DNA of 64,000 nucleotides. It comes from a virus. Taxonomy: Duplodnaviria; Heunggongvirae; Uroviricota; Caudoviricetes. Where the stretch lies: the IMG/VR virus record IMGVR_UViG_3300045988_134250. One strand, written 5' to 3'. The position numbers and the translations under genes are program-made. This document shows, one piece after another, positions 1 through 64,000 of the stretch. Each line of letters begins with the position of its first letter. Position 1 is the stretch's first letter. Under the pieces are notes generated by a model. That model saw nothing but the letters and a program-made list of their open reading frames with translations. It was not told the origin of the DNA and did no database searches.

Positions 1-6
1 CTGTCG

Positions 7-198
7 GTGATTAACCCGGAATCGCTGGTGATCAAACAGGGCTTTGCTGAACCGTCGCTGAAAGATGCGGTTGCGGGTAAAGCATTCCAGTTTGAGCGTG
101 AAGGTTACTTCTGCCTCGATAGCCGCCATTCTACGGCGGAAAAACCGGTATTTAACCGCACCGTTGGGCTGCGTGATACCTGGGCGAAGTTAGGTTAA
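7..198 (+). CDS. glnS: 3' terminal fragment of a glutaminyl-tRNA synthetase-like gene (5' end outside window)
   Basis: 63-aa in-frame tail ...[32 protein letters not shown] matches, from memory, the C-terminal region of enterobacterial GlnS; TAA at 196-198 followed by hairpin terminator. Confidence 0.5.
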
Positions 199-220
199 TA
201 GGTATTTCGCCACATAAAAA

Positions 221-249
221 AGTAAACGCCGCTACTGCGGCGTTTTTTA
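221..249. terminator. Bidirectional rho-independent terminator between convergent glnS fragment and methyltransferase gene
   Basis: Stem aacgccgc(225-232)/gcggcgtt(237-244), loop tact, A-run upstream and T-run 243-248 downstream. Confidence 0.6.
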
Positions 250-2607
250 CTTCATTATTGCAATTATATCGTTAGCAACTACACGTGTTGACGCCTTGCA
301 GGAAACCGACCGTCTGGCTGCCATATGATGTACTTTAAACCCGTTTCCTTCATATAGTTCACGGATGTTTGGCGCACCACTATTTGTTATCACTACCTTA
401 GCGCCGCGCTGGTGGGCTTCCACCAATAGAGATACCAGCCGTTTCTGTTCGTCGAAACGGAAGCTATTTCCTGAATAACTGGTAAACCCTTCTGTATCCG
501 GCAGCGGTTCATACGGCGGATCGCAAAAAATCACATCGCCTTCACCAGCCGCCTCGATGACGCCAGCAAAGTCACCTGATACAAAGGACGTGTTTTTGAG
601 TACGTCATCAGCCAAAAATGCCTCCATCTCTGCATGTGGGAAGTAGGGCGCTTTGTATTTGCCATACCCCACGTTGAACTCGCCATTTTGGTTGTACCGC
701 GTTACGCCATTAAAACAGTGCCGATTAAGGTACAAAAAGGCGGCAGCATGATGTAGCTGGTCATACTTTCCTCTGTTAAATGCCTCACGCACTTCGAGGT
801 AAGCGTCAGCGTTGTTGTAATTTTGGAAAAAACTATATGACAGCGTGACGAGCGAATGTCCTTCTCGCTGCAATGTCTGATAGAAGTTAATCAGGTCACC
901 GTTAATATCATTAAGCAGGTTGTGGCGAAATCCTGCATTCGTAAATACAGAACCGCCACCAACGAACGGTTCTATTAACCGCTTGCCGTGTGGTAGATGC
1001 TCAAGCACTGTAGGCAACTCTGAGAATTTACCGCCTACCCATTTGAAGATCGGACGCTCATATTCATCCGGAGTCCGGAGTTTTCTTGTGTAGGTAATGG
1101 TATTTATTGTTTTTGGCTGTTTAGCTTCCACAGTCGCAAGAATGCGACACCCAATCCATTGCATAACAGGAACTGCCATGCTGTTGCCAATCGCTTTGTA
1201 ACGCGGCCCGTCAGCAGCGAGCATCGCGGCTTCTTCTTCGCTTAAATCTGGATAGTGATTGCGAAGGTATGCCAGTTCATCTGAGGAAATTGTTTTACGC
1301 TTTTCCGTAGGGATCAACGTATGCCCATCAGGAAAACCTTGCAGCCTTTCACATTCGACAGGGGTAAGACGGCGGACAGCTACTTCTGCGTTTCTTACTT
1401 CATAGCAAACGGCTGTTGGATTTTGAGCCATTAGAGATGGTGAAGTATTCTTAGTTGCAGCATGTTGTGTACCGCTCATACGCTCAGGAAAAGCTAATGT
1501 AACAAGATGCTCATGGCTTTCTTGCTCACGTGCCCGCAATGTACCATGCCCTTCTGACCAAAAACCTGCTCCTGTGCTGCTAAAAACGGTAAGGTCAGTG
1601 GCATCTTTAAAATCTCTTGCCTTTACTGTCGATGCGGTTTCATCGTCAATATATTCCCCAAATGCTGCCATCCTGAAAGCGTTTACGGCTTTCGTCGATT
1701 TCATACCGGGTGGAATGTCAGCGTGTAGGCATGGATTTAGGCTTTCGCCACTGATTGCAGCGCCATTTGCAATAATGGCGGAAGCGATTTCCTTCTTTTT
1801 TCGGCTCGGCGCAATATCCCGGCGCACGCCTTCGAACTCAAAAAGTATCGTTGCGGGATCGAGGTCTGTTCGAGCACTTGCGACAACAAACACGCGTCGG
1901 CGTCGTTGTGCCACTCCGAAGTATTGGGCATCAAGGATTCTCCAGGCCACTTTTCGCTGCGGTCCATAAATACAACCACACTGCGGCCACTTTGGAGCAT
2001 GGCAACTGGTTTTGACATCCCACCGCCAGAACGCGTTACTTTTTCGTGATTCAGGTCGAGCACCTGGTTCGAATGGCGCATCTTCTCCAGCCAATCCGGC
2101 AAGGAAACATCCGAAGGCGTTATCTGCCGATGACAAGACTCCTGGGACATTTTCCCAGACGATAACGGCTGGTTTGAGAAATGACTCAGCCCGTTTGTCG
2201 TCAATTGCATTTGCAAGCTCCACATACTTTAAAGTTAGCGCGCCACGCTCATCATCAAGCCCACCACGTAATCCAGCGATACTGAATGCCTGACAAGGTG
2301 TTCCCCCGACGAGCACATCAGGGGATTCGATTTCCCCAGCCAGGACTTTTTTGGCAAGTTTTGTCATATCGCCAAGGTTGGCGATATGGGGCCAGCGGTG
2401 CGCAAGAACGGCAGATGGAAAAGGCTCGATTTCAGCAAACCACGCCGGACGCATACCCAACGGTTCCCAGGCAATGCTCGCTGCTTCAATTCCACTGCAA
2501 ACTGAACCATATCTAAGGTTAACGTTCTGCTTCACCGCCAATGGCCTCCACCAGCGCGTTAAACAGTGCAGATAATTCGCCCGTAAAGAGCACGAAATCA
2601 GCATCAA
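247..2607 (-). CDS. dmt: Bifunctional DNA methyltransferase: N-terminal C5-cytosine MTase domain fused to C-terminal Dam-type N6-adenine MTase domain
   Basis: 786-aa ORF; C5-MTase motifs [22 protein letters not shown] (PCQ), [21 protein letters not shown] in N-terminal two thirds; Dam motifs [20 protein letters not shown] in C-terminal third. Track start 2607 is TTG and overlaps the upstream gene; real start probably ATG 2604 or GTG 2535. Confidence 0.8.
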
Positions 2608-3424
2608 ATCGTTGTGCTACATCCTCCCGGTCGATATCGTCGTTCTGGTCATAGAGATCATCACAGAATGTCAGGGCTTTGATACTCATATCATCGTTGA
2701 CTCTGAACGACGCGCGGTCCATCCAGTTAATTGCAACGGTCGTAGCTACTTTCCCCGCCTCAATGTGAGACATAATCTCGTCGGACTGTAGATCAACTTT
2801 GTTGCAGCGAACGGCACCACCATTATCGAGCAGACCCTTTAATGTGGCGTCTTCACCTGCTGTAAATCCGGCAGGGAAGCCGTTTTTAAACCACTCGGTC
2901 ATTGTAATTTCCAGCGGTTCGCGTGGTGTGAATGGAATGACAGGCAGGCTGCCGAGCGATTTTCGCAATAAAGCCAGCTGGTCCTCTGCCTTTTTGGCGC
3001 TGCTTGCCTCAACGAATACCAGATGGTTGCTGCGGTCGATCAGGATTTTGGCGAGTGATTTTCTCGTGAAAGCACGAGGAAGAAGAGAGTGAAGCACTTC
3101 ATCCTTCAGCGAATCTTTTTCGGTCTTCTTCAGCTTTCTGTCTTGCTCTTCTTCAAGTGTCAGGATTTTTTTCTGTAACTCTTCTTTGAGCACTTGAGAA
3201 GGTAGGATTTTTTCCTCTCGTTTATGCTGTATCAGAAGAAAACCCTGGTATTCATGGGTGAGGTTGTCACCAAGAACGGAGGTCCAACCAGCTTTAGCCA
3301 TATCCTGAGAACCGCATGGGGTAAACACAAACTTGCTAAGGGCTGCATTTACTTCTGCAGTATCCCAGCTAACTTCGCGTGAAAGACGATAGATGAAGAT
3401 ATTTTTGAAAGCGACTGATCTCAT
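2519..3424 (-). CDS. rdgC: RdgC-like recombination-associated protein
   Basis: 301 aa, length and N-terminus (...[11 protein letters not shown]...) resemble E. coli RdgC (303 aa, MLWFKNLMVYRL... as recalled); P1 carries an rdgC homolog (hrdC) next to dmt; ATG at 3424 with RBS ggtgag. Confidence 0.7.
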
Positions 3425-3430
3425 GTCTCA

Positions 3431-3475
3431 CCATTTGTGTTAGAAAATACATATTAATTATCTAACACAAATGGG
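3431..3475. promoter_or_regulatory. 45-bp palindrome containing two inverted copies of the TTTTCTAACA motif (candidate double operator) abutting the rdgC-like RBS
   Basis: ccatttgtgttagaaaatac atat taattatctaacacaaatgg; arms are reverse complements with one mismatch. Confidence 0.5.
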
Positions 3476-3483
3476 TGCATTTT

Positions 3484-4137
3484 CTATCCTTTCTTGAAAT
3501 CGAAGTTGCCAGCAGTGGCCTGAAAGGTTCCTCCTGCCTTGAAAGCTATGTCTCCGTTAGCGGTGACAGCAATATTTTCCCCTTTAACATTGATGTTGTT
3601 GGTTGATTTGACGTTAACACTCCCTCCTGCATTCACGATTACATCAGCCGGACCAATGATATATATCTGCCCGGACTCATTCATGCCAATCCTTGAGCCT
3701 GCTGCCGTATTGGCAATTTCATAGCCGCCACCAGCAGTTCGTACTTCAAGAATATTGTTGCGGTGAATAACGAAGTCTTTCGTTGCTGAGATTTGGGGGC
3801 GGGGAGGTGCTCCATCTACTTCCGGCGGCGTCCAGCCGTTGCCTTTGCCAGATGCTTCTGGTGCAACGTTTGGAATTCCTCCCGGTGCATCCTGAGCGGC
3901 ACCAACTATCATTGGGCGTCTGGTGTCTATTCGACCGTTAACATCTAAATAAGGAAACTCTACCCAGACCAGGTCACCTTTGACTGTGGGTACAAAAGCG
4001 TTTCCGATGGGTAACAGGTATTCCGCCCAGGGTAGATCGTCATCAGGAACGCCATTCCAGTCAGGTAAAACACGGACTTGAGCACGCATAAGCCCTGCCG
4101 GGTGCACAGTTCCAACAATTTGCGCTCTACGCTTCAT
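3484..4137 (-). CDS. Hypothetical protein with Gly-rich beta-strand repeats (function unknown)
   Basis: 217-aa ORF, 4-nt overlap with upstream ORF (coupling), same operon as rdgC-like/dmt. Confidence 0.5.
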   Translation of the reverse strand: MKRRAQIVGTVHPAGLMRAQVRVLPDWNGVPDDDLPWAEYLLPIGNAFVPTVKGDLVWVEFPYLDVNGRIDTRRPMIVGAAQDAPGGIPNVAPEASGKGNGWTPPEVDGAPPRPQISATKDFVIHRNNILEVRTAGGGYEIANTAAGSRIGMNESGQIYIIGPADVIVNAGGSVNVKSTNNINVKGENIAVTANGDIAFKAGGTFQATAGNFDFKKG

Positions 4138-5114
4138 TTGTTCGGCACTCCCAATATCATTCGTGTTGTGTAGCCTACGCGGTCTTCAAAGTGCGCAACA
4201 TTTTTTACTATCAGCTTACGGGGCATTGATTCATCAATGCGGTTTTCCTGGTCATAGCGGTATACGATAATCTCTATCACCATCCCCGGTTTTATATCAG
4301 GATTGCCTGCGACTTCTATATCCATTTTGGGGACGAGAGACAGCTGCATATTACGAAGAGTTTCCATATCAGAGTCGGATATATAACGCACTGGGAGTGA
4401 GCTATCGCCATATTCGACGTAGCCATCGGTCATGGAATACCCAACAAAACGATATTGATTCTTTGCTGTTGTCGCATGTTCCTGTTGGAGTAGGCGCATT
4501 TTGGACAAAGTGTATTCTGCTTTAGGGTTATTCCCCTCGTAGGTAAATGATGGCGTTTGCTTCATCAGATCAGCCAGGGTGTAAAAGTTAAATTCCCCCC
4601 GGCATACCCAACATAATGCACCTTTGTCTCGCGCTATCTCCGAAAGCATTTTTGACGGTTTGTCACCGGCATTCAGATGATATGTAACTGCGCGTTTTAG
4701 CACGCTGCTGGTAATTTTAAGCTTGCCGGAATATGCCTTGAATATAGCGTCTGGTGTTTTGTTGGTATGTAAATTTGTGCGCGGGGAGGGGATCTTAAAC
4801 CTGCGCACGTCTTCACTGACAGCAATAACGGTAACAACATCACCAGCCAGCATTGCAGACGTAACAAAGAAATCTGTTTTAAAAGTGCCTGCATTACCGT
4901 TTGGATCGCCCATTTCAGCCACCAGCGATGCACCGTATTTGGCTTTCCAGTCATCAATTACGGTGCCGGTAGCGTCATGAATTTCCAGTTTTAGCAAAGG
5001 GGCTTTGAGGCTGGTTTTTTCTACATATACTGCGGTAAAAATCCAGTCTCGTGGCACTTTGTTATCGTTAATGAGCACTGACTGTAGAAAATATTGTTGT
5101 AACTCCTGGGCCAC
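4134..5114 (-). CDS. Hypothetical protein
   Basis: 326-aa ORF, co-directional and tightly packed with neighbours; no recognisable motif. Confidence 0.5.
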   Translation of the reverse strand: MAQELQQYFLQSVLINDNKVPRDWIFTAVYVEKTSLKAPLLKLEIHDATGTVIDDWKAKYGASLVAEMGDPNGNAGTFKTDFFVTSAMLAGDVVTVIAVSEDVRRFKIPSPRTNLHTNKTPDAIFKAYSGKLKITSSVLKRAVTYHLNAGDKPSKMLSEIARDKGALCWVCRGEFNFYTLADLMKQTPSFTYEGNNPKAEYTLSKMRLLQQEHATTAKNQYRFVGYSMTDGYVEYGDSSLPVRYISDSDMETLRNMQLSLVPKMDIEVAGNPDIKPGMVIEIIVYRYDQENRIDESMPRKLIVKNVAHFEDRVGYTTRMILGVPNK

Positions 5115-5117
5115 TTA

Positions 5118-5885
5118 TCACCCCATAGATATCGAGGTTTCGGTAATAATACGTTTTGCGTCCAACTCCCATGCTGTGATCACGTCTGCAATCACACTTA
5201 TCGGCGCTTGTGTGGCATAAATACGCTCTTCTCCAATTGGTGCTGAAACATCCGTAAAGCCGACTTCTTTGGCATCCTGTATCGAGCAAATCAGCGGGAC
5301 CGGGACACGAACAAGGTGAGTGGTTGCTTCAAATTGTGTACCTGTCATCAGGCGAAGCCGTGCGCCCAGCGAATTACACATCAGACTCATGGTCGCTTTA
5401 TCAGTTGCCATTAACGTAACGTCATACGTCAGAATGGCCTGGGTGTATTCCAGTTCTGCTAAAGGCATTCCGGTATCCGGTTCGCAAAAACTGGCTACTT
5501 TTTTGCGGTCAATCTGCTGATCATCGTTGATATAATTGATATCCATATTGCGTGAGATATTGACCAGGGGGAGAGCATCCCGGTTAATGTTCTGGTTTTC
5601 AGGTTTTCTCCCTTGCCCGGCATTTGCGCGACGAACTGCTTTAAGAAACTCGATCGCATTGTCGAAACGGGCCACATAGACACGCTCTGCTGGTGGACGA
5701 TTCAGGAATGACGCAAAGCGTTTTTCTTCCGGCGCGGGGGCCACCAGTAAGATATCAGAAAAAATGTTGCTGATTAGCGTCGCAAACGCGTTATCCACGT
5801 TTTCAAAGCCCGTGGTCTGGAATTTTCCTGTGCGTGAGGTTTGCCATTCACCTGTTCGCGCCAGGAGGGTTTTATTTGAAGTCAT
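5118..5885 (-). CDS. Hypothetical protein
   Basis: 255-aa ORF, 4-nt gap/overlap spacing in the same operon. Confidence 0.5.
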   Translation of the reverse strand: MTSNKTLLARTGEWQTSRTGKFQTTGFENVDNAFATLISNIFSDILLVAPAPEEKRFASFLNRPPAERVYVARFDNAIEFLKAVRRANAGQGRKPENQNINRDALPLVNISRNMDINYINDDQQIDRKKVASFCEPDTGMPLAELEYTQAILTYDVTLMATDKATMSLMCNSLGARLRLMTGTQFEATTHLVRVPVPLICSIQDAKEVGFTDVSAPIGEERIYATQAPISVIADVITAWELDAKRIITETSISMG

Positions 5886-6685
5886 TCGATCACTCCGTTT
5901 TGAGTCGTATCAAAATTCCTGGCAGGTATGCAGTAGTAAAGCGAACCAACATGCTGTGTGCCGTAGCTAAAAATACGGTGCACGTACCACCAGCGGCGCG
6001 CTACGCCGTTTACCATCTCTTCATTCCATTCAAGAATTGAGCCGACGGGGACGTTATTTGCTGCAATACGCAGAATCAGAACATCATCGGTTAAGCCATC
6101 CTGCTCACCGTCTGCGTCAATCGCATGGAAAGAGTCACGCCCGTCAGGGTTATCCAGCACATAAACGATTTCAGGTTCCTGGTAAGTCAGTTCGCGTTGG
6201 TTGTTATCCAGTTCGGTGAATGACTCTTCTCCTGTTTCGTCGCTGACTACCCCATATGTGCCAACATCTGGTCGATATAAGAGAGCCTGAAACGCGTCTG
6301 GGCTGGATTCAATAATCAGCATCCAGTCTGCGCGGATTTGGTCGTTAAAGGCTTTATGCCCGTTATAGCGTGCTTTTAACTGTGGAGTCGGTTCTCTGCC
6401 AGCCAGGGAAGATGGAAGTATGGCTATATCTGATTCGCCAGCATCCGGAGTAAGGCCACCGTTGCTATCAGCAAAATTATCATGGCTATCAGCTTTGGCG
6501 GCGGGTTGCTCTTCCAGAATGCTGAATGAATCCGAACCGGTATTGCCATGTTCCGGCGCGCCTCCTGCATTCGCTTCAATCGGCGCTGGCGTTTCTCTCT
6601 GCGTGCTGTCATGTTCTGACTCCTTACTTGCCAGGTTTGCATCGTCAGCAAACCATTCGTCAAAACGGCCCATAAGCATCCTCAA
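5882..6685 (-). CDS. Hypothetical acidic protein
   Basis: 267-aa ORF, D/E-rich N-terminal half, first gene of the leftward operon ending at dmt. Confidence 0.5.
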   Translation of the reverse strand: MRMLMGRFDEWFADDANLASKESEHDSTQRETPAPIEANAGGAPEHGNTGSDSFSILEEQPAAKADSHDNFADSNGGLTPDAGESDIAILPSSLAGREPTPQLKARYNGHKAFNDQIRADWMLIIESSPDAFQALLYRPDVGTYGVVSDETGEESFTELDNNQRELTYQEPEIVYVLDNPDGRDSFHAIDADGEQDGLTDDVLILRIAANNVPVGSILEWNEEMVNGVARRWWYVHRIFSYGTQHVGSLYYCIPARNFDTTQNGVIE

Positions 6686-6835
6686 AGGTCGATCTGTCAG
6701 GTATCGAAAGGAAGATTTTCTGGAGATTGTGATTTTGGATGAAGGAGGGGGAATTCATAAAATGCACTTGCGCACAGTGCAACGGTGCGCTATAGTTATG
6801 GCATTCGGTAATCATCACGGAGGATCAAATGACTA

Positions 6836-7138
6836 ATGACCAAAAAAATTAACATAAAGGATTTCAGGGATGCGTGGCTTGATGATTTTTTTGAATTTTC
6901 AACACCACATAGAAAGATACCTCCTGATATTCATATGACATTGTCACGGAAGTTGGACATTATCAATGCCGCAACTACCTGTAAGGATTTAAGATCACCA
7001 CCAGGTAATCGGTATGAGGAACTGTCAGGGAAGCTAAATGGCTATTCATCAGTAAGGGTGAATAAGCAATATAGGTTAATTTTTAGGTGGGTTAACGGAA
7101 AGGCCGAGGACTTGTATCTCGACCCTCACAAATACTAA
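6836..7138 (+). CDS. higB: HigB-type toxin (plasmid maintenance system killer protein family)
   Basis: 100 aa; pattern F.D.WLDDFF...IP......L..L..L..A.....L..P.G.R.E.L.G.L.G..S.RVN..YRLIFRW.....ED..L..H typical of COG3549 killer proteins; RBS ggagga 10 nt upstream of ATG 6836. Confidence 0.7.
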   Translation: MTKKINIKDFRDAWLDDFFEFSTPHRKIPPDIHMTLSRKLDIINAATTCKDLRSPPGNRYEELSGKLNGYSSVRVNKQYRLIFRWVNGKAEDLYLDPHKY

Positions 7139-7208
7139 AACAGATACCCGGTTACGGACCGGGTTCTGACCAGAGTCCACTTAATACGCACGCTAGTAAG
7201 GGCAAAAA

Positions 7209-7547
7209 ATGAAACAGGCAACCAGAAAACCGACGACCGTAGGTGATATCCTGCTGTACGAATACCTGGAGCCGTTAGAGCTGAAGATCAACGAGTTAGC
7301 AGAAATACTTCATGTTCATCGTAACACCGTAAGTGCTCTTGTTAATAATAATCGTAAGCTAACGATGGATATGGCATATCGCCTGGCAAAAGCATTCGAT
7401 ACTTCTGTAGATTTTTGGATTAATCTTCAGACCGCAGTAGACCTGTGGGAAGTCGAAAATGATATGCGCGTTCAGGAAGAGTTAAGTCGTATCAATACTG
7501 CTGAAAAATTTATTTCTCAGCGGAACCTGAATAAAAAAGCAGCCTGA
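7209..7547 (+). CDS. higA: HigA-type antitoxin (XRE-family HTH, VapI-like)
   Basis: 112 aa; TVGDILLYEYLEPLELKINELAEILHVHRNTVSALVNNNRKLTMDMAYRLAKAFDTSVDFWINLQ matches the HigA/VapI HTH pattern; directly downstream of higB. Confidence 0.7.
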   Translation: MKQATRKPTTVGDILLYEYLEPLELKINELAEILHVHRNTVSALVNNNRKLTMDMAYRLAKAFDTSVDFWINLQTAVDLWEVENDMRVQEELSRINTAEKFISQRNLNKKAA

Positions 7548-7567
7548 TATAGTAAAACACATACAAA

Positions 7568-7597
7568 AAGCCCACTTAGCAAGTGGGCTTTCCTTTG
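7568..7597 (+). terminator. Hairpin terminator-like element after higA
   Basis: aagcccactt-agc-aagtgggctt stem-loop followed by tcctttg; ends 7 nt before next ATG (7604). Confidence 0.4.
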
Positions 7598-7603
7598 TAA
7601 TTA

Positions 7604-7963
7604 ATGAACATTAAACCTATCCGTACAGAACAAGATTATGAGGCCGCACTGCGTGCGGTCGAACCGATGTTCGATAACGAACCGGAAATGAATACTCCGG
7701 AAGGTGATTTCTTTGAGGTTATGTGTCTTCTCATTGAGGAGTACGAGAAAAAACATTACCCAATTGAGCCACCATCACCTATTGAGGCCATTAAATTCCG
7801 TATGGAACTGCAAGGACTGACCGTGAAGGATCTGGAACCGGCAATTGGTAAGTCAAACCGTGTTTACGAAGTGCTTAATGGGACACGAAATTTGACGTTA
7901 CCTATGATTCGTCGTTTACATGCCCAGTTTGGTATTCCACTGGAAAGCCTGGTTGGCGTTTGA
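7604..7963 (+). CDS. Second HigA-family antitoxin-like protein (C-terminal HTH), no adjacent cognate toxin
   Basis: 119 aa; C-terminal LTVKDLEPAIGKSNRVYEVLNGTRNLTLPMIRRLHAQFGIPLESL resembles E. coli K-12 HigA C-terminal HTH (...KLTLEHAKKLATRFGI... as recalled). Confidence 0.55.
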   Translation: MNIKPIRTEQDYEAALRAVEPMFDNEPEMNTPEGDFFEVMCLLIEEYEKKHYPIEPPSPIEAIKFRMELQGLTVKDLEPAIGKSNRVYEVLNGTRNLTLPMIRRLHAQFGIPLESLVGV

Positions 7964-7968
7964 GTTTT

Positions 7969-7994
7969 GCGGTCTGGATGACCGCTGTTTTTAT
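7969..7994 (+). terminator. Rho-independent terminator
   Basis: gcggtc-tggat-gaccgc hairpin followed by tgtttttat. Confidence 0.55.
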
Positions 7995-8026
7995 AAAAAA
8001 TAGATACTAGAAATTTGGTAGCATAT

Positions 8027-8806
8027 ATGAGTACAGATTCATCAGTAAAGAAGACATCTGAATCAGATAAAGAAAATGAGTCCGTTGTTGATTCCGTCAA
8101 GAATACAATGGAATATGTTATAAAAGATAAAGTATTTAATAAGCTTTTTGCATATATTTTTATATCTTTTCTGGTTGTTAACTGGAGAGATATATTAATT
8201 TTGTTCAAATCAAAAGAAGATGTTCTATATACTCTGTCAATAGTTTTTACCGGTGAAAAAATACAATTTCTTGATGGCGAGATTTTACCTCCTTGGTTTG
8301 CCCACTTTTTCTTGCCGTTTTTCTATGGTGTGATTGCGTCGATTGTGGCACCAGTAATTACACTTGCGGTATCTTGCATTACAACTAAGGTGTACTATAA
8401 AATAAAAATTTTGGACAATAAAACAGACGAAAACGAGAAAGAGAAATTAGCAAAAAGAGCCAAGAAAAGAGCTGAGCGTGAAATAGAGGCTAGCTATAGC
8501 CAACAAAAGCTGGATGAAAGAAAAAAAGAACTGGAAGACATTTTAAACAAAATAGAAGATGAAAAAGAAAAATATGATAAAATGAAAGAAAGGTTTGATG
8601 ATGCCATAACGCTTACATATAAAAATATTCACATTTTGCCTACTCTGTATGAGAATAGGAAATGTAAAATTGAAACTCCGCAGGATTTATATGATTTTAT
8701 TGCAGCAATAAAGAAAACATCATTCTATAGTACTGATTTTAATGAATTGTTCTCTGATATTTCTCGATTGTATTCTGAAATGCAAACTGATTTATCAGAA
8801 AAGTGA
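8027..8806 (+). CDS. AT-rich membrane protein with two predicted TM helices and a long charged coiled coil (function unknown)
   Basis: ORF-track 8015..8806 (TTG); first ATG at 8027. Hydrophobic stretches LFAYIFISFLVVNW and FFLPFFYGVIASIVAPVITLAVSCI, then KE-rich heptad region; markedly lower GC than flanks. Confidence 0.55.
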   Translation: MSTDSSVKKTSESDKENESVVDSVKNTMEYVIKDKVFNKLFAYIFISFLVVNWRDILILFKSKEDVLYTLSIVFTGEKIQFLDGEILPPWFAHFFLPFFYGVIASIVAPVITLAVSCITTKVYYKIKILDNKTDENEKEKLAKRAKKRAEREIEASYSQQKLDERKKELEDILNKIEDEKEKYDKMKERFDDAITLTYKNIHILPTLYENRKCKIETPQDLYDFIAAIKKTSFYSTDFNELFSDISRLYSEMQTDLSEK

Positions 8807-8841
8807 AAGCCTGGCATAGACCACCAGGCTATATGTGTGGT

Positions 8842-10035
8842 TTATGCTTTTTTTACATACGCCATAAACATTTTTTCAGCATGTTCTTGTGGCGTTCCTG
8901 CCATGACAAGCGCATCAATAAACGCCTGCTTCTTCAGTGCGAACTGATCGGCCAGGCGTTGCTGAAGCTCCTTGTTTTTCTGTTTCTCACGTTGCAACGC
9001 CGCTTCTTTTGCTGCCGCCCGTTTTTTCTGTGCGTCTGACAACTTTCTGGCCTTGGTCAGTTGGTCACGTAGCTTGTCAATCTTGCCGTTGTCCTTTGCC
9101 AGTTTTGTGCTTAAAGCGGCCTGGCGCTTCTGATAGAGTCTCCATTCTCGCTTGGCAGCGTCAACGTTCGTTTTACTGCTACGATTGCGATTAAACTCCT
9201 TCTCGTCTTCTTTTGAGAAGTGTTTGGTTGTACGGCGGCGATCGTCACCAAATGCAATTTGCGTTGCAGCCTTTTGTAGTGCACGAGCAATACTCATTTG
9301 CCAACTTGCGGACTGTAACCGCGTCATTGAGTGGATCACGTGTTTACAGGCGACGCCTTGTAGCTTAGGGTTACGAACTTTTGGATAGGCGTATTCTTTT
9401 GGCGGGGCCAGGGCAAAGTTACCCGCAGTAGCGATGTAACGATACCAGTATTGATGACGACCACAGTCACAATCGAAAGACACTCGCCCGGCGCACAGTG
9501 ATTTAGTGATTTTGAGAGCTGATTTATCGTCTTCTGCGATGTCATCGACCATCTGATCCCATTCTTCAAAGCGTATCCGGACGATATGGTGCTGGTGGAC
9601 GGATATATCCGATGCTTCTACGCGGATATTAATCACGTTGTGGCGAAGAGATACGGGGGTAGCTCTTTTGATACCAGATCCGTCATCCACGGCGTTATTT
9701 GCACGCTTAATATCGATTGCCTGGCTGGATGCCACCAGCTGGGCGTATGTGATGCCAGCCGTCTTGCTGTCATATTTTTCGCGTGTTTTACTCCGTAGCT
9801 TTTCGAAACCTTTCAGGTCGTCTCGCGTGAAGAACGTGCCGCCTTTTTTCTTCCCTAACTTGAGAATATCTTCGGCGGATTTGTTCCTCAGTCTACCTGG
9901 CGTCAGCGTCCGGTGAGCTTGTCGGCGCTTACGGGTTTGTTCTTTCCTGATAAGCTCGAATATACGCGTGAAGTCCTTAGAGGACAGACCGTCAGTGATA
10001 TAGCGCCCGTCCTGGTTTTTCAGGAAATCAGGCAT
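8842..10035 (-). CDS. SWIM-type zinc-finger protein with lysine-rich coiled-coil C-terminus
   Basis: 397 aa; CxC-x(n)-CxH arrangement FDCDCGRHQ...GVACKHVIH; C-terminal K/R/E/Q-rich tail. Confidence 0.5.
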   Translation of the reverse strand: MPDFLKNQDGRYITDGLSSKDFTRIFELIRKEQTRKRRQAHRTLTPGRLRNKSAEDILKLGKKKGGTFFTRDDLKGFEKLRSKTREKYDSKTAGITYAQLVASSQAIDIKRANNAVDDGSGIKRATPVSLRHNVINIRVEASDISVHQHHIVRIRFEEWDQMVDDIAEDDKSALKITKSLCAGRVSFDCDCGRHQYWYRYIATAGNFALAPPKEYAYPKVRNPKLQGVACKHVIHSMTRLQSASWQMSIARALQKAATQIAFGDDRRRTTKHFSKEDEKEFNRNRSSKTNVDAAKREWRLYQKRQAALSTKLAKDNGKIDKLRDQLTKARKLSDAQKKRAAAKEAALQREKQKNKELQQRLADQFALKKQAFIDALVMAGTPQEHAEKMFMAYVKKA

Positions 10036-10357
10036 TTTCTATCTCCGGTTCCGCGCTTGCGTAATCACGGATCTTGTTCCTCAGCCATGCCACATCAGGA
10101 AGAGTTAACGTGGTCCCTGCGGGCATTTCTTCCATTTCTGACTCATGGCCCACCAGCACCCGGAATACCCAGCGCAAATCTGCATTGCCATACGCCCGGT
10201 AGGCTGCAAGGTCTGAACGATATACTTCATCAATCTTTATCGTGTACTGGAAATTATCAGAGTGATACTCCGATACCCGCTTAATCATTTCCTGGTGAAA
10301 CAGCGCACGAAAAATATCGTCTTCAATGTACCTGTCGTCGAGTCTGCTATAGCCCAT
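10028..10357 (-). CDS. Hypothetical protein
   Basis: 109-aa ORF overlapping the start of the downstream ORF by 8 nt (coupled). Confidence 0.45.
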   Translation of the reverse strand: MGYSRLDDRYIEDDIFRALFHQEMIKRVSEYHSDNFQYTIKIDEVYRSDLAAYRAYGNADLRWVFRVLVGHESEMEEMPAGTTLTLPDVAWLRNKIRDYASAEPEIENA

Positions 10358-10550
10358 AACAAAGCCTCTCAGTCATAACCTGGGGGAAACTGTATGCAGG
10401 GTGTGAAATGTGAGAAACAGACAGGCCACCAGTTCAGGGGGATGTGGTTCATAAATCCCCTCACTGGTGACAAGTGACTTTCATTAATCTTTGTGCGGGG
10501 GCCAGCTTCATTTGCTGGCATTAGATTAAAAATTAAACGGAGTGAATGAC

Positions 10551-10685
10551 ATGGATGTTATATTCGAATTATTAATGCTAATTGATCTGTTTATGAACGC
10601 TTCATTGACCACTCAAATACTCGCGTCAATATTTTTGTTACTCTTCTACCTGGTATTGAGGGAGTTAACAAAGCTACTAATGTGA
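10551..10685 (+). CDS. Small hydrophobic peptide (44 aa), candidate membrane toxin-like ORF
   Basis: ATG 10551 preceded by RBS ggagtg; translation MDVIFELLMLIDLFMNASLTTQILASIFLLLFYLVLRELTKLLM; below the 60-aa cutoff of the ORF track. Confidence 0.3.
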   Translation: MDVIFELLMLIDLFMNASLTTQILASIFLLLFYLVLRELTKLLM

Positions 10686-11339
10686 TCAAAGTATCACGGT
10701 ATCTTCATCAACTTCTTTCCCAGTCAGCGACTTTGGCTGGGAGGTGCCTGCTTTAACTTTTTCATGCCCAATAATGGACAGGAACGAAGCGAGTATGCCT
10801 GTTTTTTGCTCTTTCTCGACTGTACCGGTCATCTGCTCTACGTAATCCGCACTGGCAACATTGTGGTATACGGTCGCGTAGCAACACAGGATCATCAAAA
10901 TATGTTCCGGCCTAATATCCTGCCAGTTCACCCGGTAAACTTCTTCTCCGTTACCGTTGTATTCGGTGTCAACGATGGAGTCGGGAATTTCGAAAGCACC
11001 TTTATTGTTTTGCGGCAGGGATAATAGCTTCTGGAGTTTTAGCTCTCTGTATCTTTCCATCCCTACGATGATCGCAGCTCTGCCGTCGGCATGACGTGTC
11101 TTGAGTGTTACCTGGCTTGCTCCGGTGCCAGCGGAGATCGTTGGCGTAATTTCGTCTACCAGCACCTTAAATTTGCTTTTCCGCAGGGCTGCTATAGCTG
11201 GAGGAATCTTTTGCTTTTGTTCCAATGCTGACGCGGGAAGGGGTTTTACTTCGTTAATCACGAGAGCACCGTCTTTCAGTATTGCAGTGAGCATTTGCGG
11301 TTTGCTGGTGGTCAGGCTGAATATTGCTATCTTCTCCAT
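10686..11339 (-). CDS. Hypothetical protein
   Basis: ORF-track 10686..11381 (GTG); in-frame ATG at 11339 has strong RBS ggaggaagg, giving 217 aa starting MEKIAIFSL. Confidence 0.5.
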   Translation of the reverse strand: MEKIAIFSLTTSKPQMLTAILKDGALVINEVKPLPASALEQKQKIPPAIAALRKSKFKVLVDEITPTISAGTGASQVTLKTRHADGRAAIIVGMERYRELKLQKLLSLPQNNKGAFEIPDSIVDTEYNGNGEEVYRVNWQDIRPEHILMILCCYATVYHNVASADYVEQMTGTVEKEQKTGILASFLSIIGHEKVKAGTSQPKSLTGKEVDEDTVIL

Positions 11340-11607
11340 TGTCCTTCCTCCACGGATGACGGATACAAAAAAAGGCCGCACATGGCGGCCTGCTTTGGCG
11401 TTATGACTCCCTACCGCGCTTCGGCTGAAAGTTAATCGTCAAAAGAACCTTCAACGGGAGCCGTTAGCGCGATGGATTATGTGCAGTTTGTGATTTCCAA
11501 AATAGTGTCAACCACTTTTTGTGGATTTTATTTTTTGACCGAAATTTGGCCTAAATCATGTTGATGTAGTTGATTGTTTTTGTAACATAAAACTTCATTT
11601 TGTTTAC

Positions 11608-12231
11608 ATGAAGGACGGTGTAGTGAAGTTAAGGGTTTTAGGGACCGCGCTCGCGGCTATGTTGGGATGCGTATCTGTTAATACAGCCAATGCAACTGCG
11701 TTACCTGCACAATTCAGGGCAGGGCAGCAGGTTATGAATAACGCTGGTGGGGATCATTCACAAGCGGCAATTATGGACTTTTGCAAGAGAGAGGGCATTC
11801 CATTACGGCCTGTTGGAACTCAGTTTATTGGTAAAACTGACTTTTGCGTTTTTGCATATACAGCATATCTGACGGACAAAGCTATAACAAAAACAGGTTA
11901 TTCAACCAAAGATACTCTTTCCAGATTAAGTCAGGGATGGCAGCAATTCGAAGTGTATCGCCAGCAAGGATTAGGTGAGTTATTACAACCACTTTTTATG
12001 CTTGCGCTGGTGCCCGAGGGGCAGCAATTTTTGGTTAAAAAGGGAATGCTTCGCCAAAGTGATATTGCCGGGTTCGATAGCATGATGGCTTATGAGCGCA
12101 AACTAACCGAGCAGCGAAATAAAAAACCATCTGCTTCATGTGTGCAAAGTAAAACAGCAGAATACAGTGCAGTAGCCGGGCCTTTAGCCAAACAAATGGC
12201 AGAGCAATGGTGTAAAAAATACGGGCAATAA
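11608..12231 (+). CDS. Secreted/periplasmic protein of unknown function
   Basis: 207 aa; N-terminal signal peptide ...LGTALAAMLGCVSVNTANA with AXA site. Confidence 0.5.
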   Translation: MKDGVVKLRVLGTALAAMLGCVSVNTANATALPAQFRAGQQVMNNAGGDHSQAAIMDFCKREGIPLRPVGTQFIGKTDFCVFAYTAYLTDKAITKTGYSTKDTLSRLSQGWQQFEVYRQQGLGELLQPLFMLALVPEGQQFLVKKGMLRQSDIAGFDSMMAYERKLTEQRNKKPSASCVQSKTAEYSAVAGPLAKQMAEQWCKKYGQ

Positions 12232-12251
12232 GTTACGCAGCGGAGGCAGAA

Positions 12252-12644
12252 TTGAAAAGATTGGCTATTGCTTTACTGGCGTCTTTCCCTTTGATCGCGA
12301 GCGCCGGAAATTTACAAGTTAAGTGCGGTAGGTTTGATATAAAAATCTATCCAGATGCCATATTTCTGAATGGGAATAAGGTTGATAACGCACACCGAAA
12401 AACTGAATCTGACGTAATGAGCTATGTGTTCCAGGAGTATGCGGAGATGGGGGGAACTTACACGCTGTACTCGCTGGATGTTCCTTCTCGCGGTGATATG
12501 ACATTATCCCATCAATGGCAGAACGCCGATGGCGAAGCTCTGCGCGAGGTTAAAACAGAAAAATGTGGCACTTTCCATTCTTTTAAAGGGAAAGCGCCAA
12601 ATGTTAAATCTGTGCTTGAAAAACAGCGCGCAGGTGAGCTTTAA
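12252..12644 (+). CDS. Secreted protein of unknown function
   Basis: 130 aa; signal peptide MKRLAIALLASFPLIASA. Confidence 0.5.
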   Translation: MKRLAIALLASFPLIASAGNLQVKCGRFDIKIYPDAIFLNGNKVDNAHRKTESDVMSYVFQEYAEMGGTYTLYSLDVPSRGDMTLSHQWQNADGEALREVKTEKCGTFHSFKGKAPNVKSVLEKQRAGEL

Positions 12645-12952
12645 ACACCTTTAACCACGGAGATGCCGTTCCCTGCACGATAGCGGCGGGGAACGGAATT
12701 CTCCATCAGGTCACGAATTACTCCCGCCTCATGTAGTTCCTCTGTTTCCCAGTATCTGTTTGTCACCAGATCGAGGCTGGCTATGACCTTGTGCCGGTCA
12801 TTAGGCATAGCCAATTTTTCTGCTATAACCATCAGTGAAAACTCTTCATCCAGTAGGATTTGATACCAGACTTTTGACAGTTCCAACTCTCTAATGAGGG
12901 TGAAGCGCCGCTCAAGTGTGGCGGCAGAATAAGTGAAATCTATTTTTTTCAT
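12641..12952 (-). CDS. Hypothetical protein
   Basis: 103-aa ORF downstream of ant-like gene. Confidence 0.4.
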   Translation of the reverse strand: MKKIDFTYSAATLERRFTLIRELELSKVWYQILLDEEFSLMVIAEKLAMPNDRHKVIASLDLVTNRYWETEELHEAGVIRDLMENSVPRRYRAGNGISVVKGV

Positions 12953-13011
12953 CGTGCGGATAATCCGATTATTTGGCAGTTAAATCCCCGGCGTCGCCGG
13001 GGATGCAGCAT

Positions 13012-13953
13012 TTAACTAACAATCCAGTCCATAGCAATAACATCCTCTGGAGCTAAATCAATAGCATGGATTTTCCCGTCACGGATGGTGCGCCAGTGCT
13101 TTCGTGATCCACCTTCGGGCCACACCCATATACCTTCAGGCCAGGAAGAACGACGACACACTGTTGCGTATCCAGTCCTGATCTTCTCTCTGGCGGTATG
13201 TAGTGACAGATTATCCTTTGGGCTTTCAGGCACAGGATGGTGGATTGCCTGAAACATCCCCATCTTTGGATGATACCAGCGTTTATTGCGTGGTTCTGCC
13301 TCCGACATCACCTGCTTAAAGGCTTTCCGGAAGGGGGCAAGGGCCACAATGGAGCGTCGCGCAAGCAAGCCATCGGGGGTCAAAAACTCATGTGTATCGG
13401 TGGGAATCCGGTAAGCGTTGACAAGGTTACGGCATTTGGCTTCAGTCAGGCCACATTTCGCCGCCAGCTGGCGGTAGCCAATGTAGCCTTCCGGCATATT
13501 GCCTTTCTTGATTTGCTCAACGGTTTCAGCGACCCTGGACACTTGTGCCGATACCTCGGCTACCTGGGCATTTACGGCGTTGATCCGGCGTTCATGCTCA
13601 AGATGCATTTGCGCCATTTCAGCCAGGATTTCGGCTTTTGATTTTAACTGTACCCGGGCATTCTCCAGTTCGCGCCAGCGGTCCACCAGCCGGGCGGTAA
13701 ATTCGGGAGAGAGCTGCGCGACGACGACAATACTATCGCGCTTGCCTTGTTCGCCTTCGAAGAAATAGGCTTTTGTGTATTTATTAGGGCTAAGTGATTG
13801 ATTATTCTCAACTGTAGCCAATGGCGTATGTTGGATAACTCCTTTAGCAACAAGTCTTTCGATGCTGCGTTTAACATCAGAGTGACGACTTCCCACCAGT
13901 TCCGCGATCTCAATACTGGTCATTGTCGCTTTTTGAGAGATGGACAGATTCAT
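13012..13953 (-). CDS. ant: Antirepressor-like protein with Rha-type N-terminal domain
   Basis: 313 aa; N-terminal MTSIEIAELVGSRHSDVKRSIERL (Rha/phage regulatory HTH); start overlaps stop of icd-like ORF by 1 nt. Confidence 0.6.
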   Translation of the reverse strand: MNLSISQKATMTSIEIAELVGSRHSDVKRSIERLVAKGVIQHTPLATVENNQSLSPNKYTKAYFFEGEQGKRDSIVVVAQLSPEFTARLVDRWRELENARVQLKSKAEILAEMAQMHLEHERRINAVNAQVAEVSAQVSRVAETVEQIKKGNMPEGYIGYRQLAAKCGLTEAKCRNLVNAYRIPTDTHEFLTPDGLLARRSIVALAPFRKAFKQVMSEAEPRNKRWYHPKMGMFQAIHHPVPESPKDNLSLHTAREKIRTGYATVCRRSSWPEGIWVWPEGGSRKHWRTIRDGKIHAIDLAPEDVIAMDWIVS

Positions 13954-14168
13954 CAGTGCACCTCCACGCAGTTCATCGGCAGATTCCAGTAATTGAGGAT
14001 CTCCATCGCATCAAGAGTGAAGCGAGCAGCAAAAATGCAGGGTTCTTCGGGAAGGTATGAGCGCGCCTCTGCTTCGGTAGCAGCCATGACGCAGATATAC
14101 AGGTGTTTTTGGCAGGAATAGAAACGCCAGATAAATTCAGAATGAGTTGGGGTAGGGATAGTAGCCAT
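13953..14168 (-). CDS. icd: Icd-like small protein
   Basis: 71 aa; RBS aaggagg; conserved EFIWRF.S.QK...AATE.EARS shared with second copy at 53664-53888; coupled to ant. Confidence 0.5.
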   Translation of the reverse strand: MATIPTPTHSEFIWRFYSCQKHLYICVMAATEAEARSYLPEEPCIFAARFTLDAMEILNYWNLPMNCVEVH

Positions 14169-14480
14169 ATTGGCAGCCTCCTTTGACTAAGTTAAGGAGC
14201 TACCGCGTGAGGTTCCAATCTCAATGGCGGTAGCACTGACTGGGTTGGAACTACCGGCGTCAAAGGGAACCGGCCTGCCTTTCGGCAGCCCAGCCAGCAC
14301 TACCATTGATCTCTGAGCTAAACGCTAAGTATGGCTGTGCGATGGCATGACACAAAAAAAGACGCGTTCGGCGTCTGTGTCGCCTTTGACATTATCCGGG
14401 GTTCCAATCCCGGCACCCGTTTTTCTAAGGTGCCGTAGAAATATACCCCACGATAATGCCAGGGCGCAACAGTCAGTATT
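14169..14480 (-). ncRNA. Structured leader / candidate c4-like regulatory RNA region upstream of icd-ant
   Basis: Minus-strand RNA has element CCUUUGAC (plus 14259-14267) complementary to the icd SD region GUCAAAGGAGG (plus 14177-14187), several stem-loops, and an internal terminator. Confidence 0.3.
14354..14375 (-). terminator. Rho-independent terminator within the immI-like leader
   Basis: gacgc-gttcg-gcgtc hairpin (14361-14375) followed on the minus strand by a 7-U run (A-run 14354-14360 on plus). Confidence 0.5.
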
Positions 14481-14648
14481 TTATGCTTTGGCGGATTTCT
14501 TCCTGACTTGCTTGCAGGCGTAGGCCATTGCTTTAGCTTTCACTTCATCCAGCTTCCCGGTGATCACTTCTTTTCCGAGAGTGACAAACCAGTCATAGCA
14601 ACCGCCAGTAATGTTCTTGATTTGAAAGTTGAGGTAGCGAACAGTCAT
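14481..14648 (-). CDS. Small ORF (55 aa) in the immI-like leader
   Basis: ATG 14648 with RBS gggggtg; MTVRYLNFQIKNITGGCYDWFVTLGKEVITGKLDEVKAKAMAYACKQVRKKSAKA; not in ORF track (<60 aa). Confidence 0.3.
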   Translation of the reverse strand: MTVRYLNFQIKNITGGCYDWFVTLGKEVITGKLDEVKAKAMAYACKQVRKKSAKA

Positions 14649-14969
14649 TTTGACACCCCCGGCGCGAGCAAAGAATGCAGATTATCGCGTGAGTGGTGGA
14701 AGACGAGTGATGGGAAAAGACTGTAGTTGTTCATAGTGTTGTGACTCCTTGCTTTCGGAGCCGCCATCGACTGTTCCACGGTCTGGTGGCGGCGCAATAA
14801 AGGCTGGAACACCGTGAGTCAACGGGGGCTTTTCAGCCACCTATATTGCACCGCCATAGGTATGGCGGAGGCAATAATACGAAAAACTAAACAGTTTGTC
14901 TCAAAAAGTTGACCGGTGTGCCAATCGGTAGTGAATGTACATCGGAGAGTTTTTCAATTCAACTTAAAA

Positions 14970-14979
14970 TGTTAGAAAA
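14970..14979 (-). promoter_or_regulatory. TTTTCTAACA motif copy (candidate C1-type operator)
   Basis: plus tgttagaaaa; upstream of the immI-like module 1 leader on the minus strand. Confidence 0.45.
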
Positions 14980-15558
14980 CTAATTTATCAACTCAATCGC
15001 CATCTGATACAACGTCATTTCATCGGCATTGTGCCGCATGAAATCTGCTTTTCCGCCTATTTTTCCGTCAGCATGAACAGGGACCAGCCAGGGATATTGT
15101 TCTCTGACCTCGGCTGGCGCTGCGTACTGGTGGTGCCATTTACACAAAGGGAGGACATATTTATGCGCGTTCTCTGCCGTTCTCCCGAAGATATGGTGCA
15201 GGGATACCACTGGGCTATGTTGCCCGTGAATATGGCAGGCAATGCAGGGGAGAGCACCGATAGCGGTCTGTATCCGGCGTTCATCGGCTGTGAGTGATCT
15301 GCCTTTCAGGCCGCGTGACGTGCGTGTTTTTTTGGACGGAGCGGATACAGCTTTATCTTTTCTCCGCTGTTCATATTGCTTTGCTTTTTCAATTTTCTTT
15401 TGCCGATATTCAGGCGATGCGGCTTTTTCTCTCGCTCGCTGCTGCTGGCGTTGAGCTTGTTGAAGGCGCTTTGCCCTTTGTTCCTCTCGCCAGGCCGGGT
15501 CAGCCAATTTTTGCATGGCTTTTTGTCTCTGTTTCTCCCAATAACTCTGTTTCTGCAT
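14980..15558 (-). CDS. ref: Ref-like HNH nuclease with basic N-terminal domain
   Basis: 192 aa; K/R/Q-rich N-terminus, ADPAWREEQ, then Cys/His motif LPCIACHIHG...SLHHIFG...PLCKWHH, as in P1 Ref as recalled. Confidence 0.5.
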   Translation of the reverse strand: MQKQSYWEKQRQKAMQKLADPAWREEQRAKRLQQAQRQQQRAREKAASPEYRQKKIEKAKQYEQRRKDKAVSAPSKKTRTSRGLKGRSLTADERRIQTAIGALPCIACHIHGQHSPVVSLHHIFGRTAENAHKYVLPLCKWHHQYAAPAEVREQYPWLVPVHADGKIGGKADFMRHNADEMTLYQMAIELIN

Positions 15559-15626
15559 GATGGCAGTCTCTTACTTTTCAACGATTTTTCTATGATTGAT
15601 CAAAATGGTTAGATATTCAAAATTGA

Positions 15627-15636
15627 TTTTCTAACA
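15627..15636 (+). promoter_or_regulatory. TTTTCTAACA motif copy at head of the long rightward operon
   Basis: gattttctaacacaaaac followed by -10-like taatat and RBS ggagga. Confidence 0.45.
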
Positions 15637-15675
15637 CAAAACATTAATATCATTCCTGATAACTGTTTGGAGGAC

Positions 15676-15831
15676 ATGATGCTTATAGCTTTAAGTGCGA
15701 TCCACCAGCCATCTGTGAATGAGATTGGCCTGTTCTATGTGTTGTTTTTCGGGGCGTTGGCGCTACTTGAGCTTGGTATTGAGCTTTTCGCAGTGCTTAT
15801 GTTTTGCGTCACGATTCTGGGGAAATTTTGA
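15676..15831 (+). CDS. Small hydrophobic protein (51 aa), translationally coupled to next gene
   Basis: ATG 15676 after RBS tggaggac; MMLIALSAIHQPSVNEIGLFYVLFFGALALLELGIELFAVLMFCVTILGKF; stop TGA overlaps next ATG (TGATG). Confidence 0.4.
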   Translation: MMLIALSAIHQPSVNEIGLFYVLFFGALALLELGIELFAVLMFCVTILGKF

Positions 15832-16442
15832 TGGTGAAACGTGTTTTGAAAATTTACATCGCGGGGCCGATGACTGGTTATCCAGATTACAACCGTGCGG
15901 CGTTTAATGCGAAAGCGAGCGAGTTGATGGCTGAAGGGCATATCGTTCTGAATCCAGCTATGTTACCTGGTGGCCTTTGTCAGAGTGAATACATGGATAT
16001 TTGCCTGGCAATGGTGCGTTCTGCTGATGCGATCTACTTGCTCAATCGATGGGAAGAATCGGTTGGTGCTCGCGCAGAGCACGCGCTGGCTGAAAAGCTG
16101 GGGCTGACTGTAATTTATGAGTCACCAACCAACATTGAATGCCAGGTTGCTCCGCATATTTACCGGGAACTGGTCAATGCACTGCGTGATATCGCTGCTG
16201 TATATCACGGCACAGAACAGCTTCGTGAGCGTTTAGCCCATACCATTTCCTATTACCTGTCTTTATCTCATGAGCACAAGCTCCGCCAGAAGGTAATGAT
16301 CAAATTTATCATGAGGTTATCGAAATCCCTGGCAAACGCCGATCCAAAGAATCCATTACCGAAAGAGGCAATGAATTACCTGAAGTCCTGCAACGTTGTT
16401 TCTGAAGATGGCGTTCTTTTGGTTAGAAGGAGTTCTGCGTGA
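15831..16442 (+). CDS. DUF4406-like protein (nucleoside 2-deoxyribosyltransferase-like fold)
   Basis: Starts MVKRVLKIYIAGPMTGYPDYNRAAFNAKASEL, pattern typical of DUF4406 as recalled; track start 15804 is upstream non-ATG. Confidence 0.5.
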   Translation: MVKRVLKIYIAGPMTGYPDYNRAAFNAKASELMAEGHIVLNPAMLPGGLCQSEYMDICLAMVRSADAIYLLNRWEESVGARAEHALAEKLGLTVIYESPTNIECQVAPHIYRELVNALRDIAAVYHGTEQLRERLAHTISYYLSLSHEHKLRQKVMIKFIMRLSKSLANADPKNPLPKEAMNYLKSCNVVSEDGVLLVRRSSA

Positions 16443-16756
16443 GCTGGCGGGGATGGGGAAGGGCAGAAATCATGATACTCCGCCAGTGCGCCGGAACTAT
16501 GACGGTCGAGAGTATTGGGAAGCTGATCGGTCGTACCGGTGATGCCGTCAGGACTAAAGCGCGGGAGTTGGGGATCAGCATGATTCTGAAAGGAGACTTT
16601 CATCCGTCAGCCAAATTCCGGCAGAGCGATATAGAACTGGCGCGGCAGCTTCATCAGTGTGGTGTTCCCCGCCGTGAGATCGCGGAAAAACTCGAAATGC
16701 CCCTGGGCATGATTAATCAGTACGTTTATTTCGAAAGGAGAGTACATGAAGTCTGA
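16439..16756 (+). CDS. Small DNA-binding-like protein
   Basis: 105-aa ORF with two HTH-like segments (IGKLIGRTGDAVRTKARELG; CGVPRREIAEKLEM). Confidence 0.45.
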   Translation: MSWRGWGRAEIMILRQCAGTMTVESIGKLIGRTGDAVRTKARELGISMILKGDFHPSAKFRQSDIELARQLHQCGVPRREIAEKLEMPLGMINQYVYFERRVHEV

Positions 16757-17249
16757 AGGTTTAACGCCAGCACAACTGGCAGAGCGTAACGCTGAGTATG
16801 TAACGGAAATTTCCCGACTTGAGAAAGCGTGTGCTGCGCTGGCGGCGGAGAATGCGAGACTGAATGCGATATGTGAGGATCGCCGCACGTTCATTATGAA
16901 TGGCGTGCAGCTTGGCTTTATCAAGGTGCCAACAGTGGAAATAGATCCAGCTCTCGAAACAATTCGTCTCGCCCTATCACCACAAAAAACCACTCCTGCG
17001 ACCGACACTTTCCTGGATGAAGTGAAGACTGAAGCACGCAAGGAGGGCGCTTACTTTGTGGCGAACAGGATGCTGGCTGCTTGGGAAGCTGGTTTTATTG
17101 ATGATACTGCGAAGAACGCCGCGGATATTGCCCGGATGATTCTTACCTCTACTGAGTTTATGGCTAATGCGCGGGAAGGCGATTTTGACCGCTCATTCTC
17201 TGATGGCGTTCTCGAAGATATCGCCGAACAGCTTAGAAAAGGAAGGTAA
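16746..17249 (+). CDS. Coiled-coil protein, member of a paralogous family
   Basis: 167 aa; shares AALAAEN coiled-coil segment and C-terminal ...EGAYFVANRMLAAWEAGFIDD with 21017..21739. Confidence 0.5.
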   Translation: MKSEGLTPAQLAERNAEYVTEISRLEKACAALAAENARLNAICEDRRTFIMNGVQLGFIKVPTVEIDPALETIRLALSPQKTTPATDTFLDEVKTEARKEGAYFVANRMLAAWEAGFIDDTAKNAADIARMILTSTEFMANAREGDFDRSFSDGVLEDIAEQLRKGR

Positions 17250-17252
17250 ACA

Positions 17253-17501
17253 GTGAGTAATACCGCACGACTACAGCTTGGTTTTTCACCGCTATCAAAA
17301 ACCATCGTGTTGGCAAAAATGCGTGACTTAGGGGATGGAACAAAACGTCGTGTTGGCAATGATCGCGGTCGTGATGTAACCAACGAGGCCGCTCAACTCC
17401 TCTGGCATCTGGTCATGGCAGAAGGCGGTGAAATTAATTGGGAGCTGGATGATGGTTCTCGCATGGTATTGAAGGCAGAAAAGCAGGAACCACCACAGTG
17501 A
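17253..17501 (+). CDS. Hypothetical protein
   Basis: 82-aa ORF in tightly packed rightward array. Confidence 0.4.
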   Translation: MSNTARLQLGFSPLSKTIVLAKMRDLGDGTKRRVGNDRGRDVTNEAAQLLWHLVMAEGGEINWELDDGSRMVLKAEKQEPPQ

Positions 17502-17773
17502 ATATCGACACCACGATAACGCTCGATACGGCCCTAAATACCGGTCTGGCACTTCTTGGTTGGCTTTACATCATGTCCCGTACCTGGCGATGGCTGGGTT
17601 CCATTTTCCTAAAAGAGTGGAAAAAACGGCGCAAACAGGAACTACGCCAGAAGGCATTAGAAGCGTTCTATGACGCATTTGAACTTAGCCGCATTGAACC
17701 AGGCACAACAGCCAGAATAGCGACAAAAGGCGACCTGATGATAGTGATGTTCAGACAGGAGAAAACCAAATGA
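17498..17773 (+). CDS. Hypothetical protein with N-terminal hydrophobic segment
   Basis: 91-aa ORF, 4-nt overlaps on both sides. Confidence 0.4.
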   Translation: MNIDTTITLDTALNTGLALLGWLYIMSRTWRWLGSIFLKEWKKRRKQELRQKALEAFYDAFELSRIEPGTTARIATKGDLMIVMFRQEKTK

Positions 17774-17994
17774 CAGAACAGACGATGACAAATCGCGAAC
17801 TTGTTGATGCCGCGATTGAACTTGCTGGCGATTTTTATTCCATGATGGGGTACACGCATCGCCCAGGCTTCAAATATTGGGAGTCTCCGCACCCGCAAGA
17901 GCAACGGGTATTTCAAATGGCCTGCCGCGCTTTTGAAGTTATTCGCGGTTCTGATGTGATGGACGCGGTTGCTGATTTGGAGGATGAAGAGTGA
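17770..17994 (+). CDS. Hypothetical protein
   Basis: 74-aa ORF, 4-nt overlaps. Confidence 0.4.
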   Translation: MTEQTMTNRELVDAAIELAGDFYSMMGYTHRPGFKYWESPHPQEQRVFQMACRAFEVIRGSDVMDAVADLEDEE

Positions 17995-18302
17995 ACACAA
18001 TTAAAGAAATGCCGGTAGAACGTGATGAATATGGCTGCTGGACACATCCGGAGTATGAGAAGTTTTGCGCAGGTCGTGAATATATTTCCACTGAGGAATT
18101 TGACGCCTGGATGAAGGAAAATAATCTTCAGTGGACTATTCGCAGTATGGATGAAGATGATTTTGATCTGGACGCAGCTGGTCCCGATATTGCCGCCTGG
18201 GAACCGGAGCGACCAGAGGGTGAAGGCTGGTTTGTTGGCTCTATTCATGACACTGAAGATGGTCCGGTTTGTATCTGGCTGCGTGAGAAGGTTGCCGCAT
18301 GA
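17991..18302 (+). CDS. Hypothetical protein
   Basis: 103-aa acidic ORF, 4-nt overlaps. Confidence 0.4.
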
Positions 18303-18991
18303 CCCAGGCTCTGCATGAAGTGAATTTATATAGCCGTATTGATGGTTCTGGCTATAGAAACATATGGGTTGTTGGTGATCTGCATGGTTGCTACACCAGA
18401 CTGATGTCCGAACTCCATCGTGTGGATTTTGACCCGGCGCAGGATTTACTGATATCGGTTGGCGACCTTATCGATCGCGGTACTGAAAATGTCGAATGTC
18501 TGGAACTATTGCAGATGCCCTGGTTCAGGGCAGTAATGGGGAACCATGAGCGGTTGATGCTTGATGCGTTAAGTCCTGATGGCAACGTGAATAACTGGCT
18601 AATGAATGGCGGACAATGGTTCTTCATGCTGGACACTGATCAGGAAATATTAGCCAAGGCGCTGGTGGAGCTGGTAAAGCGTCTGCCATATATCATTGAG
18701 TTGAACACCGGGCATGAAACTATCGTTATAGCCCATGCCGACTATCCAGGTGGAGAGTACCAGTTCGGTAAGGATGTGTCGCTTTTTGATGTTGTCTGGT
18801 CGCGCAGTCGCGTCGGTGATTCGATAGATGGCATTGGTGGAGAAATCACAGGCGCAGATCGCTTTATCTTTGGGCACACACCGGTACGAAGACCAAAAGC
18901 ATACTGGAATCAGCACTACATAGACACGGGCGCGGTTTTTAGCGGAAATCTGACGCTAATGCAGGTGAAGGGAGGGCAGCTTAAAGTCTGA
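18299..18991 (+). CDS. ppp: Ser/Thr protein phosphatase (lambda PPase family)
   Basis: 230 aa; metallophosphatase motifs GDLHG, GDLIDRG, GNHE, and later GH; P1 encodes a homologous phosphatase. Confidence 0.75.
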
Positions 18992-19037
18992 TCAAATCAT
19001 TTACGCACTCAAAATTACGTTAGAACATTGATTTTAG

Positions 19038-19047
19038 TTTTCTAACA
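19038..19047 (+). promoter_or_regulatory. TTTTCTAACA motif copy
   Basis: gttttctaacatatt 43 bp upstream of ATG 19090; degenerate copy cgttagaaca at 19018-19027. Confidence 0.4.
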
Positions 19048-19089
19048 TATTATTTTACCGATCGGAACAAAACAGAGTCGGTATGCATT

Positions 19090-20085
19090 ATGAGTGCAAT
19101 AATCACCCCATATGTCGTAAATGAAACTGGTGTGGCTGTCTTTCCTGTAGATAAGCCCACCAGCAATTACATCGGCGCAGGACGCCGTTTTCTTATATCC
19201 CCATTGCCGCGTGAACAGGCTGAAAACACCCCTGATGGTGTCGTTGACCTGAATTATTCACTGGTTGCCAACCAGTCACTGGCACCCTTTTTTCAAAGTG
19301 AGCGCGTATTTAACGCGTTAGGTGGTGAGGATTCTCTCGTTCACTGGGTTAGCACCAACATTCACGATTGCCAGGTGCATGATAAGCGCGATTGCAGCCA
19401 CCAGCTAACCACCCATTTCTATAACGGTTCTGCCGTTCGCCTGTGCTGGAAGCATGATGCGGAATACATGATGAAGGGATACGGCAAGCTGGAAGACCAA
19501 CTGTCACTGAATCGCGCCAACTGGATTATGAACTGGGCTGCCAGCGAGTTAAAACTTCCGCCAGATCGCGATCTGAGCATGGTTGAACTCACCTTTTGGG
19601 CCATTCGCCGGAATCTTAAAGACGAACTGCCTGATGAAGCTGGTCGCATTGCATTTTGTCAGCCAAAAACTGAAATCCCTACCGGCACTCTGAAAGAGTC
19701 GGATATTACTTGGGAGCATAGTACCCGCGAGCTGGTGGATATTTCCGCAGAGCAGATCGTCAATCTGTCCGTCGATGAAGATTCTGGCCTCCTATATATG
19801 CGCCGTCCAAAAACCTTACTCGGAAAAAGCCCGGCTTATCTCCGGTTTGTGGTGTCTCGCCCGTGTGTAGGCTGCGGCGGCAAGGTTAATCACCCATTCA
19901 TGTACCGCGCCCGCTCGTTAAACGAACACGACCGCTGGACTGTTCCTCTTTGCGATGACTGCGCCAGAAGCGCAGAAAACGATGTCCGGGCATGGGAAAA
20001 AGCACATGGCATACGCCTTTACGTAGCCGCTAACCAGCTTTTCGACTTCGCCATTGAGCGCGGAGTGATCACGTTCAATAACTGA
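19090..20085 (+). CDS. Hypothetical protein with C-terminal Cys/His zinc-binding (HNH-like) motif
   Basis: 331 aa; C-terminal RPCVGCGGKVNHPF...HDRWTVPLCDDCARS. Confidence 0.45.
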   Translation: MSAIITPYVVNETGVAVFPVDKPTSNYIGAGRRFLISPLPREQAENTPDGVVDLNYSLVANQSLAPFFQSERVFNALGGEDSLVHWVSTNIHDCQVHDKRDCSHQLTTHFYNGSAVRLCWKHDAEYMMKGYGKLEDQLSLNRANWIMNWAASELKLPPDRDLSMVELTFWAIRRNLKDELPDEAGRIAFCQPKTEIPTGTLKESDITWEHSTRELVDISAEQIVNLSVDEDSGLLYMRRPKTLLGKSPAYLRFVVSRPCVGCGGKVNHPFMYRARSLNEHDRWTVPLCDDCARSAENDVRAWEKAHGIRLYVAANQLFDFAIERGVITFNN

Positions 20086-20098
20086 TGGGAGCAATGCA

Positions 20099-20392
20099 AT
20101 GAGTCAAGGTAATGGTGACGGAGCTGCAAAGTGCAGAATCTCCACTTGTTTGATTAATGACAAAAAAATAGAACCGTGCGCGGCGTTGGCACAATCTCTG
20201 GAGCAGGATGCTGAATACACGACGCGGAAAGGTCTGCTGAAATACAAAATCTATAACCATGAATTAATTCATTCACAAGACCTGATCATGCTGCGGTCTG
20301 GTGAATTTTCTAAATCGCCTATTCGAGTTTCATTTTGCCCATTCTGTGGTGAAAGTCTGAAAACGTGGGAAGCGGAGGCAACCAGTGAATAA
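20099..20392 (+). CDS. Hypothetical protein
   Basis: 97-aa ORF; CxxC...CxxC pattern (CRISTCL...CPFCG). Confidence 0.4.
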   Translation: MSQGNGDGAAKCRISTCLINDKKIEPCAALAQSLEQDAEYTTRKGLLKYKIYNHELIHSQDLIMLRSGEFSKSPIRVSFCPFCGESLKTWEAEATSE

Positions 20393-21029
20393 CCGCTTTT
20401 ACATGATGTGCTTGCGTGAAACTGTGGGTAATAACGCCTCATTCCATTGCCATAACGGCAATGGTTACAGTTCTGATATCGATCGCGCTCATATTTACAC
20501 GCTGGAAGAAGCCCAAAAAGCCTGGAATTGTGGGCGAGATATCGATCAGCCTGTTTGTGCCGATAGTGTGGATGCAATGGCTGTGTGGCACGTTGATTGC
20601 CAGTACATCCCTACAGAAAGCCTGATTGAGTCAGATTGCACTGAGTATGTGGCCTACAAAAAAGGTAGCTGGAACGGCAACGATGTTTACTGGCTTCAAC
20701 ACGGTGGATTGCCAACAGATGACTTCAGTAAAGCGACCATCTTTAGCTTCGCCAACAAAAACGAACCAGGAATAGTTTGGTTGCCATTTTCCATTGCTGA
20801 TGCAGCAAAGCGCCGGACGTTCAATATCAATAACTTTAACCGCAGAACAATGGTTCAGGGCGCAGGTTTGGTCATGCCTGACTGGTTGAAAGAGCAGAAC
20901 AGAAGAAAGAAGTCGCGAAGCGGGAAGGTGCGTTGGAATTGTCCGCATTGCGGAAAAATAACCTGGCAGTACAGCCCATATGATTTTGAAGGCTGTCGTG
21001 ATTACAACTGTGAAGGATGGCGAGAATGA
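20385..21029 (+). CDS. Hypothetical protein with C-terminal zinc-ribbon-like motif
   Basis: 214 aa; NCPHCGK...GCRDYNCEGW. Confidence 0.45.
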   Translation: MNNRFYMMCLRETVGNNASFHCHNGNGYSSDIDRAHIYTLEEAQKAWNCGRDIDQPVCADSVDAMAVWHVDCQYIPTESLIESDCTEYVAYKKGSWNGNDVYWLQHGGLPTDDFSKATIFSFANKNEPGIVWLPFSIADAAKRRTFNINNFNRRTMVQGAGLVMPDWLKEQNRRKKSRSGKVRWNCPHCGKITWQYSPYDFEGCRDYNCEGWRE

Positions 21030-21739
21030 CAATTGACTATCAGGTACTGCGTGAGGCGGCAGAAAAGGCAACACCAGACGAATGGGTCGCATTTATTTCG
21101 ACGGATACTGGTACTTATGCGGTGCACACGCCCGGTGATGAACGATGTGAAGACGTTATCAAATGGACCGGCTTTGATGGACAGAAAAATGCAGAGAACA
21201 ACGCTCGTTATGTTGCCGCGTTCAACCCAAAGGTTGCACTGGAGCTTCTTGGTGAAATTAAGCGCCTGGAGGACACAAATATTGATGCTATGTGTCGAAT
21301 TGCAGAGCTTGAGACTAATCTCGCGGCGCTGGCGGCGGAGAATGAACTGGCTCGTAAGGCAGTTCAGGCATTCTGCGATGTTGTTGGCGACAACACCGAG
21401 GTTATCGCTGAGGAGGTTGGGCGAGATGGCGTTCTGGTTATTTTGGAGGCCATGAAGGCAACAGGAAATATGCCAGCCACCGATGCTTTTCTGGCTGAAA
21501 TTCGTGCGGAAGCACGCAACGAGGGAGTTAACTATACCGCCAGCCGTCTTGCTGCTGCGTTCAATCACGGATTTATCAATAAGTCTTTGCGTGAAGTTTT
21601 CGACGTTACACGCATGATTTTGTCAGCGAAAGAAGAGTTGGCTAATGAAGCGCATCCGATTGATGGCCTGTCTGGTGAATATGCGGAGAAATCCCTTGAA
21701 GAATGGGCGGAACAGATTCGCAAAGGAGCTGACAAGTGA
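21017..21739 (+). CDS. Coiled-coil protein, paralogous family member
   Basis: 240 aa; N-terminal MTIDYQVLREAAEKATPDEW parallels 22675 gene; AALAAEN segment shared with 16746 and 22143 genes. Confidence 0.5.
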   Translation: MARMTIDYQVLREAAEKATPDEWVAFISTDTGTYAVHTPGDERCEDVIKWTGFDGQKNAENNARYVAAFNPKVALELLGEIKRLEDTNIDAMCRIAELETNLAALAAENELARKAVQAFCDVVGDNTEVIAEEVGRDGVLVILEAMKATGNMPATDAFLAEIRAEARNEGVNYTASRLAAAFNHGFINKSLREVFDVTRMILSAKEELANEAHPIDGLSGEYAEKSLEEWAEQIRKGADK

Positions 21740-22146
21740 AGAAGATGATTTTTATCGCGGCATTGTTGGTGAATATCCAACAAGTGCATGCTTCAGCAGC
21801 TATTGTAGCCTCTACCGCCGCGACTACGGCTGCTGTAGCTGCTGCGAACTCTGCGAATATCGCAAACCAACAGGCACAGCGTGCTGCTAATGCATCAGCC
21901 AGCGTTCACTCAATCACCATTAAGAGCAGTAAGCAAAATCTGGGATTCATAACGTGCGGCACGCGTTCTAATGAAGCTGTAGGTTCACTTGGATGTACGG
22001 TATATGGGGGTAGTGAGAATAGAGAAATTCCATGGAAAACGTGGCCCGGATACGTTCTTGGCTCGAAGCTCCCGGCCAGTTATGAAGTAAACGCCGTATC
22101 GTTTGATCACTATAACGGCGTGGCAACGGTCTATTTTGCATATTGA
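21736..22146 (+). CDS. Secreted protein of unknown function
   Basis: 136 aa; signal peptide MKKMIFIAALLVNIQQVHA. Confidence 0.5.
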   Translation: MKKMIFIAALLVNIQQVHASAAIVASTAATTAAVAAANSANIANQQAQRAANASASVHSITIKSSKQNLGFITCGTRSNEAVGSLGCTVYGGSENREIPWKTWPGYVLGSKLPASYEVNAVSFDHYNGVATVYFAY

Positions 22147-22688
22147 GGCTCCGCATGAAATTCTCCAAATTTTCTGAGTTGGTGAATCGTATTTTGTTGA
22201 ATCGTATTTTGTCCAACAACCACAGCCATCGTCGCGATATGGATGTAACGATCGTTGTTCATTCGCCTGGCAGCATTGGTTCAACACCCTCAGTTGAGGT
22301 TCAGTCAATTCACGCTGGTTTTGATTGGGATTCCGGGAAAGTGCTGATTTTCCCAGCACAGCCACTGACCACTCTAACACCAGAACAGATTACTGATATT
22401 ACTGATAGTGTGCGCAAAGGTCAGTCCTGGCACGCATATCAGGAATACAAGAAGCATAAAGAGCAGTTGGAAAAATTATCGATTGAACTTGATACCGCAA
22501 AACAGCGCATTGCAGAGCTGGAGAGCAATCGCGCGGCGCTGGCGGCGGAGCATGGTATTCAGATTGCAATAAATGAACTGCTTGCTCTGGCCCCGCGTCT
22601 GGATAAACGAGCGGTGGATGCACTCTCTGTGGCTGTGGAGCACCTGTGTAAACTGATTAAGAAGGAGGCAGTCAGTGAGCAAAATTAA
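22143..22688 (+). CDS. Coiled-coil protein, paralogous family member
   Basis: 181 aa; RIAELESNRAALAAEH segment. Confidence 0.45.
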   Translation: MRLRMKFSKFSELVNRILLNRILSNNHSHRRDMDVTIVVHSPGSIGSTPSVEVQSIHAGFDWDSGKVLIFPAQPLTTLTPEQITDITDSVRKGQSWHAYQEYKKHKEQLEKLSIELDTAKQRIAELESNRAALAAEHGIQIAINELLALAPRLDKRAVDALSVAVEHLCKLIKKEAVSEQN

Positions 22689-23313
22689 TTACCAGGCACT
22701 GCGTGAGGCGGCAGAGAAAGCAACGTGGGGAGACTGGGACTCATATAAACCACACCGTGGCGCACGTGGTTATAAGGTCCGACTAAGTGGTCAGGCCATT
22801 GCGCAACACGTTCTGAAAAACAACGCTGAATTTATTGCTGCCTTTAATCCAAAGGTTGCTTTGGCATTACTGGATGAACTGGAAAGAAACCAGCAATACA
22901 TCAAATCTCGCGACCAGGAGAACGAGGATATTGCGCTTACGGTAGGGAAGCTGCTAATCGAAAACGGCCGGCTTGTTGCCGATACGCTACGCCACTTAGC
23001 TGATAACGAAATCGACTCTGATTATTTTGCTATCACCTCAACGAATGAGAACGGTACTGAAATTGATCATGAGATGGCTATTACCGATTACGCACTGCAA
23101 GCTGCCGGAACTGTAGACGAATTGGTTGCGGCGTTGGAATCCGCAGAGAAGCGCATTGCAGAACTGGAAGCACGGGAAATATCGCTCCCAGAACGTAGCA
23201 GCATGCTTCATCGAACAGATTTTCACGAGGATTACCAAACGGTAATGGCATACAAAGTTTCTGAAGTCATCGATGCAATCCGCGCTACTGGCATTCGCAT
23301 CAAAGGAGAGTGA
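22675..23313 (+). CDS. Hypothetical protein, paralogous family member
   Basis: 212 aa; N-terminal MSKINYQALREAAEKATWGDW. Confidence 0.45.
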   Translation: MSKINYQALREAAEKATWGDWDSYKPHRGARGYKVRLSGQAIAQHVLKNNAEFIAAFNPKVALALLDELERNQQYIKSRDQENEDIALTVGKLLIENGRLVADTLRHLADNEIDSDYFAITSTNENGTEIDHEMAITDYALQAAGTVDELVAALESAEKRIAELEAREISLPERSSMLHRTDFHEDYQTVMAYKVSEVIDAIRATGIRIKGE

Positions 23314-23314
23314 G

Positions 23315-23725
23315 ATGAACGCTATAACCAAAGAACGTATCAAATTATTCATTAAAAATCCGCTTGATAACGGACTTACTCGTGGCGAACAAATGGAACT
23401 GGCACGAATTGCTCTGGCATCGCTGGAAGCAGAGGCAGTTATGTTCTGTATATCAGGACAAAATGTAGATTCAGAAGAACATGTATCAACCAGCAAAGCG
23501 GTTGTTGATGCCTGGGTTGAAGAATGGAATCAGGTTGACGGAAGTCCTGGCGAACCACTGTACAAAACTATGCCACTCTACTATCACGCTGCCTTGCCAG
23601 CGCCGGTAGTGCCGGATGAAATGTATTGGCAGGATGCGCCAGTTGAAGGCAGCAGCAAAGCGGCTGCATACGCTACAGGCTGGAACGCCTGCCGCGCCGC
23701 TATGCTTCATGGGAAAGGAGAGTGA
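23315..23725 (+). CDS. Hypothetical protein, N-terminal paralog of 24001 gene
   Basis: ATG 23315 with RBS aaaggagag (track gave 23273); MNAITKERIKLFIKNPLDNGLTRGEQMELARIALASLEA. Confidence 0.5.
   Translation: MNAITKERIKLFIKNPLDNGLTRGEQMELARIALASLEAEAVMFCISGQNVDSEEHVSTSKAVVDAWVEEWNQVDGSPGEPLYKTMPLYYHAALPAPVVPDEMYWQDAPVEGSSKAAAYATGWNACRAAMLHGKGE
23327..23433 (+). repeat. ~105-bp direct repeat, copy A
   Basis: accaaagaacgtat-aaattattcattaaaaatccgcttga...ctggcatcgctggaagcaga, about 90% identical to 24013-24119. Confidence 0.7.
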
Positions 23726-23726
23726 T

Positions 23727-23990
23727 ATGGCAACTTTAACAAAAAAAGAACGGGCATGGTTGAACGAATTACAGGACGTTCTTGATCGCTGCCCATCACC
23801 GAAAAAAATTGGTTTTTACACCATTGGCGATAAAAGCATTTACCTGTATGACCTGCGCCGCATGGATGAAATCATGGAGACTCTTGATAATCGTTCGTCG
23901 ATGGATTGGTGTGTTGCTGTTCATGATATGAATGCAGGGTTTGATGAAAAGATTTTGTTCCCCTCATCAGTTGAAAGCACTGCGGGTTAA
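23727..23990 (+). CDS. Hypothetical protein
   Basis: ATG 23727 with RBS ggaaaggag (track 23616 start is inside previous gene); MATLTKKERAWLNELQ... Confidence 0.45.
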   Translation: MATLTKKERAWLNELQDVLDRCPSPKKIGFYTIGDKSIYLYDLRRMDEIMETLDNRSSMDWCVAVHDMNAGFDEKILFPSSVESTAG

Positions 23991-24000
23991 GGAGTAACAC

Positions 24001-25521
24001 ATGACCACTATTACCAAAGAACGTATTGAATTGTTCATTAAAAATCCGCTTGAAAACGGGCTTACCCGTGGTGAACAAATGGAACTGGCACGGATTGCGC
24101 TGGCATCGCTGGAAGCAGATCCAGTTAAACGAGTTAACTCAGATCAGATGCGCCGAGTCTGCTTAGAAGCTAATCGCCATTTAGATAAATATGACGCGAT
24201 GGCGAAAGAGGTAAATAAGTTGCTTGGACGCATCGCCCCGCCAGCGCCGGTAGTGCCGGAAGAAGCAACTCCGGAAAACGTAGAAATGCTCTCTGGCTAT
24301 GTTTCCACGTACAAATTAACCGATAGCGAGCGCGATATTGCTGCCGAAATATGGAACGCCTGCCGCACCGCCATGCTTCAGTCCGGAAACTTTCGGGAAA
24401 GCAAGAATTCGTCAACCAATAATTTTCGGGAAATCGCGGAAACGTCAACCAACTATCCGGTAATTCCTAGTGAGGTGTTGTCAGCAATCCTGAAGTTTGC
24501 CAGAGTTCGTGCCGATTTCGATGATTTTGACGGTGACAGGCGAGGTATCGGTGATTGTCTGGATGAGGCCGAGCAAGAGCTTATCGTTACCATTAACAAA
24601 TATGCCAGTCAGTTGGCAGCAGAACCGATAGCGACTAATGACGTTCGAGAGCAAACAGCCGTTCCGCCAATACAGGCTGATGTCGCGCAAGCAATTGAAA
24701 ATCTCAAGCAGAAGTTAGTGGAATGCAATCGCTATAACTACTGCGCAGATGCAGTTAAAGGCGTAGAGGATGCCAGCCGCGTCTTGGCACTCCAAAATCA
24801 AAATATGTCAGCACCGGTAACGCCGGAGGCCATTGAAAACGCAATTGAATATATCCGCAGTATCGCTTTTCACATCGATGAAGACGATTACCACGGCAAG
24901 CATATTGCGTATTTCATGCGACAAGCATTGGCCTGGCTGGAAGGGCATTCATGCAGCGACGACAGGCTGGGTAAGGCCGACAATCAACCCGCATCTGGTA
25001 ACCAGTCTGCCGAATCCAATCGCGGTAATGAGTGGACCGGCAATCCTGATATTGATAACGCCATCATCATGCTCGACCGCATAGATACGGCGGAAAGTTG
25101 CGATGATGACCGTATTGAGGCCGTTAAGGCTGTGTTGCGTAGACTGGCAGGCAACTATCCGGATATTCCGGATAGTTCGGTGCCAGCGCCAGGAAAGGGC
25201 GTCACCGGTGAACGTATCCGCATTAAGCCGCATGTTTATCGCGAACTGGTTAACCGTCTCCACGATACAGCGATCAAGTGTGCTGGCACCCAGCAATTAC
25301 GAGAAAGAATTAGCCGTGTTTTGGGCGACGTTATTACACCAGATCATCATAAACAAGCCGAGAAAAGTGGCCTGGAAAGGTGTCGCCTTGAGGCGGCATT
25401 AAACATTAAGCCGGGGCATACGCTTGGCATTATTGATGCACTATTGGTTCATAAGATGGCCAGGGCTTTATTGCCGCTGGTGGCTGAAAAGCATGAGGTG
25501 GACCATGCCAACGAAAGCTGA
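24001..25521 (+). CDS. Hypothetical protein (506 aa), N-terminal paralog of 23315 gene
   Basis: MTTITKERIELFIKNPLENGLTRGEQMELARIALASLEA; also shares PAPVVP and WNACR.AML segments. Confidence 0.5.
   Translation: MTTITKERIELFIKNPLENGLTRGEQMELARIALASLEADPVKRVNSDQMRRVCLEANRHLDKYDAMAKEVNKLLGRIAPPAPVVPEEATPENVEMLSGYVSTYKLTDSERDIAAEIWNACRTAMLQSGNFRESKNSSTNNFREIAETSTNYPVIPSEVLSAILKFARVRADFDDFDGDRRGIGDCLDEAEQELIVTINKYASQLAAEPIATNDVREQTAVPPIQADVAQAIENLKQKLVECNRYNYCADAVKGVEDASRVLALQNQNMSAPVTPEAIENAIEYIRSIAFHIDEDDYHGKHIAYFMRQALAWLEGHSCSDDRLGKADNQPASGNQSAESNRGNEWTGNPDIDNAIIMLDRIDTAESCDDDRIEAVKAVLRRLAGNYPDIPDSSVPAPGKGVTGERIRIKPHVYRELVNRLHDTAIKCAGTQQLRERISRVLGDVITPDHHKQAEKSGLERCRLEAALNIKPGHTLGIIDALLVHKMARALLPLVAEKHEVDHANES
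24013..24119 (+). repeat. ~105-bp direct repeat, copy B
   Basis: Near-identical to 23327-23433. Confidence 0.7.
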
Positions 25522-25789
25522 ATTACAGGTGCGCGTAGATGAGCTTGAAAAAGAGAACGCGAGCCTCAAAAAAATGCTGTCGCGGGCGGAAAGGGAATTA
25601 TCAGGCAAATTATTGCCAGAAGAACTGCCACCAGCAGATATACCTGATCGAGTGTCCTGGTGGATGAAGTATTTCCGTGCACCGTGGGAGGCGTTTTGGT
25701 GCTACGACCATCGCAGATGGTGTGATGAGCTTGATAGCAGTTTCCCCTATTTTGCAGAAGGGAACTCTTGCCCTGAATGTAGGCGTTAA
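25505..25789 (+). CDS. Small Cys-rich protein, paralog of next gene
   Basis: ATG 25505 (track 25424); WEAFWCYDHRRWCDELDSSFPYFAEGNSCPECRR. Confidence 0.45.
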   Translation: MPTKAELQVRVDELEKENASLKKMLSRAERELSGKLLPEELPPADIPDRVSWWMKYFRAPWEAFWCYDHRRWCDELDSSFPYFAEGNSCPECRR

Positions 25790-26094
25790 TGATGACCGGC
25801 GAGCTTTATTTTAAAATGGCACGGGAGCGGCGTGTGCATCTGGATCGGATATTTCATCTCCAGAAGAGAGTAGAAGAACTGGAACGTCGTCTGAACTGTT
25901 ATCCTGTTGATATGGTGTCTGCAATACCGCCGATTCCAATAGAAATGCAGATCCGCCTATGGATGGAAGAATATGGAATGCCGTGGGAGATATTTTTCTG
26001 CTTCGACCATAAACAGTGGGTAGATGAGCTGGATAATAGTTTCCCATATTTCACAGAGAACACATGCCCAGTATGCAGGAAGAACGGAATATGA
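25789..26094 (+). CDS. Small Cys-rich protein, paralog of previous gene
   Basis: 101 aa; WEIFFCFDHKQWVDELDNSFPYFTENTCPVCRK; TAATG start overlap. Confidence 0.45.
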   Translation: MMTGELYFKMARERRVHLDRIFHLQKRVEELERRLNCYPVDMVSAIPPIPIEMQIRLWMEEYGMPWEIFFCFDHKQWVDELDNSFPYFTENTCPVCRKNGI

Positions 26095-26615
26095 CAAAAT
26101 TTGGAAAGCTGGAAGCTCATTTGCTAACTCGCAACTACCGCCATGATATACACCCATATAGACAGTGGATCGATGAAAGCGAAGGAGTAGTTACATTCCC
26201 TCTCTACAGGTTTGATGGGATGTTGGCTGGGTATCAGACATATAGACCAGGTGCACCTAAGCAGCATAGCAATCCGAAGATGGCCCGGTATTTCACGCGA
26301 TCACACGGCAGACAGTTACTTTGGGGAACCTATCTTCCTTTAAAAGATGGCCCAATATGGATAACTGAGTCTATTTTTAAGAGCGCAGCTGTACACAACG
26401 CGGGCGGCAATTCGTGGGCGCTGTTAGGTTCAACTTTCTCCGCAGGATTACGCCGTCAACTTGCGATGCTGCCGTATGACTTTCGCGTAATAGGTGACAA
26501 TGATGCGGCTGGTGAATCACTTGTGAAGTCTTTCGGAAAAGGTTTTGTGGCCCCGGATCTTGACGAGCTACAACCACATGAAGTGTCTCATTTGATTTTT
26601 AGCCATAGCCAATAA
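26091..26615 (+). CDS. Hypothetical protein
   Basis: ATG 26091 with RBS aggaag (track 26064); contains VIGDNDAAG (Toprim-like DxD?). Confidence 0.4.
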   Translation: MTKFGKLEAHLLTRNYRHDIHPYRQWIDESEGVVTFPLYRFDGMLAGYQTYRPGAPKQHSNPKMARYFTRSHGRQLLWGTYLPLKDGPIWITESIFKSAAVHNAGGNSWALLGSTFSAGLRRQLAMLPYDFRVIGDNDAAGESLVKSFGKGFVAPDLDELQPHEVSHLIFSHSQ

Positions 26616-26823
26616 GCATCTCTCCCCTTTGAGGTCACAATTAGTGGCCTTAAACAATGTGTTTTCTACCTCGATTTAGCCTTTATTATCGTTTTGCATT
26701 TCTCTAATCCGGGCAACGAGGTTACGCTGATTCGTTGGTGATGAATAGTAGCAAAGCGCACAAAATCATCTGCGGTGGTTGATGTACGTAACGCGTTTGC
26801 ACCAAATGTGTCTCTTTAATGTA

Positions 26824-26843
26824 TACTGTATAAATGAACAGTA
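26824..26843 (+). promoter_or_regulatory. LexA box (SOS operator)
   Basis: tactgtataaatgaacagta matches CTGT-N8-ACAG; 20 bp upstream of humD ATG. Confidence 0.75.
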
Positions 26844-26862
26844 TTATTGAGGTGAAAACGCT

Positions 26863-27252
26863 ATGGGCTTCCCTTCTCCTGCGGCGGACTATGTTGAAAG
26901 CCGAATTTCTCTTGATCAGCAACTAATCAGGCATCCATCAGCGACATACTTCATGCGGGCGGCAGACAGCCATCACCGTGAGGGAATATTGCAGGGTGCT
27001 TTGCTGGTGGTTGATTCTTCGCTTACTCCAGTTGATGGTTCGCTGCTTGTGTGCGCTATGGAGGGAGAATATCGCGTAAAAAGATACCGGAAGTATCCGC
27101 GCCAGCACCTGGAGGATTTAAGCACCGGGAAGAAAGAGGCGTTACCAGTAGATGACGATGGTTACACGGGTAGTAATGCTGTTTTTGGTGTGATCACCCA
27201 CATTATCAATGACGCCAGGGGCGGTGAATTTGATGATAGTCCTGCTATATGA
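26863..27252 (+). CDS. humD: UmuD'-like protein (pre-processed UmuD homolog)
   Basis: 129 aa; begins MGFPSPAADYVESRISLDQQLIRHPSATYF, aligning with E. coli UmuD from Gly25 (the RecA-mediated cleavage product). Confidence 0.75.
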   Translation: MGFPSPAADYVESRISLDQQLIRHPSATYFMRAADSHHREGILQGALLVVDSSLTPVDGSLLVCAMEGEYRVKRYRKYPRQHLEDLSTGKKEALPVDDDGYTGSNAVFGVITHIINDARGGEFDDSPAI

Positions 27253-27386
27253 TTTGTTTTCAGAGAAACCATAGAGAGGCATGACTGGATCTATATCGCC
27301 CTGGCCATTTAAATGATTCCTCCCATTAGACGCGGTTACTCACTTGAAGATAAGATGAGGTTATAATTCTCTTTTTAGGTACGCGA

Positions 27387-27809
27387 ATGAGTTCGTCTGC
27401 TTTTGTCACTGTTGTCACTGGAGTAAGCGTTTTTGTCCTAGGTCGACTCATCATCAAGGGGGTTGAGTCTTACATTTCATTCAAGGAACAGTTGGGGGAA
27501 ATATCGCATCTGTTATTGTCTAACCAAGCAAAGCTATCGAATCCCCGCTCTGACTTAAAACAAGAAATCATCCATGATTTGAAAGATGCGGCAGCACAGT
27601 TACGGGTGAAGTACGAACTATTACCTTTCTATATCAAAATGTTACACATCGGTTTTCGCCTTGTTCCATCAGAAACTGAAATTCGTAAAGCGGCGCAAGA
27701 ATTGAATCTGATAGCCTCGATACATGATGGTAAAACCGGAGAGCTGCCATATGAGCACATAGCCAAGATTGGATTACTGCTCAGAATTCCAACCACTTAT
27801 TCTGCTTAA
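27387..27809 (+). CDS. Hypothetical protein with N-terminal TM helix
   Basis: 140 aa; AFVTVVTGVSVFVLGRLII hydrophobic segment; lies between humD and phd. Confidence 0.45.
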   Translation: MSSSAFVTVVTGVSVFVLGRLIIKGVESYISFKEQLGEISHLLLSNQAKLSNPRSDLKQEIIHDLKDAAAQLRVKYELLPFYIKMLHIGFRLVPSETEIRKAAQELNLIASIHDGKTGELPYEHIAKIGLLLRIPTTYSA

Positions 27810-27917
27810 TCCCAGCAATTGCAAGACTGCATCTCGAGGATTTAAGGCACCAAGAAGTGGTATTCAGCATCATTAAAACCTATAATTGCGTACACATAAC
27901 GAGCACACGAGGTGTTT

Positions 27918-28139
27918 ATGCAATCCATTAACTTCCGTACCGCGCGCGGCAACCTTTCTGAAGTGCTCAACAATGTTGAAGCCGGGGAAGAGGTTGAAAT
28001 CACCCGCAGAGGCCGTGAGCCAGCAGTAATTGTCAGCAAGGCTACTTTTGAAGCCTACAAAAAAGCGGCGCTGGATGCCGAATTTGCATCCCTGTTTGAC
28101 ACCCTGGACTCCACCAACAAGGAACTGGTTAACCGATAA
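27918..28139 (+). CDS. phd: Phd antitoxin
   Basis: [73 protein letters not shown] matches P1 Phd as recalled; ATG 27918 (track GTG 27912). Confidence 0.85.
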
Positions 28140-28519
28140 TGAGGCATATATCACCGGAAGAACTTATTGCGCTTCATGATGCGAATATAAGCCGCTACGG
28201 CGGCCTGCCGGGAATGTCAGATCCGGGTAGGGCAGAGGCCATTATCGGGAGAGTTCAGGCCAGAGTTGCCTACGAAGAGATCACCGACCTTTTCGAAGTC
28301 TCCGCCACCTACCTGGTGGCTACGGCGAGAGGGCATATATTCAATGATGCCAATAAGCGTACCGCGCTAAACAGTGCGCTGCTATTTCTACGCCGTAACG
28401 GTATACAGGTATATGATGATCCCGTGCTGGTGGAGCTTGCAGTGGGGGCTGCAACTGGTGAAATCCCCGTATCTTCAGTAGCGAAAAAACTACGTGAACT
28501 ATATGGTTCCAATATTTGA
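28139..28519 (+). CDS. doc: Doc toxin (Fic-fold kinase)
   Basis: 126 aa, [25 protein letters not shown]...[11 protein letters not shown]; TAATG overlap with phd. Confidence 0.85.
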
Positions 28520-28520
28520 A

Positions 28521-28552
28521 AAGAAGCCCGCTCAACCAGGCGGGCTTCTTAC
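28521..28552. terminator. Bidirectional hairpin terminator between doc and convergent terminase paralog
   Basis: gaagcccgc-tcaaccag-gcgggcttc stem-loop (28523-28548). Confidence 0.5.
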
Positions 28553-28554
28553 TA

Positions 28555-29649
28555 TCACTCAATGATTTTTTCTGCTGTCAGCCAGCTAATTTCTTGCCTG
28601 TCTTTCGGCGGTTTTAGCATGTGGGCGTATTCAGCGACATTCTCCCACGGAATTGTTTTTGCCCACTCAACGATAGCATTGTGATCTGCAGTGAAGAGTG
28701 GAATGGTGTGCGATTTCAACCATTCTAATGTCGTGACGCCATGTTTTTTGGCGTGGTGCTGCGCATGATGCCGGGCTATCACTCGTAATGGTATTGTCCA
28801 TTCACTACCATCAGGCATCGAAAAGCGCATTGTCTTCGGCATATCTGATTCAAGAACAGCCTCCCTAATACCAGGGAACTCACCAAGAATCATACGACGA
28901 TAGTCATCACTATTTCGCCCGCCATACCTTTCGGCAAAATGATCAAGATATTCTTGGGTAATAAATGGTGAATCCTCCGCACTCAGCTTAATGGCTTTAT
29001 ATACACCACTCGGATTATCTTCAGCTAAAGCACGTCCATGATGTGAATCATAAAAAAAGCCTATTTCCTCTGGTGACGGAATTGAAGTGAGCAATATGCG
29101 TGAATCACCACTAGTCATGCTTGCCCACACAATGCTGTATGCCCGATCGCTGATATGTGCGGAATCCACAATAATGAATAAAAGATGGTCGGCGTAGTGA
29201 CCTGCAATGCTATCTTCATAGTTAAGGCGGAAGTTACAAAAGCACATTCCCCAAAATTCATTGAACATCAGACCGCTATCACCGACCTTAAAATACTCAA
29301 TGATAAAAGGTTGTTTTTTCAGCAATGCCTCCCAACATTGCCACACATATGCAACAATTCCTCTTTTGCAAACATTTGATTTTGGATAAACAATTACTGT
29401 CCGGGAATCAGGATACATAATCGTATAAAGGGTACTAATAACAGCAAGCACTTGCGGTCGTCCGATCCCATACGGAGTGGTGACAGTAGCTTTTGCATTA
29501 TTGGGCTGTATAGCTTCAACAATTTGTTGTTGCTGGTGGCTTAAATCAATATCAAACAATTCTTTTGCTGCCAGTACCCAATTGTCTTTATATTTCTCCA
29601 CCAGCGACAGCCAGCGCGGATCTTTATAAATATTGCTCTTAGTCGCCAT
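28555..29649 (-). CDS. Terminase large-subunit paralog: ATPase-like domain with degenerate Walker A/B, lacking the C-terminal nuclease domain
   Basis: Track ORF 28555..29940 overlaps upstream gene; ATG 29649 gives ~364 aa (MATKSNIYKDPRWLS...). Aligns by eye to PacB-like 34738..36246 over ~330 aa (DPRW, HQQQQI, FFYDSHH, DNP.G, YGGR, LG.FP) but Walker A is TTPYGIGRPQ and Walker B is IIVDSAH. Confidence 0.6.
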   Translation of the reverse strand: MATKSNIYKDPRWLSLVEKYKDNWVLAAKELFDIDLSHQQQQIVEAIQPNNAKATVTTPYGIGRPQVLAVISTLYTIMYPDSRTVIVYPKSNVCKRGIVAYVWQCWEALLKKQPFIIEYFKVGDSGLMFNEFWGMCFCNFRLNYEDSIAGHYADHLLFIIVDSAHISDRAYSIVWASMTSGDSRILLTSIPSPEEIGFFYDSHHGRALAEDNPSGVYKAIKLSAEDSPFITQEYLDHFAERYGGRNSDDYRRMILGEFPGIREAVLESDMPKTMRFSMPDGSEWTIPLRVIARHHAQHHAKKHGVTTLEWLKSHTIPLFTADHNAIVEWAKTIPWENVAEYAHMLKPPKDRQEISWLTAEKIIE

Positions 29650-30406
29650 CTGCCACTTCCTTAACTTCTTCTTTGGCCTGTTCTGCAATCGCCGCACGGC
29701 ATTTCGCCCTGGCTGTAGCGATTGCTTCAGCTCGCACATCGTCTGGAATCGTTGACGTGATATACATATCCAGTTCTTCGGCACGGAATACTGTTTGGTC
29801 CAGATATTCGCGTAGCATCCAGGTAAATTCGAAATCACACGCGATAATCTCTGCGCTACCTTCTGCACCATTTGGGAAATGAATAAATGCCTGTTTAGCC
29901 AAACCGATAACACGACATGCGGTTGCCAAAACAGCGACAACTAGGTTTACATTTTCACACGCTACGGGCTGGTTAACGCCGGAGATTACTCCATTTAACT
30001 GTCGGTTATATGGAAGGTAGTTTGAGATGCGTTCTACGCGCCATGTGCCAGTCAGGCTGCCATTTTTAAATATAATTGGTGTAACGGATAGCCCAAGCTC
30101 GCGTATAAGTCGTTGCGCTATAGCAGGATCATTAAACAGGTCTAATGCTACACATTCGAAAGACTGCGCAAGGGCAAACAGTTCTTCCAGAGAGTAGTCT
30201 TTGCCCCTGGCGGTGATGTAACGACGAACGCCGCTGTCTGCATCACTCCATATAGCTACGCCATGCTCTTCATTCAGCTCTTCATTAAAGCCGAGATACG
30301 TCATGATAGTGCGTTCAATCGTGTCAAACGGCAGTGACATGTCGGCGTTAACAGCCACCAGCAGGCCATTACGCAAGCGGTATTGAATTGTTTTAGTGCT
30401 TTCCAT
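29639..30406 (-). CDS. Hypothetical protein
   Basis: 255-aa ORF immediately upstream of and overlapping the terminase paralog start. Confidence 0.5.
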   Translation of the reverse strand: MESTKTIQYRLRNGLLVAVNADMSLPFDTIERTIMTYLGFNEELNEEHGVAIWSDADSGVRRYITARGKDYSLEELFALAQSFECVALDLFNDPAIAQRLIRELGLSVTPIIFKNGSLTGTWRVERISNYLPYNRQLNGVISGVNQPVACENVNLVVAVLATACRVIGLAKQAFIHFPNGAEGSAEIIACDFEFTWMLREYLDQTVFRAEELDMYITSTIPDDVRAEAIATARAKCRAAIAEQAKEEVKEVADGD

Positions 30407-30412
30407 GTCAAA

Positions 30413-30853
30413 TCACTCCACAACAAACCAGTCACAGGCCAGCAGGTCGCCAACTGAAGGCACCCACGGAACAACTACACCTTGTGCATTTTTTAAGGCG
30501 AAATAAGCACCATACGGAACGAGGTCGCCGGGGAAATATCCCTTAATGGCTTCCATTCGTGCCGGGTACTGTCCTTCAGGAACCAGCCAGCAGAATTGGT
30601 TTTCGCCGTTCCACCCGCGTCGAGCAACTTTCTTGCCTTCCTTCAGCCACATCAGCGCGTCTGAAAAGTCGGCTGCTTCAAGGTCGATTTCTTCTTGCTG
30701 GGTGGTGATGCCACCAGCAGAAATAGTTACGCTCCCGGTAAGATTAATCATCACGCCGTTGTCATCCGTAATGATGACCGTGGTTCCATTTTTTTTGTGA
30801 GCTTTGTATTTGGGACGGAACTTAAAAAGCTCTTTCGTTGCCATGTTATTCAT
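30413..30853 (-). CDS. DUF2829-like domain protein (Tad2-like fold candidate)
   Basis: 146 aa; C-terminal FSDALMWLKEGKKVARRGWNG...VPWVPSVGDLLACDWFVVE resembles the DUF2829 signature as recalled. Confidence 0.45.
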   Translation of the reverse strand: MNNMATKELFKFRPKYKAHKKNGTTVIITDDNGVMINLTGSVTISAGGITTQQEEIDLEAADFSDALMWLKEGKKVARRGWNGENQFCWLVPEGQYPARMEAIKGYFPGDLVPYGAYFALKNAQGVVVPWVPSVGDLLACDWFVVE

Positions 30854-30867
30854 AGTCTTTTCTCTGC

Positions 30868-31362
30868 TTATAACTTTTCGTACTGAAGCGGTGAACGCTT
30901 AATTTCAAAGTGGCCTTCCGATGTGCTACCAAAGCCACCAGCACCACGCTCCGTTTCGTTGAGTTCCTCAACCTCGACTAGTGAGACTTGTTCAACACGC
31001 TCAAAAATTCCTTGCATGACAGCCATTCCAGGCTTGAGACAAACGCCTTCCCCGCCGGGATCAGTAATCAGTTTTGCCATGATTTCGCCGCGATAATCGG
31101 AGTCGATAATTCCTACGCAGTTAGCCAGGCGAGTATGTTTTTTGCAGCCCAATCCTGATCGCGGATAGAGTTTCAGACACCAGCCGGGCGGGATCTCCAT
31201 AGCCAGTCCGGTATACACCCACCAGCTTGAGGAAATTGCACCATTGCTATCGACGCATGGTTTTATTTCAACAGCCTCAAAATCCATCGCCGCCGATCCG
31301 GAGGTGGCATAAGCTGGAAGTTTTGCTGCCGGATGTAGGCGTTTCACTTTTACGTAAATCAT
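30868..31362 (-). CDS. dut: dUTPase-like protein
   Basis: 164 aa; LPAYATSGSAAMDF, GIIDSDYRGEI, RGAGGFGSTS motifs. Confidence 0.6.
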   Translation of the reverse strand: MIYVKVKRLHPAAKLPAYATSGSAAMDFEAVEIKPCVDSNGAISSSWWVYTGLAMEIPPGWCLKLYPRSGLGCKKHTRLANCVGIIDSDYRGEIMAKLITDPGGEGVCLKPGMAVMQGIFERVEQVSLVEVEELNETERGAGGFGSTSEGHFEIKRSPLQYEKL

Positions 31363-31841
31363 TGTTTTTTAGCTCTCTGCGTGAAGGTGTAAACCCGACG
31401 TTTGATATGTGGAACGGTAGGAACAGGAAGACAGGAACTTTCAATAACTCCTTGCTCATCCAGCGATCGCACCGCCCGCAAGAACTGCGACGTGTCGCCG
31501 CCAAACTGGCGGGCATAGGTGCTGCCGTTATGAAGTATTTGAGCTATTACCCGAGTTTTTGTCTGGCTGTCACGATATGCGAATAGCCGCACGGCCTCTT
31601 CTGGCGCAATCGCTAACTGATAGCCTTTCCCGGCACGGTGTCGAATGAATCCATGCGCCAGTAGGTTTTTGAGTTCGTTACGAGTGCGAACAGATCCGTA
31701 ACCCAGGAAGTGTGGATTGATAACGACTGGCTTAAACCATTCCGTAGGTGCTTTAGCTAATAGAGCTAACAGCTTCCCGGATAATTCTGGATAGGAAGAC
31801 GGGTAACAATTCAGAGATGGGTAATAAGTTTTCACCGACAC
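31359..31841 (-). CDS. Hypothetical protein
   Basis: 160-aa ORF, 4-nt overlap with dut-like gene. Confidence 0.45.
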   Translation of the reverse strand: MSVKTYYPSLNCYPSSYPELSGKLLALLAKAPTEWFKPVVINPHFLGYGSVRTRNELKNLLAHGFIRHRAGKGYQLAIAPEEAVRLFAYRDSQTKTRVIAQILHNGSTYARQFGGDTSQFLRAVRSLDEQGVIESSCLPVPTVPHIKRRVYTFTQRAKKQ

Positions 31842-32176
31842 CCCCTTGCAGGATATCGACCGGCATTAGTATCCGGTGCAATAAAGCCGGTAGTGGGGCG
31901 AGTGAAAGCGAGATTAATCTTCTCGACCATAGTGCGATAATTTTCCTGATAGTGGGCCAGGAGTTTTTCGGCGGCAATGATGGTTACTTTCCGGACGTAG
32001 CTTTCTGCTTCCTCCAGATTTCGCCAGTTTTTTTCGAGGGTAAACACAGGGACGGCCTCAAGCCCGGTCATGATGCCGAACACAACGACAGCATGACTGT
32101 TCTTAACACCAGCGGCGAAGGTTACGGTGTAACCATCCACCTTGAAGCGTCTTGATTCCGTGATTTGACTCTGCAA
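31832..32176 (-). CDS. Hypothetical protein
   Basis: 114 aa, TTG start with RBS aggagg; first gene after dre. Confidence 0.4.
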   Translation of the reverse strand: MQSQITESRRFKVDGYTVTFAAGVKNSHAVVVFGIMTGLEAVPVFTLEKNWRNLEEAESYVRKVTIIAAEKLLAHYQENYRTMVEKINLAFTRPTTGFIAPDTNAGRYPARGCR

Positions 32177-32234
32177 AGCACCCTCCTAAATAGGCGAGGG
32201 TACTTTACAGCAAAGGCGTTAATCTAAAAAGATG

Positions 32235-32244
32235 TGTTAGAAAT
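32235..32244 (-). promoter_or_regulatory. TTTTCTAACA motif copy
   Basis: plus gatgtgttagaaattt, between dre stop and next gene start. Confidence 0.45.
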
Positions 32245-32249
32245 TTAAT

Positions 32250-33278
32250 TTACGAATCCATCAGGCGGCTATTAGCCCCCACAGACACGCCGCCACGGCG
32301 AAGATACCGCATAAGTGTTTCCGGTTTCTTCCAGGTTCCTTCCTGCATGATCTCCACCATAGACACCTGCTTTTCAGCCATATCAATAGCGGCCCCGACG
32401 CGTGCACTATGCCCGGTCCACGTCCGGTATCTTCCTTTGTTTGGCGTAGCATCTCTTTTATTCAGCAACACCCAGGCGTCGCTGAATATTTTCTCCATTG
32501 CAGGTGCAGTAAGGGGCGTTGTCGTGATCCTGGCCTTATTGCTACGGTGTATCGGCGGGAACAGCACTGCGTCAGGATGTTCGCGAAGCCCGGAAACATC
32601 CAGCCAGTCATTCAGCACAGCGGTAGTGCGACGGGAAAGCACCTTATCAAGCCCGGCGGCGGTCGTTATTGTCTTCGTGTGTGAAATATGTAGCGTGACA
32701 GTGTCACCTGTTTGATCCAGATCTCCTACACGAATACGCGAGATTTCCGACATACGCATCAGCGTATTGTATGCAACAAAGAGAAAAGCCCGGTTGCGCA
32801 GGTCCACCAGCCGTTCTGACCTGGACAACAGGACGTCGAGCAGTTTCAGATCGTCCCACCGAAGCGGTATAGCCTGGCCTGTTCGTTCGCCTTTTTCAGT
32901 TGCCGCTTCGCGCCGGATGCGCCGCATAGCCAGAGAAACACTTTTATCATCCGAAAGTGGCGGAAGGCCACAATGCGAAAGCAGCATATTCAGCATGGCG
33001 TAGTGCTTATCAATGGTGGTCGAAGCCAGATCGGCATCATGCAGCTGAAGAAAATACTCGCGGGCCATTTCTGGTGAGATCGGAAACCAGGCAAGCTGGC
33101 GAGCGTGACACCAGCGCGCCCATGAATGAAACACCAACCGGAGGTCGCGCAGAGTATTCGGCGCATAAGCCCCCTGGTCATTCATGAACCGCATAAAGTT
33201 TTCTGCGGCCTCCTGGTACTCTTTGCCAATGTTGCGCAGAAAACCACCGGAGCTGCCAGAGATAATTAATTCACTCAT
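32250..33278 (-). CDS. dre: Cre-family tyrosine recombinase (Dre)
   Basis: 342 aa; Cre-like segments WFPISPE, LNMLLSHCGLPPLSDDKSVSLAMRRIRRE, IRVGDLD, WTGHSARVGAAIDMA, EIMQEGTWK; sequence as recalled matches D6 Dre; rox site 150 bp upstream. Confidence 0.85.
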   Translation of the reverse strand: MSELIISGSSGGFLRNIGKEYQEAAENFMRFMNDQGAYAPNTLRDLRLVFHSWARWCHARQLAWFPISPEMAREYFLQLHDADLASTTIDKHYAMLNMLLSHCGLPPLSDDKSVSLAMRRIRREAATEKGERTGQAIPLRWDDLKLLDVLLSRSERLVDLRNRAFLFVAYNTLMRMSEISRIRVGDLDQTGDTVTLHISHTKTITTAAGLDKVLSRRTTAVLNDWLDVSGLREHPDAVLFPPIHRSNKARITTTPLTAPAMEKIFSDAWVLLNKRDATPNKGRYRTWTGHSARVGAAIDMAEKQVSMVEIMQEGTWKKPETLMRYLRRGGVSVGANSRLMDS

Positions 33279-33430
33279 GAAACTATTTAACCTCTATATA
33301 CAGATAACGCTACGCGAAAAATATAAAAATGACAGGGTAGCTATAAGTTAATTTTCAAGATTCAAGCCTTTGATTCGAGGCGCGTATTTTCAGTGATGTC
33401 AATACTGATCATCTACCCATAATTATAGCC

Positions 33431-33462
33431 TAACTTTAAATAATGCCAATTATTTAAAGTTA
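33431..33462. other. rox recombination site (Dre target)
   Basis: taactttaaataat-gcca-attatttaaagtta: 14-bp inverted repeats around 4-bp spacer, identical to rox as recalled. Confidence 0.85.
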
Positions 33463-33644
33463 TAAAATGGCGATTTTTTTTAATCCATCACAGATTGATT
33501 CTGACCAGTAACACGTTGCCTTCATGGTCTTTAATTTGCGAAGCGTGGTTTATACAGTTGGTTTTCTAAATTTGATGACAAAAAATCACAGTTCGATCCT
33601 TTACTCACTCTGTTATTCGACATAAATTTGTCATAGTAATTTTA

Positions 33645-33654
33645 TGTTAGAAAA
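33645..33654 (-). promoter_or_regulatory. TTTTCTAACA motif copy just upstream of candidate repressor gene
   Basis: plus ttttatgttagaaaactaaat, 18 bp before ATG 33673. Confidence 0.45.
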
Positions 33655-33672
33655 CTAAATCGAGTAGGAATA

Positions 33673-34710
33673 ATGAGTAAGAAGTCGATCGAGAAAGAGT
33701 ACAAACGGTTCCTGCAAACCGCTGAACGGTGGAAAGAGCTGGTGGTCGCAAACTCTGTTTTCCATGATACCAGTTATGCTGGCGAGGAATTCCGCCATGT
33801 TGCATTAACGCATGACCAAAACATATTAGAAGAAGCTGAAAAATGTCTTGCTGAATGGAAAGCCTTCGTTGACATGTGCCGCGATGCCGACGGCAAAGCG
33901 TCGAACATTGTTGAGTCTGTATATTCTCCGATCCCATTCATCATTGAGGACACCAATCAAAGCACGCATGTTGTTGTGCAAAGCGCTACAACAACACGTA
34001 CATTTACACGTGAACAATTGCTCAAAAAATACGACAAAATCATAAAGAAAAGCCTGAAAAATAGGGTTTTTTCTCAAATCGTAGGTGCTCTTGAAGAAGA
34101 ACAGCGCTTCTTTGAAGCTGAGCCTGAAGGCGAGATCTACCGGGCGCGTAAAGAGGCATATACAGATGTTGTGCTGACAACAAACATCGAAGGCAGCAAT
34201 GCCCTTTCTCGCTTTAGAGTTGGCGCACATGGCGCATTGGTTTTCGCAAGACTACCGAAGACAACGATCCCCGTTGTCAATAATGTTGGTGAGCGCCGGA
34301 GCATTACAATTTATTCTGGCGTCGAATCGGTACCTTGCAGCCTTCTCGGCGATTTTAACTTATATCGTGTTCGTGACCTGGAAAAACACCAGCCAAGCTA
34401 CGTTGCGAAGTCGTACATCTTAAGGAACATCGATATTCGCAATGAAAGCCTTAAGCAGAAATCCGCTAAGATGCTGGAGGATGCCGATCCGGCTATTCGC
34501 CATATCATTGAGCGTAAGATACGTACATCACGTGAAGCAATGGCAAGGCTGGATAAAATGGATCTGGAATTGTTAGACGTAATGATGGCCTCTGGAGACG
34601 ACCTGACCGGCATAAAACTGAATGAAGCTCGTAAAAAATACGGCAAAGCAATCGAAGAACGTTACGGATACACATTCCCCCAAACGCAGTACGCCGCGAA
34701 GCTCTGGTAA
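33673..34710 (+). CDS. Candidate C1-type immunity repressor (positional inference only)
   Basis: 345-aa ORF between rox/dre and pacB, the position of c1 in P1-family phages; operator-like motif at its 5' end; no motif-level confirmation. Confidence 0.3.
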   Translation: MSKKSIEKEYKRFLQTAERWKELVVANSVFHDTSYAGEEFRHVALTHDQNILEEAEKCLAEWKAFVDMCRDADGKASNIVESVYSPIPFIIEDTNQSTHVVVQSATTTRTFTREQLLKKYDKIIKKSLKNRVFSQIVGALEEEQRFFEAEPEGEIYRARKEAYTDVVLTTNIEGSNALSRFRVGAHGALVFARLPKTTIPVVNNVGERRSITIYSGVESVPCSLLGDFNLYRVRDLEKHQPSYVAKSYILRNIDIRNESLKQKSAKMLEDADPAIRHIIERKIRTSREAMARLDKMDLELLDVMMASGDDLTGIKLNEARKKYGKAIEERYGYTFPQTQYAAKLW

Positions 34711-34737
34711 TCACAACCGGCCCCGCATCGCGGGGCT

Positions 34738-36246
34738 TTATATATCCAGATCCGGCATTTCGATATCCGCCAGAACCTGATCTCGGAAAGTTGCCATTTC
34801 GGCACCAATATCTTCATTAGCAGGCACATAGTCCACCAGCATAGTGAAGCAGTAGGTATCCCATCGGTCAGGCGATTTGATGTTTAGCTTTTGCCGCATG
34901 TGCTCTTTGCGCATCATCGCCATTTTCCCTTCTTCATTCAGTAAAAAGGGGATTTTTGACGCTTGCTCTGCCGTTTTAGGGTCACTGTCTATCCGCATAC
35001 GCCCTGACTTTATGGCATCTCGCGCCATAATATTTGCGTAGGCACGCTGATTAACAAATCGCTCCCTGTCTTTGTTCGCAAACATGGGTTTTCCCCACCG
35101 AATACGTACCGGGTTCGCACCACGACGCACCAACTGCGCACACGTATCAGAACCAAAACCATCAGCATCAACCGCGATTGTTATATTCGGGTATTTTTCC
35201 GGCGTACATTCGTTATATATGAAGTCAGCAAAGGCCAATGGGTCCATAGTGCCAGGCATCTCCATTACCTTAAAGTTAACAACGCGCCGCTTATCCCTGT
35301 GACCTGATACCTTGCAGATGTTGAGGACCGACTTATCTCGCCCATTACCAACGTCAGCCGTTGCCACCCATCCCCAGTTTTTCTCCAACAACACCTTGCG
35401 GCGAGCAGAGCGATCGCATTCATCACGACCAAGCAAATAGCCGTTAATTTCTCGTGGGAACTGACCAAGCACCTTGACCATGTACTCAATAGAATCGCGC
35501 CCACCATATTCCAGAAGCTTCTCCTTGATGAATTGTGGTGTGACGAACGGTGATTCTTCCGAGTTAAGAACAATTGCTGTCCAGATCCCTTTCGGGTTGT
35601 CTGGGGTTTTTGCTCGAGAATGGTGCGAATCGTAGAAATAACCACTTGGCCTTGTTGGCTGGGATAGCATCAACATCCGGTTATCTTCTTCAGTAAGAGC
35701 ACCGGTCATTACGCCGATCGCCTTATCAGATATACCAGATGCTTCATCCAGAATTAGAAGCAAATGTGCCGCGTGTTCCCCCGCCAGCGCTTCTTCGTTG
35801 CCGAGTCGATAACCTTTGCAGAGAACTTCCCAAATCCCCTTACGGGAGCGCTCATAAAACATGGTGTCAGAGAGGACAAAATAGGTCTGCAACCACCCAT
35901 GACGCTTAACTGCATTCGCCCAATACTGTTTAACGTATTTGAATACGCCTGTTTTTACCTGGCCTATCTTGTTAGCAACAATGATGACACGGGCATCGGG
36001 GAACAGGATCATAAAAATCAACAGCAACATCGCGGTAAGGGACGACTTCCCCGTTCCGTGTCCGGACGTGACGGTCGTCCTACTCCCCGTTTCCTGCACT
36101 GACTGAATGATCTGCTGCTGCTGGTGGGAGGGGAACATCCCAAAAATATCGACTACAGCCTGGGTAAAGTTGTAGCGGTATTTGATTACCATATCGCGCC
36201 AGCGTGGATCGCTGGTGACGCATTTAATCTTGCGCCCGCCAGCCAT
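34738..36246 (-). CDS. pacB: Terminase large subunit (PacB-like)
   Basis: 502 aa; Walker A TSGHGTGKSS, Walker B LLLILDEAS; start overlaps pacA stop. Confidence 0.8.
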   Translation of the reverse strand: MAGGRKIKCVTSDPRWRDMVIKYRYNFTQAVVDIFGMFPSHQQQQIIQSVQETGSRTTVTSGHGTGKSSLTAMLLLIFMILFPDARVIIVANKIGQVKTGVFKYVKQYWANAVKRHGWLQTYFVLSDTMFYERSRKGIWEVLCKGYRLGNEEALAGEHAAHLLLILDEASGISDKAIGVMTGALTEEDNRMLMLSQPTRPSGYFYDSHHSRAKTPDNPKGIWTAIVLNSEESPFVTPQFIKEKLLEYGGRDSIEYMVKVLGQFPREINGYLLGRDECDRSARRKVLLEKNWGWVATADVGNGRDKSVLNICKVSGHRDKRRVVNFKVMEMPGTMDPLAFADFIYNECTPEKYPNITIAVDADGFGSDTCAQLVRRGANPVRIRWGKPMFANKDRERFVNQRAYANIMARDAIKSGRMRIDSDPKTAEQASKIPFLLNEEGKMAMMRKEHMRQKLNIKSPDRWDTYCFTMLVDYVPANEDIGAEMATFRDQVLADIEMPDLDI

Positions 36247-37610
36247 TAATCATCCTCCGGCGGTTCTATCGCGATATCATCATCTCCGGCGTCATACCCT
36301 GCATCAGATGCATCATAATCACCGTAAATTTCAGCCGTTGCCGAAGGGTCAATATCCAGCTCTTCGTCGTTGGCCTCGAATTCTCCAGCTTTACGCTCGC
36401 CATTGCGGTCGTAATCTCCGCACCCCAATTCTTCAACAATGGTTGCCACATCCGCCCGGCGCTCTGCCAGCCATTGCGGATGGTTAGCCTGAAGCGTTGC
36501 AAACTCCCTTGCCTCTTTGTCCAGCTGTTCATCATCAACATCATTGACGTCAGAAACAGGTGGTTCGAGAAGAGTGATAGCTTTCGCCGCGCGCGCCGCG
36601 AGGATAGCCGGGACGCTGACACCCTGGCGCTCGATGTATTCAGCAACACCGATATCATCCAGTTCCTCGCGCTCACGCATACGTATAGCGGCGGCGATAA
36701 CTCTGGCTGCGCGTGCGTCAGCGCCAATGCGATATTCAATCTCTTTGCCACGCTGTTCGGCCTGTAGGCGTGCTAATTCGAGTTTTTCTCTGGCCTCAGC
36801 CTCTTTGAATGCTTGCTGGCGAGCGCTCTGACGAAGCTTTTCATCCCCCTGTCGCAGCTTTTGTTCGGACTGATATATAGCTGCCAACCTACTGATAAAA
36901 TCATTCATGTAGTAGGCCGCGTCACTGATTAGACCGAGAAGGCGCTGCCCAGGGTGCATTCCTTCTGGCTCTTTATCGCCCAAGGCGTCTATTTCCGCCT
37001 GTAGACGTTCGGCCTCCTGATCAACAATGCTTTGATACTGAAGTGCGCGCTCTTGCGCCATTTGAATTGCTAACCGCAGGTGTTCTTCTGCGCCGTTCTT
37101 CATCATATCGCGAGCCACATTCGTAGTTGGCAATGTGGCACGCTGCACAGCACCGTCAGGGATCATTGCAGAAGATCCCTCAATTTTTGGGGCGTTTTTA
37201 TCTTCTTCGGGGATCATTTTCGCCATTTTTTCGCGCAATGATCTCCTGACAGATTCTTTTATCTCATTGTTATTATTTGAATTATTTTCATGATCCGAAG
37301 TTTTCTTTCTCGGCATACTTCGGAAAGAACCTGCGCCCTGCGAATTGTCAATTTCTGTAAATTTTGTTTTTTCTGCACCCTCTTCCAGCTTTTTTGTTGC
37401 TCTTCCCGCCCGTTTTTTTTCAGGTGATTTGGTGCTTTTTTTTGTTGTCTTTACCTGCGACCGCACCTCATTTTTTTTCATATTGAGATGCTTTCTGGCT
37501 GTATTGAAGCTAAGGCCATGCTCCTCACAGTATTCCTTTACAGTGATCCCTTTTTCTTCACGCAACGCTATAAAGCGGGCGCGGTGCTCCTCCCAATTAA
37601 CCAGACTCAT
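36246..37610 (-). CDS. pacA: Terminase small/pac-recognition subunit (PacA-like)
   Basis: 454 aa; N-terminal HTH ITVKEYCEEHGLSFNTARKHL, central coiled coil, acidic C-terminus; coupled to pacB; GATC cluster inside 5' third. Confidence 0.65.
   Translation of the reverse strand: MSLVNWEEHRARFIALREEKGITVKEYCEEHGLSFNTARKHLNMKKNEVRSQVKTTKKSTKSPEKKRAGRATKKLEEGAEKTKFTEIDNSQGAGSFRSMPRKKTSDHENNSNNNNEIKESVRRSLREKMAKMIPEEDKNAPKIEGSSAMIPDGAVQRATLPTTNVARDMMKNGAEEHLRLAIQMAQERALQYQSIVDQEAERLQAEIDALGDKEPEGMHPGQRLLGLISDAAYYMNDFISRLAAIYQSEQKLRQGDEKLRQSARQQAFKEAEAREKLELARLQAEQRGKEIEYRIGADARAARVIAAAIRMREREELDDIGVAEYIERQGVSVPAILAARAAKAITLLEPPVSDVNDVDDEQLDKEAREFATLQANHPQWLAERRADVATIVEELGCGDYDRNGERKAGEFEANDEELDIDPSATAEIYGDYDASDAGYDAGDDDIAIEPPEDD
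37155..37300. other. Candidate pac site (cluster of Dam GATC hexamers inside pacA)
   Basis: Five GATC in ~135 bp (37161, 37174, 37212, 37240, 37292), four within TGATC; P1 pac lies within pacA and consists of clustered TGATCA/G elements. Confidence 0.45.
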
Positions 37611-37999
37611 AAAGCAACACCACGCTTTTTAACGGCGGCATTCCACAGCTTATTCGCCATGTCCACCAGCTCTCGTTGCTCTTTTCGCGCCTGTTCGACT
37701 GATTTCCTGCTACAGTTTTTAACCAGTAAACTGCCATATTCAGGGGTTCGCCCACGCACCTTGAACTGATATCCGTTCAGGCCATGCAACCAGTATTTTC
37801 GTGGGTAAACACGATCATCAAGCTCACAGATTGCCCTGCTTGAACGAACAAAATGACGAATGATGTTAGTTACACTTACTCGTGAAACATGGAGATGAGG
37901 GTATTTTTCTTTGGCGAGAGTGGTAATTTCAGTGACTGTCAGATAGCAGTCAGCCCTGATCATGATATCCGCAATTTCTGCGCTGCTGATTTGTTCCAT
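37607..37999 (-). CDS. Candidate late-promoter activator (Lpa-like; positional)
   Basis: 130-aa ORF directly upstream of and coupled to pacA; operator-like motif 80 bp upstream. Confidence 0.35.
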   Translation of the reverse strand: MEQISSAEIADIMIRADCYLTVTEITTLAKEKYPHLHVSRVSVTNIIRHFVRSSRAICELDDRVYPRKYWLHGLNGYQFKVRGRTPEYGSLLVKNCSRKSVEQARKEQRELVDMANKLWNAAVKKRGVAL

Positions 38000-38077
38000 T
38001 AATCCCCCGGGCAGGAAATGACCGAGGGGATGATAATGAGAATGTTAAAACTGTATAGACTGGTAAAAAGATGAATA

Positions 38078-38087
38078 TGTTAGAAAA
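38078..38087 (-). promoter_or_regulatory. TTTTCTAACA motif copy
   Basis: plus atatgttagaaaattaat; degenerate neighbour atatctaatgct 38096-38109. Confidence 0.45.
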
Positions 38088-38107
38088 TTAATACTAAATA
38101 TCTAATG

Positions 38108-38500
38108 CTACCAGCGAGACAAACGAACAACATGTTTCACTTTTGCGATCCACTGTCCGCGATAACTATTGATTACGGCCTGTGCCAGCTTCAAATTGGC
38201 TTCAAAATCAGCCTTACTACCATCAGACTCCACCAGCATTCCTCCATCTATTTCTGGTAAACATAGATAATCCTGCTCAACCTGCAGCGGCATTGATGGC
38301 TCTCTGAATGGGGTTACTTGCTCTGCTTTCCAGCGAAATCTAACCCTTATCCCCCTGGTGGTCATTACTAGATAGCCTGTTATAGTGCTTTTATGGCCCA
38401 CATCAGTACGCGTGGCATTGCATGACTCGATCTTACAGTTAGCGATAGACCACTCCATATTGGTGGCCTGTTGAGTGCTTAATTTGGTAGTCCCGTACAT
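38108..38500 (-). CDS. Hypothetical protein
   Basis: 130-aa ORF coupled (1-nt overlap) to upstream gene. Confidence 0.45.
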   Translation of the reverse strand: MYGTTKLSTQQATNMEWSIANCKIESCNATRTDVGHKSTITGYLVMTTRGIRVRFRWKAEQVTPFREPSMPLQVEQDYLCLPEIDGGMLVESDGSKADFEANLKLAQAVINSYRGQWIAKVKHVVRLSRW

Positions 38501-39075
38501 CAGAAAGCCTCCCAGTCAGTCGCGATAATATCCACACCAGTTGCAAACCAGTCTGTCTGCGCCTGTAAATCCCCATTCATCATTACCAGGCGAGGCATCA
38601 CCATCACATCGCACCCTTCCACAATATCGAATGCCTCTTCCGGCAAGAATTCGAAGAGCTTTTCTTTGCTGCCAATACTGCCACGGAACATCGATATATA
38701 GCTCCCTTTGGGCCATGATGTCCGCCGGGCATCAAGCCCTTTCATCATCCAGTAAAAAGCCGAGGAAAAAGGGATATTCTTTTTGCCAATGATTACATTA
38801 TTCGCTTCTGTGTATTTCAGGAACTTAACTAACCTTACCATTGACTCGGATAACGCAACGTATGGCTCATGATTGATTGCTGACACGCTTACACCGTGCA
38901 ATCCAACGCTTACCACTGTCATATCGCCGCTCTGTGCGGTTTCGATATTGACGCCTTTGCGAACTAATGAGGCGTAAATTTCCTCTCGCTTTTGGGTCCA
39001 GCGTTCACGCTTCCCTATGAAGTCACTCAAAATGAGATCTTCTTCTGTATATGCGTTATCGTTCGCCATTAACAT
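38500..39075 (-). CDS. Hypothetical protein with C-terminal DUF2829-like segment
   Basis: 191 aa; FSSAFYWMMKGLDARRTSWPKGSYI...DIIATDWEAF. Confidence 0.4.
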   Translation of the reverse strand: MLMANDNAYTEEDLILSDFIGKRERWTQKREEIYASLVRKGVNIETAQSGDMTVVSVGLHGVSVSAINHEPYVALSESMVRLVKFLKYTEANNVIIGKKNIPFSSAFYWMMKGLDARRTSWPKGSYISMFRGSIGSKEKLFEFLPEEAFDIVEGCDVMVMPRLVMMNGDLQAQTDWFATGVDIIATDWEAF

Positions 39076-39527
39076 AACGTTTCCTTTTTTACACGCGCGA
39101 CTATCCCCCGGAAGTACCGGTAGTGATGTCGTAACTTCGTATTAATTAAGGGGTACAGCCTGAGCGGCTATATGATGAATTGAAAGGAGTTGTGGCGGTG
39201 GTGCCTCCACCTGCCAGGTTAGCCACTCCTGGCGACGTCACTTATCAGAACGTAGTGAATGAAAATGGCTTCGTCACGAGCGCATAGCCGCAATTACCAC
39301 AACGGAAACGGCGCTCACGCTAATTAAACGCCTTTTCCTGTTGTGCGCCGTGCTCTTCCGGCTGTCACACCGAATCGCCAGGATGGTGAATCCGCAGTCC
39401 GACGCTATGAACGGGGCTTGCACATTCCGGCTACCTGGTGTGCCCATGCAGTGTTAGTAAAAGGTACCTAACAGCTACACCAGACCGCTAACGACGCATG
39501 TGCCATACGCCGTGTTACAACCAAATG

Positions 39528-39603
39528 TGGTGGCCCCTACCGGACTTGAACCGGTGACCGTGCGATTATGAGTCGCCCGCTCTAACCACTGAGCTAAAGG
39601 GCC
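39528..39603 (-). tRNA. tRNA-Ile2 (anticodon CAU, ileX-like)
   Basis: GGCCCTTTAGCTCAGTGGTTAGAGCGGGCGACTCATAATCGCACGGTCACCGGTTCAAGTCCGGTAGGGGCCACCA; near-identical to E. coli ileX as recalled; encoded CCA. Confidence 0.8.
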
Positions 39604-40032
39604 AGATTACTGTTAATTACGCTTACGCTTTTTGCCAGAACCGCGTAAGGCTTTTGCCGCTTGCTCTACCCCGTATGCAACCACCAGCAGAAACAATAAT
39701 GTCCACTCCGGGTTTTTATCGGCAAACGCCCAAAAATCCATCACTTGCAGCCACCTTTTAAGACAAAACGCCATTGCTGTTAGGTTGCGGTGCCGGGCGC
39801 CTCCCGGTGACGTTAACCAGTTAACAATTAACGCCGGATCACTTATGGATTCTCGTTACGCCAGTAAAAAGACCACCTTTACTGTTTTAACTGTTCCGCG
39901 TGCGCTTAGCCGCATTCACCGCAATGGTAAGAGCATTTGGCTGACTGGGCGGCGATGACGCCTGTACGCATTTGGTGATCCGGTTCTGCTTCCGGCATTC
40001 GCTTAATTAGCCAAATACCCTTAATGTTGCAC

Positions 40033-40119
40033 TGGCGGAGAGTAATGGAATCGAACCATCATCGCTTGCGCAATGGGACGGTTTTCAAGACCGCTTGAGC
40101 ACCATGCTCCCTACTCTCC
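40033..40119 (-). tRNA. tRNA-Ser (anticodon UGA), type II
   Basis: Acceptor GGAGAGT/ACTCTCC, anticodon arm CGGTCTTGAAAACCG identical to E. coli serT, long variable arm, T-loop TTCGATT, CCA end. Confidence 0.7.
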
Positions 40120-40491
40120 CGTTATTGTGGCGACCGGTGCTGATCTCCGGCTTGCGGTTATTTCAGACTCTCACGGGCGTTTAATTGCCCCGCCGAACAG
40201 CTCTTTTCCGCAATAGCTGCAATGTCTTTCGCGCATCAGCCTGCGCATTCACCACAATGTTGAGAACACTGGTTGTCACGCTGCAACGCAACATTTATTC
40301 GTAGATTGGGATATGACCCCGTTACGCCAGTGTTCTCAACGTTGTAGTGCCGGTTACGGTTCCGGCCAGACCTCTTCCTCAACGGGGTGTTCTCCATACG
40401 GACTACCGTTTATTGGTCGTTCCTGCGGTTTATGTTGTGAAGCCAGATGCTTATCTTCTGGTTGCTTCAAAGAGCTGCACTTCATCACAAC

Positions 40492-40565
40492 GGTAAGAGC
40501 ATTTATGGCTCGCATCGCGGGAAAAAGCCCACGGTAGAGAGTCGAACTCTACAAATGCTCTTACC
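40492..40565. repeat. 13-bp perfect inverted repeat enclosing a tRNA 3'-half-like element
   Basis: ggtaagagcattt (40492-40504) / aaatgctcttacc (40553-40565); on the minus strand the loop reads GTAGAG-TTCGACT-CTCTAC-CGTGGGC-TTTTT (T-arm plus acceptor-like 7-mer plus U-run); related copy at 39926-39938. Confidence 0.5.
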
Positions 40566-40573
40566 TGTTGTGT

Positions 40574-40649
40574 TGGTGCCGGTTAACGGGATCGAACCGC
40601 TGACCATTCGCTTACAAAGCGACTGCTCTACCAACTGAGCTAAACCGGC
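40574..40649 (-). tRNA. tRNA-Thr (anticodon UGU)
   Basis: GCCGGTTTAGCTCAGTTGGTAGAGCAGTCGCTTTGTAAGCGAATGGTCAGCGGTTCGATCCCGTTAACCGGCACCA. Confidence 0.8.
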
Positions 40650-40653
40650 AATT

Positions 40654-40740
40654 TGGTGGGGAGTGATGGAGTCGAACCACCCGAGTCGCAATGACAGTAG
40701 ATTTACAGTCTACCCCGCTACCCCTACGGACTAACTCCCC
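40654..40740 (-). tRNA. tRNA-Tyr (anticodon GUA), type II
   Basis: Acceptor GGGGAGT/ACTCCCC; anticodon arm GTAGACTGTAAATCTAC (E. coli tyrT: CAGACTGTAAATCTG); long variable arm; TTCGACT T-loop; CCA. Confidence 0.75.
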
Positions 40741-40745
40741 TAAAT

Positions 40746-40820
40746 TGGCGATGGTGGGTGGATTCGAACCACCGACCAGTTGGTTAACAGCCAACTGCTC
40801 TACCGCTGAGCTACACCATC
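40746..40820 (-). tRNA. tRNA-Asn (anticodon GUU)
   Basis: GATGGTGTAGCTCAGCGGTAGAGCAGTTGGCTGTTAACCAACTGGTCGGTGGTTCGAATCCACCCACCATCGCCA. Confidence 0.8.
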
Positions 40821-41888
40821 ACTTGCCGGGTACGTCTCCGGCGAGGGCTTCCACCTCCGTATGCTTTTCGGCGCACCGCGCCCTGGCTGCAATTCGGTAA
40901 CAGGGGATGCACAACCCTGGCTTCCAGCGTGATTAGCGCCTTCAGCATGACGGGATATACCCGTTACAAGAAGTTCTCCCAGGATGCCATTAAGCAATGG
41001 CTGTTACGCGGGAAGGACGCAACAGGTAAGGGCGCTGACCAGAAAGACCTGACCCTTCTCATTCATCTGGTTAATCACACCAGCGCCCTTGCCTGTTATG
41101 CCTCCCCGTTCCCTAATACACAGACGGGGACACTCTGCGGTCGATTTTTTTGACGGGGGACGACTCATACCCCGTGGCGTCTGGCTTCTTAGCCCGCTAC
41201 CATCATCAGATCATCGTTTGCATTTACTTTAATGGTCAGTTTCTAAACCGCCGCAAAGTCGCTAACCATGACGAAAACCCTAAAAAAGCCCACCCGAAGA
41301 TGGGCAAATACGCTACATCTCACACAAGAAAGAAGCCGACTGCCTGAGCTGGATTCACTTTCAAATGCCCGCTGAAAGGGATCACAAGTCGGCTTCTTTC
41401 TTGATGCGGCACTCTCTCCGCCCGTCACCGCTCTGTCTCGGTTGTCGCGTTTGCCACGCCAGCCGTAACGAGGTTTAAAGTCTTTACACGTTTCCATCAC
41501 TCGACTGCCGTCTGTGGCTGTTCGTTGCAGCGGGGGTGCCTCCCCCTGGGGATATCCCCGGCCTTACCCCATTCTTTCAAGACACAATGCAAGGCCACAT
41601 CCGCATAGGTGCATTACCGCAACATTAAGGAGACTCAGGGCAAAAGGTAACCGCCACAAAAATCCCTATGCCTCCTTAATGTTGAAGATGTGCATTGATG
41701 ATTAGATGCAGCATGTACCGTTACTCTCTGCCGGACCATCATCAATGAACACCTTAAAAAGACCTTCCGTGGCTCAACATGTATTGTCGTTTACTCCGCA
41801 AAGTGCTCTCTCTGAAACCACTTTCCGCACTAAACCTGCTGAACTTTGGCCTGCACGGTGCCAAAGCGTGCTCTTGCATTACTATACA

Positions 41889-41898
41889 TTTCTAACAC
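41889..41898 (+). promoter_or_regulatory. TTTTCTAACA-family motif copy
   Basis: catttctaacacttt in the ORF-poor region. Confidence 0.35.
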
Positions 41899-42044
41899 TT
41901 TAATTTGTTAAATGCTGGTGGGCGAACAATAACCAATAAGTGACTATCAAGCCCAGCAAGCGAAACGTGGGTACCGCCCACCAGCAAGGAAAATTCTATG
42001 TTAAGTTATCTTCACAATCAATACATTCGAATTGTGATTTTAGA

Positions 42045-42054
42045 TTTCTAACAC
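42045..42054 (+). promoter_or_regulatory. TTTTCTAACA-family motif copy
   Basis: agatttctaacacatt immediately 3' of the 402-aa gene stop. Confidence 0.35.
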
Positions 42055-42055
42055 A

Positions 42056-43264
42056 TTATTTCCCATAAAGATCTTCTACACCCCCATTCTTCTTATCCCA
42101 TTCGTTCGCCCATACCCGGCAAGCGTCAATGATTTCCTGACGACGATCTCCTTGCATGAACGGGATGCTTTCATGGAAACAGCTTGGAATGCAGGCCACA
42201 CTGAATACAGTATCAAACTCCGTCTGCTTGATTGCCTCCAGCGTCTCCGGACGCATTTTTAATTCATCGATTGGCGCATCCTTAGAGTCCATAATCCGGC
42301 GATATAAGCGCGGAAAATCCGTCTCCAGATACGCCATAATTTTATCTGCGAGACATTCGTCTATGTCGGTATTCCAGTCCTTTTCGAAGCCCGGCAGGCG
42401 ATAGTAAAGCGGCGTTCCCCATACCGATGGGATCACATCCATCGTTAACAGGCGATTGGTTCTGATTTGTTGATGGTAATTAGCCGTCAGCAGTGCTTCG
42501 CCACGCTGCCCAGTTTCCGCAACCAGGCCGTGCGGATACTCATGGATGTAGGCAATGGCATCCCTTCCATCATACATAAGTGGAAATGTCTCTGGTCTTT
42601 GTCCCATGCCACAAGCACGGTTCAGATCGTGACCAAGCTGTGAGCACTCTCGCTTTAATGTTTCGATAATGCTCTGCGCTGTAGCCAACTTTTTACGCAG
42701 TGTGACGCCTTCGCCTTGATAATCAATGCATTGCTGATTGAGCTTGGTTAAACGCTCTTTTAGTTCCCGGCGCTCTCTTTTCAGCGTGCGGTTATCCTTC
42801 TCCGCAACATCCAGCCGCTTTGTCAGGCTTGGCGGATAGTCTTTTTTGTAACGGTTCAAATCGGCTTCGGCAGATTTACGCAGTGTATTTGCCTGTTCAA
42901 GACGCGCTTCCAGATTGCCGATCTCATTACGCATATTCGCGGCAAATTGATTAACTGCATCACCCAGGCTTTCAACTGTCGCTGATACGCCTGTGACTTG
43001 TGAAAAACGGATCAAGCCATCATTAACTGCTTGTTGGTATTCCTCAAACTGATCCACCAGCTTATTGTAATCAACTGCCCCATCATCAAGCAGCTTGTTG
43101 ATTTCCGCCACCAGGTTATCTGTAGTGGCAATGACACTCTCGTGCAGTCGCTTTGACAGGTCATCACCCGGATTCCGTTTCTGTATAAGAGCGATTTGTG
43201 TGCGCAGCGTTTCAATTGCTGTCGAGATAATTTCCAGATTAGAAGTATCAGTGTGTTGACTCAT
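42056..43264 (-). CDS. Hypothetical protein: N-terminal coiled coil plus C-terminal globular domain
   Basis: 402-aa ORF, ATG 43264; operator-like motif 30 bp upstream; no recognisable catalytic motif. Confidence 0.55.
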   Translation of the reverse strand: MSQHTDTSNLEIISTAIETLRTQIALIQKRNPGDDLSKRLHESVIATTDNLVAEINKLLDDGAVDYNKLVDQFEEYQQAVNDGLIRFSQVTGVSATVESLGDAVNQFAANMRNEIGNLEARLEQANTLRKSAEADLNRYKKDYPPSLTKRLDVAEKDNRTLKRERRELKERLTKLNQQCIDYQGEGVTLRKKLATAQSIIETLKRECSQLGHDLNRACGMGQRPETFPLMYDGRDAIAYIHEYPHGLVAETGQRGEALLTANYHQQIRTNRLLTMDVIPSVWGTPLYYRLPGFEKDWNTDIDECLADKIMAYLETDFPRLYRRIMDSKDAPIDELKMRPETLEAIKQTEFDTVFSVACIPSCFHESIPFMQGDRRQEIIDACRVWANEWDKKNGGVEDLYGK

Positions 43265-43292
43265 TGCTATTCCCGTTACTTTGTTAAATTAT

Positions 43293-43302
43293 TTTTCTAA
43301 CA
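43293..43302 (+). promoter_or_regulatory. TTTTCTAACA motif copy
   Basis: atttttctaacatatt between 43264 gene start and upstream gene stop. Confidence 0.45.
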
Positions 43303-43377
43303 TATTTTATTAGTTTGATGACAGTATCGAAAGATGCAATAAACAAAAAACCCGCTAATTGGCGGGTTTTTATGCAA

Positions 43378-43692
43378 TTACTGTGTTGCAGCCTGATAAA
43401 TAAGATACGCGATAAATACAGGTACGATGGCCCATTGCAGCAATGAAAGTAGCCTCATTACTGTTATTGGGGTAACTCCATCCACGTATTGTTTCTCTGA
43501 CATTTTCCCGAACCAACTAACCGACAACAGTGCCGAGTTTTCCCCCAATTCCAGCTCTCTGAGAGCTTCACGGATTAACGGCGCTGTCACAGCCTTAACC
43601 GGTGTGCTCAACGTGATACTCCGCGTCCTCCCCGCATCGTCAGCGAACGCCAGACTCACATAATATTTTTTGCTCAATGTACAAACTCCCAA
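43378..43692 (-). CDS. Small membrane-anchored protein
   Basis: 104 aa; C-terminal hydrophobic helix LLSLLQWAIVPVFIAYLIY. Confidence 0.45.
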   Translation of the reverse strand: MGVCTLSKKYYVSLAFADDAGRTRSITLSTPVKAVTAPLIREALRELELGENSALLSVSWFGKMSEKQYVDGVTPITVMRLLSLLQWAIVPVFIAYLIYQAATQ

Positions 43693-43874
43693 TCATCAGC
43701 GCTTGCACTTTCCGGGGTTATGTGAACCTTATCGCCAGTAACAATATTGCGAGCTTCAAAACTTCCATTGATACGTTTCGAGATCTCAATACATAGAGCC
43801 TGCTGCCATGAGCGACGACGAGCGATAGCATTAGTTCCTGCAGGGATAAGTTCTGCCACGTTAAGTAACCGCAA
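43674..43874 (-). CDS. Hypothetical small protein
   Basis: 66-aa ORF overlapping downstream gene by 19 nt. Confidence 0.35.
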   Translation of the reverse strand: MRLLNVAELIPAGTNAIARRRSWQQALCIEISKRINGSFEARNIVTGDKVHITPESASADDWEFVH

Positions 43875-43888
43875 AACGATTTCTCCGT

Positions 43889-44383
43889 TTAATCAAGACA
43901 AACATACTCCGTGATAGCTTTTATGGCTTCAGCGGCACTGCGCGCCTCAAAGCAGTAGTAACCGGCTTCTGTGAGGCGAGTCATCCAGACGAGTTGTTCG
44001 GGAGTCAGGCGATTTCTCCCATGTTTCATCTCAATGCGCATTCCGTGGTATCCCCCACAAGCAAGGTCTATAGAAAGATCGGGATATCCCTTCTTTTGGC
44101 CCTCTGCCACCATTTTTATTGCCGTCCTTATGCCTCGCAGGCCACCGTTTGGAGTGGCGTGAGTATGCTCATACACATAACGCATATTGCGATACATCCA
44201 GTCCAGGACGCGAACCTGCTCGTAATGCTCATGGTTCCTTTTGATTAGATCTGGGTTTTTCTCCAGTTCTCTAAGAGCTGCGGCATGTGGGGATGTTTCA
44301 GAATATTCACTACGACGCCTTCTCTTTCGCGCTATTTTTCTAACACACCCATTGATAGTAAATATGCGAAATAATAACAACAA
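43889..44383 (-). CDS. VRR-NUC domain nuclease (PD-(D/E)xK family)
   Basis: 164 aa (TTG start, uncertain); ...YEQVRVLDWMYRN...GYPDLSIDLACGGYHGMRIEMK...LTPEQLVWM fits VRR-NUC; an operator-like motif lies inside codons ~12-17. Confidence 0.55.
   Translation of the reverse strand: MLLLFRIFTINGCVRKIARKRRRRSEYSETSPHAAALRELEKNPDLIKRNHEHYEQVRVLDWMYRNMRYVYEHTHATPNGGLRGIRTAIKMVAEGQKKGYPDLSIDLACGGYHGMRIEMKHGRNRLTPEQLVWMTRLTEAGYYCFEARSAAEAIKAITEYVCLD
44336..44345 (+). promoter_or_regulatory. TTTTCTAACA motif copy
   Basis: tatttttctaacacaccc. Confidence 0.4.
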
Positions 44384-44519
44384 CGTTAGATTTGTAAAAC
44401 AAGAGAGATACTACTCAAGGATGGTCTATATGCAACAGGTCGGATTTGCTTTTAGAGTAAAGAGTGACCTTAATCAACAAGGAGGGTAAATCGCATGGCA
44501 TTTACCCAACCTGTTATTT

Positions 44520-44780
44520 TTAAAGGGTTATTTTATCCTGTTCGGATAATTCTTTGATTGTCTTGTCGATTGCGATCAACCAACCTTCATAGGTTAAATC
44601 ATCAACAAGTTCTACCAACTTATCATCGGTGTGAGGAAAGTATATCCAGCTCCAGTTCGCAGGGTTTTCTGCTTTTCGCAGCGTAAAAACCTTCTTGTAT
44701 CGGTGGAACTCAAGGATATACCCCTTCGATATGGAATATTCCTTTAGGTCTTCGACCGTAAACCTACGATTCTTTCGCAT
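44520..44780 (-). CDS. Hypothetical protein
   Basis: 86-aa ORF. Confidence 0.4.
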   Translation of the reverse strand: MRKNRRFTVEDLKEYSISKGYILEFHRYKKVFTLRKAENPANWSWIYFPHTDDKLVELVDDLTYEGWLIAIDKTIKELSEQDKITL

Positions 44781-44782
44781 GG

Positions 44783-45217
44783 CTACCCCATAATTCGATA
44801 TTTCTCTATAGACTCGTCGTAACTTGTGTACACGTATGGCTCTGTATCATCGGCATAAGGTGCGACTTCCAGAGCATGAACAGGATTGTATACCGCGTCA
44901 TTTTCCAGGCGATCGCTCGAATACAGATGCCCAGCCAAAACCGTAAGCGCCGGGCGACTCATTTTGTAGATCTCTGCCACATCACTATCTACAACTTGTC
45001 CAAATGATATGTCGCCGCGCTCCAGCAATAACGTTTTAAGCGCAGGCCACCACGGCCCATAAAGGTGATAAAGCTGTGGATCTCGTTTCAGCCTTTCCAC
45101 CATGCCATTCAGATATGCATCCAGAAACGCCTCTTCACTCCTGCCATTGAGCGCCTGCGGCAAAATGTCCTCAAGGTAGGATTCCGTCGGTTTTACAGTG
45201 TCAATTAATGTCGTCAT
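44783..45217 (-). CDS. Hypothetical protein
   Basis: 144-aa ORF immediately upstream of the DarB-like gene. Confidence 0.45.
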   Translation of the reverse strand: MTTLIDTVKPTESYLEDILPQALNGRSEEAFLDAYLNGMVERLKRDPQLYHLYGPWWPALKTLLLERGDISFGQVVDSDVAEIYKMSRPALTVLAGHLYSSDRLENDAVYNPVHALEVAPYADDTEPYVYTSYDESIEKYRIMG

Positions 45218-45253
45218 TCAAATTCGGCCCCAGTTGGGGCCGCTCCTTATCTG

Positions 45254-48200
45254 TTAGGCCGCATCGGCGATTATTTTACGCAGTTCATCTACCGAGTAAC
45301 GCGTAGATACCATCCATGCAGGACGGTCAAAGTTCACATCAGCAACCGGGTTTGCTTCAAAATTCCAGAAACGTCCGCCAATCTTCTTAATCGCGTCTTT
45401 GGCGTTCCGTATTGTCGAGGAACCTGGTTGGTCGGCAATGAGATAAACCGCGCCAACGTCCTCGCTGACGCTCCACCAGCGCCCGCGAACACGCGCCTTA
45501 GCGCGAATCGGCTTATCATTAACCACAATGATATAGTCATCATTCGCCGCTTCATCAGCTCTGGCTTCAGCCACTGCCGCCTGCTCTTCTCTTTTGCTTT
45601 CAGCCTGCTCAAGCCTTTCCGCGATCTCTGATTCAGTGGCCCCGCCGTTTTTCAGCGATACATAGTCCTGCCACGTTGCCGATTTGAGCGTATCCGGCAA
45701 CTCATTCACATAGTCGCCGTCTTTCAACTCACGGGCGCGGCGGGTAGCCATTTCTACCAGGCGATTAACAGAAACAGCATCAGCAAAATCGTCCTTACTA
45801 ATGTGTTTTTCATCAAATGCATTGATGACAGCCCCCACCTTAATCCACTGTGCTGCCGGTGATTCCAGGGGGTTATCAGCCTGAACAATGGCGAGTTTCG
45901 CTCCATCTACCCCATTATTCGCCAGCTGTTCCAATGCCGCCCATCCATCTGCATCACTGAGTGATTTATATTGCTCAAACAATGCATCGCGCCAGGCCAC
46001 CAGCGCAGAACGTGTTTTTTCGATCTTCGCCTTAATTTTCGCGATCTTGACCTGATTAAACATCCGTTCAATATCATCGATATTGCTAAAGGCTTTCATC
46101 CTGCCCTGGAATAAACGGTATGCCAGCACGGTCCTCCAGAATGATTCCAGACCTTCTCCGGACGGTTTGCGGAACAAGCTAAGAATATCTTCAGAAGTGA
46201 CTTTATTAAGCGAACGACCTGACAGACCACGCCCAGCCATCCAGTTTTCGAACTCATGGGCAACATCATCCATCGTTGCCTGTGCGCCCCATGCCTGCAT
46301 TCCCTGGGTGTAATCATACCCATACAATGCCTGGAGGAATCCCTCGCCGTCCACGATATTCAGCGGGTTATCACTGGCTTGTATTTTTGCCACTTCACGC
46401 TTCAGCGCCTCGTCGTTGCCATCAGGATATATCCATCGCTCAGGTGCTATATCCGATGCTCGCCCGATTTTTTGGCCTATCACGCCATCATAGGCCGATG
46501 ACAGCGCGATCTGACCATCATCTGTGCGATATGCCCAGTATTTAATAGCTGACCCACCGCCCCATGCATTACCAGGTTTACCAGCAATAACATTCATTAC
46601 CCCATTGCGAATAGCATCATAGAACTGATCGCGAGTAAGTATTGTTGATAGCTGGTGGCACTGAACACCACGCGCAGCCGTTGCGCGCGATTCAGCTACC
46701 CCCTCTTCAAAAGTTACCGCTTCAATCACAGAGTCAAACGGCAATGTAACGATTGACCCCGGTGCTCGAGCGTAACGACTTGCTCTATCCAGCCAGGCGA
46801 TACGGCAGAGGTATTGTGCTTTTTCACCGTCAATTTTTTCCACCCGGACAATCGCTGTTGTTTCGCGATCATCAATGACTGCACGGTAATAACTACCTTT
46901 ATGCAACAGGATATTCTTGTCAGTGCGCATATATTCCTGTGGGTTCTGAATAACATCGATACTGATATCCAGCACACCAGACTTAATAGCGCGCTCCACA
47001 TCACCACGAGAGCGTTTCATTATGGTATCCGCGTCTTTTGCCCTGGTGATCGCAAACCGCAGCACCCGCGCACGTTTTCTGTAGCTACTCAACTGCTCAA
47101 GCGCGTATTTTTGCCCATTCCTGTTCGTACCCGCTTTTATCAGGTCGTCAAGATTGCGCTGGTAATACTCTATCTGTTCCATCGCGCTTTTCAGTTCTGT
47201 CTCCATCATGCCGATATCTTTTCCGGCGGCGTTTGCCGCTTTCAGGTAGATATCGAGAGCATTGTTGGCCTCGCGCTGTGCTTTCAGTTTCAGACGTTCT
47301 TCACGCTCTTGCGCCTGGCGAGCCATGATTGCGCGGCGTTCTTCCGGGTTTGCCGCCAGCATAATGGCGCGTTCATCAGCATCATCCGCATCACCATTGG
47401 CGATCTCTGACATGTCGGATGTCATCACCATCTTGATCCAGTCTTTCTTACGTTTCAGCGTATCCAGACGGAAGTCGTCGAATGTGCCTTTGCCACAATA
47501 GTAGTGAACATTGACCTTTTCTTGCGGTGAACCTACGCGCGCACCGCGCCCATTTCGTTGGTCGATACTGGCTGGTGTCCAGGGTAGTGTCAGGTGGTGG
47601 ATATCGGTTGTCCCGATGTGCAGGTTAATACCTACTTCAGCCTTCTTGTTACAGATTATGATGCGCGTGCGACCTTCGTTATAGTCGGCGGCAATACCTT
47701 CCATGCCCTCAAGGCCAGCATCATTTTTAGCGGAGAGATAATCCTCATATTGGGCAAGTTTGCTGTAGTAGGTTTCCCATGCCCCTTCTTTGTATTCACC
47801 GTTTTTGTTTGGAGTAGGTTCGGTCGGCTTATTCACCTTCTTCAGCTTGATGCCACCAGCCTGGCTAACTGTCGTCGCATTGATAATGCCAATCTCCTGC
47901 TCCGGCATTTGCAGTGCACTGGCGATAATACGGCGCAGCTTCTGGTGCTGGGCTTTTTCATCAATAAAGACGATCTGCTTACCGTTCTTCAGACCTTCAC
48001 GAAGATTTTCGATCAGCGCGGCATACTTCGGCGGGATGGGGTGCGACACCTGCTGCATATCAATGCCGGCAGCCGCAATGGCCTTCAGTATTTCAGCTTC
48101 CAGTTCAATGCTGGCACGTATTTCAACATGCGTCGGATGTTCACTAAAAGCGGTCTTCACTACCTTGCTGGTACGCGTACTGACCAGCCCGCCAGCGCCG

Positions 48201-51200
48201 TCTTCCTCGGCCTCATCAACATCATCTGCCACTTTACCGCCAGCTACTTTTGGCAAGGCATCAGCAATAGCTTTTACCTGGTCTGCAAGCTCAACGGGGA
48301 ACTGGAATGTAATCGCACTGGCATACAGATCCGGGTCTATAGCAACCTTATCCATGTCACGGATGATGGAGAAGATGAAATCATCCGGTTTGTCGTTAGT
48401 GATATGCCCGTTTTCATCGACTGTCAGCTCATCATTGCGACTTAACTCCTGAGCACGCTTACGAAGCTCTTCATAAGCAGTCTCCTGCTCCCCTGTCATC
48501 GGGATCTGCAAGGTGTTCTCGATGATGTCGGGAATTTTAACCGTCGCTCCGACATCTGCAGCAGTCTTCAGAGTGGTCCAACGATGGAAAATACCACGCA
48601 GGCCGTCAAGGTTCTGGAAGCCCACCAGCCCCTGCTTCTCTTCCACTTCCCCGGAAATTTTCTGGACCTGAACTGTGGCTGTTTTGCCAAACACACGAAC
48701 GAAATCATCAGGCGTAATGATGCCCATACGCATCCACTCTTCCTGCGGAATGACAGTAGACAGCATGTTGAAGGCATCAATCGGACTGTTCACCAGCGGT
48801 GTTGCCGTCAGCATGACTACACCACGCCCGTTGTTGCGTTTCATCATGTACGCAGCTTTTACAGCCATGTCGCGGGCCATCTTGGATACTGCCGGGTTAG
48901 GCAAATATGCCAGTTGTCCCGCTTCACGCCCGGCATTAAAGGAGTTGCGGTAGTTATGCCCCTCGTCGGCAATCACGCTATCGAAGTTCATATCCTCAAA
49001 GTAAGGGATATTCTGCTTCTTCGTTGTACCGGTATTCGCGGCCTGATCCTTAATCTTGTTCTTCTTCTGCGCATCACGGTGTTTACCGGACGCCAGGTCA
49101 AGACGCCCCATTTCCACAGCATTAAAGACAGCTTGCTGTGAGTTCTCCTCGATGGTTTTTTCTCGTAGCGGGATAGACGCGAATTGTTCTTTTGTCATGA
49201 TGACCGTTCGCCAATTTGACGACGGGATCATGTTCATACGCTGAACGATAACGGCGCTGGAGGACTCTTTCACAACATTTCTGGTAAGAGGCTGCCCGTT
49301 ACTGTCGAGGCGTGGTTCGCCATTTTCATCAAGCACCGGCGCGGTCAGAATATTTCCGCTGTCATCACGAACTTCATCCAAACCGATAAACATCATATTG
49401 GCGAAGGCATCAGCACTGTAGAAACTCTGTGCCTCGTGATACCAGTTCTGATAAACCGCCTTCGGAACAACAATACACGTGCGTTTAGTGCGACCTGTTT
49501 CGAAGTTATACGCCTCAAGCGCAAGCGCGGTCGTGGTTTTACCCAGCCCGGTACCAAATCCCATGATGCCACGCCCATCTTCTGACAAGCGCCGAACTTC
49601 TTCATTCTGATAAGTCAGAGGAATGCGCTTTCCACTAATCCCTTCCAGGCCAAGCGGTGCGTCAGAATGTGTGAACGGAATGAAACCATTGAATGCGTCG
49701 TTATAGTCACGGGCTATCTGATCCGCCTGCGGGTGGGTGCGTAACCAGTCGTTAAAGCTAACTTCCAGTTGAGCAATTTTATCCAGGTACTCGTTAGCGT
49801 TCTGCCCACGCGGTTTAACACCGTTCAGGTAGTTTTCTAACTGGTTCAGGAAGCCGTCTTTATTGTTGGCCTTCTTGAACTCATTCCCGTTTTTGCCGTT
49901 TACGGTTCGTAGCTGATAGCCGGTAAATACCCCGTCCTTACCTTCGTAATCGTCCGGAGATACCAGAATGCCATCGACGACCTTCAGATCAGGTTCAGTG
50001 TACTTAAACTCGTCATAGCCCTGCTCTGCCAGGAACTCTTTTATCAAGCGGCGATCCAGCCAGCGGGCATTCAGATTAACGGTGACTTTATTTAGTGGCG
50101 TGAAAATGCGTTTCTCTTCGATTTTCGCCAACTGACGCTCAAAGTTCGCTTTCTGCTCACCTGTTGACGCATCACGCCAGCCCACCAGCAGTGCTGTTTT
50201 GGTTGCAACATCGCCGCTGGTGGCGCGGTCCATCGGCAGCAGACAGCCATACCCATCAATAGCGATATCATCAAATTTCGCCAGGTATTCAAGGACCGCG
50301 TCGTCGTCCTCTGGCAGTTCACCAGCAAACGCCTCACGAAAGTCGCCCAGCGTTATAGGATTAAGGGCTACATCACTAAAAAGATGTGCTATCACTTGTT
50401 CAGGACGCGTAAAGTCAATACCGGCAGCACCATCCGTTACATCAAGTCGCCCTGCCAGAAGGTCAGAAGTGGAACCATCCTGTTTCACATTGCCAGTGAA
50501 CGTCATCCAGTTTTTAGCGCCAGCTTCAGCAAGCCCATTCAGCTTAATCGCGTGCGGTGGTCCATACTTCGCAACTTCTGCTGCCGCCAAGCGGGATGCA
50601 TCTGCCAGTTTGTCATCAACGTTCACCCCCAGGTTACGCAAATCAAGTGCCTTGTTGATCAACTGACCTATCAGTGCACCGCGCATAACGCGCTCCCTGT
50701 CTTTTTCTCGCTGCTTGCCAGCAAAGCGAATCATTGCTGCCACTTCATCACTGACAACCGATGGATAGTCGGACGCGATCGCCGATATCTGGTCCCATGA
50801 CAAAGCCAGAATCCCGTTTGTTGACTGGAACGCGATCTGCAGATCGCCAAACGTCGAAACACCATATCGACTTACATCAAGCGCGGAGGATTTGGTTGTC
50901 GTGTCCTGAACCCATTTCAGACCATCAAACTCATGCCAGATACCGCCTACAAGGCGTTTATCGCCCACTTTCGCGCCCTGCCATGCCTGAGTAGTTACGC
51001 CGAGCAAATCCCAATTGATGCGACTATCAAAGCGACGAGATAGCGCGGTTTTCATCGACTCATTGGATACACGACCGTCTTTTTTCACCACTAGGGTATT
51101 GCGGAAGCTGGTACGTTCCATGTCGCCGTAAACAAATCGCTTCCCTTCGGTTGTAAACCATTTCCCTTTGAGGAAGGTAACCCAAAGGACGTTTGCCGAT

Positions 51201-52090
51201 TTGAGCGTCGAATCATCCGTATCGGGGATCATCTCCAGGAAGGCTTCCGGGTGTTTACGCAATACCCATACGTCCACCACGGTATCTGTACCTGATTCAC
51301 TGAACGTACCGGAAGGCATACGATGCGCGCCCAAAAATTCCGCTTTACGGCTGACTTTATCGCGCAATTTTTTGTATTTCGTACCATCAGTCATGCCATT
51401 CGGCACCACCAATACGATAAGCCCACCAGGTTTAACCTTGTCGATCGTGCGCAGCACAAAGTAATTGCCAACGTTCTTCTCGTTTGCATATGCCGGATCA
51501 AGCCCTGCAACGCCGGAACGGCCTTCGCCAAACGGTACGTTACCAACAGCGTGGTCATACATTGCGTCTTTCGCCGCCAGAGCCTCAAACGCCCCAATGT
51601 TCACATCGTCTTCCGGGTGCAACAGCTGGTTGATTCGACCGGAGATCGGAGACAGCTCGGCGCTGGTCATTATCATTCCCTGCCGTTTTGTCTCCTGGAA
51701 AATACCCGTGCCAGCTGATGGTTCCAGTACGTGACCGCCATCAATACCGTAGTCAGCAAACAGCTCCCATATACCTTCAGCCATAAACTGTGGCGTGTAG
51801 TATTCGTATTGGCTGCCCTCACCATCTGTCAGGCCGCCTTCACCGGTATACCCAGCAAGAATCTGACGTTGTTCGTCAGTTAATTTCGCCCCATCGAAGC
51901 CGGGCGGAAGGGAATTAAGAAGATTTACTGCGGCATTGTTTGCTGCCCGGCGTGTTTTCTGAATACTGACGCCATCGGCTTTCCTGACGCCAAAGGTCGC
52001 AACAGCACGTAATTTATGCAACCGACTAACAATTTCAATCAGTTCGCCTAAGCTGGAGGCTTCACTGATTGAATGAAGTAGTTTGTCCAA
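45254..52090 (-). CDS. darB: DarB-like giant antirestriction protein: N6-adenine methyltransferase fused to SF2 helicase
   Basis: 2278 aa (P1 DarB ~2255 aa as recalled); N-terminal MTase motifs VLEPSAGTGIF and NVPFG; helicase Walker A GTGLGKTT and DEGHNYRN box. Confidence 0.75.
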   Translation of the reverse strand: MDKLLHSISEASSLGELIEIVSRLHKLRAVATFGVRKADGVSIQKTRRAANNAAVNLLNSLPPGFDGAKLTDEQRQILAGYTGEGGLTDGEGSQYEYYTPQFMAEGIWELFADYGIDGGHVLEPSAGTGIFQETKRQGMIMTSAELSPISGRINQLLHPEDDVNIGAFEALAAKDAMYDHAVGNVPFGEGRSGVAGLDPAYANEKNVGNYFVLRTIDKVKPGGLIVLVVPNGMTDGTKYKKLRDKVSRKAEFLGAHRMPSGTFSESGTDTVVDVWVLRKHPEAFLEMIPDTDDSTLKSANVLWVTFLKGKWFTTEGKRFVYGDMERTSFRNTLVVKKDGRVSNESMKTALSRRFDSRINWDLLGVTTQAWQGAKVGDKRLVGGIWHEFDGLKWVQDTTTKSSALDVSRYGVSTFGDLQIAFQSTNGILALSWDQISAIASDYPSVVSDEVAAMIRFAGKQREKDRERVMRGALIGQLINKALDLRNLGVNVDDKLADASRLAAAEVAKYGPPHAIKLNGLAEAGAKNWMTFTGNVKQDGSTSDLLAGRLDVTDGAAGIDFTRPEQVIAHLFSDVALNPITLGDFREAFAGELPEDDDAVLEYLAKFDDIAIDGYGCLLPMDRATSGDVATKTALLVGWRDASTGEQKANFERQLAKIEEKRIFTPLNKVTVNLNARWLDRRLIKEFLAEQGYDEFKYTEPDLKVVDGILVSPDDYEGKDGVFTGYQLRTVNGKNGNEFKKANNKDGFLNQLENYLNGVKPRGQNANEYLDKIAQLEVSFNDWLRTHPQADQIARDYNDAFNGFIPFTHSDAPLGLEGISGKRIPLTYQNEEVRRLSEDGRGIMGFGTGLGKTTTALALEAYNFETGRTKRTCIVVPKAVYQNWYHEAQSFYSADAFANMMFIGLDEVRDDSGNILTAPVLDENGEPRLDSNGQPLTRNVVKESSSAVIVQRMNMIPSSNWRTVIMTKEQFASIPLREKTIEENSQQAVFNAVEMGRLDLASGKHRDAQKKNKIKDQAANTGTTKKQNIPYFEDMNFDSVIADEGHNYRNSFNAGREAGQLAYLPNPAVSKMARDMAVKAAYMMKRNNGRGVVMLTATPLVNSPIDAFNMLSTVIPQEEWMRMGIITPDDFVRVFGKTATVQVQKISGEVEEKQGLVGFQNLDGLRGIFHRWTTLKTAADVGATVKIPDIIENTLQIPMTGEQETAYEELRKRAQELSRNDELTVDENGHITNDKPDDFIFSIIRDMDKVAIDPDLYASAITFQFPVELADQVKAIADALPKVAGGKVADDVDEAEEDGAGGLVSTRTSKVVKTAFSEHPTHVEIRASIELEAEILKAIAAAGIDMQQVSHPIPPKYAALIENLREGLKNGKQIVFIDEKAQHQKLRRIIASALQMPEQEIGIINATTVSQAGGIKLKKVNKPTEPTPNKNGEYKEGAWETYYSKLAQYEDYLSAKNDAGLEGMEGIAADYNEGRTRIIICNKKAEVGINLHIGTTDIHHLTLPWTPASIDQRNGRGARVGSPQEKVNVHYYCGKGTFDDFRLDTLKRKKDWIKMVMTSDMSEIANGDADDADERAIMLAANPEERRAIMARQAQEREERLKLKAQREANNALDIYLKAANAAGKDIGMMETELKSAMEQIEYYQRNLDDLIKAGTNRNGQKYALEQLSSYRKRARVLRFAITRAKDADTIMKRSRGDVERAIKSGVLDISIDVIQNPQEYMRTDKNILLHKGSYYRAVIDDRETTAIVRVEKIDGEKAQYLCRIAWLDRASRYARAPGSIVTLPFDSVIEAVTFEEGVAESRATAARGVQCHQLSTILTRDQFYDAIRNGVMNVIAGKPGNAWGGGSAIKYWAYRTDDGQIALSSAYDGVIGQKIGRASDIAPERWIYPDGNDEALKREVAKIQASDNPLNIVDGEGFLQALYGYDYTQGMQAWGAQATMDDVAHEFENWMAGRGLSGRSLNKVTSEDILSLFRKPSGEGLESFWRTVLAYRLFQGRMKAFSNIDDIERMFNQVKIAKIKAKIEKTRSALVAWRDALFEQYKSLSDADGWAALEQLANNGVDGAKLAIVQADNPLESPAAQWIKVGAVINAFDEKHISKDDFADAVSVNRLVEMATRRARELKDGDYVNELPDTLKSATWQDYVSLKNGGATESEIAERLEQAESKREEQAAVAEARADEAANDDYIIVVNDKPIRAKARVRGRWWSVSEDVGAVYLIADQPGSSTIRNAKDAIKKIGGRFWNFEANPVADVNFDRPAWMVSTRYSVDELRKIIADAA

Positions 52091-52241
52091 AGGATTTCCC
52101 CCTCTAAACCGTAAAAAATTCCGCTATGCGGTACGGTTGAGAGGGTATGGAGAATGTTATTTTCAGGGGGACGATACTACCGTCAAAATCACATACTCCC
52201 CATAGTTTGCCTACTTATTAACCCATGACCGGGAGAAAAAT

Positions 52242-52727
52242 ATGGCAAACATTGAACCTCGCTGGCTAATTGAAGCCCGTAAGCACATTGGCTTGACTGA
52301 AATAAAAGGCGCTAAACACAACCCTGAAATCGTTCAGTTCTGGCGCGACATCAAGCGCGGCGGAATTAAAGACGATGAAACGCCGTGGTGCGCAGCATTT
52401 GTCGGTGCAATGCTGGAACGTGTAGGCATTCGCTCAACAAGATTTGAGTCGGCAAAATCCTATCTGGATTGGGGCGAGAAATTAGATACACCGGCATACG
52501 GATGTATCGTTGTATTTACCCGCGTAGGCGGTGGGCACGTAGGCTTCGTTGTCGGACGCCGCGCCAATGGCGATCTGCTTGTCCTGGGTGGGAACCAGGG
52601 GGATGCGGTTAATATTCGCGCATTCCCAACATCAAGAGTGTCTGGCTATCGCTGGCCTGCTGGCGAACCACGCAATACCGCCCTGTTACCAGTCGGAGAC
52701 GCAGCAACCTCAACTAATGAGGCATGA
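52242..52727 (+). CDS. CHAP/NlpC-P60-like putative peptidoglycan hydrolase
   Basis: 161 aa; conserved Cys (ETPWCAAFV) and His (GGGHVGFVVG) in papain-like arrangement; divergent from darB. Confidence 0.45.
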   Translation: MANIEPRWLIEARKHIGLTEIKGAKHNPEIVQFWRDIKRGGIKDDETPWCAAFVGAMLERVGIRSTRFESAKSYLDWGEKLDTPAYGCIVVFTRVGGGHVGFVVGRRANGDLLVLGGNQGDAVNIRAFPTSRVSGYRWPAGEPRNTALLPVGDAATSTNEA

Positions 52728-52759
52728 AAAAAGCCCCGGCCAGGCCGGGGCATCACGCT

Positions 52760-52957
52760 TCAAGTCACGATCCAATCATTACCGACTATATCAGCCGTCG
52801 ATAAATCAACTTCCCGGATCTGGAGTCCATTAATACAAAACCATCCGGTAGTAGAGTAATTATCAGGCCAGGCCCATACACCAACACTCCATGCTTTACG
52901 GCGGCACACTTCAGCCTGTCCTTCCCTGATTTTTTTTACCGCCTGCATGATGTCCAT
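52760..52957 (-). CDS. Ant C-terminal-domain homolog as separate coupled ORF
   Basis: 65 aa from ATG 52957 (TGATG overlap with upstream stop); CRRKAWSVGVWAWPDN...IVGNDWIVT parallels Ant-1 C-terminus CRRSSWPEGIWVWPEG...VIAMDWIVS. Confidence 0.5.
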   Translation of the reverse strand: MDIMQAVKKIREGQAEVCRRKAWSVGVWAWPDNYSTTGWFCINGLQIREVDLSTADIVGNDWIVT

Positions 52958-53664
52958 CACTCACCTCCCCAACCGATCACCTGGAATTGCCCCATTTTGG
53001 GGTGATACCAGCGTTTTCCTCGGTGTTCAGCCTCCGACATCATCCGGTTAAAAGCATTCATGAAGGGAGATAAGGCCACGATGGAACGACGCGACAATAC
53101 CCCCTCTGGAGTCAAAAACTCATGTGTATCGGTGGGAATCCGGTAAGCGTTGACAAGGTTTCGGCATTTGGCTTCAGTCAGGCCGCATTTCGCCGCCAAC
53201 TGGCGGTAGCCAATGTAGCCTTCCGGAATATTGCCTTTCTTTATTTGCTCGACGGTTTCAGCGACCTGGCTAACCTTTGACTCAACAGCATGAATCAGCT
53301 TTTGCTGCTGAACTGCATTCGCAGCCATTGCAGCGATCATCTCTATTTCGGTCAACGGCTGGCGTACTTGTTCTTCCAGTTCGCGCCAGCGGTCCACCAG
53401 CCGGGCGGTGAATTCGGGAGAGAGCTGCGCGACGACAATGATGCTGTCTCGTTTGCCTTGCTCGCCTTCGAAGACGTAAGCCTCAACGCCACGACGCAAT
53501 CCTAAGTTATTGATTTTTTCGAAAACAGCCATTGGCGGTTTTCGGATAATGCTTCGAGCAACCATACGCTCAATACTACGTTTAACGTCAGAGTGTTGGC
53601 TTCCCACCAGCTCCGCAATCTCAATGCTGGTCATTGATAGTTTTTCGAGAATGCAGATACCCAT
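52957..53664 (-). CDS. ant: Antirepressor-like protein (Rha-type N-terminal domain), copy 2, lacking fused C-terminal domain
   Basis: 235 aa; MTSIEIAELVGSQHSDVKRSIERM...; C-terminal region near-identical to Ant-1 residues ~190-260. Confidence 0.6.
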   Translation of the reverse strand: MGICILEKLSMTSIEIAELVGSQHSDVKRSIERMVARSIIRKPPMAVFEKINNLGLRRGVEAYVFEGEQGKRDSIIVVAQLSPEFTARLVDRWRELEEQVRQPLTEIEMIAAMAANAVQQQKLIHAVESKVSQVAETVEQIKKGNIPEGYIGYRQLAAKCGLTEAKCRNLVNAYRIPTDTHEFLTPEGVLSRRSIVALSPFMNAFNRMMSEAEHRGKRWYHPKMGQFQVIGWGGE

Positions 53665-53888
53665 CAGTGAGCCTCCGCAATGCCGGGATTGGTAATATTG
53701 CGATACCAGGGATTAGTGTTTGGTTGTGGGGAAGTAGAGAAACGACCAGTAAGAACACCATGCTGATCAGGGATCAGAGAACGGGCTTCTTTTTCGGTTG
53801 CGGCAATTGCGAAGTGATCGCAGCGTTTTTGCAGGGAGTGGAAACGCCAGATGAATTCTGGACGTGAGCAAGGATTGGCATTAACCAT
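53664..53888 (-). CDS. icd: Icd-like small protein, copy 2
   Basis: 74 aa; EFIWRFHSLQK...AATEKEARS; coupled to ant. Confidence 0.5.
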   Translation of the reverse strand: MVNANPCSRPEFIWRFHSLQKRCDHFAIAATEKEARSLIPDQHGVLTGRFSTSPQPNTNPWYRNITNPGIAEAH

Positions 53889-54230
53889 AGTTACGGCCTC
53901 ACTAACAGGTTTAACAACCTGCCACCCGCTGTCAAACAGGTGGCAGGACGTGACAGGGTTGACAGACTGGCGTTAGTGAAACCAGCAGGCCGAAGCCTCC
54001 CCATCACGCCCCACCATAATTCGGGCGTAACGCGGTTTACGGACACAAAAATACCGCAATATCGGAAATCTGCGGTTGTCCGCACTAACATTCAGGCTGT
54101 CAAACCCGGTCGCAGAATTTGCTACGACGGCATGAATATAAGCCTGAAAACATGGAAGATCAACTAAAAATTTCAGCAATGGATGACTTCAGTCGATGAT
54201 GCAGATCATACATTCCGTTTTAGAAACAGC
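53889..54230 (-). ncRNA. Structured leader / candidate c4-like regulatory RNA region, copy 2
   Basis: Minus-strand RNA has UCACUAAC (plus 53972-53979) complementary to SD region GUUAGUGAGG (plus 53897-53906) plus 9-bp stem cctgccacc/ggtggcagg (53918-53947). Confidence 0.3.
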
Positions 54231-54237
54231 AAATTAA

Positions 54238-54247
54238 TTTTCTAACA
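54238..54247 (+). promoter_or_regulatory. TTTTCTAACA motif copy
   Basis: aattaattttctaacataaat; degenerate copy ttttagaaac at 54217-54226. Confidence 0.45.
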
Positions 54248-54301
54248 TAAATAATCGGCCGAGCATTTTCCGATCATTGGGATGTTTTGTAGACACACAG
54301 G

Positions 54302-55264
54302 TCATCCCCTAAATCCCGCAGGGATTGACCAATCCTCACGGTCAAATTCAGACCGATAGCCACGCTGTTTCATCAGGTCAAAGGCTTCACCAATGGTTGC
54401 ACACCCCTGGGAGCCAGAATAATCCATTGAGAAATCTAGGGCACTGGATTGTTTAGGCTTATTCACTGCGGTAGCGGCACTACGTATCCATGCAAATTTT
54501 TTTGCCAGATTTTCAGCGGTACGATACAGAGCCTGCCGTTTTGCGTGCCCCTCGTCTGAACGACGCTTTGCAGCTCTCGCTTTTGCCGCCGCCAGGCAGT
54601 GGTTGGTATGTTCTTCCCTGATTACTGGTTTTTTATCCAGTACCCCGTTATCCGTTTGAGAACTATCTGCAGGTGAAGCCTTTGGCTGAACCGCGCATGA
54701 TCTTTCTCTTCTTTTGGCTATAGAGTGACTCTTATTTTCTATTGGCTGTTCATTTTGAACATGGGGGGACTTGTTCAATTTGAACAGGGGGTTCCCAGTT
54801 TCAAAAAAATAACGAACCTTTGAAATCAACTGCTTAACCAGTTTTGTGGCGTTGGCAAATTTGATGCCCTGCTTACCCCCTATCTCCATTGCTACATGAA
54901 TGAAGTGGAGAAATTGTGTCGTAAACCGATATACGTTACACACCTGGGCATTGTTATTCGCTACCTGATGTTGCTTAACAAGCATTCCGCACTTCGTCGC
55001 TTCAGCAAATGCCCGGCGCACAGTAGAAATACTGCGTCCTGTAATCTCGGACATATCAGCATATGAGCGACGGATCATGTATTCATCGGTAGACCCTGCC
55101 AGGTTGGCGAACTCGGCAATAATGGCGCTATGTGAAGGGGAAAGAAGACCGCTATGACGAGCAAAAAAACTCAACTGATGACCTTTGATTTTTTTGTGGT
55201 ATTCAGTGTTGTTTTTATACTCAGAAGTGTTGAAAGTTACTGAAACTGAATTTAAAATACTCAC
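54302..55264 (-). CDS. HTH-containing protein, candidate RepL-like replication/regulatory protein
   Basis: 320 aa; N-terminal region ...SYADMSEITGRSISTVRRAFAEATKCGMLVKQ...VCNVYRF; operator-like motif upstream. Confidence 0.35.
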   Translation of the reverse strand: MSILNSVSVTFNTSEYKNNTEYHKKIKGHQLSFFARHSGLLSPSHSAIIAEFANLAGSTDEYMIRRSYADMSEITGRSISTVRRAFAEATKCGMLVKQHQVANNNAQVCNVYRFTTQFLHFIHVAMEIGGKQGIKFANATKLVKQLISKVRYFFETGNPLFKLNKSPHVQNEQPIENKSHSIAKRRERSCAVQPKASPADSSQTDNGVLDKKPVIREEHTNHCLAAAKARAAKRRSDEGHAKRQALYRTAENLAKKFAWIRSAATAVNKPKQSSALDFSMDYSGSQGCATIGEAFDLMKQRGYRSEFDREDWSIPAGFRG

Positions 55265-55437
55265 CAGATAGTTCCGTGAAAAAATCTATCTACCGTATAA
55301 ATCTATGGCAGTGGATTTATACACCCAAAAAGCCGCTGAGAAGCGGCTTTTGCTTTTTTGGCAGTCGCTACCGGAGCAGTGACCGCGATCCTACTCGATC
55401 CCATCCACCAGGATCAACAGTGTATATAAATACACTA

Positions 55438-55447
55438 TGTTAGAAAT
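55438..55447 (-). promoter_or_regulatory. TTTTCTAACA motif copy
   Basis: plus ctatgttagaaatttaac. Confidence 0.45.
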
Positions 55448-55464
55448 TTAACTTAACAAGGCGA

Positions 55465-56463
55465 TTACCCCCTTCTGGAAACGAAGAGTAACGGGGTAGT
55501 GTTTTTGTTCTCCTTCGGTGATAACTCTGGTTCTTTCTTGCCTGATACCGGTAAGCCATAAGTAGCATTTGCCCCAAGAGATTCAAGCATCGCAGCCACT
55601 ATGCGGGCATCATCTTCAGACTGCATACGGCAGAGCGCCCGGCGCTGTTCTGCGCTGATAAAAACAGGCATTTCCTGGATAGCTTCACGCAAAATCCGGC
55701 GGTATTGCTTTGCATTTTCCCCCTGGCTTTCCATCATCGCTGTTTGAGCGCGCAGCTTATCTCGAAGCTGTATGTTTTCCACTTCAAGGAGCATCAATTC
55801 TGATTCCAGGGCTTCACGATGTGCAGATTCGAGCATGGCTTGCTGATTTTTCATTGCTGAAAAGTGGTGAACCAGATCCGTAGCAGCGTTATCGGTAAAA
55901 CCTTGTTCGATAAGTGCTGCATGAATAGCCGCATCGCGCTCTTCTGCTGATTCAAGCATCAGGCTTTTCTTGTCGAGGCTGATATAGTTAGGCACAGTTA
56001 CGTAATCAAAGCCGTGGAAAGACTTTACCAGGGATACCGATGAATCTGGACCAGATGTAGCCCACGACCAACCACCAGCACCAGAATTAATCATGCCCTG
56101 AACAATACGCCCGGTGTCTGTATCCAGTATTTCCTGCGTATGAGTAACAATGCCGTTGTCGTCAATCGAAATGTCGATAGTCCTGTTTGACGGCACGTTC
56201 TCCAATACAACAGGCTTCCCATCTACCATCACAACAGAGACTTCCGGCAAGTTCAGGCTTTTCGTTTTGTTATAGTGCATCGCCCGGCGACCATGACCGT
56301 AATAACCATACATCTCACCCAGCGCGATACGCTCTTTTGTTTCTGGCGAGTTGAATGTGTCTCGTACCGACTGAATGACGTAATTTCGGTTGTTCTGCGG
56401 TGTGTGTTTGCGGATTTTCTCTACCAGGGAGAAGCGATCCGTAACAGTATTCAGTGATTGCAT
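55465..56463 (-). CDS. Candidate head maturation protease/scaffold-like protein
   Basis: 332 aa; follows portal-like gene; C-terminal coiled coil; assignment by gene order only. Confidence 0.35.
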   Translation of the reverse strand: MQSLNTVTDRFSLVEKIRKHTPQNNRNYVIQSVRDTFNSPETKERIALGEMYGYYGHGRRAMHYNKTKSLNLPEVSVVMVDGKPVVLENVPSNRTIDISIDDNGIVTHTQEILDTDTGRIVQGMINSGAGGWSWATSGPDSSVSLVKSFHGFDYVTVPNYISLDKKSLMLESAEERDAAIHAALIEQGFTDNAATDLVHHFSAMKNQQAMLESAHREALESELMLLEVENIQLRDKLRAQTAMMESQGENAKQYRRILREAIQEMPVFISAEQRRALCRMQSEDDARIVAAMLESLGANATYGLPVSGKKEPELSPKENKNTTPLLFVSRRG

Positions 56464-56476
56464 TATTTCCCTCCGG

Positions 56477-58159
56477 TTAATTGCTCATCACAAATTTTGC
56501 AAAGTTTATTAACTGTTCTGGCGTCCAGTTTTCCGGATCGTCACCGGACGACAACGGCGCGGATTCGTACATACCATGCTCGTTGTTTTGCTCTGATTCA
56601 TTCGCCTTAAACTCTTTGATCATGGTGTTGAGAGTGTCATCGTCGATGTGCAACTGCTCAGTGAACAGATAACGCATAAACGCGTCGCTACCAGCCAGTT
56701 TCGGGTTGTTCTGGATCTGGTCCATAATTTGGGAGATGACAGCAACAAAGTTGGCGCGTGCATCCAGTTCTCGGTTTTCCTCTTCCTGGATAGCTGTGTT
56801 CATTGAGTTGAATTGCACGTCATAAGGGCGGTTTGTTTCGGTGTAAACCTTGCCGTATTTATAAGCGAGGTGAATGTCCAGAAGCCGATAAATAGTTCGC
56901 TGGGCGGCCTGTCTGATCCAGTTCGCACGCAATGCAGCCTGGATAGCAGTTTGCTGCCAGCCGCCTTCTCCAAGCCCTCCGCTCATCTGATCAGCCCAGC
57001 CAAGCATTGTTGCGTCAATGCCGAGGCTTGCAGCAAGCTGCCGGAGGTGAAACATAACGTCTTCGATACCACTGATATCTGCGGGTATGGATTGCGTATC
57101 AATGGTGATGCCGTTCTTCCCGTCTCCCATAACAGGTATCAGATGGTTAAGCACAGTCGGAATAGCGTTGGCATTAATCGACCTTTGCGCCACCAGGTCA
57201 CTATGACGCTTCAATGCCTGGCTGACGCCACGCGTATAGTTCGCCGCATTAACCGGGTCCAGTGTGTTCGTCGTAAGAGCAATCAGGCGGTCAATTTTGG
57301 CTGCATTATTTCGCGTTGATTTCAGCGCGGCGAGCGAAGCACATAAATTAAGGTAAGGTTCATAGCTGTATTCCAGGAATGAAGTTCCGTAATTCTGCGT
57401 CTCCATTAACGGCTTATCAGCCTGATCACTTAACAGTGAGTACCCTTTTGTGCCGTAGCTAACCGGAATAACTTTATGCTGTGGCGTCCAATAGGGATTT
57501 TTCATGGAAACCAGATTCCACGGTTCGGTTATTACTCTGCGCAAACTATGCGTATCCAGAATGTAATCACCACTGAAACCTACCAGCTGGCTACCACGAT
57601 AAAACTCCTGGACGAAGTGTGGCAGAGTGTAATAACTGGACTCAATGCCTGTTATCCCCCTGCCCTGTTCAGCATAAGGTCGGACATAAGACACCCCAAA
57701 GATCGCCATAATCATGGCCCATGAAGGAAGTCCGTCATTAATCATCGTCCCCAAATCAGCGGTTAACTCTTCACATCTACTTACTGCCTCGGCATCGGAA
57801 CCATCCTTTGGCGAAAGGATGAATGCTTGTCCGGTTTTTTTTGAAGGCGCAAGCGCATGTGCAATGTGAATATTTAAAGCCGTCGAGATAGTCGGGCTTT
57901 TAGCCATCGTTTCCAGGATGTTGTACTTTTGCAGGCGGTCGCCGGGCAGTTCTGCCGAAATTGATACTGTATCTGCCGCGCTTGTCATGCCATCGCTATT
58001 GCCACCCAGTATCCCCGGACGTAAAGCGGACAGACCAGAACGCGCAACGACACTATGACCGCTCGTAAAAACGACCGGATCGGCAGGCGTGACATCGCCA
58101 CTGTTGAAGGCTTTCTTCAATGCCGACAGAAAGCCTTTGTTTTTGTCTTTCGTTGCCAT
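56477..58159 (-). CDS. Candidate portal protein
   Basis: 560-aa ORF, size and position (upstream of protease-like gene) fit a portal; no motif confirmation. Confidence 0.35.
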   Translation of the reverse strand: MATKDKNKGFLSALKKAFNSGDVTPADPVVFTSGHSVVARSGLSALRPGILGGNSDGMTSAADTVSISAELPGDRLQKYNILETMAKSPTISTALNIHIAHALAPSKKTGQAFILSPKDGSDAEAVSRCEELTADLGTMINDGLPSWAMIMAIFGVSYVRPYAEQGRGITGIESSYYTLPHFVQEFYRGSQLVGFSGDYILDTHSLRRVITEPWNLVSMKNPYWTPQHKVIPVSYGTKGYSLLSDQADKPLMETQNYGTSFLEYSYEPYLNLCASLAALKSTRNNAAKIDRLIALTTNTLDPVNAANYTRGVSQALKRHSDLVAQRSINANAIPTVLNHLIPVMGDGKNGITIDTQSIPADISGIEDVMFHLRQLAASLGIDATMLGWADQMSGGLGEGGWQQTAIQAALRANWIRQAAQRTIYRLLDIHLAYKYGKVYTETNRPYDVQFNSMNTAIQEEENRELDARANFVAVISQIMDQIQNNPKLAGSDAFMRYLFTEQLHIDDDTLNTMIKEFKANESEQNNEHGMYESAPLSSGDDPENWTPEQLINFAKFVMSN

Positions 58160-58291
58160 GAGTCACCGCGAAATGTTTTCAGTTTGCGGCAGCATAATCA
58201 GTATGTGATTTTTGATGATGGATCTTTTCAACTAGAAATATTGGCTGGCCCCTCTCGTAACAAAGTGAAGAATAAAACTTGAATATGCACA

Positions 58292-58645
58292 TTGTGCGCA
58301 TTAAGATTGAAAAAGTTGACCACTTTGCTGCGGAGAAATCCCATGAAAAGCTCTTTAATTAATTCCAAATTACACCAACTTGCTATCAAAAATCGAGTTC
58401 CTGCATGGTCGGTTTACATGCATATCAGCCGCGCATGTCTGAGCAATGAAAACATTTACAATCTGCAAATTCTAAGCCGGGAAGGCAGGACTTTGTTTAG
58501 CGTTGCAGAGGATTCCTATAAGGCCTGGGATATGCTGGATGACGCGTTAAGCCAATACGCGCAAACAGAAGAATGCCAAAAAGAATGGGCCAGGTACTGT
58601 GATGAAGGGATGCCATGCTGCGGTCTATTCGGCGCAGCTCTGTGA
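58292..58645 (+). CDS. Hypothetical protein
   Basis: 117-aa ORF (start probably internal at MKSSLINS), upstream of HTH gene. Confidence 0.35.
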   Translation: MCALRLKKLTTLLRRNPMKSSLINSKLHQLAIKNRVPAWSVYMHISRACLSNENIYNLQILSREGRTLFSVAEDSYKAWDMLDDALSQYAQTEECQKEWARYCDEGMPCCGLFGAAL

Positions 58646-58657
58646 ATCGATTCAACG

Positions 58658-58921
58658 ATGATATACTTCGTTGCGAATCACAGCATTGGCAAAGGGCATA
58701 TTGTGAAACAACTCCCACCAAACACCCCGGAAACTATAATTGAAATCCGCCAGCGAATGGGGCTAACGCAAACGGAGTTAGCCCACAAAATGGGGTATCA
58801 ACTCCGGGCTTGGCAATTCAAAGAAGATAGAAATAAACCGAGACGCCTTATGGCTGGTGAATTTGAGTACCTGTTATTGCTTGCTGGAGAGCATCCTGAA
58901 TTTATTCTTACACCACGCTAA
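58658..58921 (+). CDS. XRE-family HTH regulator
   Basis: 87 aa; IRQRMGLTQTELAHKMGYQLRAWQ. Confidence 0.5.
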   Translation: MIYFVANHSIGKGHIVKQLPPNTPETIIEIRQRMGLTQTELAHKMGYQLRAWQFKEDRNKPRRLMAGEFEYLLLLAGEHPEFILTPR

Positions 58922-58955
58922 AAAAACCCGCCTGACGGCGGGATTATCAATCATA

Positions 58956-59249
58956 TCAATTCACATCAATGTCTTGATATGATTCGCCAGTATCGTCTTC
59001 GTCGTCAGGATCTCCTTCCACCTCTGGCCACTCAACCTCCCAGCCAACAGTTTCCAGGCTCCGCAGAACAAACACCCCATCGGCATGAATGGTATTCACG
59101 ATCCCCATTGCGGAATTTGTGTTGATAAAGCGTAAATCTTGCGCAATATTTTCTTCCGAAATATCGCCTTCAAATATACGCAATGTGCCGTCATCAGAGC
59201 ATTCAACAATCCCTCTAATCCCAGCGGGACTCACAATGCTATACTTCAT
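58956..59249 (-). CDS. Hypothetical acidic protein
   Basis: 97 aa, D/E-rich C-terminus; overlaps upstream gene by 11 nt. Confidence 0.4.
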   Translation of the reverse strand: MKYSIVSPAGIRGIVECSDDGTLRIFEGDISEENIAQDLRFINTNSAMGIVNTIHADGVFVLRSLETVGWEVEWPEVEGDPDDEDDTGESYQDIDVN

Positions 59250-62200
59250 TTTGCAACTCCTTCATACATCCCAAGAAAAATTCCAGCACGCCGTCATTGT
59301 TTAATACAGAGTTAGTCGCCTGCTCCGGATCGGCATACATCTGCAAGGCCATAGAAAAAATCTCAGTCGCCCTGCAATTGCTTAATGCAGGTGGCTTTGA
59401 TATAAATCTGCCGCTGACAGAACTTACCGTATTTTCCATATAAATTTTAGACATATATCCATGACTTAGGTCGGTTCGCACCAAATACTCAGCACTGCCA
59501 CGGCTACCAATATTATGATAAGAAACTTTACCGTTAGTTTTTGATTTAATGAAGGCTTTGGCCCTCTCCAATAGATGGGGATTTGAATGTTCTATATGGT
59601 GACCTATTTCATGCCATAATACACGCTCGTGATCACTATTAGCATCAATTGTTATATTCCCATTTCGACTTGCAAAAGCACGAACATTGTTCTTGTGGTT
59701 AATATTTTTTAATGTAGATAAAGTCCCTCCTGAAATAATATAGGCTTTTTCAATCGTCTCGCGAATACTGTATGCTTTACGGGAGAAAGTTTCATTATCG
59801 TGACCACTTAACTGCTCTGCTTCATCAGAAATAGCAATCCCACGACTCCATTCCTTAGACTGGTCATGTGACACATTTGACGATTCAAGAATCATGTCAA
59901 ATGCGGCTCTGACTTTTTTATGTACTACATTTTCAAGCGCATTAGGATAGGCTTTTTGTCCACGTGTTAATGAAGCTATTTCATATAGTTCTGCTTGCAA
60001 GTCTTCCGGTATGTCCAGATTAAAAACAAGCATTTTTTTCAGATCATATCCAATCCCATGATCATTCTGGTGCAAAACCTCAGCAAGGTAGTCAGTGAGT
60101 TTTTCCTTATTTGACCTAACTTTATTGATTTGTTCTATAGTAAAGTCAACACGCTCCTTGATTCCGTAATATGAGGAATGCTCTGCTAATTCCACTATCT
60201 CCTTAAGCCTGACAAGTGTCTCAATATACGCATCAGCGATCTCCTCTGCCGTTAGTTCAGAGCTAACTCCGACACTGGCTGTTATTTTCCTACCAGCCGC
60301 CATAATATCGTCGATATTATGCAAGCTCTTTTTGAATAACTTCAAAGTATTTTGGATTATGCACACCATCTCTTCTGCGCTTCCAGCTTTATTCATTTCC
60401 TTTCTAAATCTTAAAGCTGTTTTCTCTGCAATAGACGCTGGAGATTTTAAATAGTTACCTAACCAAACAAGACAACCATTGCGCAATTCATCAATACTAA
60501 AGTCATCAGGAATATGTTTTGCTGCATTATGTAAAACACGTATAAATTGTTCAGCGGGCACGCCTTCTTCTGATATGTTGCAAAACGTTTCAATATCACA
60601 ATCAATATTTCTTTCATCTGCGAGCGAAGGAGCTTCATCTCCTTTTTCAATCGCGTCACGCAGTGCGTTAGCATAAAAATTGCTGCGTTGATAAGACAAT
60701 AACATCGTTGTTAACACAGCGTCGCTGTATCCATAACGTTTAGCCCACTCCTTAATCTCATTAACGGTGACATTGCGAATATAAAAACCAAGTTCCAAAA
60801 ATACATTGCGCTTTATTTTTTTTGCGGACTCCTTAATTTTTTCTGACACCTTCACGATTCGGATCAAGTCCTCCACGCTGGTCGCATCAGCAATTAGCTT
60901 TGAAATGTATGGTTCGACCTCTCCTGAAACCGATTCAAACATGGCGAAATTAAGCCCTTTACCTTCGCCATACTCAGCCTCAATTTCATCAGAAACGGCA
61001 GATAAAATGCTACGCAGATCGACATCTCCGCCGCCGAACATATCGCCTAACGCTTGTTGCTGGTGAATAAGTTCATCGTTAATTTTTTGCGCCAGTTTCT
61101 TGAAAGCTGCCCCCATTCGCTTAGCGCTTCGGTTGTTGGCAACAATAAACAGAGCAAGCGCTTCTGCTTCCGGAGTGCTATCTCCAAACAATCCACGCTG
61201 TGCGATCACCTCTTCTACTGCCTGACCGTTATCTTTTGCTTCACGAACAAGGTTAATTGCTTCCTGTAGCGCGGCAATAGCCTGTTTATCCAGACCATTC
61301 AATTGCTCTATACCGTCTACCAGTCCGGTTACCGTGTCATGGTGAACATCACCTGAAAGCGACTGCATTTGCGCAAAATCGCTGGCTGCCGTATTTAATG
61401 CGGTAAGAATGTTACGCATTTCCGGATCTGGCTCTTCCGCCACCAGCCGAACAAGCCTTTCATCCTTGTACGCTTTGGCAAAAATTGCATTCTGGATGCG
61501 GTCGATAAGTTGTTTCGTTGGACGCCCATCGGCAGTAAGCAAACCTGCCGTCGCCGTATCACCTATTTCGCGCAAAAACGCACGAATAAACGCATCATTG
61601 GACCGCGCCAGTAGATTTCCATCATCTGAAGGATTAAATAGCGCCATGACGCTCTCAGTGAGAAATTGCGCATCCGCATACGCTTTTTCACTTGCAGCCA
61701 TCTCTTGCAGATCGCTGATGTTTGAATCGCGGGCAAATTGTGCGCGGTCTACATCTGTGAGTCTTTCTCGCACCAATACGGGCATAGACATTTGTGAAAT
61801 GTCGTCAGGATTCAGACCAAACTCTTTTGCATGATCGATCAGGTACTGGCGATATTCATCCGCCTGCCCTTGCTCATAGGCACGCCAGATACCCATGCTC
61901 CTTCCGTTGCCGGATTCAACAACGTTGTCCGGACCAACTATCGGCGCTCCGTGGCTGCTCATGCCGGAATCCGTTAATTGTGCCGGGCGTAAATTGGAGG
62001 CAATACGGTTAACCTGGAGTTTGCTTGATAGCCGTGTACGGTCACGTGGCTGGAGTTCTTCCGGGAAGGCCGGATTAATCGTACCGTCAAGGTTGTTCGA
62101 AATGATCAGACTGCTGGCATCAACGACCTTAAAAGCCGTCTTTACCTCTGCCCCTTTACTGGTGACTACGTAACTACTGCGCCCCTGGCGTGTTTCTCGC

Positions 62201-62280
62201 CTCTCTAATGAAGAAACCAGCGCAATAACACTGTTAATGTCTGCTGCTTCGGATAGCGCGGAAGTAACTGACTTGTTCAA
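59239..62280 (-). CDS. Large virion-associated-type protein with C-terminal HExxH zinc-metallopeptidase motif (DdrB-like by size and context)
   Basis: 1013 aa; HEIGHH near C-terminus; in operon with small and mid-size upstream genes, resembling the P1 dar/ddr operon layout. Confidence 0.45.
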   Translation of the reverse strand: MNKSVTSALSEAADINSVIALVSSLERRETRQGRSSYVVTSKGAEVKTAFKVVDASSLIISNNLDGTINPAFPEELQPRDRTRLSSKLQVNRIASNLRPAQLTDSGMSSHGAPIVGPDNVVESGNGRSMGIWRAYEQGQADEYRQYLIDHAKEFGLNPDDISQMSMPVLVRERLTDVDRAQFARDSNISDLQEMAASEKAYADAQFLTESVMALFNPSDDGNLLARSNDAFIRAFLREIGDTATAGLLTADGRPTKQLIDRIQNAIFAKAYKDERLVRLVAEEPDPEMRNILTALNTAASDFAQMQSLSGDVHHDTVTGLVDGIEQLNGLDKQAIAALQEAINLVREAKDNGQAVEEVIAQRGLFGDSTPEAEALALFIVANNRSAKRMGAAFKKLAQKINDELIHQQQALGDMFGGGDVDLRSILSAVSDEIEAEYGEGKGLNFAMFESVSGEVEPYISKLIADATSVEDLIRIVKVSEKIKESAKKIKRNVFLELGFYIRNVTVNEIKEWAKRYGYSDAVLTTMLLSYQRSNFYANALRDAIEKGDEAPSLADERNIDCDIETFCNISEEGVPAEQFIRVLHNAAKHIPDDFSIDELRNGCLVWLGNYLKSPASIAEKTALRFRKEMNKAGSAEEMVCIIQNTLKLFKKSLHNIDDIMAAGRKITASVGVSSELTAEEIADAYIETLVRLKEIVELAEHSSYYGIKERVDFTIEQINKVRSNKEKLTDYLAEVLHQNDHGIGYDLKKMLVFNLDIPEDLQAELYEIASLTRGQKAYPNALENVVHKKVRAAFDMILESSNVSHDQSKEWSRGIAISDEAEQLSGHDNETFSRKAYSIRETIEKAYIISGGTLSTLKNINHKNNVRAFASRNGNITIDANSDHERVLWHEIGHHIEHSNPHLLERAKAFIKSKTNGKVSYHNIGSRGSAEYLVRTDLSHGYMSKIYMENTVSSVSGRFISKPPALSNCRATEIFSMALQMYADPEQATNSVLNNDGVLEFFLGCMKELQNEV

Positions 62281-62373
62281 AATACACTCCCCTTACATAG
62301 AAAGCAGGAAGTGTAAAAAGTGTGTGATTTATGGACTTACAGGAAAGTGAAAGGGGCATTTCAGCCCCTTTGA

Positions 62374-62742
62374 TTACCCTGCATAACCGTTGGCTTTCAC
62401 CCAGCTTATGGTCTGCTCTTTTGCCTGTTCCAACGTAAGGAACTCGCCAACATAGTTTGAGATCCCACGCAGCGCATCAATAAATTCCATTTGTGTGGAC
62501 TTTGTGAACACACCGCCCAGGAAGTCAGTCACTATCTTAGGAACTTCATCTACAACAGGATCAGTCTGTTGTTGCGGTTCCGCTGCCGGTTGCGCGGCAG
62601 TCCCCAAGCCCAATTTCAGCATCACATCAACAATCTGCTTACCAATGGTGACGCGTTGCAATACTGGCGCCGTTTTCTGCGCCTGCATTAGATCTGATAG
62701 CTCTTTACCTAATTTCAGGCGGTCTAAAACAGAGATGGTCAT
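62374..62742 (-). CDS. Hypothetical protein (DdrA-like by position)
   Basis: 122-aa ORF between the 407-aa and 1013-aa genes. Confidence 0.4.
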   Translation of the reverse strand: MTISVLDRLKLGKELSDLMQAQKTAPVLQRVTIGKQIVDVMLKLGLGTAAQPAAEPQQQTDPVVDEVPKIVTDFLGGVFTKSTQMEFIDALRGISNYVGEFLTLEQAKEQTISWVKANGYAG

Positions 62743-63965
62743 TAAGCACCTCCCTGCTGAATTTCAGCCAGAATGTTGATCAGGTAGTCAACTGCTGCAC
62801 CAACAGTGGCTTCGTTCTCGTCGTATCGACCTGCGCTGATTAGAGCGTTTGCTGCTTCCTGCACATGATCAAGTTCAGCACTGATGACCGTCAGATCGCG
62901 GGATGTAAACTGCTCCGGCACGGATTTCAGGTACTCCAGTGCTTTATCTGCCTCCTGATCAGCTTCACTTGCTGATTCACCAGCTTCTTCTGGCTCCGGC
63001 TCCTGTTCTGGTGCTGGTTGTGGTTGTGATTCCGGCTCAACCACATGCTCTGTTTTTACTTCGCTTGAATGATTTTGAAGGGCGTTATACACGTCCATAA
63101 TGAAAAGGTTCTCCCCATCACCAAGTGGATACGCCACGTTTGGAAACGCTTTGCGGAAAAGAATTTTCACTTGCGCCTTGAATGTTTTCAGGTCACTGCC
63201 AAACAGGTCTACATAGCCATCAATATGTTTCGACATGCTGGACACAACCAATTGGCCTGCAAAATCTTTCAGCTCATCTTCATCAGGAAGATAGAGCAAC
63301 TCGTACTGGCTGACTTCTTCATCTGTCAGTTTACGGTCATACGTAATGATACCGTGACGAGCATATTCGTAATACTGATCAGCCTGGTCAGGACGATCAA
63401 GCACGGCTTTATTTCCATCCGGCACAGCACCAACACCAGCCGGGCGAGATTGAAGTGCATAGTGGTATTTACCTACATCCTGGCTCTCTGGTTGTGATAC
63501 TGGGTTCGTCTCGGGGTCTGTCTGTGGTGGTTCGGGGTCTTCCTGCTGGCCTGGTAACACATCAACTTTATATTTATCTGCGTTATGCTCTCGGTAGGCT
63601 TTAAGTAATTTGGTTGCAGCATCTGCCAAACTGCCTCCTTTGACAGCACTGGCATCAATACTGAATTTACCTTCAGGTGCTACTATCGTAACGAAATTGT
63701 CACTGCCGGACGTGATATAATTAACTTCAGCGCCATTATCCAGCACTGTTTTTCCGTCAATGGCAAGATTATGTTTTACATGTCGCAGCTGGTCACTAAA
63801 CGCTCGTTCCTTCGTTTTTTCACCTTTAGCAGACAACAATTTATCGCGTTTTTCTTGTAATTCCTCGTTGATGGCTTTCTGGGCATCAAGTTTTTTTTGC
63901 ATCTCCGTAAGAGCAGCACGCTTTTCAGTCAGCCCACGTTGCGCAACGTCCACCTGATCAATCAT
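62742..63965 (-). CDS. Hypothetical protein (DarA-like by position); 5' end may extend beyond window
   Basis: 407 aa from ATG 63965; reading frame stays open upstream to the window edge. Confidence 0.4.
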   Translation of the reverse strand: MIDQVDVAQRGLTEKRAALTEMQKKLDAQKAINEELQEKRDKLLSAKGEKTKERAFSDQLRHVKHNLAIDGKTVLDNGAEVNYITSGSDNFVTIVAPEGKFSIDASAVKGGSLADAATKLLKAYREHNADKYKVDVLPGQQEDPEPPQTDPETNPVSQPESQDVGKYHYALQSRPAGVGAVPDGNKAVLDRPDQADQYYEYARHGIITYDRKLTDEEVSQYELLYLPDEDELKDFAGQLVVSSMSKHIDGYVDLFGSDLKTFKAQVKILFRKAFPNVAYPLGDGENLFIMDVYNALQNHSSEVKTEHVVEPESQPQPAPEQEPEPEEAGESASEADQEADKALEYLKSVPEQFTSRDLTVISAELDHVQEAANALISAGRYDENEATVGAAVDYLINILAEIQQGGA

Positions 63966-64000
63966 TATTGACCGTTCTTCTGCCAGTTTATCTGCTTCAT

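Follow-up and report, generated by a model that had tools for sequence, protein, structure and literature searches.

A terminase-derived pseudo-enzyme with a replaced C-terminal domain in P1/D6-type phage-plasmids

A PacB-like gene outside the packaging operon

The viral DNA analyzed here, a 64,000-nt stretch that we call the window, encodes on its minus strand a 364-amino-acid paralog of the large terminase PacB (Table 1). The initial annotation had called a reading frame of this length at 28555..29649, and it is present there, running from an ATG start at 29649, with an AAGGA ribosome-binding site upstream, to a stop codon at 28555–28557; a longer ORF of 461 aa and database entry P0002, of 438 aa, are both over-extensions of the same gene. 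The protein is 100% identical to WP_000201932.1, a hypothetical protein of E. coli plasmid p702_18_3, and the region matches Escherichia phage D6 at 97.5%, and together these matches identify the window as a D6-type relative of the phage-plasmid P1. The paralog matches phrog_5902, a family that mixes enzyme (PacB) and pseudo-enzyme (paralog) sequences. Searches of Pfam and NCBIfam with the paralog and the neighboring IsaA-like protein returned no significant match, and PADLOC models matched neither protein at E ≤ 0.1. Public records name such genes "hypothetical protein" or "terminase large subunit", and the second name is wrong for them. The literature searched contained no described terminase decoy or dead terminase paralog and no description of this family, which is a terminase-derived pseudo-enzyme with a replaced C-terminal domain.

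Table 1. Coordinates of the paralog, its domains and surrounding genes in the window
Feature	Coordinates	Strand	Basis or remark
phd/doc	27912..28519	+	
Hairpin (11-bp stem AAGAAGCCCGC/GCGGGCTTCTT) with T-rich tail, between convergent doc and paralog	28521..28550	-	Read from sequence; terminator scan
PacB-N paralog (pseudo-terminase) gene, 364 aa	28555..29649, stop codon included	-	ORF and translation
Domain X, small alpha/beta domain in place of PacB nuclease domain, residues ~268-364	28558..28848	-	
Hypervariable cassette: end of IsaA-like gene and whole terminase-like domain	28866..29723	-	Comparison with pCUVET20-PYO4.3
Terminase-ATPase-fold domain with degenerate active site, residues 1-260	28870..29649	-	37% identical to PacB; AF2; Foldseek
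C-motif remnant S189-I190-P191 (PacB: S-Q-P)	29077..29085	-	Census
Walker B remnant L156-A164 (LLFIIVDSA)	29158..29184	-	Alignments and census
Walker A remnant P59-Q66 (PYGIGRPQ)	29452..29475	-	Alignments and census
IsaA-like gene, 255 aa	29639..30406	-	phrog_2326; 49% identical to P1 IsaA
Upstream same-strand genes, no gap over ~75 nt	30413..33278	-	
Tad2-like/DUF2829 gene	30413..30853	-	
dUTPase	30868..31362	-	
orf114 and orf160, two small ORFs between cre-like gene and dUTPase		-	
cre-like recombinase	32250..33278	-	
PacB, intact large terminase, parent type of paralog	34738..36246	-	
PacA	36246..37610	-	Upstream of PacB
Lpa	37607..37999	-	Upstream of PacB

The genomic setting of the paralog differs from that of a large terminase: the gene adjoins no PacA-like gene and lies outside the late packaging operon Lpa–PacA–PacB (37999..34738), which is encoded on the same strand. 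On the 3′ side, the 35-nt gap to doc is occupied by a strong hairpin with a T-rich tail that is probably a terminator. On the 5′ side, the 255-aa gene, the DUF2829-like gene and the dUTPase previously named as neighbors are as described, and the 255-aa gene proves to be IsaA-like. Its end overlaps the start of the paralog by 11 nt, so the two genes are probably translationally coupled. Sequence and fold searches detected no Pfam or PDB relative of the IsaA-like protein, and it has no similarity to PacA, so we reject a duplicated terminase operon in which the IsaA-like gene would be a PacA paralog. The only sigma-70-like site on the minus strand lies upstream of cre (33449–33422), so the paralog may be co-transcribed with cre. 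The P1 C1-operator pattern has no match anywhere in the window, and the P1 late-promoter pattern has none near the cassette, its single match in the window (at 10472) being at chance level.

A terminase ATPase fold with a destroyed active site and a new C-terminal domain

Comparison of the paralog and the PacB protein of the window reveals 96 identities over 258 aligned positions (37%) across paralog residues 7–259, with a BLASTP E value of 6e-57 that places the match far beyond chance; identity to P1 PacB is ~33%. The proposed similarity to PacB is therefore significant, and the shared blocks listed in the initial annotation (DPRW, HQQQQI, FYDSHH, NPxG, YGGR and GxFP) all fall inside this alignment, although homology extends over ~260 residues and not the ~330 first suggested. 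An AlphaFold2 (AF2) model is confident for residues 1–260 (pLDDT mostly above 85), and the best Foldseek matches in the PDB are the large-terminase ATPase domains of P74-26, T4 gp17, Sf6 gp2, D6E and HK97, with E values for the top matches of 9e-8 to 1e-5; the PhiV-1 terminase in complex with Avs3 is also among the best fold matches. This part of the paralog accordingly has the N-terminal ASCE ATPase fold of the terminase type that characterizes large terminases. Paralogs also keep PacB-specific blocks outside the catalytic site, including the N-terminal helices DPRW..Y..W..AA and the FYDSHH, NPxG, SP, GG and GxFP motifs.

Within this conserved fold, the residues that a functional large terminase uses for catalysis are gone. 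As had been noted from the sequence, the Walker A lysine is lost (GIGRPQ compared to GTGKSS in PacB), with R64 at the position of the invariant lysine and P65 at the Ser/Thr position, and the Walker B glutamate is lost as well (IIVDSA compared to ILDEAS), with V161 replacing the aspartate and D162 the catalytic glutamate; the C-motif is also degenerate. We took a census of these positions in an alignment of 53 PacB homologs and seven paralog alleles. The Walker A lysine occurs in 53/53 PacB homologs and 0/7 paralogs (which have R, H, E or Q), the Walker A Ser/Thr in 53/53 and 1/7, the Walker B aspartate in 50/53 (the other three having Glu) and 0/7, the catalytic glutamate in 53/53 and 2/7, and the C-motif Gln/Asn in 53/53 and 0/7. 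No other alignment register restores intact Walker motifs: alignments and model secondary structure put the remnants at their canonical positions, with the P-loop remnant between strand 53–57 and helix 64–78 and the Walker B remnant at the end of strand 155–161. Two further copies described below have threonine (P0079) and cysteine (Citrobacter) at the Walker A lysine position, and these different replacements from allele to allele point to relaxed constraint on catalysis. Judged by its residues, the paralog is a pseudo-enzyme in which canonical ATP binding and hydrolysis would be excluded.

The alignment to PacB stops at residue 259, in agreement with the earlier claim that the paralog lacks the C-terminal RNase H-like nuclease domain of large terminases. 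The remaining residues are not a remnant of that domain: hhalign comparison with the PacB nuclease domain gave a probability of 0.3%, and PDB profile matches to Sf6 and other terminase nuclease domains fall in columns occupied only by PacB. Alignment, fold search, census and hhalign thus all uphold the structural proposal: the protein derives from PacB, its ATPase site is destroyed and the nuclease domain is missing. In place of the nuclease, the paralog carries what we term domain X, a region of ~95 aa with the motif MPDGS.W.VP..IA..(R/H)A......DT.PLF......I.DWA...M.W.DV and a predicted beta-hairpin plus helical fold (AF2 pLDDT 91). A phmmer search found 229 representatives of domain X at E ≤ 1e-3, and paralog residues 264–350 match positions 399–486 of phrog_17928 (E 2e-13). 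Domain X is widespread as a stand-alone phage protein of ~100 aa, has no Pfam family or solved relative, and returned nothing significant in PDB sequence and fold searches; it is a widespread phage domain awaiting a family entry and a structure.

Known contexts of domain X suggest an early-region adaptor domain. In Cronobacter phage JK004, stand-alone domain X is encoded two genes downstream of a Ban-like DnaB helicase, and in Xanthomonas phages it ends a DUF1351-like protein encoded just upstream of recombinase, exonuclease and SSB genes. DUF1351 genes hold the same position as Mu Gam homologs beside single-strand annealing proteins (PMC8093625). One representative fuses domain X to a weak, sub-threshold Lar-like restriction-alleviation domain, and metagenomic stand-alone copies lie only among runs of small unannotated genes. 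The phrog_17928/DUF1351-type proteins of Xanthomonas phages and the stand-alone proteins share this C-terminal ~95-aa domain with the paralog, but their N-terminal parts are coiled-coil, DUF1351-like or absent, never terminase-like, and they sit in recombination and replication modules.

Dead PacB N-terminal domains also occur in other architectures. In P0079, domain X comes first and is followed by a dead PacB-N domain with the Walker A sequence GSGTGTTT; insertion of a Tn3-type transposase truncates the gene, which has a Ref-like nuclease gene in its vicinity. A P1-type plasmid of Citrobacter freundii encodes a 263-aa dead PacB-N protein in which domain X is absent, Walker A reads GIGCKH and Walker B reads ICPNAN, and the start of this gene overlaps the stop codon of the ref nuclease gene. 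The recurrence of domain X and a dead terminase domain together in both orders argues for a functional fusion.

Allelic exchange and distribution among phage-plasmids

Comparison of the window and the D6-type plasmid pCUVET20-PYO4.3 reveals a sharply bounded block of divergence. DNA identity is 49–75% in the cassette, compared to 96–99% in the adjoining upstream kilobase, most of the IsaA-like gene included, and 95–100% downstream: it is 49–66% over most of the terminase-like domain, rises to 73–75% in the last ~65 codons of that domain (lid-like, residues ~195–260) and returns to 95–100% from the start of domain X. At the protein level, the IsaA-like protein is 96% identical, the terminase-like domain 51% and domain X 98%, and dS is 1.39 in the terminase-like domain compared to 0.11 in the flanks. 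We conclude from these comparisons that elements that are nearly identical elsewhere exchange the terminase-like part as an allelic cassette of high divergence. The packaging proteins of the same two plasmids are nearly invariant (450/454 residues identical in PacA and 499/502 in PacB), so variation of the paralog does not track the terminase of its own element. At least four allele groups with intact ORFs occur in D6-type elements, one allele (P0007) is truncated before domain X, and no allele is distinctly nearer to any PacB lineage, all being 33–41% identical to PacB.

Selection and phylogeny indicate a gene that is maintained. Between clades, dN/dS is 0.17–0.30 in the terminase-like domain, and in domain X it is 0.07–0.08 for the two pairs that allowed the calculation; by these ratios, the paralog is a working gene under purifying selection. 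In neighbor-joining (NJ) trees, the seven paralog alleles form one clade with a long stem beside enterobacterial PacB in 200/200 bootstraps, and the Citrobacter copy and P0079, when added, group with the paralogs in 100/100 and 96/100 bootstraps, respectively; because NJ is a simple distance method, this monophyly could be inflated by long-branch attraction. Read with that reservation, the tree places the paralogs in a single-origin, fast-evolving family apart from PacB.

The gene is absent from both D6 and P1. In D6, 313 bp holding pdcA occupy the place of window positions 28477–29665, and in P1, isaA is followed by IS1 and by isaB where P1-type relatives carry the paralog. The suggestion that P1 might have an ortholog after doc does not hold: pdcA and pdcB are not orthologs, isaB is unrelated, and only pacB matches in the P1 record. 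Many P1-type plasmids and two records labeled "P1" instead carry the order ssb–isaA–paralog between lyz and hxr, with 51% identity to the window protein, so that the IsaA–paralog pair is found in two different loci (D6-type and P1-type). In the P1-type elements the pair lies between ssb and the hxr–ddrB–ddrA–darA block, which is annotated as antirestriction in P1 (PMC10695390), and the lyz–hxr region is already known to vary among P1-like elements (PMC6906374, PMC9603915). A C1 operator with one mismatch lies upstream of ssb, two genes upstream of the paralog, and we found no plus-strand terminator-like site between ssb and the paralog; early expression of the paralog from the C1-operated ssb promoter is therefore probable in these elements. 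The ribosome-binding site and the coupling to IsaA are conserved.

Across PLSDB, 163/790 records with a PacB-type match carry a full-length paralog, of which 34 are at ≥95% identity, 10 at 60–80% and the rest near 51%. Among complete E. coli genomes, the paralog occurs in 109/5426 (about 2%) at ≥80% coverage, and 192 of the 194 matching places are on plasmids. In D6-type elements of Enterobacter and Raoultella, the cre operon ends with IsaA and the paralog is absent; these operons carry a DNA methyltransferase or dUTPase, and the Enterobacter element also a Tad2-like gene. Together, these data identify the paralog as an accessory, dispensable gene of P1/D6-type phage-plasmids. The initial annotation had not described domain X, the link with IsaA, the second locus in P1-type elements or the hypervariability between alleles.

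Possible roles of a dead terminase domain

Compared to PacB of P1 and its D6-type homolog in the window, with which it shares homology over residues ~7–259, a common ATPase fold and family-specific non-catalytic motifs, the paralog lacks the Walker A lysine, the Walker B acidic pair, the C-motif glutamine and the nuclease domain, and it is encoded outside the late operon as a dispensable, highly variable gene. Most likely, it acts by binding, probably in virus–host conflict, rather than as a second packaging enzyme. We prefer a reading in terms of conflict because the paralog varies independently of the element's own terminase, because its neighbors are accessory or anti-defense genes (Tad2-like and methyltransferase genes in D6-type elements and the dar block in P1-type elements), because expression in P1-type elements is probably early, and because published work documents both terminase reading by Avs2 and the T4 protein vs.8 (PMC13601566). 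The large terminase is now known as a main target of bacterial pattern-recognition immunity. Avs2 reads the terminase ATPase domain, bound ATP included, and the T4 protein vs.8, whose role is unknown, stands alone and resembles the terminase ATPase (PMC13601566).

A possible role, which we put forward tentatively, is that of a non-catalytic terminase mimic that binds factors targeting terminase. Such a protein would imitate the structure of the terminase ATPase domain and work through binding. It would be expressed from an accessory or early operon, ahead of the late PacA/PacB genes or independently of them, and would occupy or divert factors that target terminase. The most plausible of these are host immune sensors of the terminase ATPase domain (such as Avs1–3 or Upx) or inhibitors that parasitic elements encode. 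A second contact, or a block to productive assembly of the bound partner, could come from domain X and from the IsaA-like protein coupled to the paralog. A narrower form of this proposal, which we regard as rather unlikely, holds that P1/D6-type phage-plasmids encode ATP-blind, nuclease-less terminase mimics with an allele-swapped, sensor-facing core that serve as decoys or inhibitors of Avs1–3 and Upx; if true, these would be the first phage counter-measure aimed at terminase sensing. As a natural, conserved, dead terminase relative with allelic variants, a partner gene and a modular domain, the family offers a testable handle on whether such proteins blunt or trigger Avs/Upx and whether they interfere with the packaging of related elements.

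Several observations weigh against a mimic. T4 vs.8 is, like the paralog, an extra phage-encoded terminase ATPase domain without a nuclease domain, and it demonstrates that phages do carry paralogs of this sort and that a terminase sensor can recognize them (PMC13601566). Yet vs.8, the only comparable protein with data, activates EcAvs2 and does not block it (PMC13601566), and a sensor-binding mimic should likewise act as a trigger unless oligomerization were prevented. The two proteins differ in that vs.8 keeps Walker A and B, whereas the paralog has lost both motifs and carries domain X; no T4-type phage was among the listed matches to the paralog (40 of 57 records) in a tblastn search at E ≤ 1e-5. 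Domain X occurs mostly in replication and recombination neighborhoods and the dead domain also lies beside ref, the window has no P1-type C1 operator and the D6-type cassette no nearby P1-type late promoter, and neither the PADLOC models nor the literature searched yielded a match or a phage-encoded terminase decoy.

Interference with packaging stays close behind the mimic reading, with an accessory role in recombination or replication third. As a packaging modulator or poison subunit, a role that we find somewhat doubtful, the dead domain would keep the PacB contacts for PacA, neighboring PacB subunits or pac DNA. Through them it would either adjust pac cleavage and packaging of its own element or disable the terminase of a competitor, a related P1-type phage or satellite that is co-resident or superinfecting. 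Joining or blocking the active assembly is a common mode of action for dead paralogs of ring ATPases, and descent from PacB, retention of PacB-specific non-catalytic blocks while catalytic residues drift, and the relative constancy of the lid-like residues, the least variable part of the domain, all agree with an action of this kind. SaPI Ppi and PICI Rpp, non-catalytic satellite proteins that act by binding a terminase subunit, offer a working analogy, although they are not known to be terminase homologs and are encoded by satellites and not by the phage itself. Allelic diversity would also fit target specificity against different competitors, but no allele is notably nearer to any PacB lineage, and the C1 operator before ssb in P1-type elements would leave the gene silent in a lysogen, just where an incoming phage would have to be excluded. 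A role in regulating packaging of the element itself is a poor fit: the gene is dispensable and missing from D6 and P1, two plasmids with essentially identical PacA and PacB have paralogs that differ by 49% in the terminase-like part, and in P1-type elements the gene lies behind a C1-operated ssb and not in the late Lpa–PacA–PacB operon.

An accessory role in DNA metabolism, which we judge improbable, would make the dead domain a DNA-binding or scaffold module that domain X links to the machinery of replication and recombination. It might, for instance, help to handle or shield DNA ends or recombination intermediates once the DNA has been injected or while it is being replicated. The company kept by domain X would be explained in this way, from its place after the Ban-like helicase in JK004 to its DUF1351-like fusions in Xanthomonas phages, which are encoded immediately before recombinase, exonuclease and SSB genes; DUF1351 genes take the position of Mu Gam homologs (PMC8093625). 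So would the location of the paralog, which follows ssb in P1-type elements and cre in those of D6 type, the overlap of the X-less Citrobacter copy with the ref stop codon, and the Ref-like gene near the X-first copy. Housekeeping does not, however, explain alleles of 51% identity in near-identical backbones or the patchy presence of the gene, and these neighborhoods could simply reflect early or accessory gene regions. Finally, although catalytic residues are lost and variable, the gene is missing from many relatives and allele P0007 is truncated, a functionless, decaying duplicate is very improbable and a dead relic essentially excluded, because full-length intact ORFs persist in several deeply diverged alleles at two loci, dN/dS is low in both domains, the ribosome-binding site and IsaA coupling are conserved, and the domain fusion recurs in permuted order.

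Cargo variation downstream of cre

The operon 3′ of cre is a site of cargo exchange, as seen in a comparison of window 30413..32176 with L013, L014 and L015, three related loci in D6-type elements of Raoultella and Enterobacter. Some of these elements carry a dUTPase and others an N6/N4 DNA methyltransferase, Tad2-like genes and an extra 169-aa open reading frame are present or absent depending on the element, and the last gene of the operon is usually IsaA-like. The window encodes the Tad2-like domain (Thoeris anti-defence 2, DUF2829) in two separate genes (table below). Compared with the D6-type plasmid pCUVET20-PYO4.3, the N-terminal part of the first Tad2-like gene (about 30724-30901) is divergent or replaced, and the sequences flanking this stretch share 91-99% identity.

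Coordinates of Tad2-like, pseudo-terminase and other genes
Feature	Location	Element or content
First Tad2-like gene	window 30413..30853	
Second Tad2-like gene	window 38500..39075	
Dead PacB-N protein, 263 aa, without domain X	L017:3974-4765	Citrobacter freundii plasmid NZ_CP114569.1
Permuted fusion, domain X then dead PacB-N domain	L008:8001-8741	GCA_024867085.4 contig
Adjacent small genes with mutually paralogous products	window 25424..25789 and 25789..26094	
2278-aa open reading frame	window 45254..52090	N6 DNA methylase and SNF2/helicase domains

Architectures and annotation of the pseudo-terminase family

Family members also occur in other domain arrangements. The D6-type allele P0007 (266 aa, 75% identity to the window protein) is a natural allele that stops directly after the GEFP motif and is devoid of the C-terminal domain X; it is a pseudogene created by a frameshift, or else a short version comparable to the Citrobacter copy. 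In C. freundii, the dead PacB-N gene lies between ref and mat, and its start overlaps the stop of the Ref-family recombination-enhancement nuclease gene. The permuted fusion is cut off by a Tn3-family transposase insertion and has AbiH and Ref-like genes nearby. A further protein, metagenomic P0129 (248 aa), joins domain X to a zinc-ribbon region at its C-terminus. This region has weak similarity to the Lar restriction-alleviation family, with an E-value of 1e-5 that does not reach the Pfam threshold, and so provides a possible link between domain X and anti-restriction.

Annotation transfer misleads for the dead paralog. The PHROGs v4 profile phrog_5902 matches residues 6-364 of intact PacB as well as the dead paralog, over their full length, and the paralog is named "terminase large subunit" in some records. 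One record carries a false N-terminal extension of 74 residues; the database entries concerned are P0002 and AXF39147.1.

Other genes of the window

The 2278-aa open reading frame resembles the DarB-type antirestriction protein of P1. Pfam gave zero matches for either product of the small gene pair. Both products share the C-terminal motif PWE.F.C.DH..W.DELD.SFPYF.E..CP.CR, and the corresponding region of a related plasmid holds a gene annotated DUF551.

Follow-up and report, generated by a model that had tools for sequence, protein, structure and literature searches.

The window, as we call the whole stretch of 64,000 nt analysed here, is a D6-like (P1-type) phage-plasmid of E. coli. A megablast of its positions 28000–40000 against phage records returned Escherichia phage D6 with 98% nucleotide identity, and counterparts of D6 pacA, pacB, lpa, c1, the Dre recombinase gene with its rox site, dut and phd/doc were found in the window. 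In the E. coli plasmid NZ_CP117014.1, the protein 1 region and protein 2, which are the subject of this analysis, are both 100% identical to those of the window.

The two genes lie on the minus strand, as do all the neighbours described below. The first (30413–30853), coding for a protein of 146 aa (protein 1), is the counterpart of D6 orf114 and a deletion allele of a Tad2-family gene. Its product is composed of an N-terminal tail (residues 1–58; 30680–30853), delimited by alignment with longer relatives, and a Tad2-like domain of Pfam family PF11195 (residues 59–146; 30416–30679). The second (38500–39075), coding for a protein of 191 aa (protein 2), corresponds to D6 orf6 and has a two-domain organization: an N-terminal α-β-β-β-α domain with a dsRBD-like fold (residues 1–95; 38791–39075) followed by a divergent Tad2-like domain (residues 100–191; 38503–38778). 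Both ORFs are present at exactly these coordinates and carry the C-terminal peptides quoted in an earlier, sequence-only reading of the window. Both genes are surrounded by pacA/pacB, lpa, c1, dre/rox and doc/phd, the mobile-element setting expected of Tad2. They were retrieved on 125–238 plasmid records, nearly all non-mobilizable and, among those listed, mostly of ~90 kb.

The protein 1 gene is part of a tightly packed gene string shared with dut (30868–31362; PF00692, E=1.7e-14, and D6 annotation), located 14 nt upstream. Directly downstream is an isaA-like gene (29639–30406; D6 orf113, ‘similar to P1 isaA’; PHROG 2326, function unknown). Two further ORFs (31359–32176; D6 orf116 and orf117) lie between dre and dut and overlap their neighbours; no informative family match was obtained for them. 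At the second locus, the ATG of a gene for a 130-aa partner (38108–38500; D6 orf5) shares a single base with the stop codon of protein 2 (ATGA). This partner had no match in Pfam or NCBIfam and belongs to PHROG 7004, of unknown function.

We also looked for regulatory signals. A search of the window with ATTGCTCTAATAAATTT, the P1 C1 operator consensus, gave no match with up to 3 mismatches. In a promoter and terminator scan of positions 28000–40500, promoter-like sites were fewer than in shuffled sequence and no convincing promoter was found upstream of protein 2. The single strong promoter match (11/12), a match to the consensus only, overlaps rox upstream of dre.

Tad2 family membership and the putative ligand pocket of protein 1

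Both proteins belong to the Tad2 (DUF2829) family. The sequence-only reading had recognized a DUF2829 signature at both C-termini, and this was borne out by Pfam-A: PF11195, named ‘Tad2-like’ (‘Thoeris anti-defense 2-like’, formerly DUF2829), matched residues 62–145 of protein 1 (profile positions 2–73 of 73; E=5.9e-23, 81.6 bits) and residues 103–190 of protein 2 (profile positions 3–72 of 73; E=9.5e-10, 39.3 bits). With a curated cut-off of 25 bits, neither match can be put down to chance. A scan of NCBIfam gave no match for either protein. Alignment of the protein 1 family with the protein 2 family by hhalign reached a probability of 97.6%, and the mutual identity of the two Tad2 domains is only 19%; hence the two proteins are not the result of a recent duplication. 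Their fold is that of Tad2, with helix α1, an antiparallel β-sheet and short loop helices superposable on solved Tad2 structures.

That DUF2829 is the fold of Tad2 and that Tad2 sequesters Thoeris signals, as stated in the same reading, agrees with published work, which also includes CBASS and Pycsar: experiments have shown Tad2 proteins to act as sponges for the signals of all three systems (bioRxiv 10.1101/2023.05.01.538930; PMC10680739; PMC12393519), and most Tad2 homologues tested inhibit at least one signalling defence. Among PDB sequences, phmmer matched protein 1 to ModTad2 (9eib/8v3e, E~1e-20), HgmTad2/AcrIIA7 (8kbi, E=4e-11) and SPO1 Tad2 (8sme, E=1e-9), as well as to SptTad2; protein 2 matched no PDB sequence.

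ModTad2, from a Myroides odoratus prophage (PDB 8V3E apo, 9EIB with His-ADPR), is the best match for protein 1 in both sequence and structure. It acts as a sponge for the type II Thoeris signal His-ADPR and, through a second pocket, for the Pycsar signals cUMP and cCMP. For alignment, SPO1 Tad2, ModTad2 and two more type II Thoeris-inhibiting Tad2 sequences were taken from a supplementary table. The protein 1 domain (residues 59–146) is 47% identical to ModTad2 over 87 columns, with a common W-N ... W-x-P-S-x-x-D motif, and 36–41% identical to SPO1 Tad2 (36%), HgmTad2 and the two other type II inhibitors. The insertion between β2 and β5 differs by one residue in length between protein 1 and ModTad2. 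By sequence, protein 1 is therefore a ModTad2-clade Tad2, ModTad2 being its closest characterised relative and sharing the same insertion architecture. The two differ in that ModTad2 is a stand-alone protein of 88 aa, while in protein 1 the domain is preceded by a tail of 58 aa (in protein 2, by a dsRBD-like domain of 95 aa).

The pocket was compared residue by residue with those of solved relatives. [quoted passage not shown] It contacts its ligand through W25, N26, W73 and D79, and S76 coordinates a water molecule. All four contact residues are found in protein 1 (W81, N82, W130 and D136, respectively) and S133 is equivalent to S76. Moreover, R78, W81, W130, S133, A139, D141 and W142 are invariant among 61 protein 1 relatives. 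On the adenine side, I63, T65, D67, H71 and T78 of SPO1 Tad2 are replaced by L, N, Q, V and G in protein 1. Differences with ModTad2 also exist on the pocket side, where T, D, A and S face N122, Q124, V128 and G135 of protein 1. In SPO1 Tad2 the insertion is short and the second pocket is occluded by stacked F44 residues within it, in contrast to protein 1, whose insertion is ModTad2-like.

HgmTad2/AcrIIA7 (PDB 8KBI–8KBM) again has the fold of the window proteins and is a dual sponge, for gcADPR and for cGG/cGAMP. Its gcADPR motif (W21/N22 and S90/T92/D93) corresponds to W81/N82 and S133/G135/D136 of protein 1. Its cGG contacts, on the other hand, are mostly missing: R31 is replaced by V91, S47 and N85 are without equivalent and F70 alone has one (Y114). 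The long insertion of HgmTad2 is absent from both window proteins. The ligand specificity of protein 1 cannot be read from its sequence. Binding of His-ADPR or cUMP is established for ModTad2 only.

Protein 2, a rare two-domain relative

Protein 2 is 99% identical to D6 YP_009914683 (orf6), a ‘hypothetical protein’. Its exact sequence was found on 63 contigs, and identical proteins are named ‘hypothetical protein’, ‘Thoeris anti-defense Tad2 family protein’ or ‘MW1434 family type I TA system toxin’. Its family amounts to 16 representatives (E≤1e-3) among 1.84 billion cluster representatives. D6 was the only phage record with protein 2 among 50,697, and 125 plasmid records carried it. These come from Escherichia, Salmonella, Shigella, Enterobacter and Pantoea; 123 of them are non-mobilizable, and those listed are mostly of ~90 kb. 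Protein 2 thus represents a subfamily that is rare and restricted to D6-like elements.

The Tad2-like domain of protein 2 is only 17–28% identical to characterised Tad2 domains (18% to SPO1 Tad2). The AlphaFold2 model of the protein has a pLDDT of 88.6. All residues of the core that is invariant in the family (R118, W121, W176, A185, D187 and W188) are retained, together with D182. In the pocket, W121, W176 and D182 stand for W25, W73 and D79 of SPO1 Tad2, and the position of N26 is occupied by a proline (W121-P122). This asparagine is missing in 14 of the 15 aligned members of the subfamily, in which the S76 position is also variable. Three residues of the insertion (G132, P145 and P161) are invariants specific to the subfamily; in HgmTad2 and ModTad2, the second nucleotide pocket is built by this region. 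The sequence-only reading had called both proteins candidate anti-defense sponges. This is a fair label for protein 1, but for protein 2 sponge activity is less certain because of the loss of the pocket asparagine and the fusion to a dsRBD-like domain, which is conserved.

Resemblance of the N-terminal domain to dsRBDs is one of fold only. A KKxAK motif at the start of helix α2 marks the dsRBDs that bind dsRNA. It is absent at the start of the corresponding helix of protein 2 (residues 71–91, EPYVALSESMVRL...), and the domain had no dsRBD match in Pfam. Binding of dsRNA was considered, and membership of the dsRBD family was rejected on these two grounds.

The protein 2 gene has a dN/dS of ~0.1, indicating that it is functional. 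Evolution faster than that of neighbouring genes, of the arms-race type, was also considered and discarded, since identities show mosaic recombination with no consistent excess and dN/dS is low. Divergent P1-type elements carry orthologues in the same place, flanked by tciB and lpa, at identities down to 43%; in the window, tciB is followed by a tRNA-Met gene. The 130-aa partner is present beside orthologues of 52–98% identity and missing from the two loci with 43% identity (L036 and L038). The closer relatives (41–55% identity) are all of 191 aa and aligned over nearly their full length, and thus share a fixed two-domain architecture.

These observations bear on a first alternative, in which protein 2 is not a signal sponge: its Tad2-like fold would have been recruited otherwise, the dsRBD-like domain binding a protein or a structured nucleic acid, and it may act together with the translationally coupled 130-aa partner. 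Absence of the pocket asparagine, variability at the S76 equivalent, the small size of the subfamily, its fixed architecture and the retention of the partner gene at most loci are all in favour of such a role. However, the invariant core and D182 are retained, the insertion that provides a second pocket in HgmTad2 and ModTad2 is conserved, and Tad2 is often fused to other domains with sponge activity unimpaired. In addition, the start of helix α2 lacks the KKxAK motif and the partner gene is dispensed with at L036 and L038. We thus consider this alternative rather unlikely and retain protein 2 as a plausible signal sponge by analogy with its solved relatives.

Allele structure and selection at the protein 1 locus

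Protein 1 is 98.6% identical to D6 YP_009914791 (orf114; RefSeq name ‘DUF2829 domain-containing protein’), and its exact sequence was found on 527 public contigs. Nearly all its homologues on ~90-kb contigs are longer (211–233 aa) and match protein 1 from residue 21 on. With these longer relatives it has the first 20 residues in common; the 79 following residues are gone and similarity resumes at KNGTT. At the nucleotide level, the protein 1 gene lacks, in frame, 237 bp found in plasmid pTB423, with both breakpoints in A5 tracts and a junction between codons 20 and 21 (about 30793/30794). The tail of protein 1 thus consists of 20 N-terminal residues and a poorly conserved linker, modelled with low confidence in a 225-aa relative (P0011, below). 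The sequence-only reading had proposed that different N-terminal extensions could direct the two proteins to different host immune signals; for protein 1 this proved incorrect, as its extension is what an in-frame loss of 79 codons has left behind and not a distinct targeting module. A difference in specificity between the two proteins is more likely to reside in their Tad2 pockets than in their N-termini.

The AlphaFold2 model of P0011 (pLDDT 80) shows an N-terminal β-barrel, the low-confidence linker and a Tad2 domain. In the structural comparison with Tad2 that had been suggested for these proteins, the top Foldseek match of its Tad2 domain was ModTad2 with His-ADPR (9eib; E=8.9e-9, 46% identity). 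The barrel matched weakly an OB-fold phage L decoration protein (E=2.5e-3) and this OB-like domain of the full-length relatives had no Pfam family match. Residues 11–90 of P0011, the domain deleted in protein 1, were modelled with a pLDDT of about 78–92. The 146-aa allele was present in 5 of 60 IMG/VR loci, most of the others coding for proteins of 211–233 aa or longer with the OB-like domain.

Other alleles were observed at the same locus. In sibling D6-like plasmids, a simple deletion between GAGG and SAGG has created an in-frame dUTPase-Tad2 fusion (P0038). The Tad2 domain is therefore intact in three architectures at one locus (full length, 79-codon deletion and dUTPase fusion). The insertion also varies, with length classes of 46 (window), 54 and 37 residues, the last of which reads W-K-G instead of W-N-G. 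Elsewhere, an 86-aa stand-alone relative (P0090) is 72% identical to the protein 1 domain, and another ~90-kb element codes for a fusion of Sequestin (PF21825), whose family has been validated as sponges, with a Tad2 domain that is ~85% identical to that of protein 1 where the two align.

Purifying selection on the Tad2 domain of protein 1 is strong: its dN/dS is ~0.03, with values of ~0–0.1 in 7 of 9 allele comparisons (dN 0–0.010, dS 0.05–0.19). For the linker, dN is ~0.3 and dS ~0.7, with a dN/dS of 0.4–0.8. Architectures, selection, fusions and the alleles with differing insertions together show the Tad2 domain to be the unit that selection retains and the putative ligand-binding insertion within it to be diversifying.

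A functional link between protein 1 and the dUTPase was examined and rejected: the fusion is a simple deletion and in SJ46 the protein 1 homologue is located between ssb and isaA, without dut, so that adjacency looks incidental. A match to protein 1 in Bacillus phage Shanette was also noted to overlap a dUTPase annotation.

Fusion of Tad2 to a second domain within one polypeptide, seen in this lineage, is known from Acb4-Tad2 and Tad2-Sequestin proteins (PMC12265669). The partner domains found here (OB-like barrel and dsRBD-like domain) differ from those in lying outside the known sponge families and Pfam. According to a ‘guilt by fusion’ logic, Sequestin itself having been found from Tad2 fusions, the domains fused to Tad2 (that of protein 2, with or without the 130-aa partner, and the lost barrel) might be new anti-defence modules, with two Tad2 paralogues covering several signals. 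We regard this proposal as unlikely. Such modules could be new sponges or protein decoys, and the divergent paralogues together with the variable insertion alleles would cover several host signal chemistries at once.

We also examined if protein 1 might be a decaying remnant, inactivated by the 79-codon deletion, whose ORF persists because the deletion is recent. Rarity of the 146-aa allele among the IMG/VR loci and removal of a domain that is well folded in P0011 would be in line with decay. On the other hand, the Tad2 domain is whole, the deletion having preserved the reading frame, and the identical protein occurs on the 527 contigs, from E. coli and Salmonella, with the independently isolated phage D6 counted alongside. 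Furthermore, natural stand-alone Tad2 proteins of 86–104 aa (SPO1 Tad2, ModTad2 and P0090) represent the functional form, and the Dut fusion is a second, independent N-terminal truncation in which the domain is retained. Decay of protein 1 is accordingly highly improbable in our view, and we keep it as a likely signal sponge, by analogy with ModTad2.

Putative signal sequestration and its implications

The reading that we favour, and hold to be probable, is that the element carries two divergent Tad2-family sponges, protein 1 of ModTad2 type and protein 2 a lineage-restricted derivative. Two unrelated-looking Tad2 members would then occupy two accessory-gene positions of the phage-plasmid. For oligomerisation, ligand identity and anti-defence phenotype of both proteins, we infer from solved relatives. 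Like the solved Tad2 proteins, protein 1 would form a homotetramer of two V-shaped dimers, whose inter-subunit pockets (W81/N82 with W130/S133/D136) may bind and sequester an ADP-ribose-derived alarm molecule made by a TIR protein. His-ADPR of type II Thoeris is our best guess for this ligand, 3'cADPR being possible, and a cyclic nucleotide may occupy a second pocket, located in the insertion region. Through sequestration, the host abortive-infection effector would not fire upon infection by, or induction of, the phage-plasmid. The 146-aa form of protein 1 would have lost the OB-like N-terminal domain while keeping the whole Tad2 domain for this role. Protein 2 most likely would bind another small nucleotide signal, possibly through its conserved insertion region. 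The N-terminal domains of these proteins could hinder tetramer formation.

Two other activities have been attached to the family. Both proteins could be anti-CRISPRs of AcrIIA7 type, inhibiting Cas9: DUF2829 was first tied to defence by this activity, HgmTad2, matched by protein 1 at E=4e-11, was originally named AcrIIA7, and AntiDefenseFinder puts Tad2 and AcrIIA7 in one family. Against such a role, D6-like elements reside in E. coli and Salmonella, which are not known to carry type II CRISPR-Cas as a rule. Furthermore, Cas9 inhibition by HgmTad2 and its homologues was not reproduced in vitro or in vivo (PMC10680739), and this activity seems to us very improbable. Finally, a role as small toxins in type I toxin-antitoxin, which is suggested by the ‘MW1434 family type I TA system toxin’ label given by RefSeq/NCBI to several protein 2 orthologues, is barely credible: NCBIfam did not reproduce the label for either protein, PMC6266405 does no more than list MW1434 with other predicted type I TA toxins (Table 1), giving no basis of assignment or test, and these are soluble α/β domains with the fold of solved sponges and no predicted membrane helix, unlike type I toxins.

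The sponge assignment as such is not new, since DUF2829- or Tad2-family names are already given to these proteins in public databases. In a 2025 preprint, screening of the AntiDefenseFinder type reported ‘Tad2 AcrIIA7’ in 93% of the D6-like phage-plasmids and in 56% of the P1-like ones. In the literature searched, we found no published test of D6 orf114 or orf6, and the deletion allele, the insertion allele series, the Dut fusion and the two-domain architecture of protein 2 were nowhere described. These four features modestly extend a well-studied family without changing its understanding.

D6- and P1-like phage-plasmids are common in clinically concerning lineages of E. coli, Shigella and Salmonella, and the defences that they silence help to explain their persistence and spread. 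If active, protein 1 would represent a ModTad2-type sponge native to elements of Enterobacteriaceae and a handy reagent to capture TIR-derived signals in E. coli. Protein 2 provides a test case for signal binding by a Tad2 fold without the canonical asparagine and for the contribution of the dsRBD-like add-on. As for the protein 1 locus, its allele series (full length, 79-codon deletion, dUTPase fusion and three insertion classes) constitutes a natural experiment on the determinants of ligand specificity.

Tad2 insertion classes and the dUTPase fusion

In the Tad2 domains of P1/D6-like elements, the insertion between beta2 and beta5, counted from the W-x-G to the W-x-P-S motif, fell into at least three length classes (46, 54 and 37 residues). 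The variation is seen in P0020 (233 aa) and P0068 (218 aa), two relatives of the Tad2-family protein encoded at 30413..30853 (-), and from the related loci L082-L087 and L090-L094. In the 37-residue class, the ligand-contact Asn is changed to Lys (W-K-G). The different insertion lengths, together with the Asn to Lys change in the shortest class, suggest that ligand specificity is diversifying among relatives of this protein in P1/D6-like elements.

We also observed that in some D6-like elements the dut and Tad2 genes are fused in frame. The resulting 241-aa dUTPase-Tad2 protein (P0038), found in the sibling D6-like contigs L102 (3001..3726) and L103 (2067..2792), is the counterpart of window 30413..31362 and apparently came about when the DNA between Dut's ...ERGAGG and the Tad2 protein's ...ISAGG was lost.

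Regarding published Tad2 homologues, the 'CcaTad2' insert in Supplementary Table S3 of bioRxiv 10.1101/2024.01.03.573942 encodes a 90-aa protein, and the same protein is assigned to Tatumella morbirosei in the supplement of 10.1101/2023.05.01.538930. Accordingly, Table S3 appears to have interchanged the labels of TmoTad2 and CcaTad2.

Surroundings of the dut-Tad2-isaA region

Directly downstream of the isaA-like gene, a 364-aa ORF (28555..29649, (-)) is paralogous to the ATPase half of PacB, the large terminase, with 37% identity across 258 aa. It has a degenerate Walker A motif (PYGIGRP versus GHGTGKS in PacB), and its counterpart in sibling plasmids is labelled only 'hypothetical protein'. 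The top sigma-70-like match of the region (33422..33449, (-); TTGGCA, 16-nt spacer, TATAAT; 11/12) shares bases with the rox recombination site, which is located upstream of dre. This promoter-like site, a consensus match only, could drive the dre-orf117-orf116-dut-Tad2-isaA string.

Partner gene and tRNA cluster near the second Tad2-like protein

The gene of the 191-aa protein with a divergent Tad2-like domain (38500..39075, (-)) is overlapped via ATGA by a 130-aa gene (38108..38500, (-); PHROG 7004) without recognisable family, and this overlap couples the two translationally. The 130-aa gene adjoins its partner in most loci and is absent from the most divergent ones, L036 and L038.

ARAGORN identified a cluster of five tRNA genes at 39528..40820 (-): Met(CAT), Ser(TGA), Thr(TGT), Tyr(GTA) and Asn(GTT). 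In contrast, only Ser, Thr and Asn tRNAs are annotated in the retrieved stretch of the D6 RefSeq record, and the distance between the cluster and the 191-aa protein gene also differs from D6. These spacing and tRNA differences therefore indicate indels relative to D6 in this part of the window.

Follow-up and report, generated by a model that had tools for sequence, protein, structure and literature searches.

The window, by which we mean the whole 64-kb stretch of DNA analysed here, is, as judged from its sequence, part of a D6-like, P1-related phage-plasmid. Between 36246 and 37999 it shows 98.5% DNA identity to Escherichia phage D6, where pacA, pacB and lpa are annotated. The two pacase subunits encoded in the window are homologous to PacA and PacB of P1, with 21% identity across the full length of PacA (E = 6e-10) and 55% identity for PacB, and D6 records name their genes pacA and pacB. 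The order of genes and sites, lpa-pacA-pacB-c1-rox-dre, equals lpa-pacA-pacB-c1-lox-cre in P1. An array of GATC sites within pacA is followed by rox, 3.8 kb farther along the direction in which the gene is transcribed, and lox occupies the same relative position in P1, 4.0 kb from pac. Alignment of PacA relatives showed a conserved N-terminal helix-turn-helix (residues ~1-50), a basic hypervariable linker (residues ~55-160) and a conserved C-terminal part; the GATC cluster falls within the DNA that codes for the hypervariable linker. No pac site is annotated in the D6 GenBank records, and a description of a D6 pac site was not found in the literature searched, whose coverage did not include Sauer & McDermott 2004, Gilcrease & Casjens 2018 and Lobocka et al. 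2004. D6 was the sole match when PacA was compared by tblastn with a phage collection, and a profile search of genome contigs with the PacA alignment returned no matches. All coordinates are collected in Table 1.

Table 1. Genes, sites, GATC-core elements and conserved islands in the 64-kb window (nt, position within pacA)
Feature	Position	Strand	Description
dmt-like fused methyltransferase	247-2607	minus	786 aa; C5-cytosine domain, then Dam-family N6-adenine domain
rox	33431-33462		32-bp Dre recombination site; exact match, annotated in D6
c1	33673-34710		between pacB and rox
pacB	34738-36246	minus	502 aa, pacase B subunit; directly 3' of pacA
pacA	36246-37610	minus	1365-nt ORF, 454 aa; pacase A subunit, small-terminase-like DNA-recognition subunit
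lpa	37607-37999	minus	late-promoter activator, PF25716 E = 5e-57; immediately upstream of pacA, as in P1
Array of five GATC-core repeat elements	37158-37299	minus	candidate pac recognition region; pacA nt 312-453
Element AGGGATCATTG	37158-37168	plus	GATC at nt 447; coding strand reads M-I-P; one mismatch to RGGGATCWTTT
Element AGGGATCTTCT	37170-37180	minus	GATC at nt 434; read as G-S
Element GGGGATCATTT	37209-37219	plus	GATC at nt 396; read as K-M-I-P
Element GGAGATCATTG	37236-37246	minus	GATC at nt 368; R-S here, G-S in relatives
Conserved non-GATC island TAACAATGAGATA	37260-37272	minus	nt 339-351, between the nt 316 and nt 368 elements
Element TTCGGATCATG	37289-37299	minus	GATC at nt 316; read as S-D-H
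Conserved island TTACAGAAATTGAC	37347-37360	minus	nt 251-264, in the hypervariable linker
Possible sixth element AGGGATCACTG	37541-37551	minus	GATC at nt 63, in the helix-turn-helix coding region

An earlier note on this DNA had pointed to five Dam sites within ~135 bp in the 5' third of pacA, four of them as TGATC, as a candidate for a P1-like pac site. The sites are indeed there: GATC occurs at 37161, 37174, 37212, 37240 and 37292, spanning 135 bp (37161-37295), which corresponds to nt 316-450 of the 1365-nt reading frame, or 23-33% of the gene, and four of the five read TGATC on one strand or the other. TGATC as a meaningful motif was nevertheless rejected, as 52% of all the window's GATC sites show this context; the conserved feature is GGATC. 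Over the whole window, GATC is neither enriched nor depleted, with one site per 273.5 bp and 234 sites observed versus 253 +/- 14 expected from shuffles. Whether the density in the array exceeds the genome background, a check that the note had named, depends on how the question is put. For a 135-bp stretch fixed in advance it does, the Poisson probability of at least five GATC sites being 1.6e-4, whereas for a scan it does not, with a probability of ~0.25 for the 64-kb window (uniform placement) and 0.31 for the whole 91-kb D6 genome. The array is the tightest 4-, 5- and 6-site GATC cluster in both the window and the D6 genome, and the runner-up five-site span in the window, overlaps excluded, measures 270 bp. 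Given the scan probabilities, significance by GATC count alone was rejected: the count by itself proves nothing, and what carries the case is where the array lies and how it compares with those of relatives.

For this comparison, pacA relatives were gathered at 94, 74, 67, 55, 48, 42 and 34% PacA identity, which yielded 37 distinct D6-type sequences. The GATC positions of the array were kept in 35 of these 37 pacA sequences. Two natural variants (L026 and L041) have lost one GATC each by a T-to-C change, so that either single sites are dispensable or the elements of these two variants are defective. Only 17% of the linker columns were invariant across eight lineages, down to 42% identity, and the GATCs at nt 368, 396 and 447 were invariant. 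The codons at the sites were frozen: Ile was encoded by ATC in 15 of 15 cases (8/8 plus 7/7; 27% elsewhere in the same genes), Gly by GGA in 6/6 (background 14%), Ser by TCA in 7/7 (17%) and Lys by AAG in 4/4 (32%), while the residues beside the frozen codons changed (M/K/V-I-P/R/S and G/R-S). At the nt 396 element, GGGGATCATTT, the Ile codon was ATC in all eight lineages, preceded by M, K or V and followed by P or R, and GATCC was kept in all lineages, the 34%-identity clade included. The invariant nt 447 site, in AGGGATCATTG, had ATC for Ile in 7/7 lineages, and at GGAGATCATTG GGA or AGA was followed by TCA in 7/7. The remaining two elements are of narrower distribution: AGGGATCTTCT is confined to the D6 clade (the window, L004 and L005), and TTCGGATCATG is shared by the D6 clade and the 34%-identity clade, where it occupies the aligned position.

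Synonymous-codon shuffling gave fewer GATCs than observed in every lineage, with P ranging from 0.06 to <0.0003. This test is conservative, because the experimentally proven P1 site itself scores only P = 0.085 and the protein itself is adapted to the sites. As a positive control, the diverged P1-group phages L048 and L049 have retained their TGATCA hexamers in place despite changes in the linker protein. Together, the comparison shows that the GATC sites are held by selection on the DNA and not on the protein.

The sites share more than their core. GGATC is present on one strand of 67 of the 71 array sites in the family, compared with 38% of other GATCs, and 45 sites oriented on GGATC yielded a consensus of ~10 bp, RGGGATC(A/T)TTT. 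Three of the eight matches to this 11-mer with at most one mismatch in the 64-kb window (one perfect, seven one-mismatch) fall in the array, as do three of the window's eight GGGATCWT octamers; the sole perfect match in 64 kb is GGGGATCATTT. The same DNA element is used in both orientations and in three reading frames, read as G-D-H, as G-S-F or, from the other strand, as K-M-I-P, a pattern that protein constraint cannot yield. In every lineage, the orientation passes from 'forward' on the upstream side to 'reverse' on the downstream side. The gaps between the sites of the window array are 52, 28, 38 and 13 bp. Whether AGGGATCACTG is a further member of the array is uncertain; it is kept in the D6 clade only, which is the clade without a left-hand repeat set. 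We consider it very probable that the cluster functions as a DNA element.

Further PacA lineages were recovered by anchoring the search on PacB, which brought the comparison to 22 lineages, P1 included. A GATC array was present at pacA nt 130-540 in all 22, with 16.4 sites per kb versus 3.9 in the rest of the gene. The GATC core was constant over these lineages, whereas the flanks were lineage-specific: TGATCA in most, and CGATCA, CGATCG or GGATC in others. For example, L197 has six TGATCA with an exact 12-bp period, L240 nine CGATCA, and L232 CGATCG/TGATCG. The pacA arrays of other P1-superfamily phage-plasmids resemble that of the window in gene position, GATC core and enrichment (9.7-34 sites per kb) and differ from it, lineage by lineage, in the flanking bases. 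Most lineages are two-sided. The sisters of D6 (L006-L010 and L043) carry left-hand repeats at nt 157-207 and right-hand repeats at nt 380-471. In the D6 clade, window included, the right-hand set is kept and the left is missing; isolated elements stand instead at nt 316 and, less certainly, at nt 63.

A potential source of methylation is also encoded in the window. The dmt-like protein matched PF02086 with E = 2e-55 (profile positions 1-252 of 253) and PF00145 with E = 1e-36, and its C-terminal 297 residues matched E. coli Dam (2g1p) with E = 1.6e-58. By these matches, its C-terminal domain is a full-length Dam homologue, a predicted N6-adenine DNA methyltransferase of the D12 class, and its specificity would presumably be for GATC. 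P1 also encodes a Dam-family methyltransferase. There, Dam methylation at pac is required, and dmt is essential in dam-minus hosts (PMC12707154).

P1 pac, a site of 161 bp (about 161-162 bp) with seven TGATCA/G repeats (PMC10028697), lies in the linker-coding part of pacA. Its hexamers are at nt 195-234 and 325-353, its IHF site at 256-268 and its cuts at 276-284. The cluster in the window lies in a pacA homologue and at the same part of the gene as this experimentally defined site, which bears out what the earlier note had proposed. The two are alike in being clusters of GATC-core repeats in the linker-coding part of homologous pacA genes, in the same gene order with a recombination site ~4 kb downstream, and in having sites that are kept while the protein linker diverges. 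In contrast, the likeness to the P1 hexamers themselves, on which the note had also drawn, proved superficial: the five sites read GGATCA, AGATCA, TGATCC, GGATCT and TGATCC, none of them TGATCA/G on either strand. Whereas the P1 element is the palindromic TGATCA, the D6-type element is the asymmetric, GGATC-type RGGGATCWTTT, which occurs in both orientations. P1 has seven elements, compared with five or six here, arranged as 4 + 3 hexamers around a ~90-bp spacer that contains the cuts; the window array is without such a two-sided layout, and members of the D6 clade have no counterpart of the left-hand repeats, which in P1 are required for efficient cutting. P1 also has an IHF site beside the cut, whereas the window array has no clear one. 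P1 pac is proven by experiment, and the window array is a candidate identified by sequence comparison.

IHF consensus sites with at most one mismatch were absent in and beside the window array, and most family members are also without a consensus site. A perfect IHF consensus at 37025-37037, beside a TGATCA at pacA nt 589, was rejected as it is outside the array and not kept in relatives. The same holds for GTCAG, common to the P1 cut and 37246-37250, which is not kept in relatives either. In the broad sense of a GATC-core array in pacA, the locus is of the P1 kind: the pacA position, the DNA-level selection, the arrays in 22 of 22 lineages and the Dam homologue all agree with a P1-like pac site, but it departs from the narrow P1 definition in the hexamer and the two-sided layout, and in showing no clear IHF site. 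As the repeat is of the GGATC type and not TGATCA, this makes it a new example of a known mechanism, not a new mechanism. Placement of pac inside the gene of the DNA-recognition subunit also has parallels farther afield, as the pac sites of the headful phages P22, SPP1 and Sf6 lie in their small-terminase genes. To our knowledge, these are not built on Dam sites and have no known methylation control.

Overall, we think it probable, from position and comparison, that the GATC cluster is the recognition array of the pac site of this D6-like phage and the counterpart of P1 pac. Such an array would consist of ~10-bp elements of the consensus RGGGATC(A/T)TTT, with a Dam site at the core of each, embedded in the part of pacA that codes for the variable linker. 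The PacA/PacB pacase would bind these elements late in infection and cut the concatemer inside or beside the array. Our best guess for the cut, and a tentative one, would be the 46-bp gap between the nt 316 and nt 368 elements (window ~37245-37290). Headful packaging would then proceed toward pacB, c1 and rox, which would place rox in the terminal redundancy and allow Dre to circularise the incoming DNA. In P1, packaging runs from pac to lox and places lox in the terminal redundancy, and the same logic would fit rox and Dre. Adenine methylation at the GATC cores, by host Dam and the Dam-family enzyme of the phage, would be the expected requirement and timer for cutting, as in P1. For the P1 pacase, binding to hemimethylated pac has been proposed, with further methylation proposed to promote cleavage (PMC10028697). 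Arguing from homology of mechanism, we lean slightly towards methylation-dependent cutting at the D6-type site as well.

Hints of DNA ends were sought in contigs. One IMG/VR contig (L035) has its start precisely at pacA nt 320 and extends in the direction of pacB, a single and anecdotal case. The apparent end of L080 was rejected as a DNA end, as it is a storage boundary, and 310 'truncated' PacA entries of 326 residues were rejected as contig ends, as their contigs are full-length and the annotation takes Met129 as the start. In one metagenome scan with a 17-mer, most matches were due to chance; only six D6-like contigs were among them, and no end of these fell in the array.

The island TAACAATGAGATA is a candidate for the centre of the site or for a bending site. 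It resembles the P1 IHF site, AAACAAAGAGTTA, with two mismatches to the IHF consensus (one in the L010 and L011 homologues), and its likeness to the P1 IHF/cleavage core, taken by itself, does not reach significance (P 0.02-0.8). A second island, TTACAGAAATTGAC, in which TTACA and TGAC are invariant in eight lineages, may bear on where the cut would fall. The elements could be real binding sites of the pacase or of another Dam-sensitive factor, with the packaging cut made elsewhere, upstream at this second island or outside pacA, and the array acting as an accessory or regulatory arm. In the sister lineages, ~170 bp separate the two repeat sets, and the TTACA...TGAC island lies in this interval; the window keeps only the right-hand set. 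Moreover, when the P1 IHF/cleavage core was compared with the window, its best match over 40 nt fell on this same island (22/40, P = 0.03), and the largest gap within the window array is 46-48 bp, compared with ~90 bp in P1. However, the P1 cut falls between hexamer sets, GGATC elements flank the nt 339-351 island on both sides in every D6-family lineage, and conservation of the TTACA...TGAC island could reflect protein constraint. We therefore regard a cut elsewhere as unlikely, and a cut inside or beside the array as the better reading.

Clustered GATCs are also used at replication origins and methylation-sensitive promoters, and it is the GATC core of the element that does not vary across the family. 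At E. coli oriC and P1 oriR, the methylation state of Dam/SeqA GATC clusters is read by protein, and the clusters adjoin DnaA or RepA sites. The array might accordingly be a regulatory element of the Dam/SeqA type instead of a packaging site, for methylation-sensitive control of pacA and pacB or as a replication-sensing sequestration site. We hold this to be improbable. Whereas the oriC and oriR clusters lie at origins, the window cluster lies inside a terminase gene, has lineage-specific extended flanks and showed no origin features. SeqA needs only hemimethylated GATC, but the asymmetric and lineage-specific flanks (RGG...WTTT) argue for a phage-specific binding protein. The array showed nothing promoter-like, and its only terminator-like hairpin was weak and lay on the antisense strand, so that a promoter or terminator role of the array was rejected. 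In addition, the equivalent P1 array is by experiment the pac site (PMC10028697).

That the cluster has no function at the DNA level, arising by chance or as a by-product of the PacA peptide motifs M-I-P, D-H and G-S, appears very improbable: although the scan probability for the window, the 2.5 GATCs predicted for the stretch by the amino-acid sequence alone (codon shuffling) and the double occurrence of M-I-P in the peptide would fit, synonymous positions are frozen where neighbouring residues vary, the same 9-11-nt element recurs in three frames and on both strands, the array persists in 22 of 22 lineages despite turnover of individual sites, and the proven P1 site has the same signature.

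The reading of the cluster as a pac recognition array would have consequences beyond this locus. It is quite possible, though somewhat less likely than not, that throughout the P1 superfamily the methylatable GATC core is fixed while the flanks form a lineage-specific code (TGATCA, CGATCA, CGATCG or GGATC), that the D6 family switched to the asymmetric ~10-bp RGGGATCWTTT in inverted orientations, and that the D6 clade works one-sided. If this is true, D6 pac and the D6 pacase would form a packaging system without P1 cross-reaction, much as Dre/rox does not cross-react with Cre/lox. A pac/pacase pair with a non-P1 recognition element could become a second, independent phagemid delivery system. 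The rule found over 22 lineages, a constant GATC core with varying flanks, bears on how methylation control and sequence specificity are split within one site, and the array is a clean case of a DNA signal that constrains both codon choice and amino-acid sequence within a gene. Knowledge of a D6-like pac site would also help to explain DNA packaging and the possible transduction of host or plasmid DNA by these elements. D6-like phage-plasmids are common in E. coli, Salmonella and Shigella, with 119 plasmid records matched in one search.

Public annotations from E. coli and Salmonella place the start of pacA at Met129 (326 aa) in hundreds of cases. This start puts the helix-turn-helix domain at the N terminus, together with most of the candidate pac site (the GATC array), in DNA annotated as non-coding. 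The 454-aa form is the real pacA gene, as shown by the conservation of its N terminus in P1 PacA.

Features of the pacA region and of other loci in the window
Feature	Position	Strand	Details
786-aa ORF	247-2607	minus	C5-cytosine methyltransferase domain fused to a Dam-family domain
Perfect IHF consensus TATCAAAGCATTG	37025-37037	minus	TGATCA directly after; together pacA nt 574-594
pacA N-terminal part left out by the Met129 start	37226-37610		proteins P0005, P0056-P0069
Conserved island TTACAGAAATTGAC	37347-37360	minus	TTACA and TGAC invariant in 8 lineages
191-aa protein with Tad2-like (Thoeris anti-defence 2) domain	38500-39075	minus	PF11195, E = 9.5e-10
Three GATC sites in 29 bp	55387-55415		all GGATC-type (GATCC, GATCC, GGATCA)

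Within the array, two natural D6-type variants (L026 and L041) have each lost one GATC, at pacA nt 368 and 396, where one T has become C (GAGACCA and TGACCC). Their existence means either that loss of a single site is tolerated or that the array is decaying in defective prophages. One contig, L035 (IMGVR_UViG_2537562191_000021; 1-60), starts exactly at pacA nt 320, one base past the array's first GATC, and extends in the direction of pacB. Such a start has the look expected of a pac-cut end, but it is a single case and may have arisen by accident in assembly.

Immediately upstream of the array, the coding strand of the pacA linker carries five A-runs of 6-8 bases (37367-37478), the first four of which start at an exact spacing of 23 bp (37367, 37390, 37413, 37436). 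This stretch occupies the place of the left-hand GATC set found in the sister lineages of D6. Across the 8 lineages, the linker around the conserved island is otherwise hypervariable, and in the sister lineages the TTACA...TGAC island lies halfway between the two GATC sets. As the island encodes the peptide (E/K)(F/L)T(K/E)xD, the constraint could be on the protein or on the DNA. The 64 kb contain only ten perfect matches to the IHF consensus, this one included. It is probably incidental, as neither the match nor its GATC is conserved in the relatives at 74% and 67% PacA identity.

Arrays of other composition were found in two further PacA lineages, L197 and L240, in which pacA was located upstream of pacB at 2501. 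L197-type phages carry six TGATCA with an exact 12-bp period at pacA nt 154-214, with a further TGATCA at each of nt 363 and 379. L240 has 14 GATC sites at pacA nt 187-520, nine of them CGATCA, and a perfect IHF consensus at nt 410, in a gap of the array.

Outside pacA, the three clustered GATC sites are intergenic, just upstream of a repL-like ORF (54302-55264, minus strand), and are adjoined by the inverted repeat GTGTATATAAATACAC. A methylation-sensitive control region is one possible role of this cluster; another is that it belongs to the lytic origin. The domain fusion of the 786-aa ORF is shared with the phage P1 methyltransferase Dmt. The D6 reference splits this region into two annotated genes, D6_63 and D6_64. 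The TTG start listed for the 786-aa ORF gives an 89-nt overlap with the RdgC gene and is probably too far upstream. The Tad2-like gene lies two genes upstream of lpa, a position conserved in several relatives (L004, L005, L007, L008).

Follow-up and report, generated by a model that had tools for sequence, protein, structure and literature searches.

In bacteriophage P1, darB is followed on the same strand by ulx and lxc. The Ulx protein has been documented as part of the Dar anti-restriction system and is also a virion protein; it is packaged in the head and is required for DarB-type protection, as shown for P1 (PMC9024508). The P1 pmg genes form two groups, pmgL-pmgM and pmgR-pmgS, that are controlled by the C1 operators O26 and OpmgRa/b, respectively, and pmgM and pmgR-pmgS lie approximately 65 kb away from darB-ulx. 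Deletion of the essential P1 gene pmgR yields unjoined heads and tails (PMC9024508). Gonzales et al. (2022) constructed in-frame deletions of P1 pmgM and pmgS and found anti-restriction unchanged (PMC9024508). The closest described relative of the locus reported here is Escherichia phage D6 (NC_050154 / MF356679), whose orf9-orf14 are already named in the record as ulx, orf13, pmgM-like, orf11, pmgR-like, and pmgS-like.

The window analyzed here is a 64,000-nucleotide stretch of a Caudoviricetes virus record (IMGVR_UViG_3300045988_134250). Positions 42056-45217 contained six ORFs on the minus strand (144, 86, 164, 66, 104, and 402 aa) that were flanked by darB (45254-52090, minus strand) and a tRNA cluster, in agreement with the initial annotation, although that annotation placed them upstream of darB and they sit downstream of it in the direction of transcription. 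The same six genes, in the same order and orientation, were present in D6, and the whole block shared 99.3% nucleotide identity with this phage. Outside the block, the window was a mosaic relative; for example, it contained an extra tRNA-Tyr and several indels, and its tRNAs were located on the minus strand, whereas those of the D6 record were on the plus strand. All six genes showed 71-89% DNA identity with relatives, dN/dS values of 0.05-0.18 against three diverged relatives, and a conserved order in approximately 119 plasmids. The six ORFs are real genes under purifying selection. Very probably, the block belongs to a D6-type, P1-like phage-plasmid, of which it is a conserved segment with existing annotation, and is organized into three transcription units. 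The six genes represent known P1-family biology, and their interpretation as a new anti-defence operon was not upheld. The broader significance of the locus is small, since public records already describe these genes as well as their counterparts in P1, and regulation follows the P1 scheme.

The first unit would be the 3' end of a late darB unit, darB-ulx-orf13. The 144-aa gene (44783..45217, minus strand) was located directly downstream of darB (darB stop, 45254; ulx start, 45217), as in P1, and its product shared 46% identity with P1 Ulx over 138 of 144 aa (tblastn, E 1e-38), matched PHROG 1629 ('Ulx-like anti-restriction', E 2e-59), and evolved under a dN/dS of 0.07-0.15. Homology thus identifies it as the orthologue of P1 Ulx, and it would be a head-internal Dar protein that works with DarB against type I restriction. 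The next gene, orf13 (86 aa, 44520..44780, minus strand; PHROG 6844, function unknown), occupied the place of P1 lxc/bof, with a dN/dS of 0.08-0.18 and only six relatives among 5.8 billion proteins. A role as an Lxc/Bof co-repressor was considered and rejected; only size and position agreed, BLASTP gave no alignment to P1 Lxc, and the hhalign probability was 0.2%. A Foldseek search of BFVD with a low-confidence model of the orf13 product returned nothing at E < 0.05. Downstream of this third gene, D6-type genomes carry the pmg genes, whereas P1 carries the res-mod genes. Just past the orf13 stop codon, a hairpin that lacked a U-tract (44484..44507, minus strand; -17.7 kcal/mol, z -4.45) was kept in four lineages.

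Transcription of the darB unit probably begins at a late promoter of the D6 type ahead of darB. With a matrix derived from the upstream regions of 11 other D6 late operons, a candidate late promoter for darB, AAATAACATTCTCCATACCCT, was identified outside the block at 52142..52162 (minus strand), with a score of 18.1; this site was absent from the training set and stood back to back with a site at 52186(+) that scored 25.7. Strong sites of this matrix, including the one before darB, were only found outside the six-gene block, and no late promoter of the P1 LPpmgL type was detected by it within the block.

The second predicted unit, pmgM-orf11-pmgR, would be controlled by the immunity repressor and would end at a strong intrinsic terminator. 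Its first gene (43889..44383, minus strand) encodes a protein of 164 aa as annotated, with an uncertain start. The VRR-NUC signature that the initial annotation ascribed to this protein was borne out: residues 45-150 matched Pfam VRR_NUC (PF08774) with 27.0 bits (curated cut-off, 23.8), the protein matched psNUC (PDB 4QBL) at E 9e-14, and the PD-(D/E)xK residues were intact, with GYPDL and IEMK of the window aligned to GYPDL and IEIK of psNUC. The same catalytic residues occurred in P1 PmgM, to which the window protein was 57% identical over residues 29-163 (tblastn, E 1e-41). The standalone VRR-NUC proteins psNUC, stNUC, and saNUC are dimeric Holliday-junction resolvases, an activity shown for these three proteins only (PMC4103454). 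PmgM resembles psNUC (4QBL), stNUC (4QBO), and saNUC (4QBN) in its single-domain architecture, its size, and its aligned GYPD...(I/L)E(M/L)K motif, but differs in carrying an additional basic N-terminal extension of approximately 28 residues that varies among lineages and is encoded across the operator. PmgM is a standalone VRR-NUC nuclease that, by analogy, would most likely act as a dimer on four-way or branched DNA.

Two candidate sigma-70 promoters were predicted ahead of pmgM on the minus strand. Candidate A (TTGCAT-16 nt-TAGTAT, 44408..44435) lies upstream of the pmgM TTG start; across four lineages, no other part of the spacer between orf13 and pmgM was as well conserved. Candidate B (TTTACA-16 nt-TATTAT, 44371..44398), found by a consensus scan, overlaps the annotated pmgM start, matched the consensus at 10 of 12 positions, and kept its -10 element in three of four lineages. 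The operator-like motif that had been noticed in the 5' end of this ORF was confirmed as a motif copy at 44345-44329, O(pmgM) (TGTTAGAAAAATAGCGC, 44329..44345, minus strand), within codons 13-19; its core was invariant and the reading frame unchanged in four lineages, and its position is analogous to that of O26/Op82 before pmgL-pmgM in P1. On the other hand, O(pmgM) was the weakest of the copies with an exact core (score 20.2) and is placed within the coding frame, 25-55 nt past the candidate promoters, which counts against repressor control of this unit.

The orf11 gene (66 aa, 43674..43874, minus strand; PHROG 7206, function unknown) showed 52-79% identity across all lineages, a dN/dS of 0.14-0.17, and a GGAG ribosome-binding sequence 8 nt ahead of its TTG start. 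The following pmgR-like gene (43378..43677, minus strand) has a longest ORF of 104 aa from 43692, but translation more probably starts at TTG 43677, giving 99 aa, because this codon overlaps the orf11 stop (TTGA) and is used in the D6 record. Its homology to PmgR was apparent from reciprocal PHROG matches (window protein to phrog_3177, E 2e-6; P1 PmgR to phrog_9115, E 0.0018), whereas tblastn alone found no match between the window PmgR and P1. P1 PmgR is small (about 72 aa) and soluble, and the 99-aa window PmgR contained a hydrophobic C-terminal tail; the maximal hydropathy over 19 residues was 2.0-2.6 in four lineages compared to 0.88 in P1 PmgR. The D6-type PmgR is thus predicted to carry a C-terminal membrane-anchor-like segment that is absent from P1 PmgR, which is a small addition of this work. 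The intrinsic terminator past pmgR (43346..43371, minus strand) consisted of a 10-bp stem followed by a U-run (-19.5 kcal/mol, z -4.5), and its stem was kept in four lineages, with variation in the loop and closing pair.

The third predicted unit contains only the pmgS-like gene (42056..43264, minus strand), which would be served by a separate -10 element and an adjoining operator. The initial annotation described a 402-aa coiled-coil protein with its own operator-preceded start, and a conserved -10 element (TAAAAT) was indeed found to abut the operator O(pmgS), TGTTAGAAAAATAATTT, at 43286..43309 (minus strand). The motif copy itself (43302-43286) is located 22 nt before the ATG and scored 31.4, the highest in the window. 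The -10/operator block ACTAATAAAATATGTTAGAAAA.TAA.TT was invariant except for two positions in four lineages with 71-100% overall identity, and the operator is analogous to P1 OpmgRa/b. The D6 record places the pmgS start further upstream, for a product of 407 aa, a position that contains no start codon in the window. PmgS belongs to PHROG 1660 (E 1e-146) and was 21% identical to P1 PmgS, with a full-length tblastn match (residues 11-395, E 4e-11).

PmgS begins with a coiled coil, continues with a conserved middle domain, and ends in a helix-hairpin-helix domain that resembles the RNA polymerase alpha-CTD. The C-terminal domain was found at the C-terminus of all 26 PmgS family representatives, a PDB search with the family profile aligned the last ~60 residues to RNA polymerase alpha-CTD (E 8e-5), and some family members matched Pfam RNA_pol_A_CTD, P0040 with 24.0 bits. 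In contrast, the window's own PmgS gave no individual match to the alpha-CTD model, hhalign of PmgS against E. coli alpha-CTD was negative, and local Foldseek matches reached target-normalised TM-scores of 0.6-0.78 at E > 0.1 (low-confidence model, pLDDT 61). The profile results indicate that the PmgS family ends in a predicted RNA-polymerase alpha-CTD-like helix-hairpin-helix domain, a second small addition of this work, and that PmgS is probably DNA-binding. Such domains are known from alpha-CTD and the RAD51 N-terminus; in PmgS, the domain is attached to an uncharacterized middle domain and a long coiled coil.

The initial annotation grouped all six genes into a single operon. The terminator at 43371-43346, the conserved promoter/operator blocks before pmgM and before pmgS, and the stable conserved hairpin past orf13 instead point to at least three separately controlled transcription units at predicted promoter positions. 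Read-through from darB into pmgM is possible because the orf13 hairpin lacks a U-tract. Compared to the P1 groups pmgL-pmgM and pmgR-pmgS, the window contained homologues of PmgM, PmgR, and PmgS, with pmgR immediately upstream of pmgS, and repressor operators preceded both pmg groups in P1 and in the window. The window differed from P1 in that it lacked pmgL, that pmgM, orf11, and pmgR were joined in one unit, and that pmgS had its own operator past a terminator.

Public annotation presents pmgM, pmgR, and pmgS as morphogenetic genes and PmgS as a prohead scaffolding or head-morphogenesis protein. This view, which draws on GenBank and RefSeq product names, the filing of PHROG 1660 under 'head and packaging', the long coiled coil in PmgS, and the phenotype of the essential P1 pmgR, is unlikely. 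P1 pmgM and pmgS deletions are reported to plaque normally, and neither PmgM nor PmgS is named in the published text on the virion proteome (PMC9024508, PMC10695390). No strong late promoter was found ahead of the pmg genes, which are instead preceded by repressor operators that are typical of early genes; PmgM matches a nuclease family, a DNA-binding-type domain is predicted at the end of PmgS, and the D6-type PmgR looks membrane-anchored. PmgS as a prohead scaffold was rejected on the same regulatory and deletion evidence, and it had no significant scaffold-family match. The head morphogenesis and scaffolding labels on pmgS and pmgM are thus without support; the data agree better with two repressor-controlled proteins, a nuclease and one that probably binds DNA. 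The P1 phenotypes may transfer poorly to the D6-type genes because PmgS is only 21% identical and the D6-type PmgR has a tail that is absent in P1. The opposite claim of the initial annotation, that none of the six is a recognisable structural gene, was too strong because Ulx is present in the P1 virion and pmgR is needed for P1 assembly.

The proposal of the initial annotation, that the six genes form one operator-controlled operon and join darB in a module for counter-defence or DNA processing, is quite improbable. The part concerning Ulx, a genuine Dar component, stood. PmgM matches a nuclease family, PmgS is probably DNA-binding, and the gene order kept in the phage-plasmids is also consistent with such a module, but the terminator and the two separate promoter/operator regions divide the block. 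Nor is the neighborhood of darB conserved, as the P1 pmg genes are ~65 kb distant, and the P1 pmgM and pmgS knockouts showed no anti-restriction change. None of the six proteins matched PADLOC or anti-defence families. A faint match to the Pfam Tad2-like family (PF11195) was obtained for one of four orf11 orthologues at E 0.2, below the cut-off, but a profile search of the PDB with orf11 gave no Tad2 match, the hhalign probability was 0.4%, and shuffle z-scores were 0.5-2.4. Among the six genes, an anti-restriction role is known for ulx only, and the earlier reading is corrected accordingly to three units in which ulx alone is tied to anti-restriction.

Beyond Ulx, an unrecognised group of host-takeover or counter-defence proteins, made as soon as repression is lifted, is still conceivable because the P1 knockouts were checked only for plaquing and type I anti-restriction in laboratory E. 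coli (PMC9024508). It would comprise an early PmgS whose alpha-CTD-like domain binds DNA or mimics RNA polymerase alpha-CTD, orf11 as a minimal diverged Tad2-like sponge, and a membrane-anchored PmgR, and this combination is very unlikely.

The operator-like motif was confirmed as a real element. Its core, TGTTAGAAA, occurred in 13 copies in the window against 0.6 expected, a number reached in none of 100 shuffles. Fifteen sites scored 16.8-31.4 with the operator matrix, and everything else in the window scored at most 11.5, a lower range covered by the shuffle background (approximately six hits above 9). The sites were found before c1, lpa, ref, c4-icd-ant, repL, hrdC-dmt, the tRNA leader, pmgS, and pmgM, with one after ref, and paired sites were present at 3438/3467 and 19018/19047. 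These positions match those of Oc1, Olpa, Oref, Omat, Oc4, OrepL, Odmt, and Oban in P1, and, like the P1 C1 operator, the motif is asymmetric, approximately 17 bp long, and dispersed in many copies, some in inverted pairs. The P1 C1 operator consensus, ATTGCTCTAATAAATTT, had no match in the window with up to three mismatches allowed; comparison of the two motifs indicates an operator of different specificity than that of P1, as expected for a heteroimmune relative. The protein in the c1 position gave no tblastn match to P1 C1 at E <= 1e-3 and no Pfam match, and belonged to a PHROG family without known function; in view of this lack of detectable sequence similarity, the label 'C1 operator' is positional. 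By analogy with P1, these results support the behavior of the repeated motif as an immunity-repressor operator with a predicted binding protein. In the lysogen, the c1-position repressor would bind the asymmetric 17-bp TGTTAGAAAAnTAAttt and silence the second and third units, together with ref, lpa, repL, c4-icd-ant, hrdC-dmt, and the tRNA operon, and induction would presumably lead to early expression of the repressed units. It is extremely improbable that TGTTAGAAA is a late-activator (Lpa) site or another promoter element, as its closeness to -10-like hexamers at several sites and the predicted status of its binding protein would allow, because the regions upstream of capsid, tail, portal, lysis, and mat genes carry another motif, AAATCACAnAcT with a -10 element 3 nt further on, and the genes behind TGTTAGAAA are c1, repL, ref, c4-icd-ant, and lpa itself, which correspond to the P1 C1 regulon rather than to late genes. 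The D6-type operator and late-promoter consensus sequences could aid the annotation of approximately 120 related phage-plasmids of E. coli, Salmonella, and Shigella. A further operator copy at 42037..42053 (minus strand; score 28.8) is part of the tRNA/tci operon, the unit that follows, rather than of pmgS, and the leader downstream of it (40821-41308) was 91% identical to the P1 ban-operon leader.

The window represents a mosaic relative of the P1-like phage-plasmid D6 (an Escherichia phage). The block at 42056-45217 (minus strand) shared 99.3% identity with D6 9085-12246, and 43200-44560 shared 99.9% identity with an E. coli plasmid. All six minus-strand ORFs proposed in the initial annotation were present and had D6 counterparts, namely orf14 (ulx-like), orf13, orf12 (pmgM-like), orf11, orf10 (pmgR-like), and orf9 (pmgS-like). 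They had been described as upstream of darB; in the direction of transcription they are actually downstream, with darB (45254-52090, minus strand) upstream of all six. Three diverged lineages, with DNA identities of 89%, 74%, and 71%, kept all six genes, and dN/dS ranged from 0.05 to 0.18; therefore, the ORFs are real genes. The block was present in about 119 plasmid records from E. coli, Salmonella, and Shigella. When it was compared with L008 (NZ_CP104667), neighboring genes differed about ten-fold in synonymous divergence (ulx, 0.12; pmgS, 0.52; pmgM, orf11, and orf13, each >1.0), thus indicating recombination mosaicism inside 42056-45217. Everything of substance in the block is already covered by existing annotation of D6 and P1 and by published work on P1, and its interest is therefore low.

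Of the initial annotation, the existence of the ORFs, the VRR-NUC call, and the repeated operator-like motif stood, whereas its picture of unknown proteins forming a single darB-linked operon was wrong, as the block contained a terminator and separate promoter/operator blocks. Past the orf13 stop, there was a stable, conserved hairpin (-17.7 kcal/mol, z -4.45) that lacked a U-tract. The orf13-pmgM spacer carried two candidate sigma-70 promoters, TTGCAT-16-TAGTAT, which was kept in all four lineages (the window's block and its three diverged relatives), and TTTACA-16-TATTAT. The core of the repeated operator-like motif, TGTTAGAAA, occupied an in-frame position in codons 13-19 of pmgM as annotated (44345-44329), in agreement with the operator-like motif reported inside the 5' end of this 164-aa ORF. 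Substitutions between lineages were few and mostly synonymous in this stretch, and the pmgM start codon shifted by lineage, with an ATG four codons before the operator in the Shigella lineage and an ATG just past the operator core in another. The shifting starts and synonymous changes therefore place the pmgM operator within the coding region or right at its beginning. The pmgM, orf11, and pmgR genes were tightly packed, and the canonical intrinsic terminator that closed them (43371-43346, -19.5 kcal/mol) had a conserved stem but a variable loop and closing pair; Rfam searches of the block gave only sub-threshold matches centered on this hairpin. Beyond the terminator, a conserved block, ACTAATAAAATATGTTAGAAAA.TAA.TT, combined a -10 element with the best-scoring operator of the window (43302-43286). 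All but two of its positions were invariant in the four lineages, the flanks of which had diverged. This block was located 22 nt upstream of the pmgS ATG, so the 402-aa ORF does have its own operator-preceded start.

The repeated motif itself was well supported, as TGTTAGAAA occurred 13 times in the window vs. 0.6 copies expected. A matrix for its asymmetric extension of ~17 bp, TGTTAGAAAAnTAAttt, yielded 15 sites with scores of 16.8-31.4, and the next-best site (11.5) was inside the shuffle background. When placed on the D6 gene map, the sites were located immediately before c1, before lpa, before and just after ref, before the C4 RNA/icd/ant locus (confirmed by Rfam), before repL, hrdC-dmt, the tRNA leader, and pmgS, and at the pmgM start. 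The P1 record lists C1 operators at like places (Oref, Omat, Oc4, OrepL, Odmt, Oban, and Olpa), as well as O26 before pmgL-pmgM and OpmgRa/b, which "controls expression of pmgR and pmgS." Two operator pairs in inverted orientation, ~29 bp apart (3438/3467 and 19018/19047), were reminiscent of the divalent operators of P1 (e.g., Oban a/b); one pair preceded hrdC-dmt and the other was located between ppp and pdcB. The P1 operator consensus was absent from the window. The protein at the c1 position (33673-34710, plus strand, 345 aa) is labeled "prophage repressor, similar to P1 C1" in D6, a label that seems to derive from position alone; it showed no similarity to P1 C1 by tblastn, had no Pfam domain, and belonged to a PHROG family of unknown function. 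Because the P1 consensus is absent and this protein is unlike P1 C1, the operator specificity is heteroimmune, and we infer from position only that the c1-position protein is the binder of TGTTAGAAA. A full-text literature search for the motif, the scope of which did not include the D6 genome paper, returned nothing relevant. Two C4 antisense RNA genes were detected at 14223-14433 and 53936-54141 (both minus strand; Rfam 77 and 69 bits), along with a c4-a1b1 target element and an RNA resembling isrK, thus indicating two separate immI-type icd/ant loci; an TGTTAGAAA operator at 54247 precedes the locus at 53936-54141.

In D6, the regions upstream of mat and of the capsid, tail, portal, and lysis genes had a different box in common, AAATCACA(A/C/T)A(C)T, and their -10 hexamer started at offset 15. 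In this D6-type late consensus, 3 nt separate the box from the -10 hexamer. For the P1 late-promoter box AAGTGACTT, the window offered a single usable match, which indicates that D6 uses another box; AAGTGGT, a first guess, was unproductive. The difference between the D6-type box and P1 AAGTGACTT fits a D6-type Lpa (the late activator) with no more than 31% identity to its P1 counterpart. With a matrix trained on 11 such D6 upstream regions, the strong sites of the window were confined to those before gene 7, gene 26, mat, prt, ddrB, and orf16 and one before darB (52162-52142), which was outside the training set and scored 18.1. Sites of the D6-type consensus were located at 6735, 10409, 11496, 52162, 58211, and 62330 on the minus strand and at 52186 on the plus strand. 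No above-background site was found in 42056-45217, and candidate late promoters for the block at 44519 (<8) and 42040 (10.1) were discarded as within the shuffle background. The distinct late box and its absence from the block argue that TGTTAGAAA is not a late-activator site. The evidence argues for darB-ulx-orf13 as a late unit, as expected for virion-packaged proteins. Back-to-back late sites sit between darB and a lysozyme-like gene (52242-52727).

The ulx-like product shared 46% identity with P1 Ulx (E 1e-38); its gene was directly downstream of darB as in P1. P1 Ulx is a head-internal Dar protein that, with DarB and DdrB, counters EcoB/EcoK-type restriction (PMC9024508; PMC12810830). The proposed counter-defense or DNA-processing role holds for ulx only. 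In PADLOC, Ulx had one weak sub-threshold match (E 0.0097) and PmgS drew coiled-coil noise; NCBIfam yielded nothing beyond such noise for PmgS, and none of the six proteins matched a defense or anti-defense family at a meaningful level. Residues 29-163 of the pmgM-like product were 57% identical to P1 PmgM. The VRR-NUC domain assigned to this 164-aa protein was confirmed by Pfam VRR_NUC (27.0 bits, cut-off 23.8) and by a match to psNUC (solved structure 4QBL, E 9e-14) in which the GYPD...ExK catalytic residues aligned. By analogy, its activity would most likely be that of standalone VRR-NUC enzymes, which cut four-way/branched DNA. In-frame deletions of P1 pmgM and pmgS were constructed by Gonzales et al. 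(PMC9024508), and both genes were also non-essential in a CRISPRi screen (PMC10695390).

Neither a P1 counterpart nor an annotated family was found for orf13 and orf11 in Pfam, PHROG, tblastn, and NCBIfam searches. A Tad2/DUF2829-like identity of orf11, suggested by its by-eye likeness to the window's own Tad2-like protein, had a single orthologue (Pfam E 0.2) as its sole support and looks unlikely, as the PDB profile search, hhalign, and shuffle tests were negative. The possibility that orf13 is a diverged Lxc/Bof, the P1 co-repressor encoded after ulx, was considered for the shared position and similar size, and was rejected because nothing linked the two: BLASTP gave no alignment, hhalign a probability of 0.2%, and the AlphaFold model (pLDDT 63) no Foldseek match to Lxc in BFVD. 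The Tad2-like protein itself (30413-30853, minus strand, 146 aa; D6 orf114, annotated DUF2829) has an N-terminal extension of ~57 residues, strongly matches solved structures of Tad2, which counters Thoeris defense, over residues 58-146 (9eib ModTad2, E 8e-21; 8v3e Tad2, E 1e-20), and also matches AcrIIA7 and SPO1 Gp34.65. It likely serves the phage-plasmid as a signal-sponge anti-defense gene.

Reciprocal PHROG cross-hits (E 2e-6 and 0.0018) were the sole link between the pmgR-like product and P1 PmgR. Translation of pmgR most likely begins at a TTG (43677) that shares bases with the stop codon of orf11 (TTGA), giving a protein of 99 aa, not 104 aa. A C-terminal hydrophobic segment was kept in all four lineages, although its sequence was not, and the 19-residue hydropathy maximum was 2.0-2.6 in these proteins vs. 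0.88 in P1 PmgR, which has no such segment. Deletion of P1 pmgR results in tails and incomplete heads (PMC9024508); the differing C-terminus makes functional equivalence with P1 PmgR uncertain.

The PmgS-like protein was a distant, full-length match to P1 PmgS (21% identity, E 4e-11; PHROG 1660, E 1e-146). Its AlphaFold model was poor (pLDDT 61, pTM 0.26), with four long helices to residue 217, an unmodeled middle domain (225-303), and a partly modeled C-terminal region; Foldseek found no match to it at E <= 0.001. Only 26 cluster representatives out of 1.84 billion belonged to the family of the C-terminal domain, a very small number, and the domain was always C-terminal in proteins of 320-470 aa. 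A 19-member family profile matched the RNA polymerase alpha C-terminal domain 8syi_A in the PDB (E 8e-5, positions 332-389) and, more weakly, RAD51 N-terminal domains. Pfam RNA_pol_A_CTD was matched by the distant members P0040 (24.0 bits, cut-off 23.8), P0045 (21.2), and P0041 (17.8), and HHH_5 weakly by another member. The same alpha-CTD and RAD51-N types recurred locally in Foldseek (target-normalized TM-scores 0.60-0.78, rmsd 2.1-2.9 Å, 55-58 residues), though the overall E was >0.1. The single-sequence alpha-CTD/HHH match of the window's own PmgS was below significance, and hhalign of the close alignment against E. coli alpha-CTD was negative. Taken together, these results moderately support a DNA-binding module of the helix-hairpin-helix type at residues ~329-385, which is at odds with the label "prohead scaffolding."

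Operator copies at 42053 and 41897, just past the pmgS stop, belong to the next unit, because the tRNAs are on the minus strand and the leader is P1 ban-like (40821-41308, 91% identity to the P1 ban-operon leader at P1 68855-69347). Between pmgS and tRNA-Asn, ~1.2 kb (40821-42056, minus strand) had no annotated genes and no Rfam family match; a promoter-like site was located at 42021-41993 and a strong hairpin resembling a terminator at 41305-41288, and the stretch could encode a regulatory RNA. Both ARAGORN and Rfam placed five tRNA genes on the minus strand at 39528-40820 (Met/Ile2-type CAT, Ser-TGA, Thr-TGT, Tyr-GTA, and Asn-GTT), whereas the D6 record has only three, on the plus strand. 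The tRNA-Tyr gene (40654-40740) appears to be inserted relative to D6, since it is located in the break between two D6 alignment blocks.
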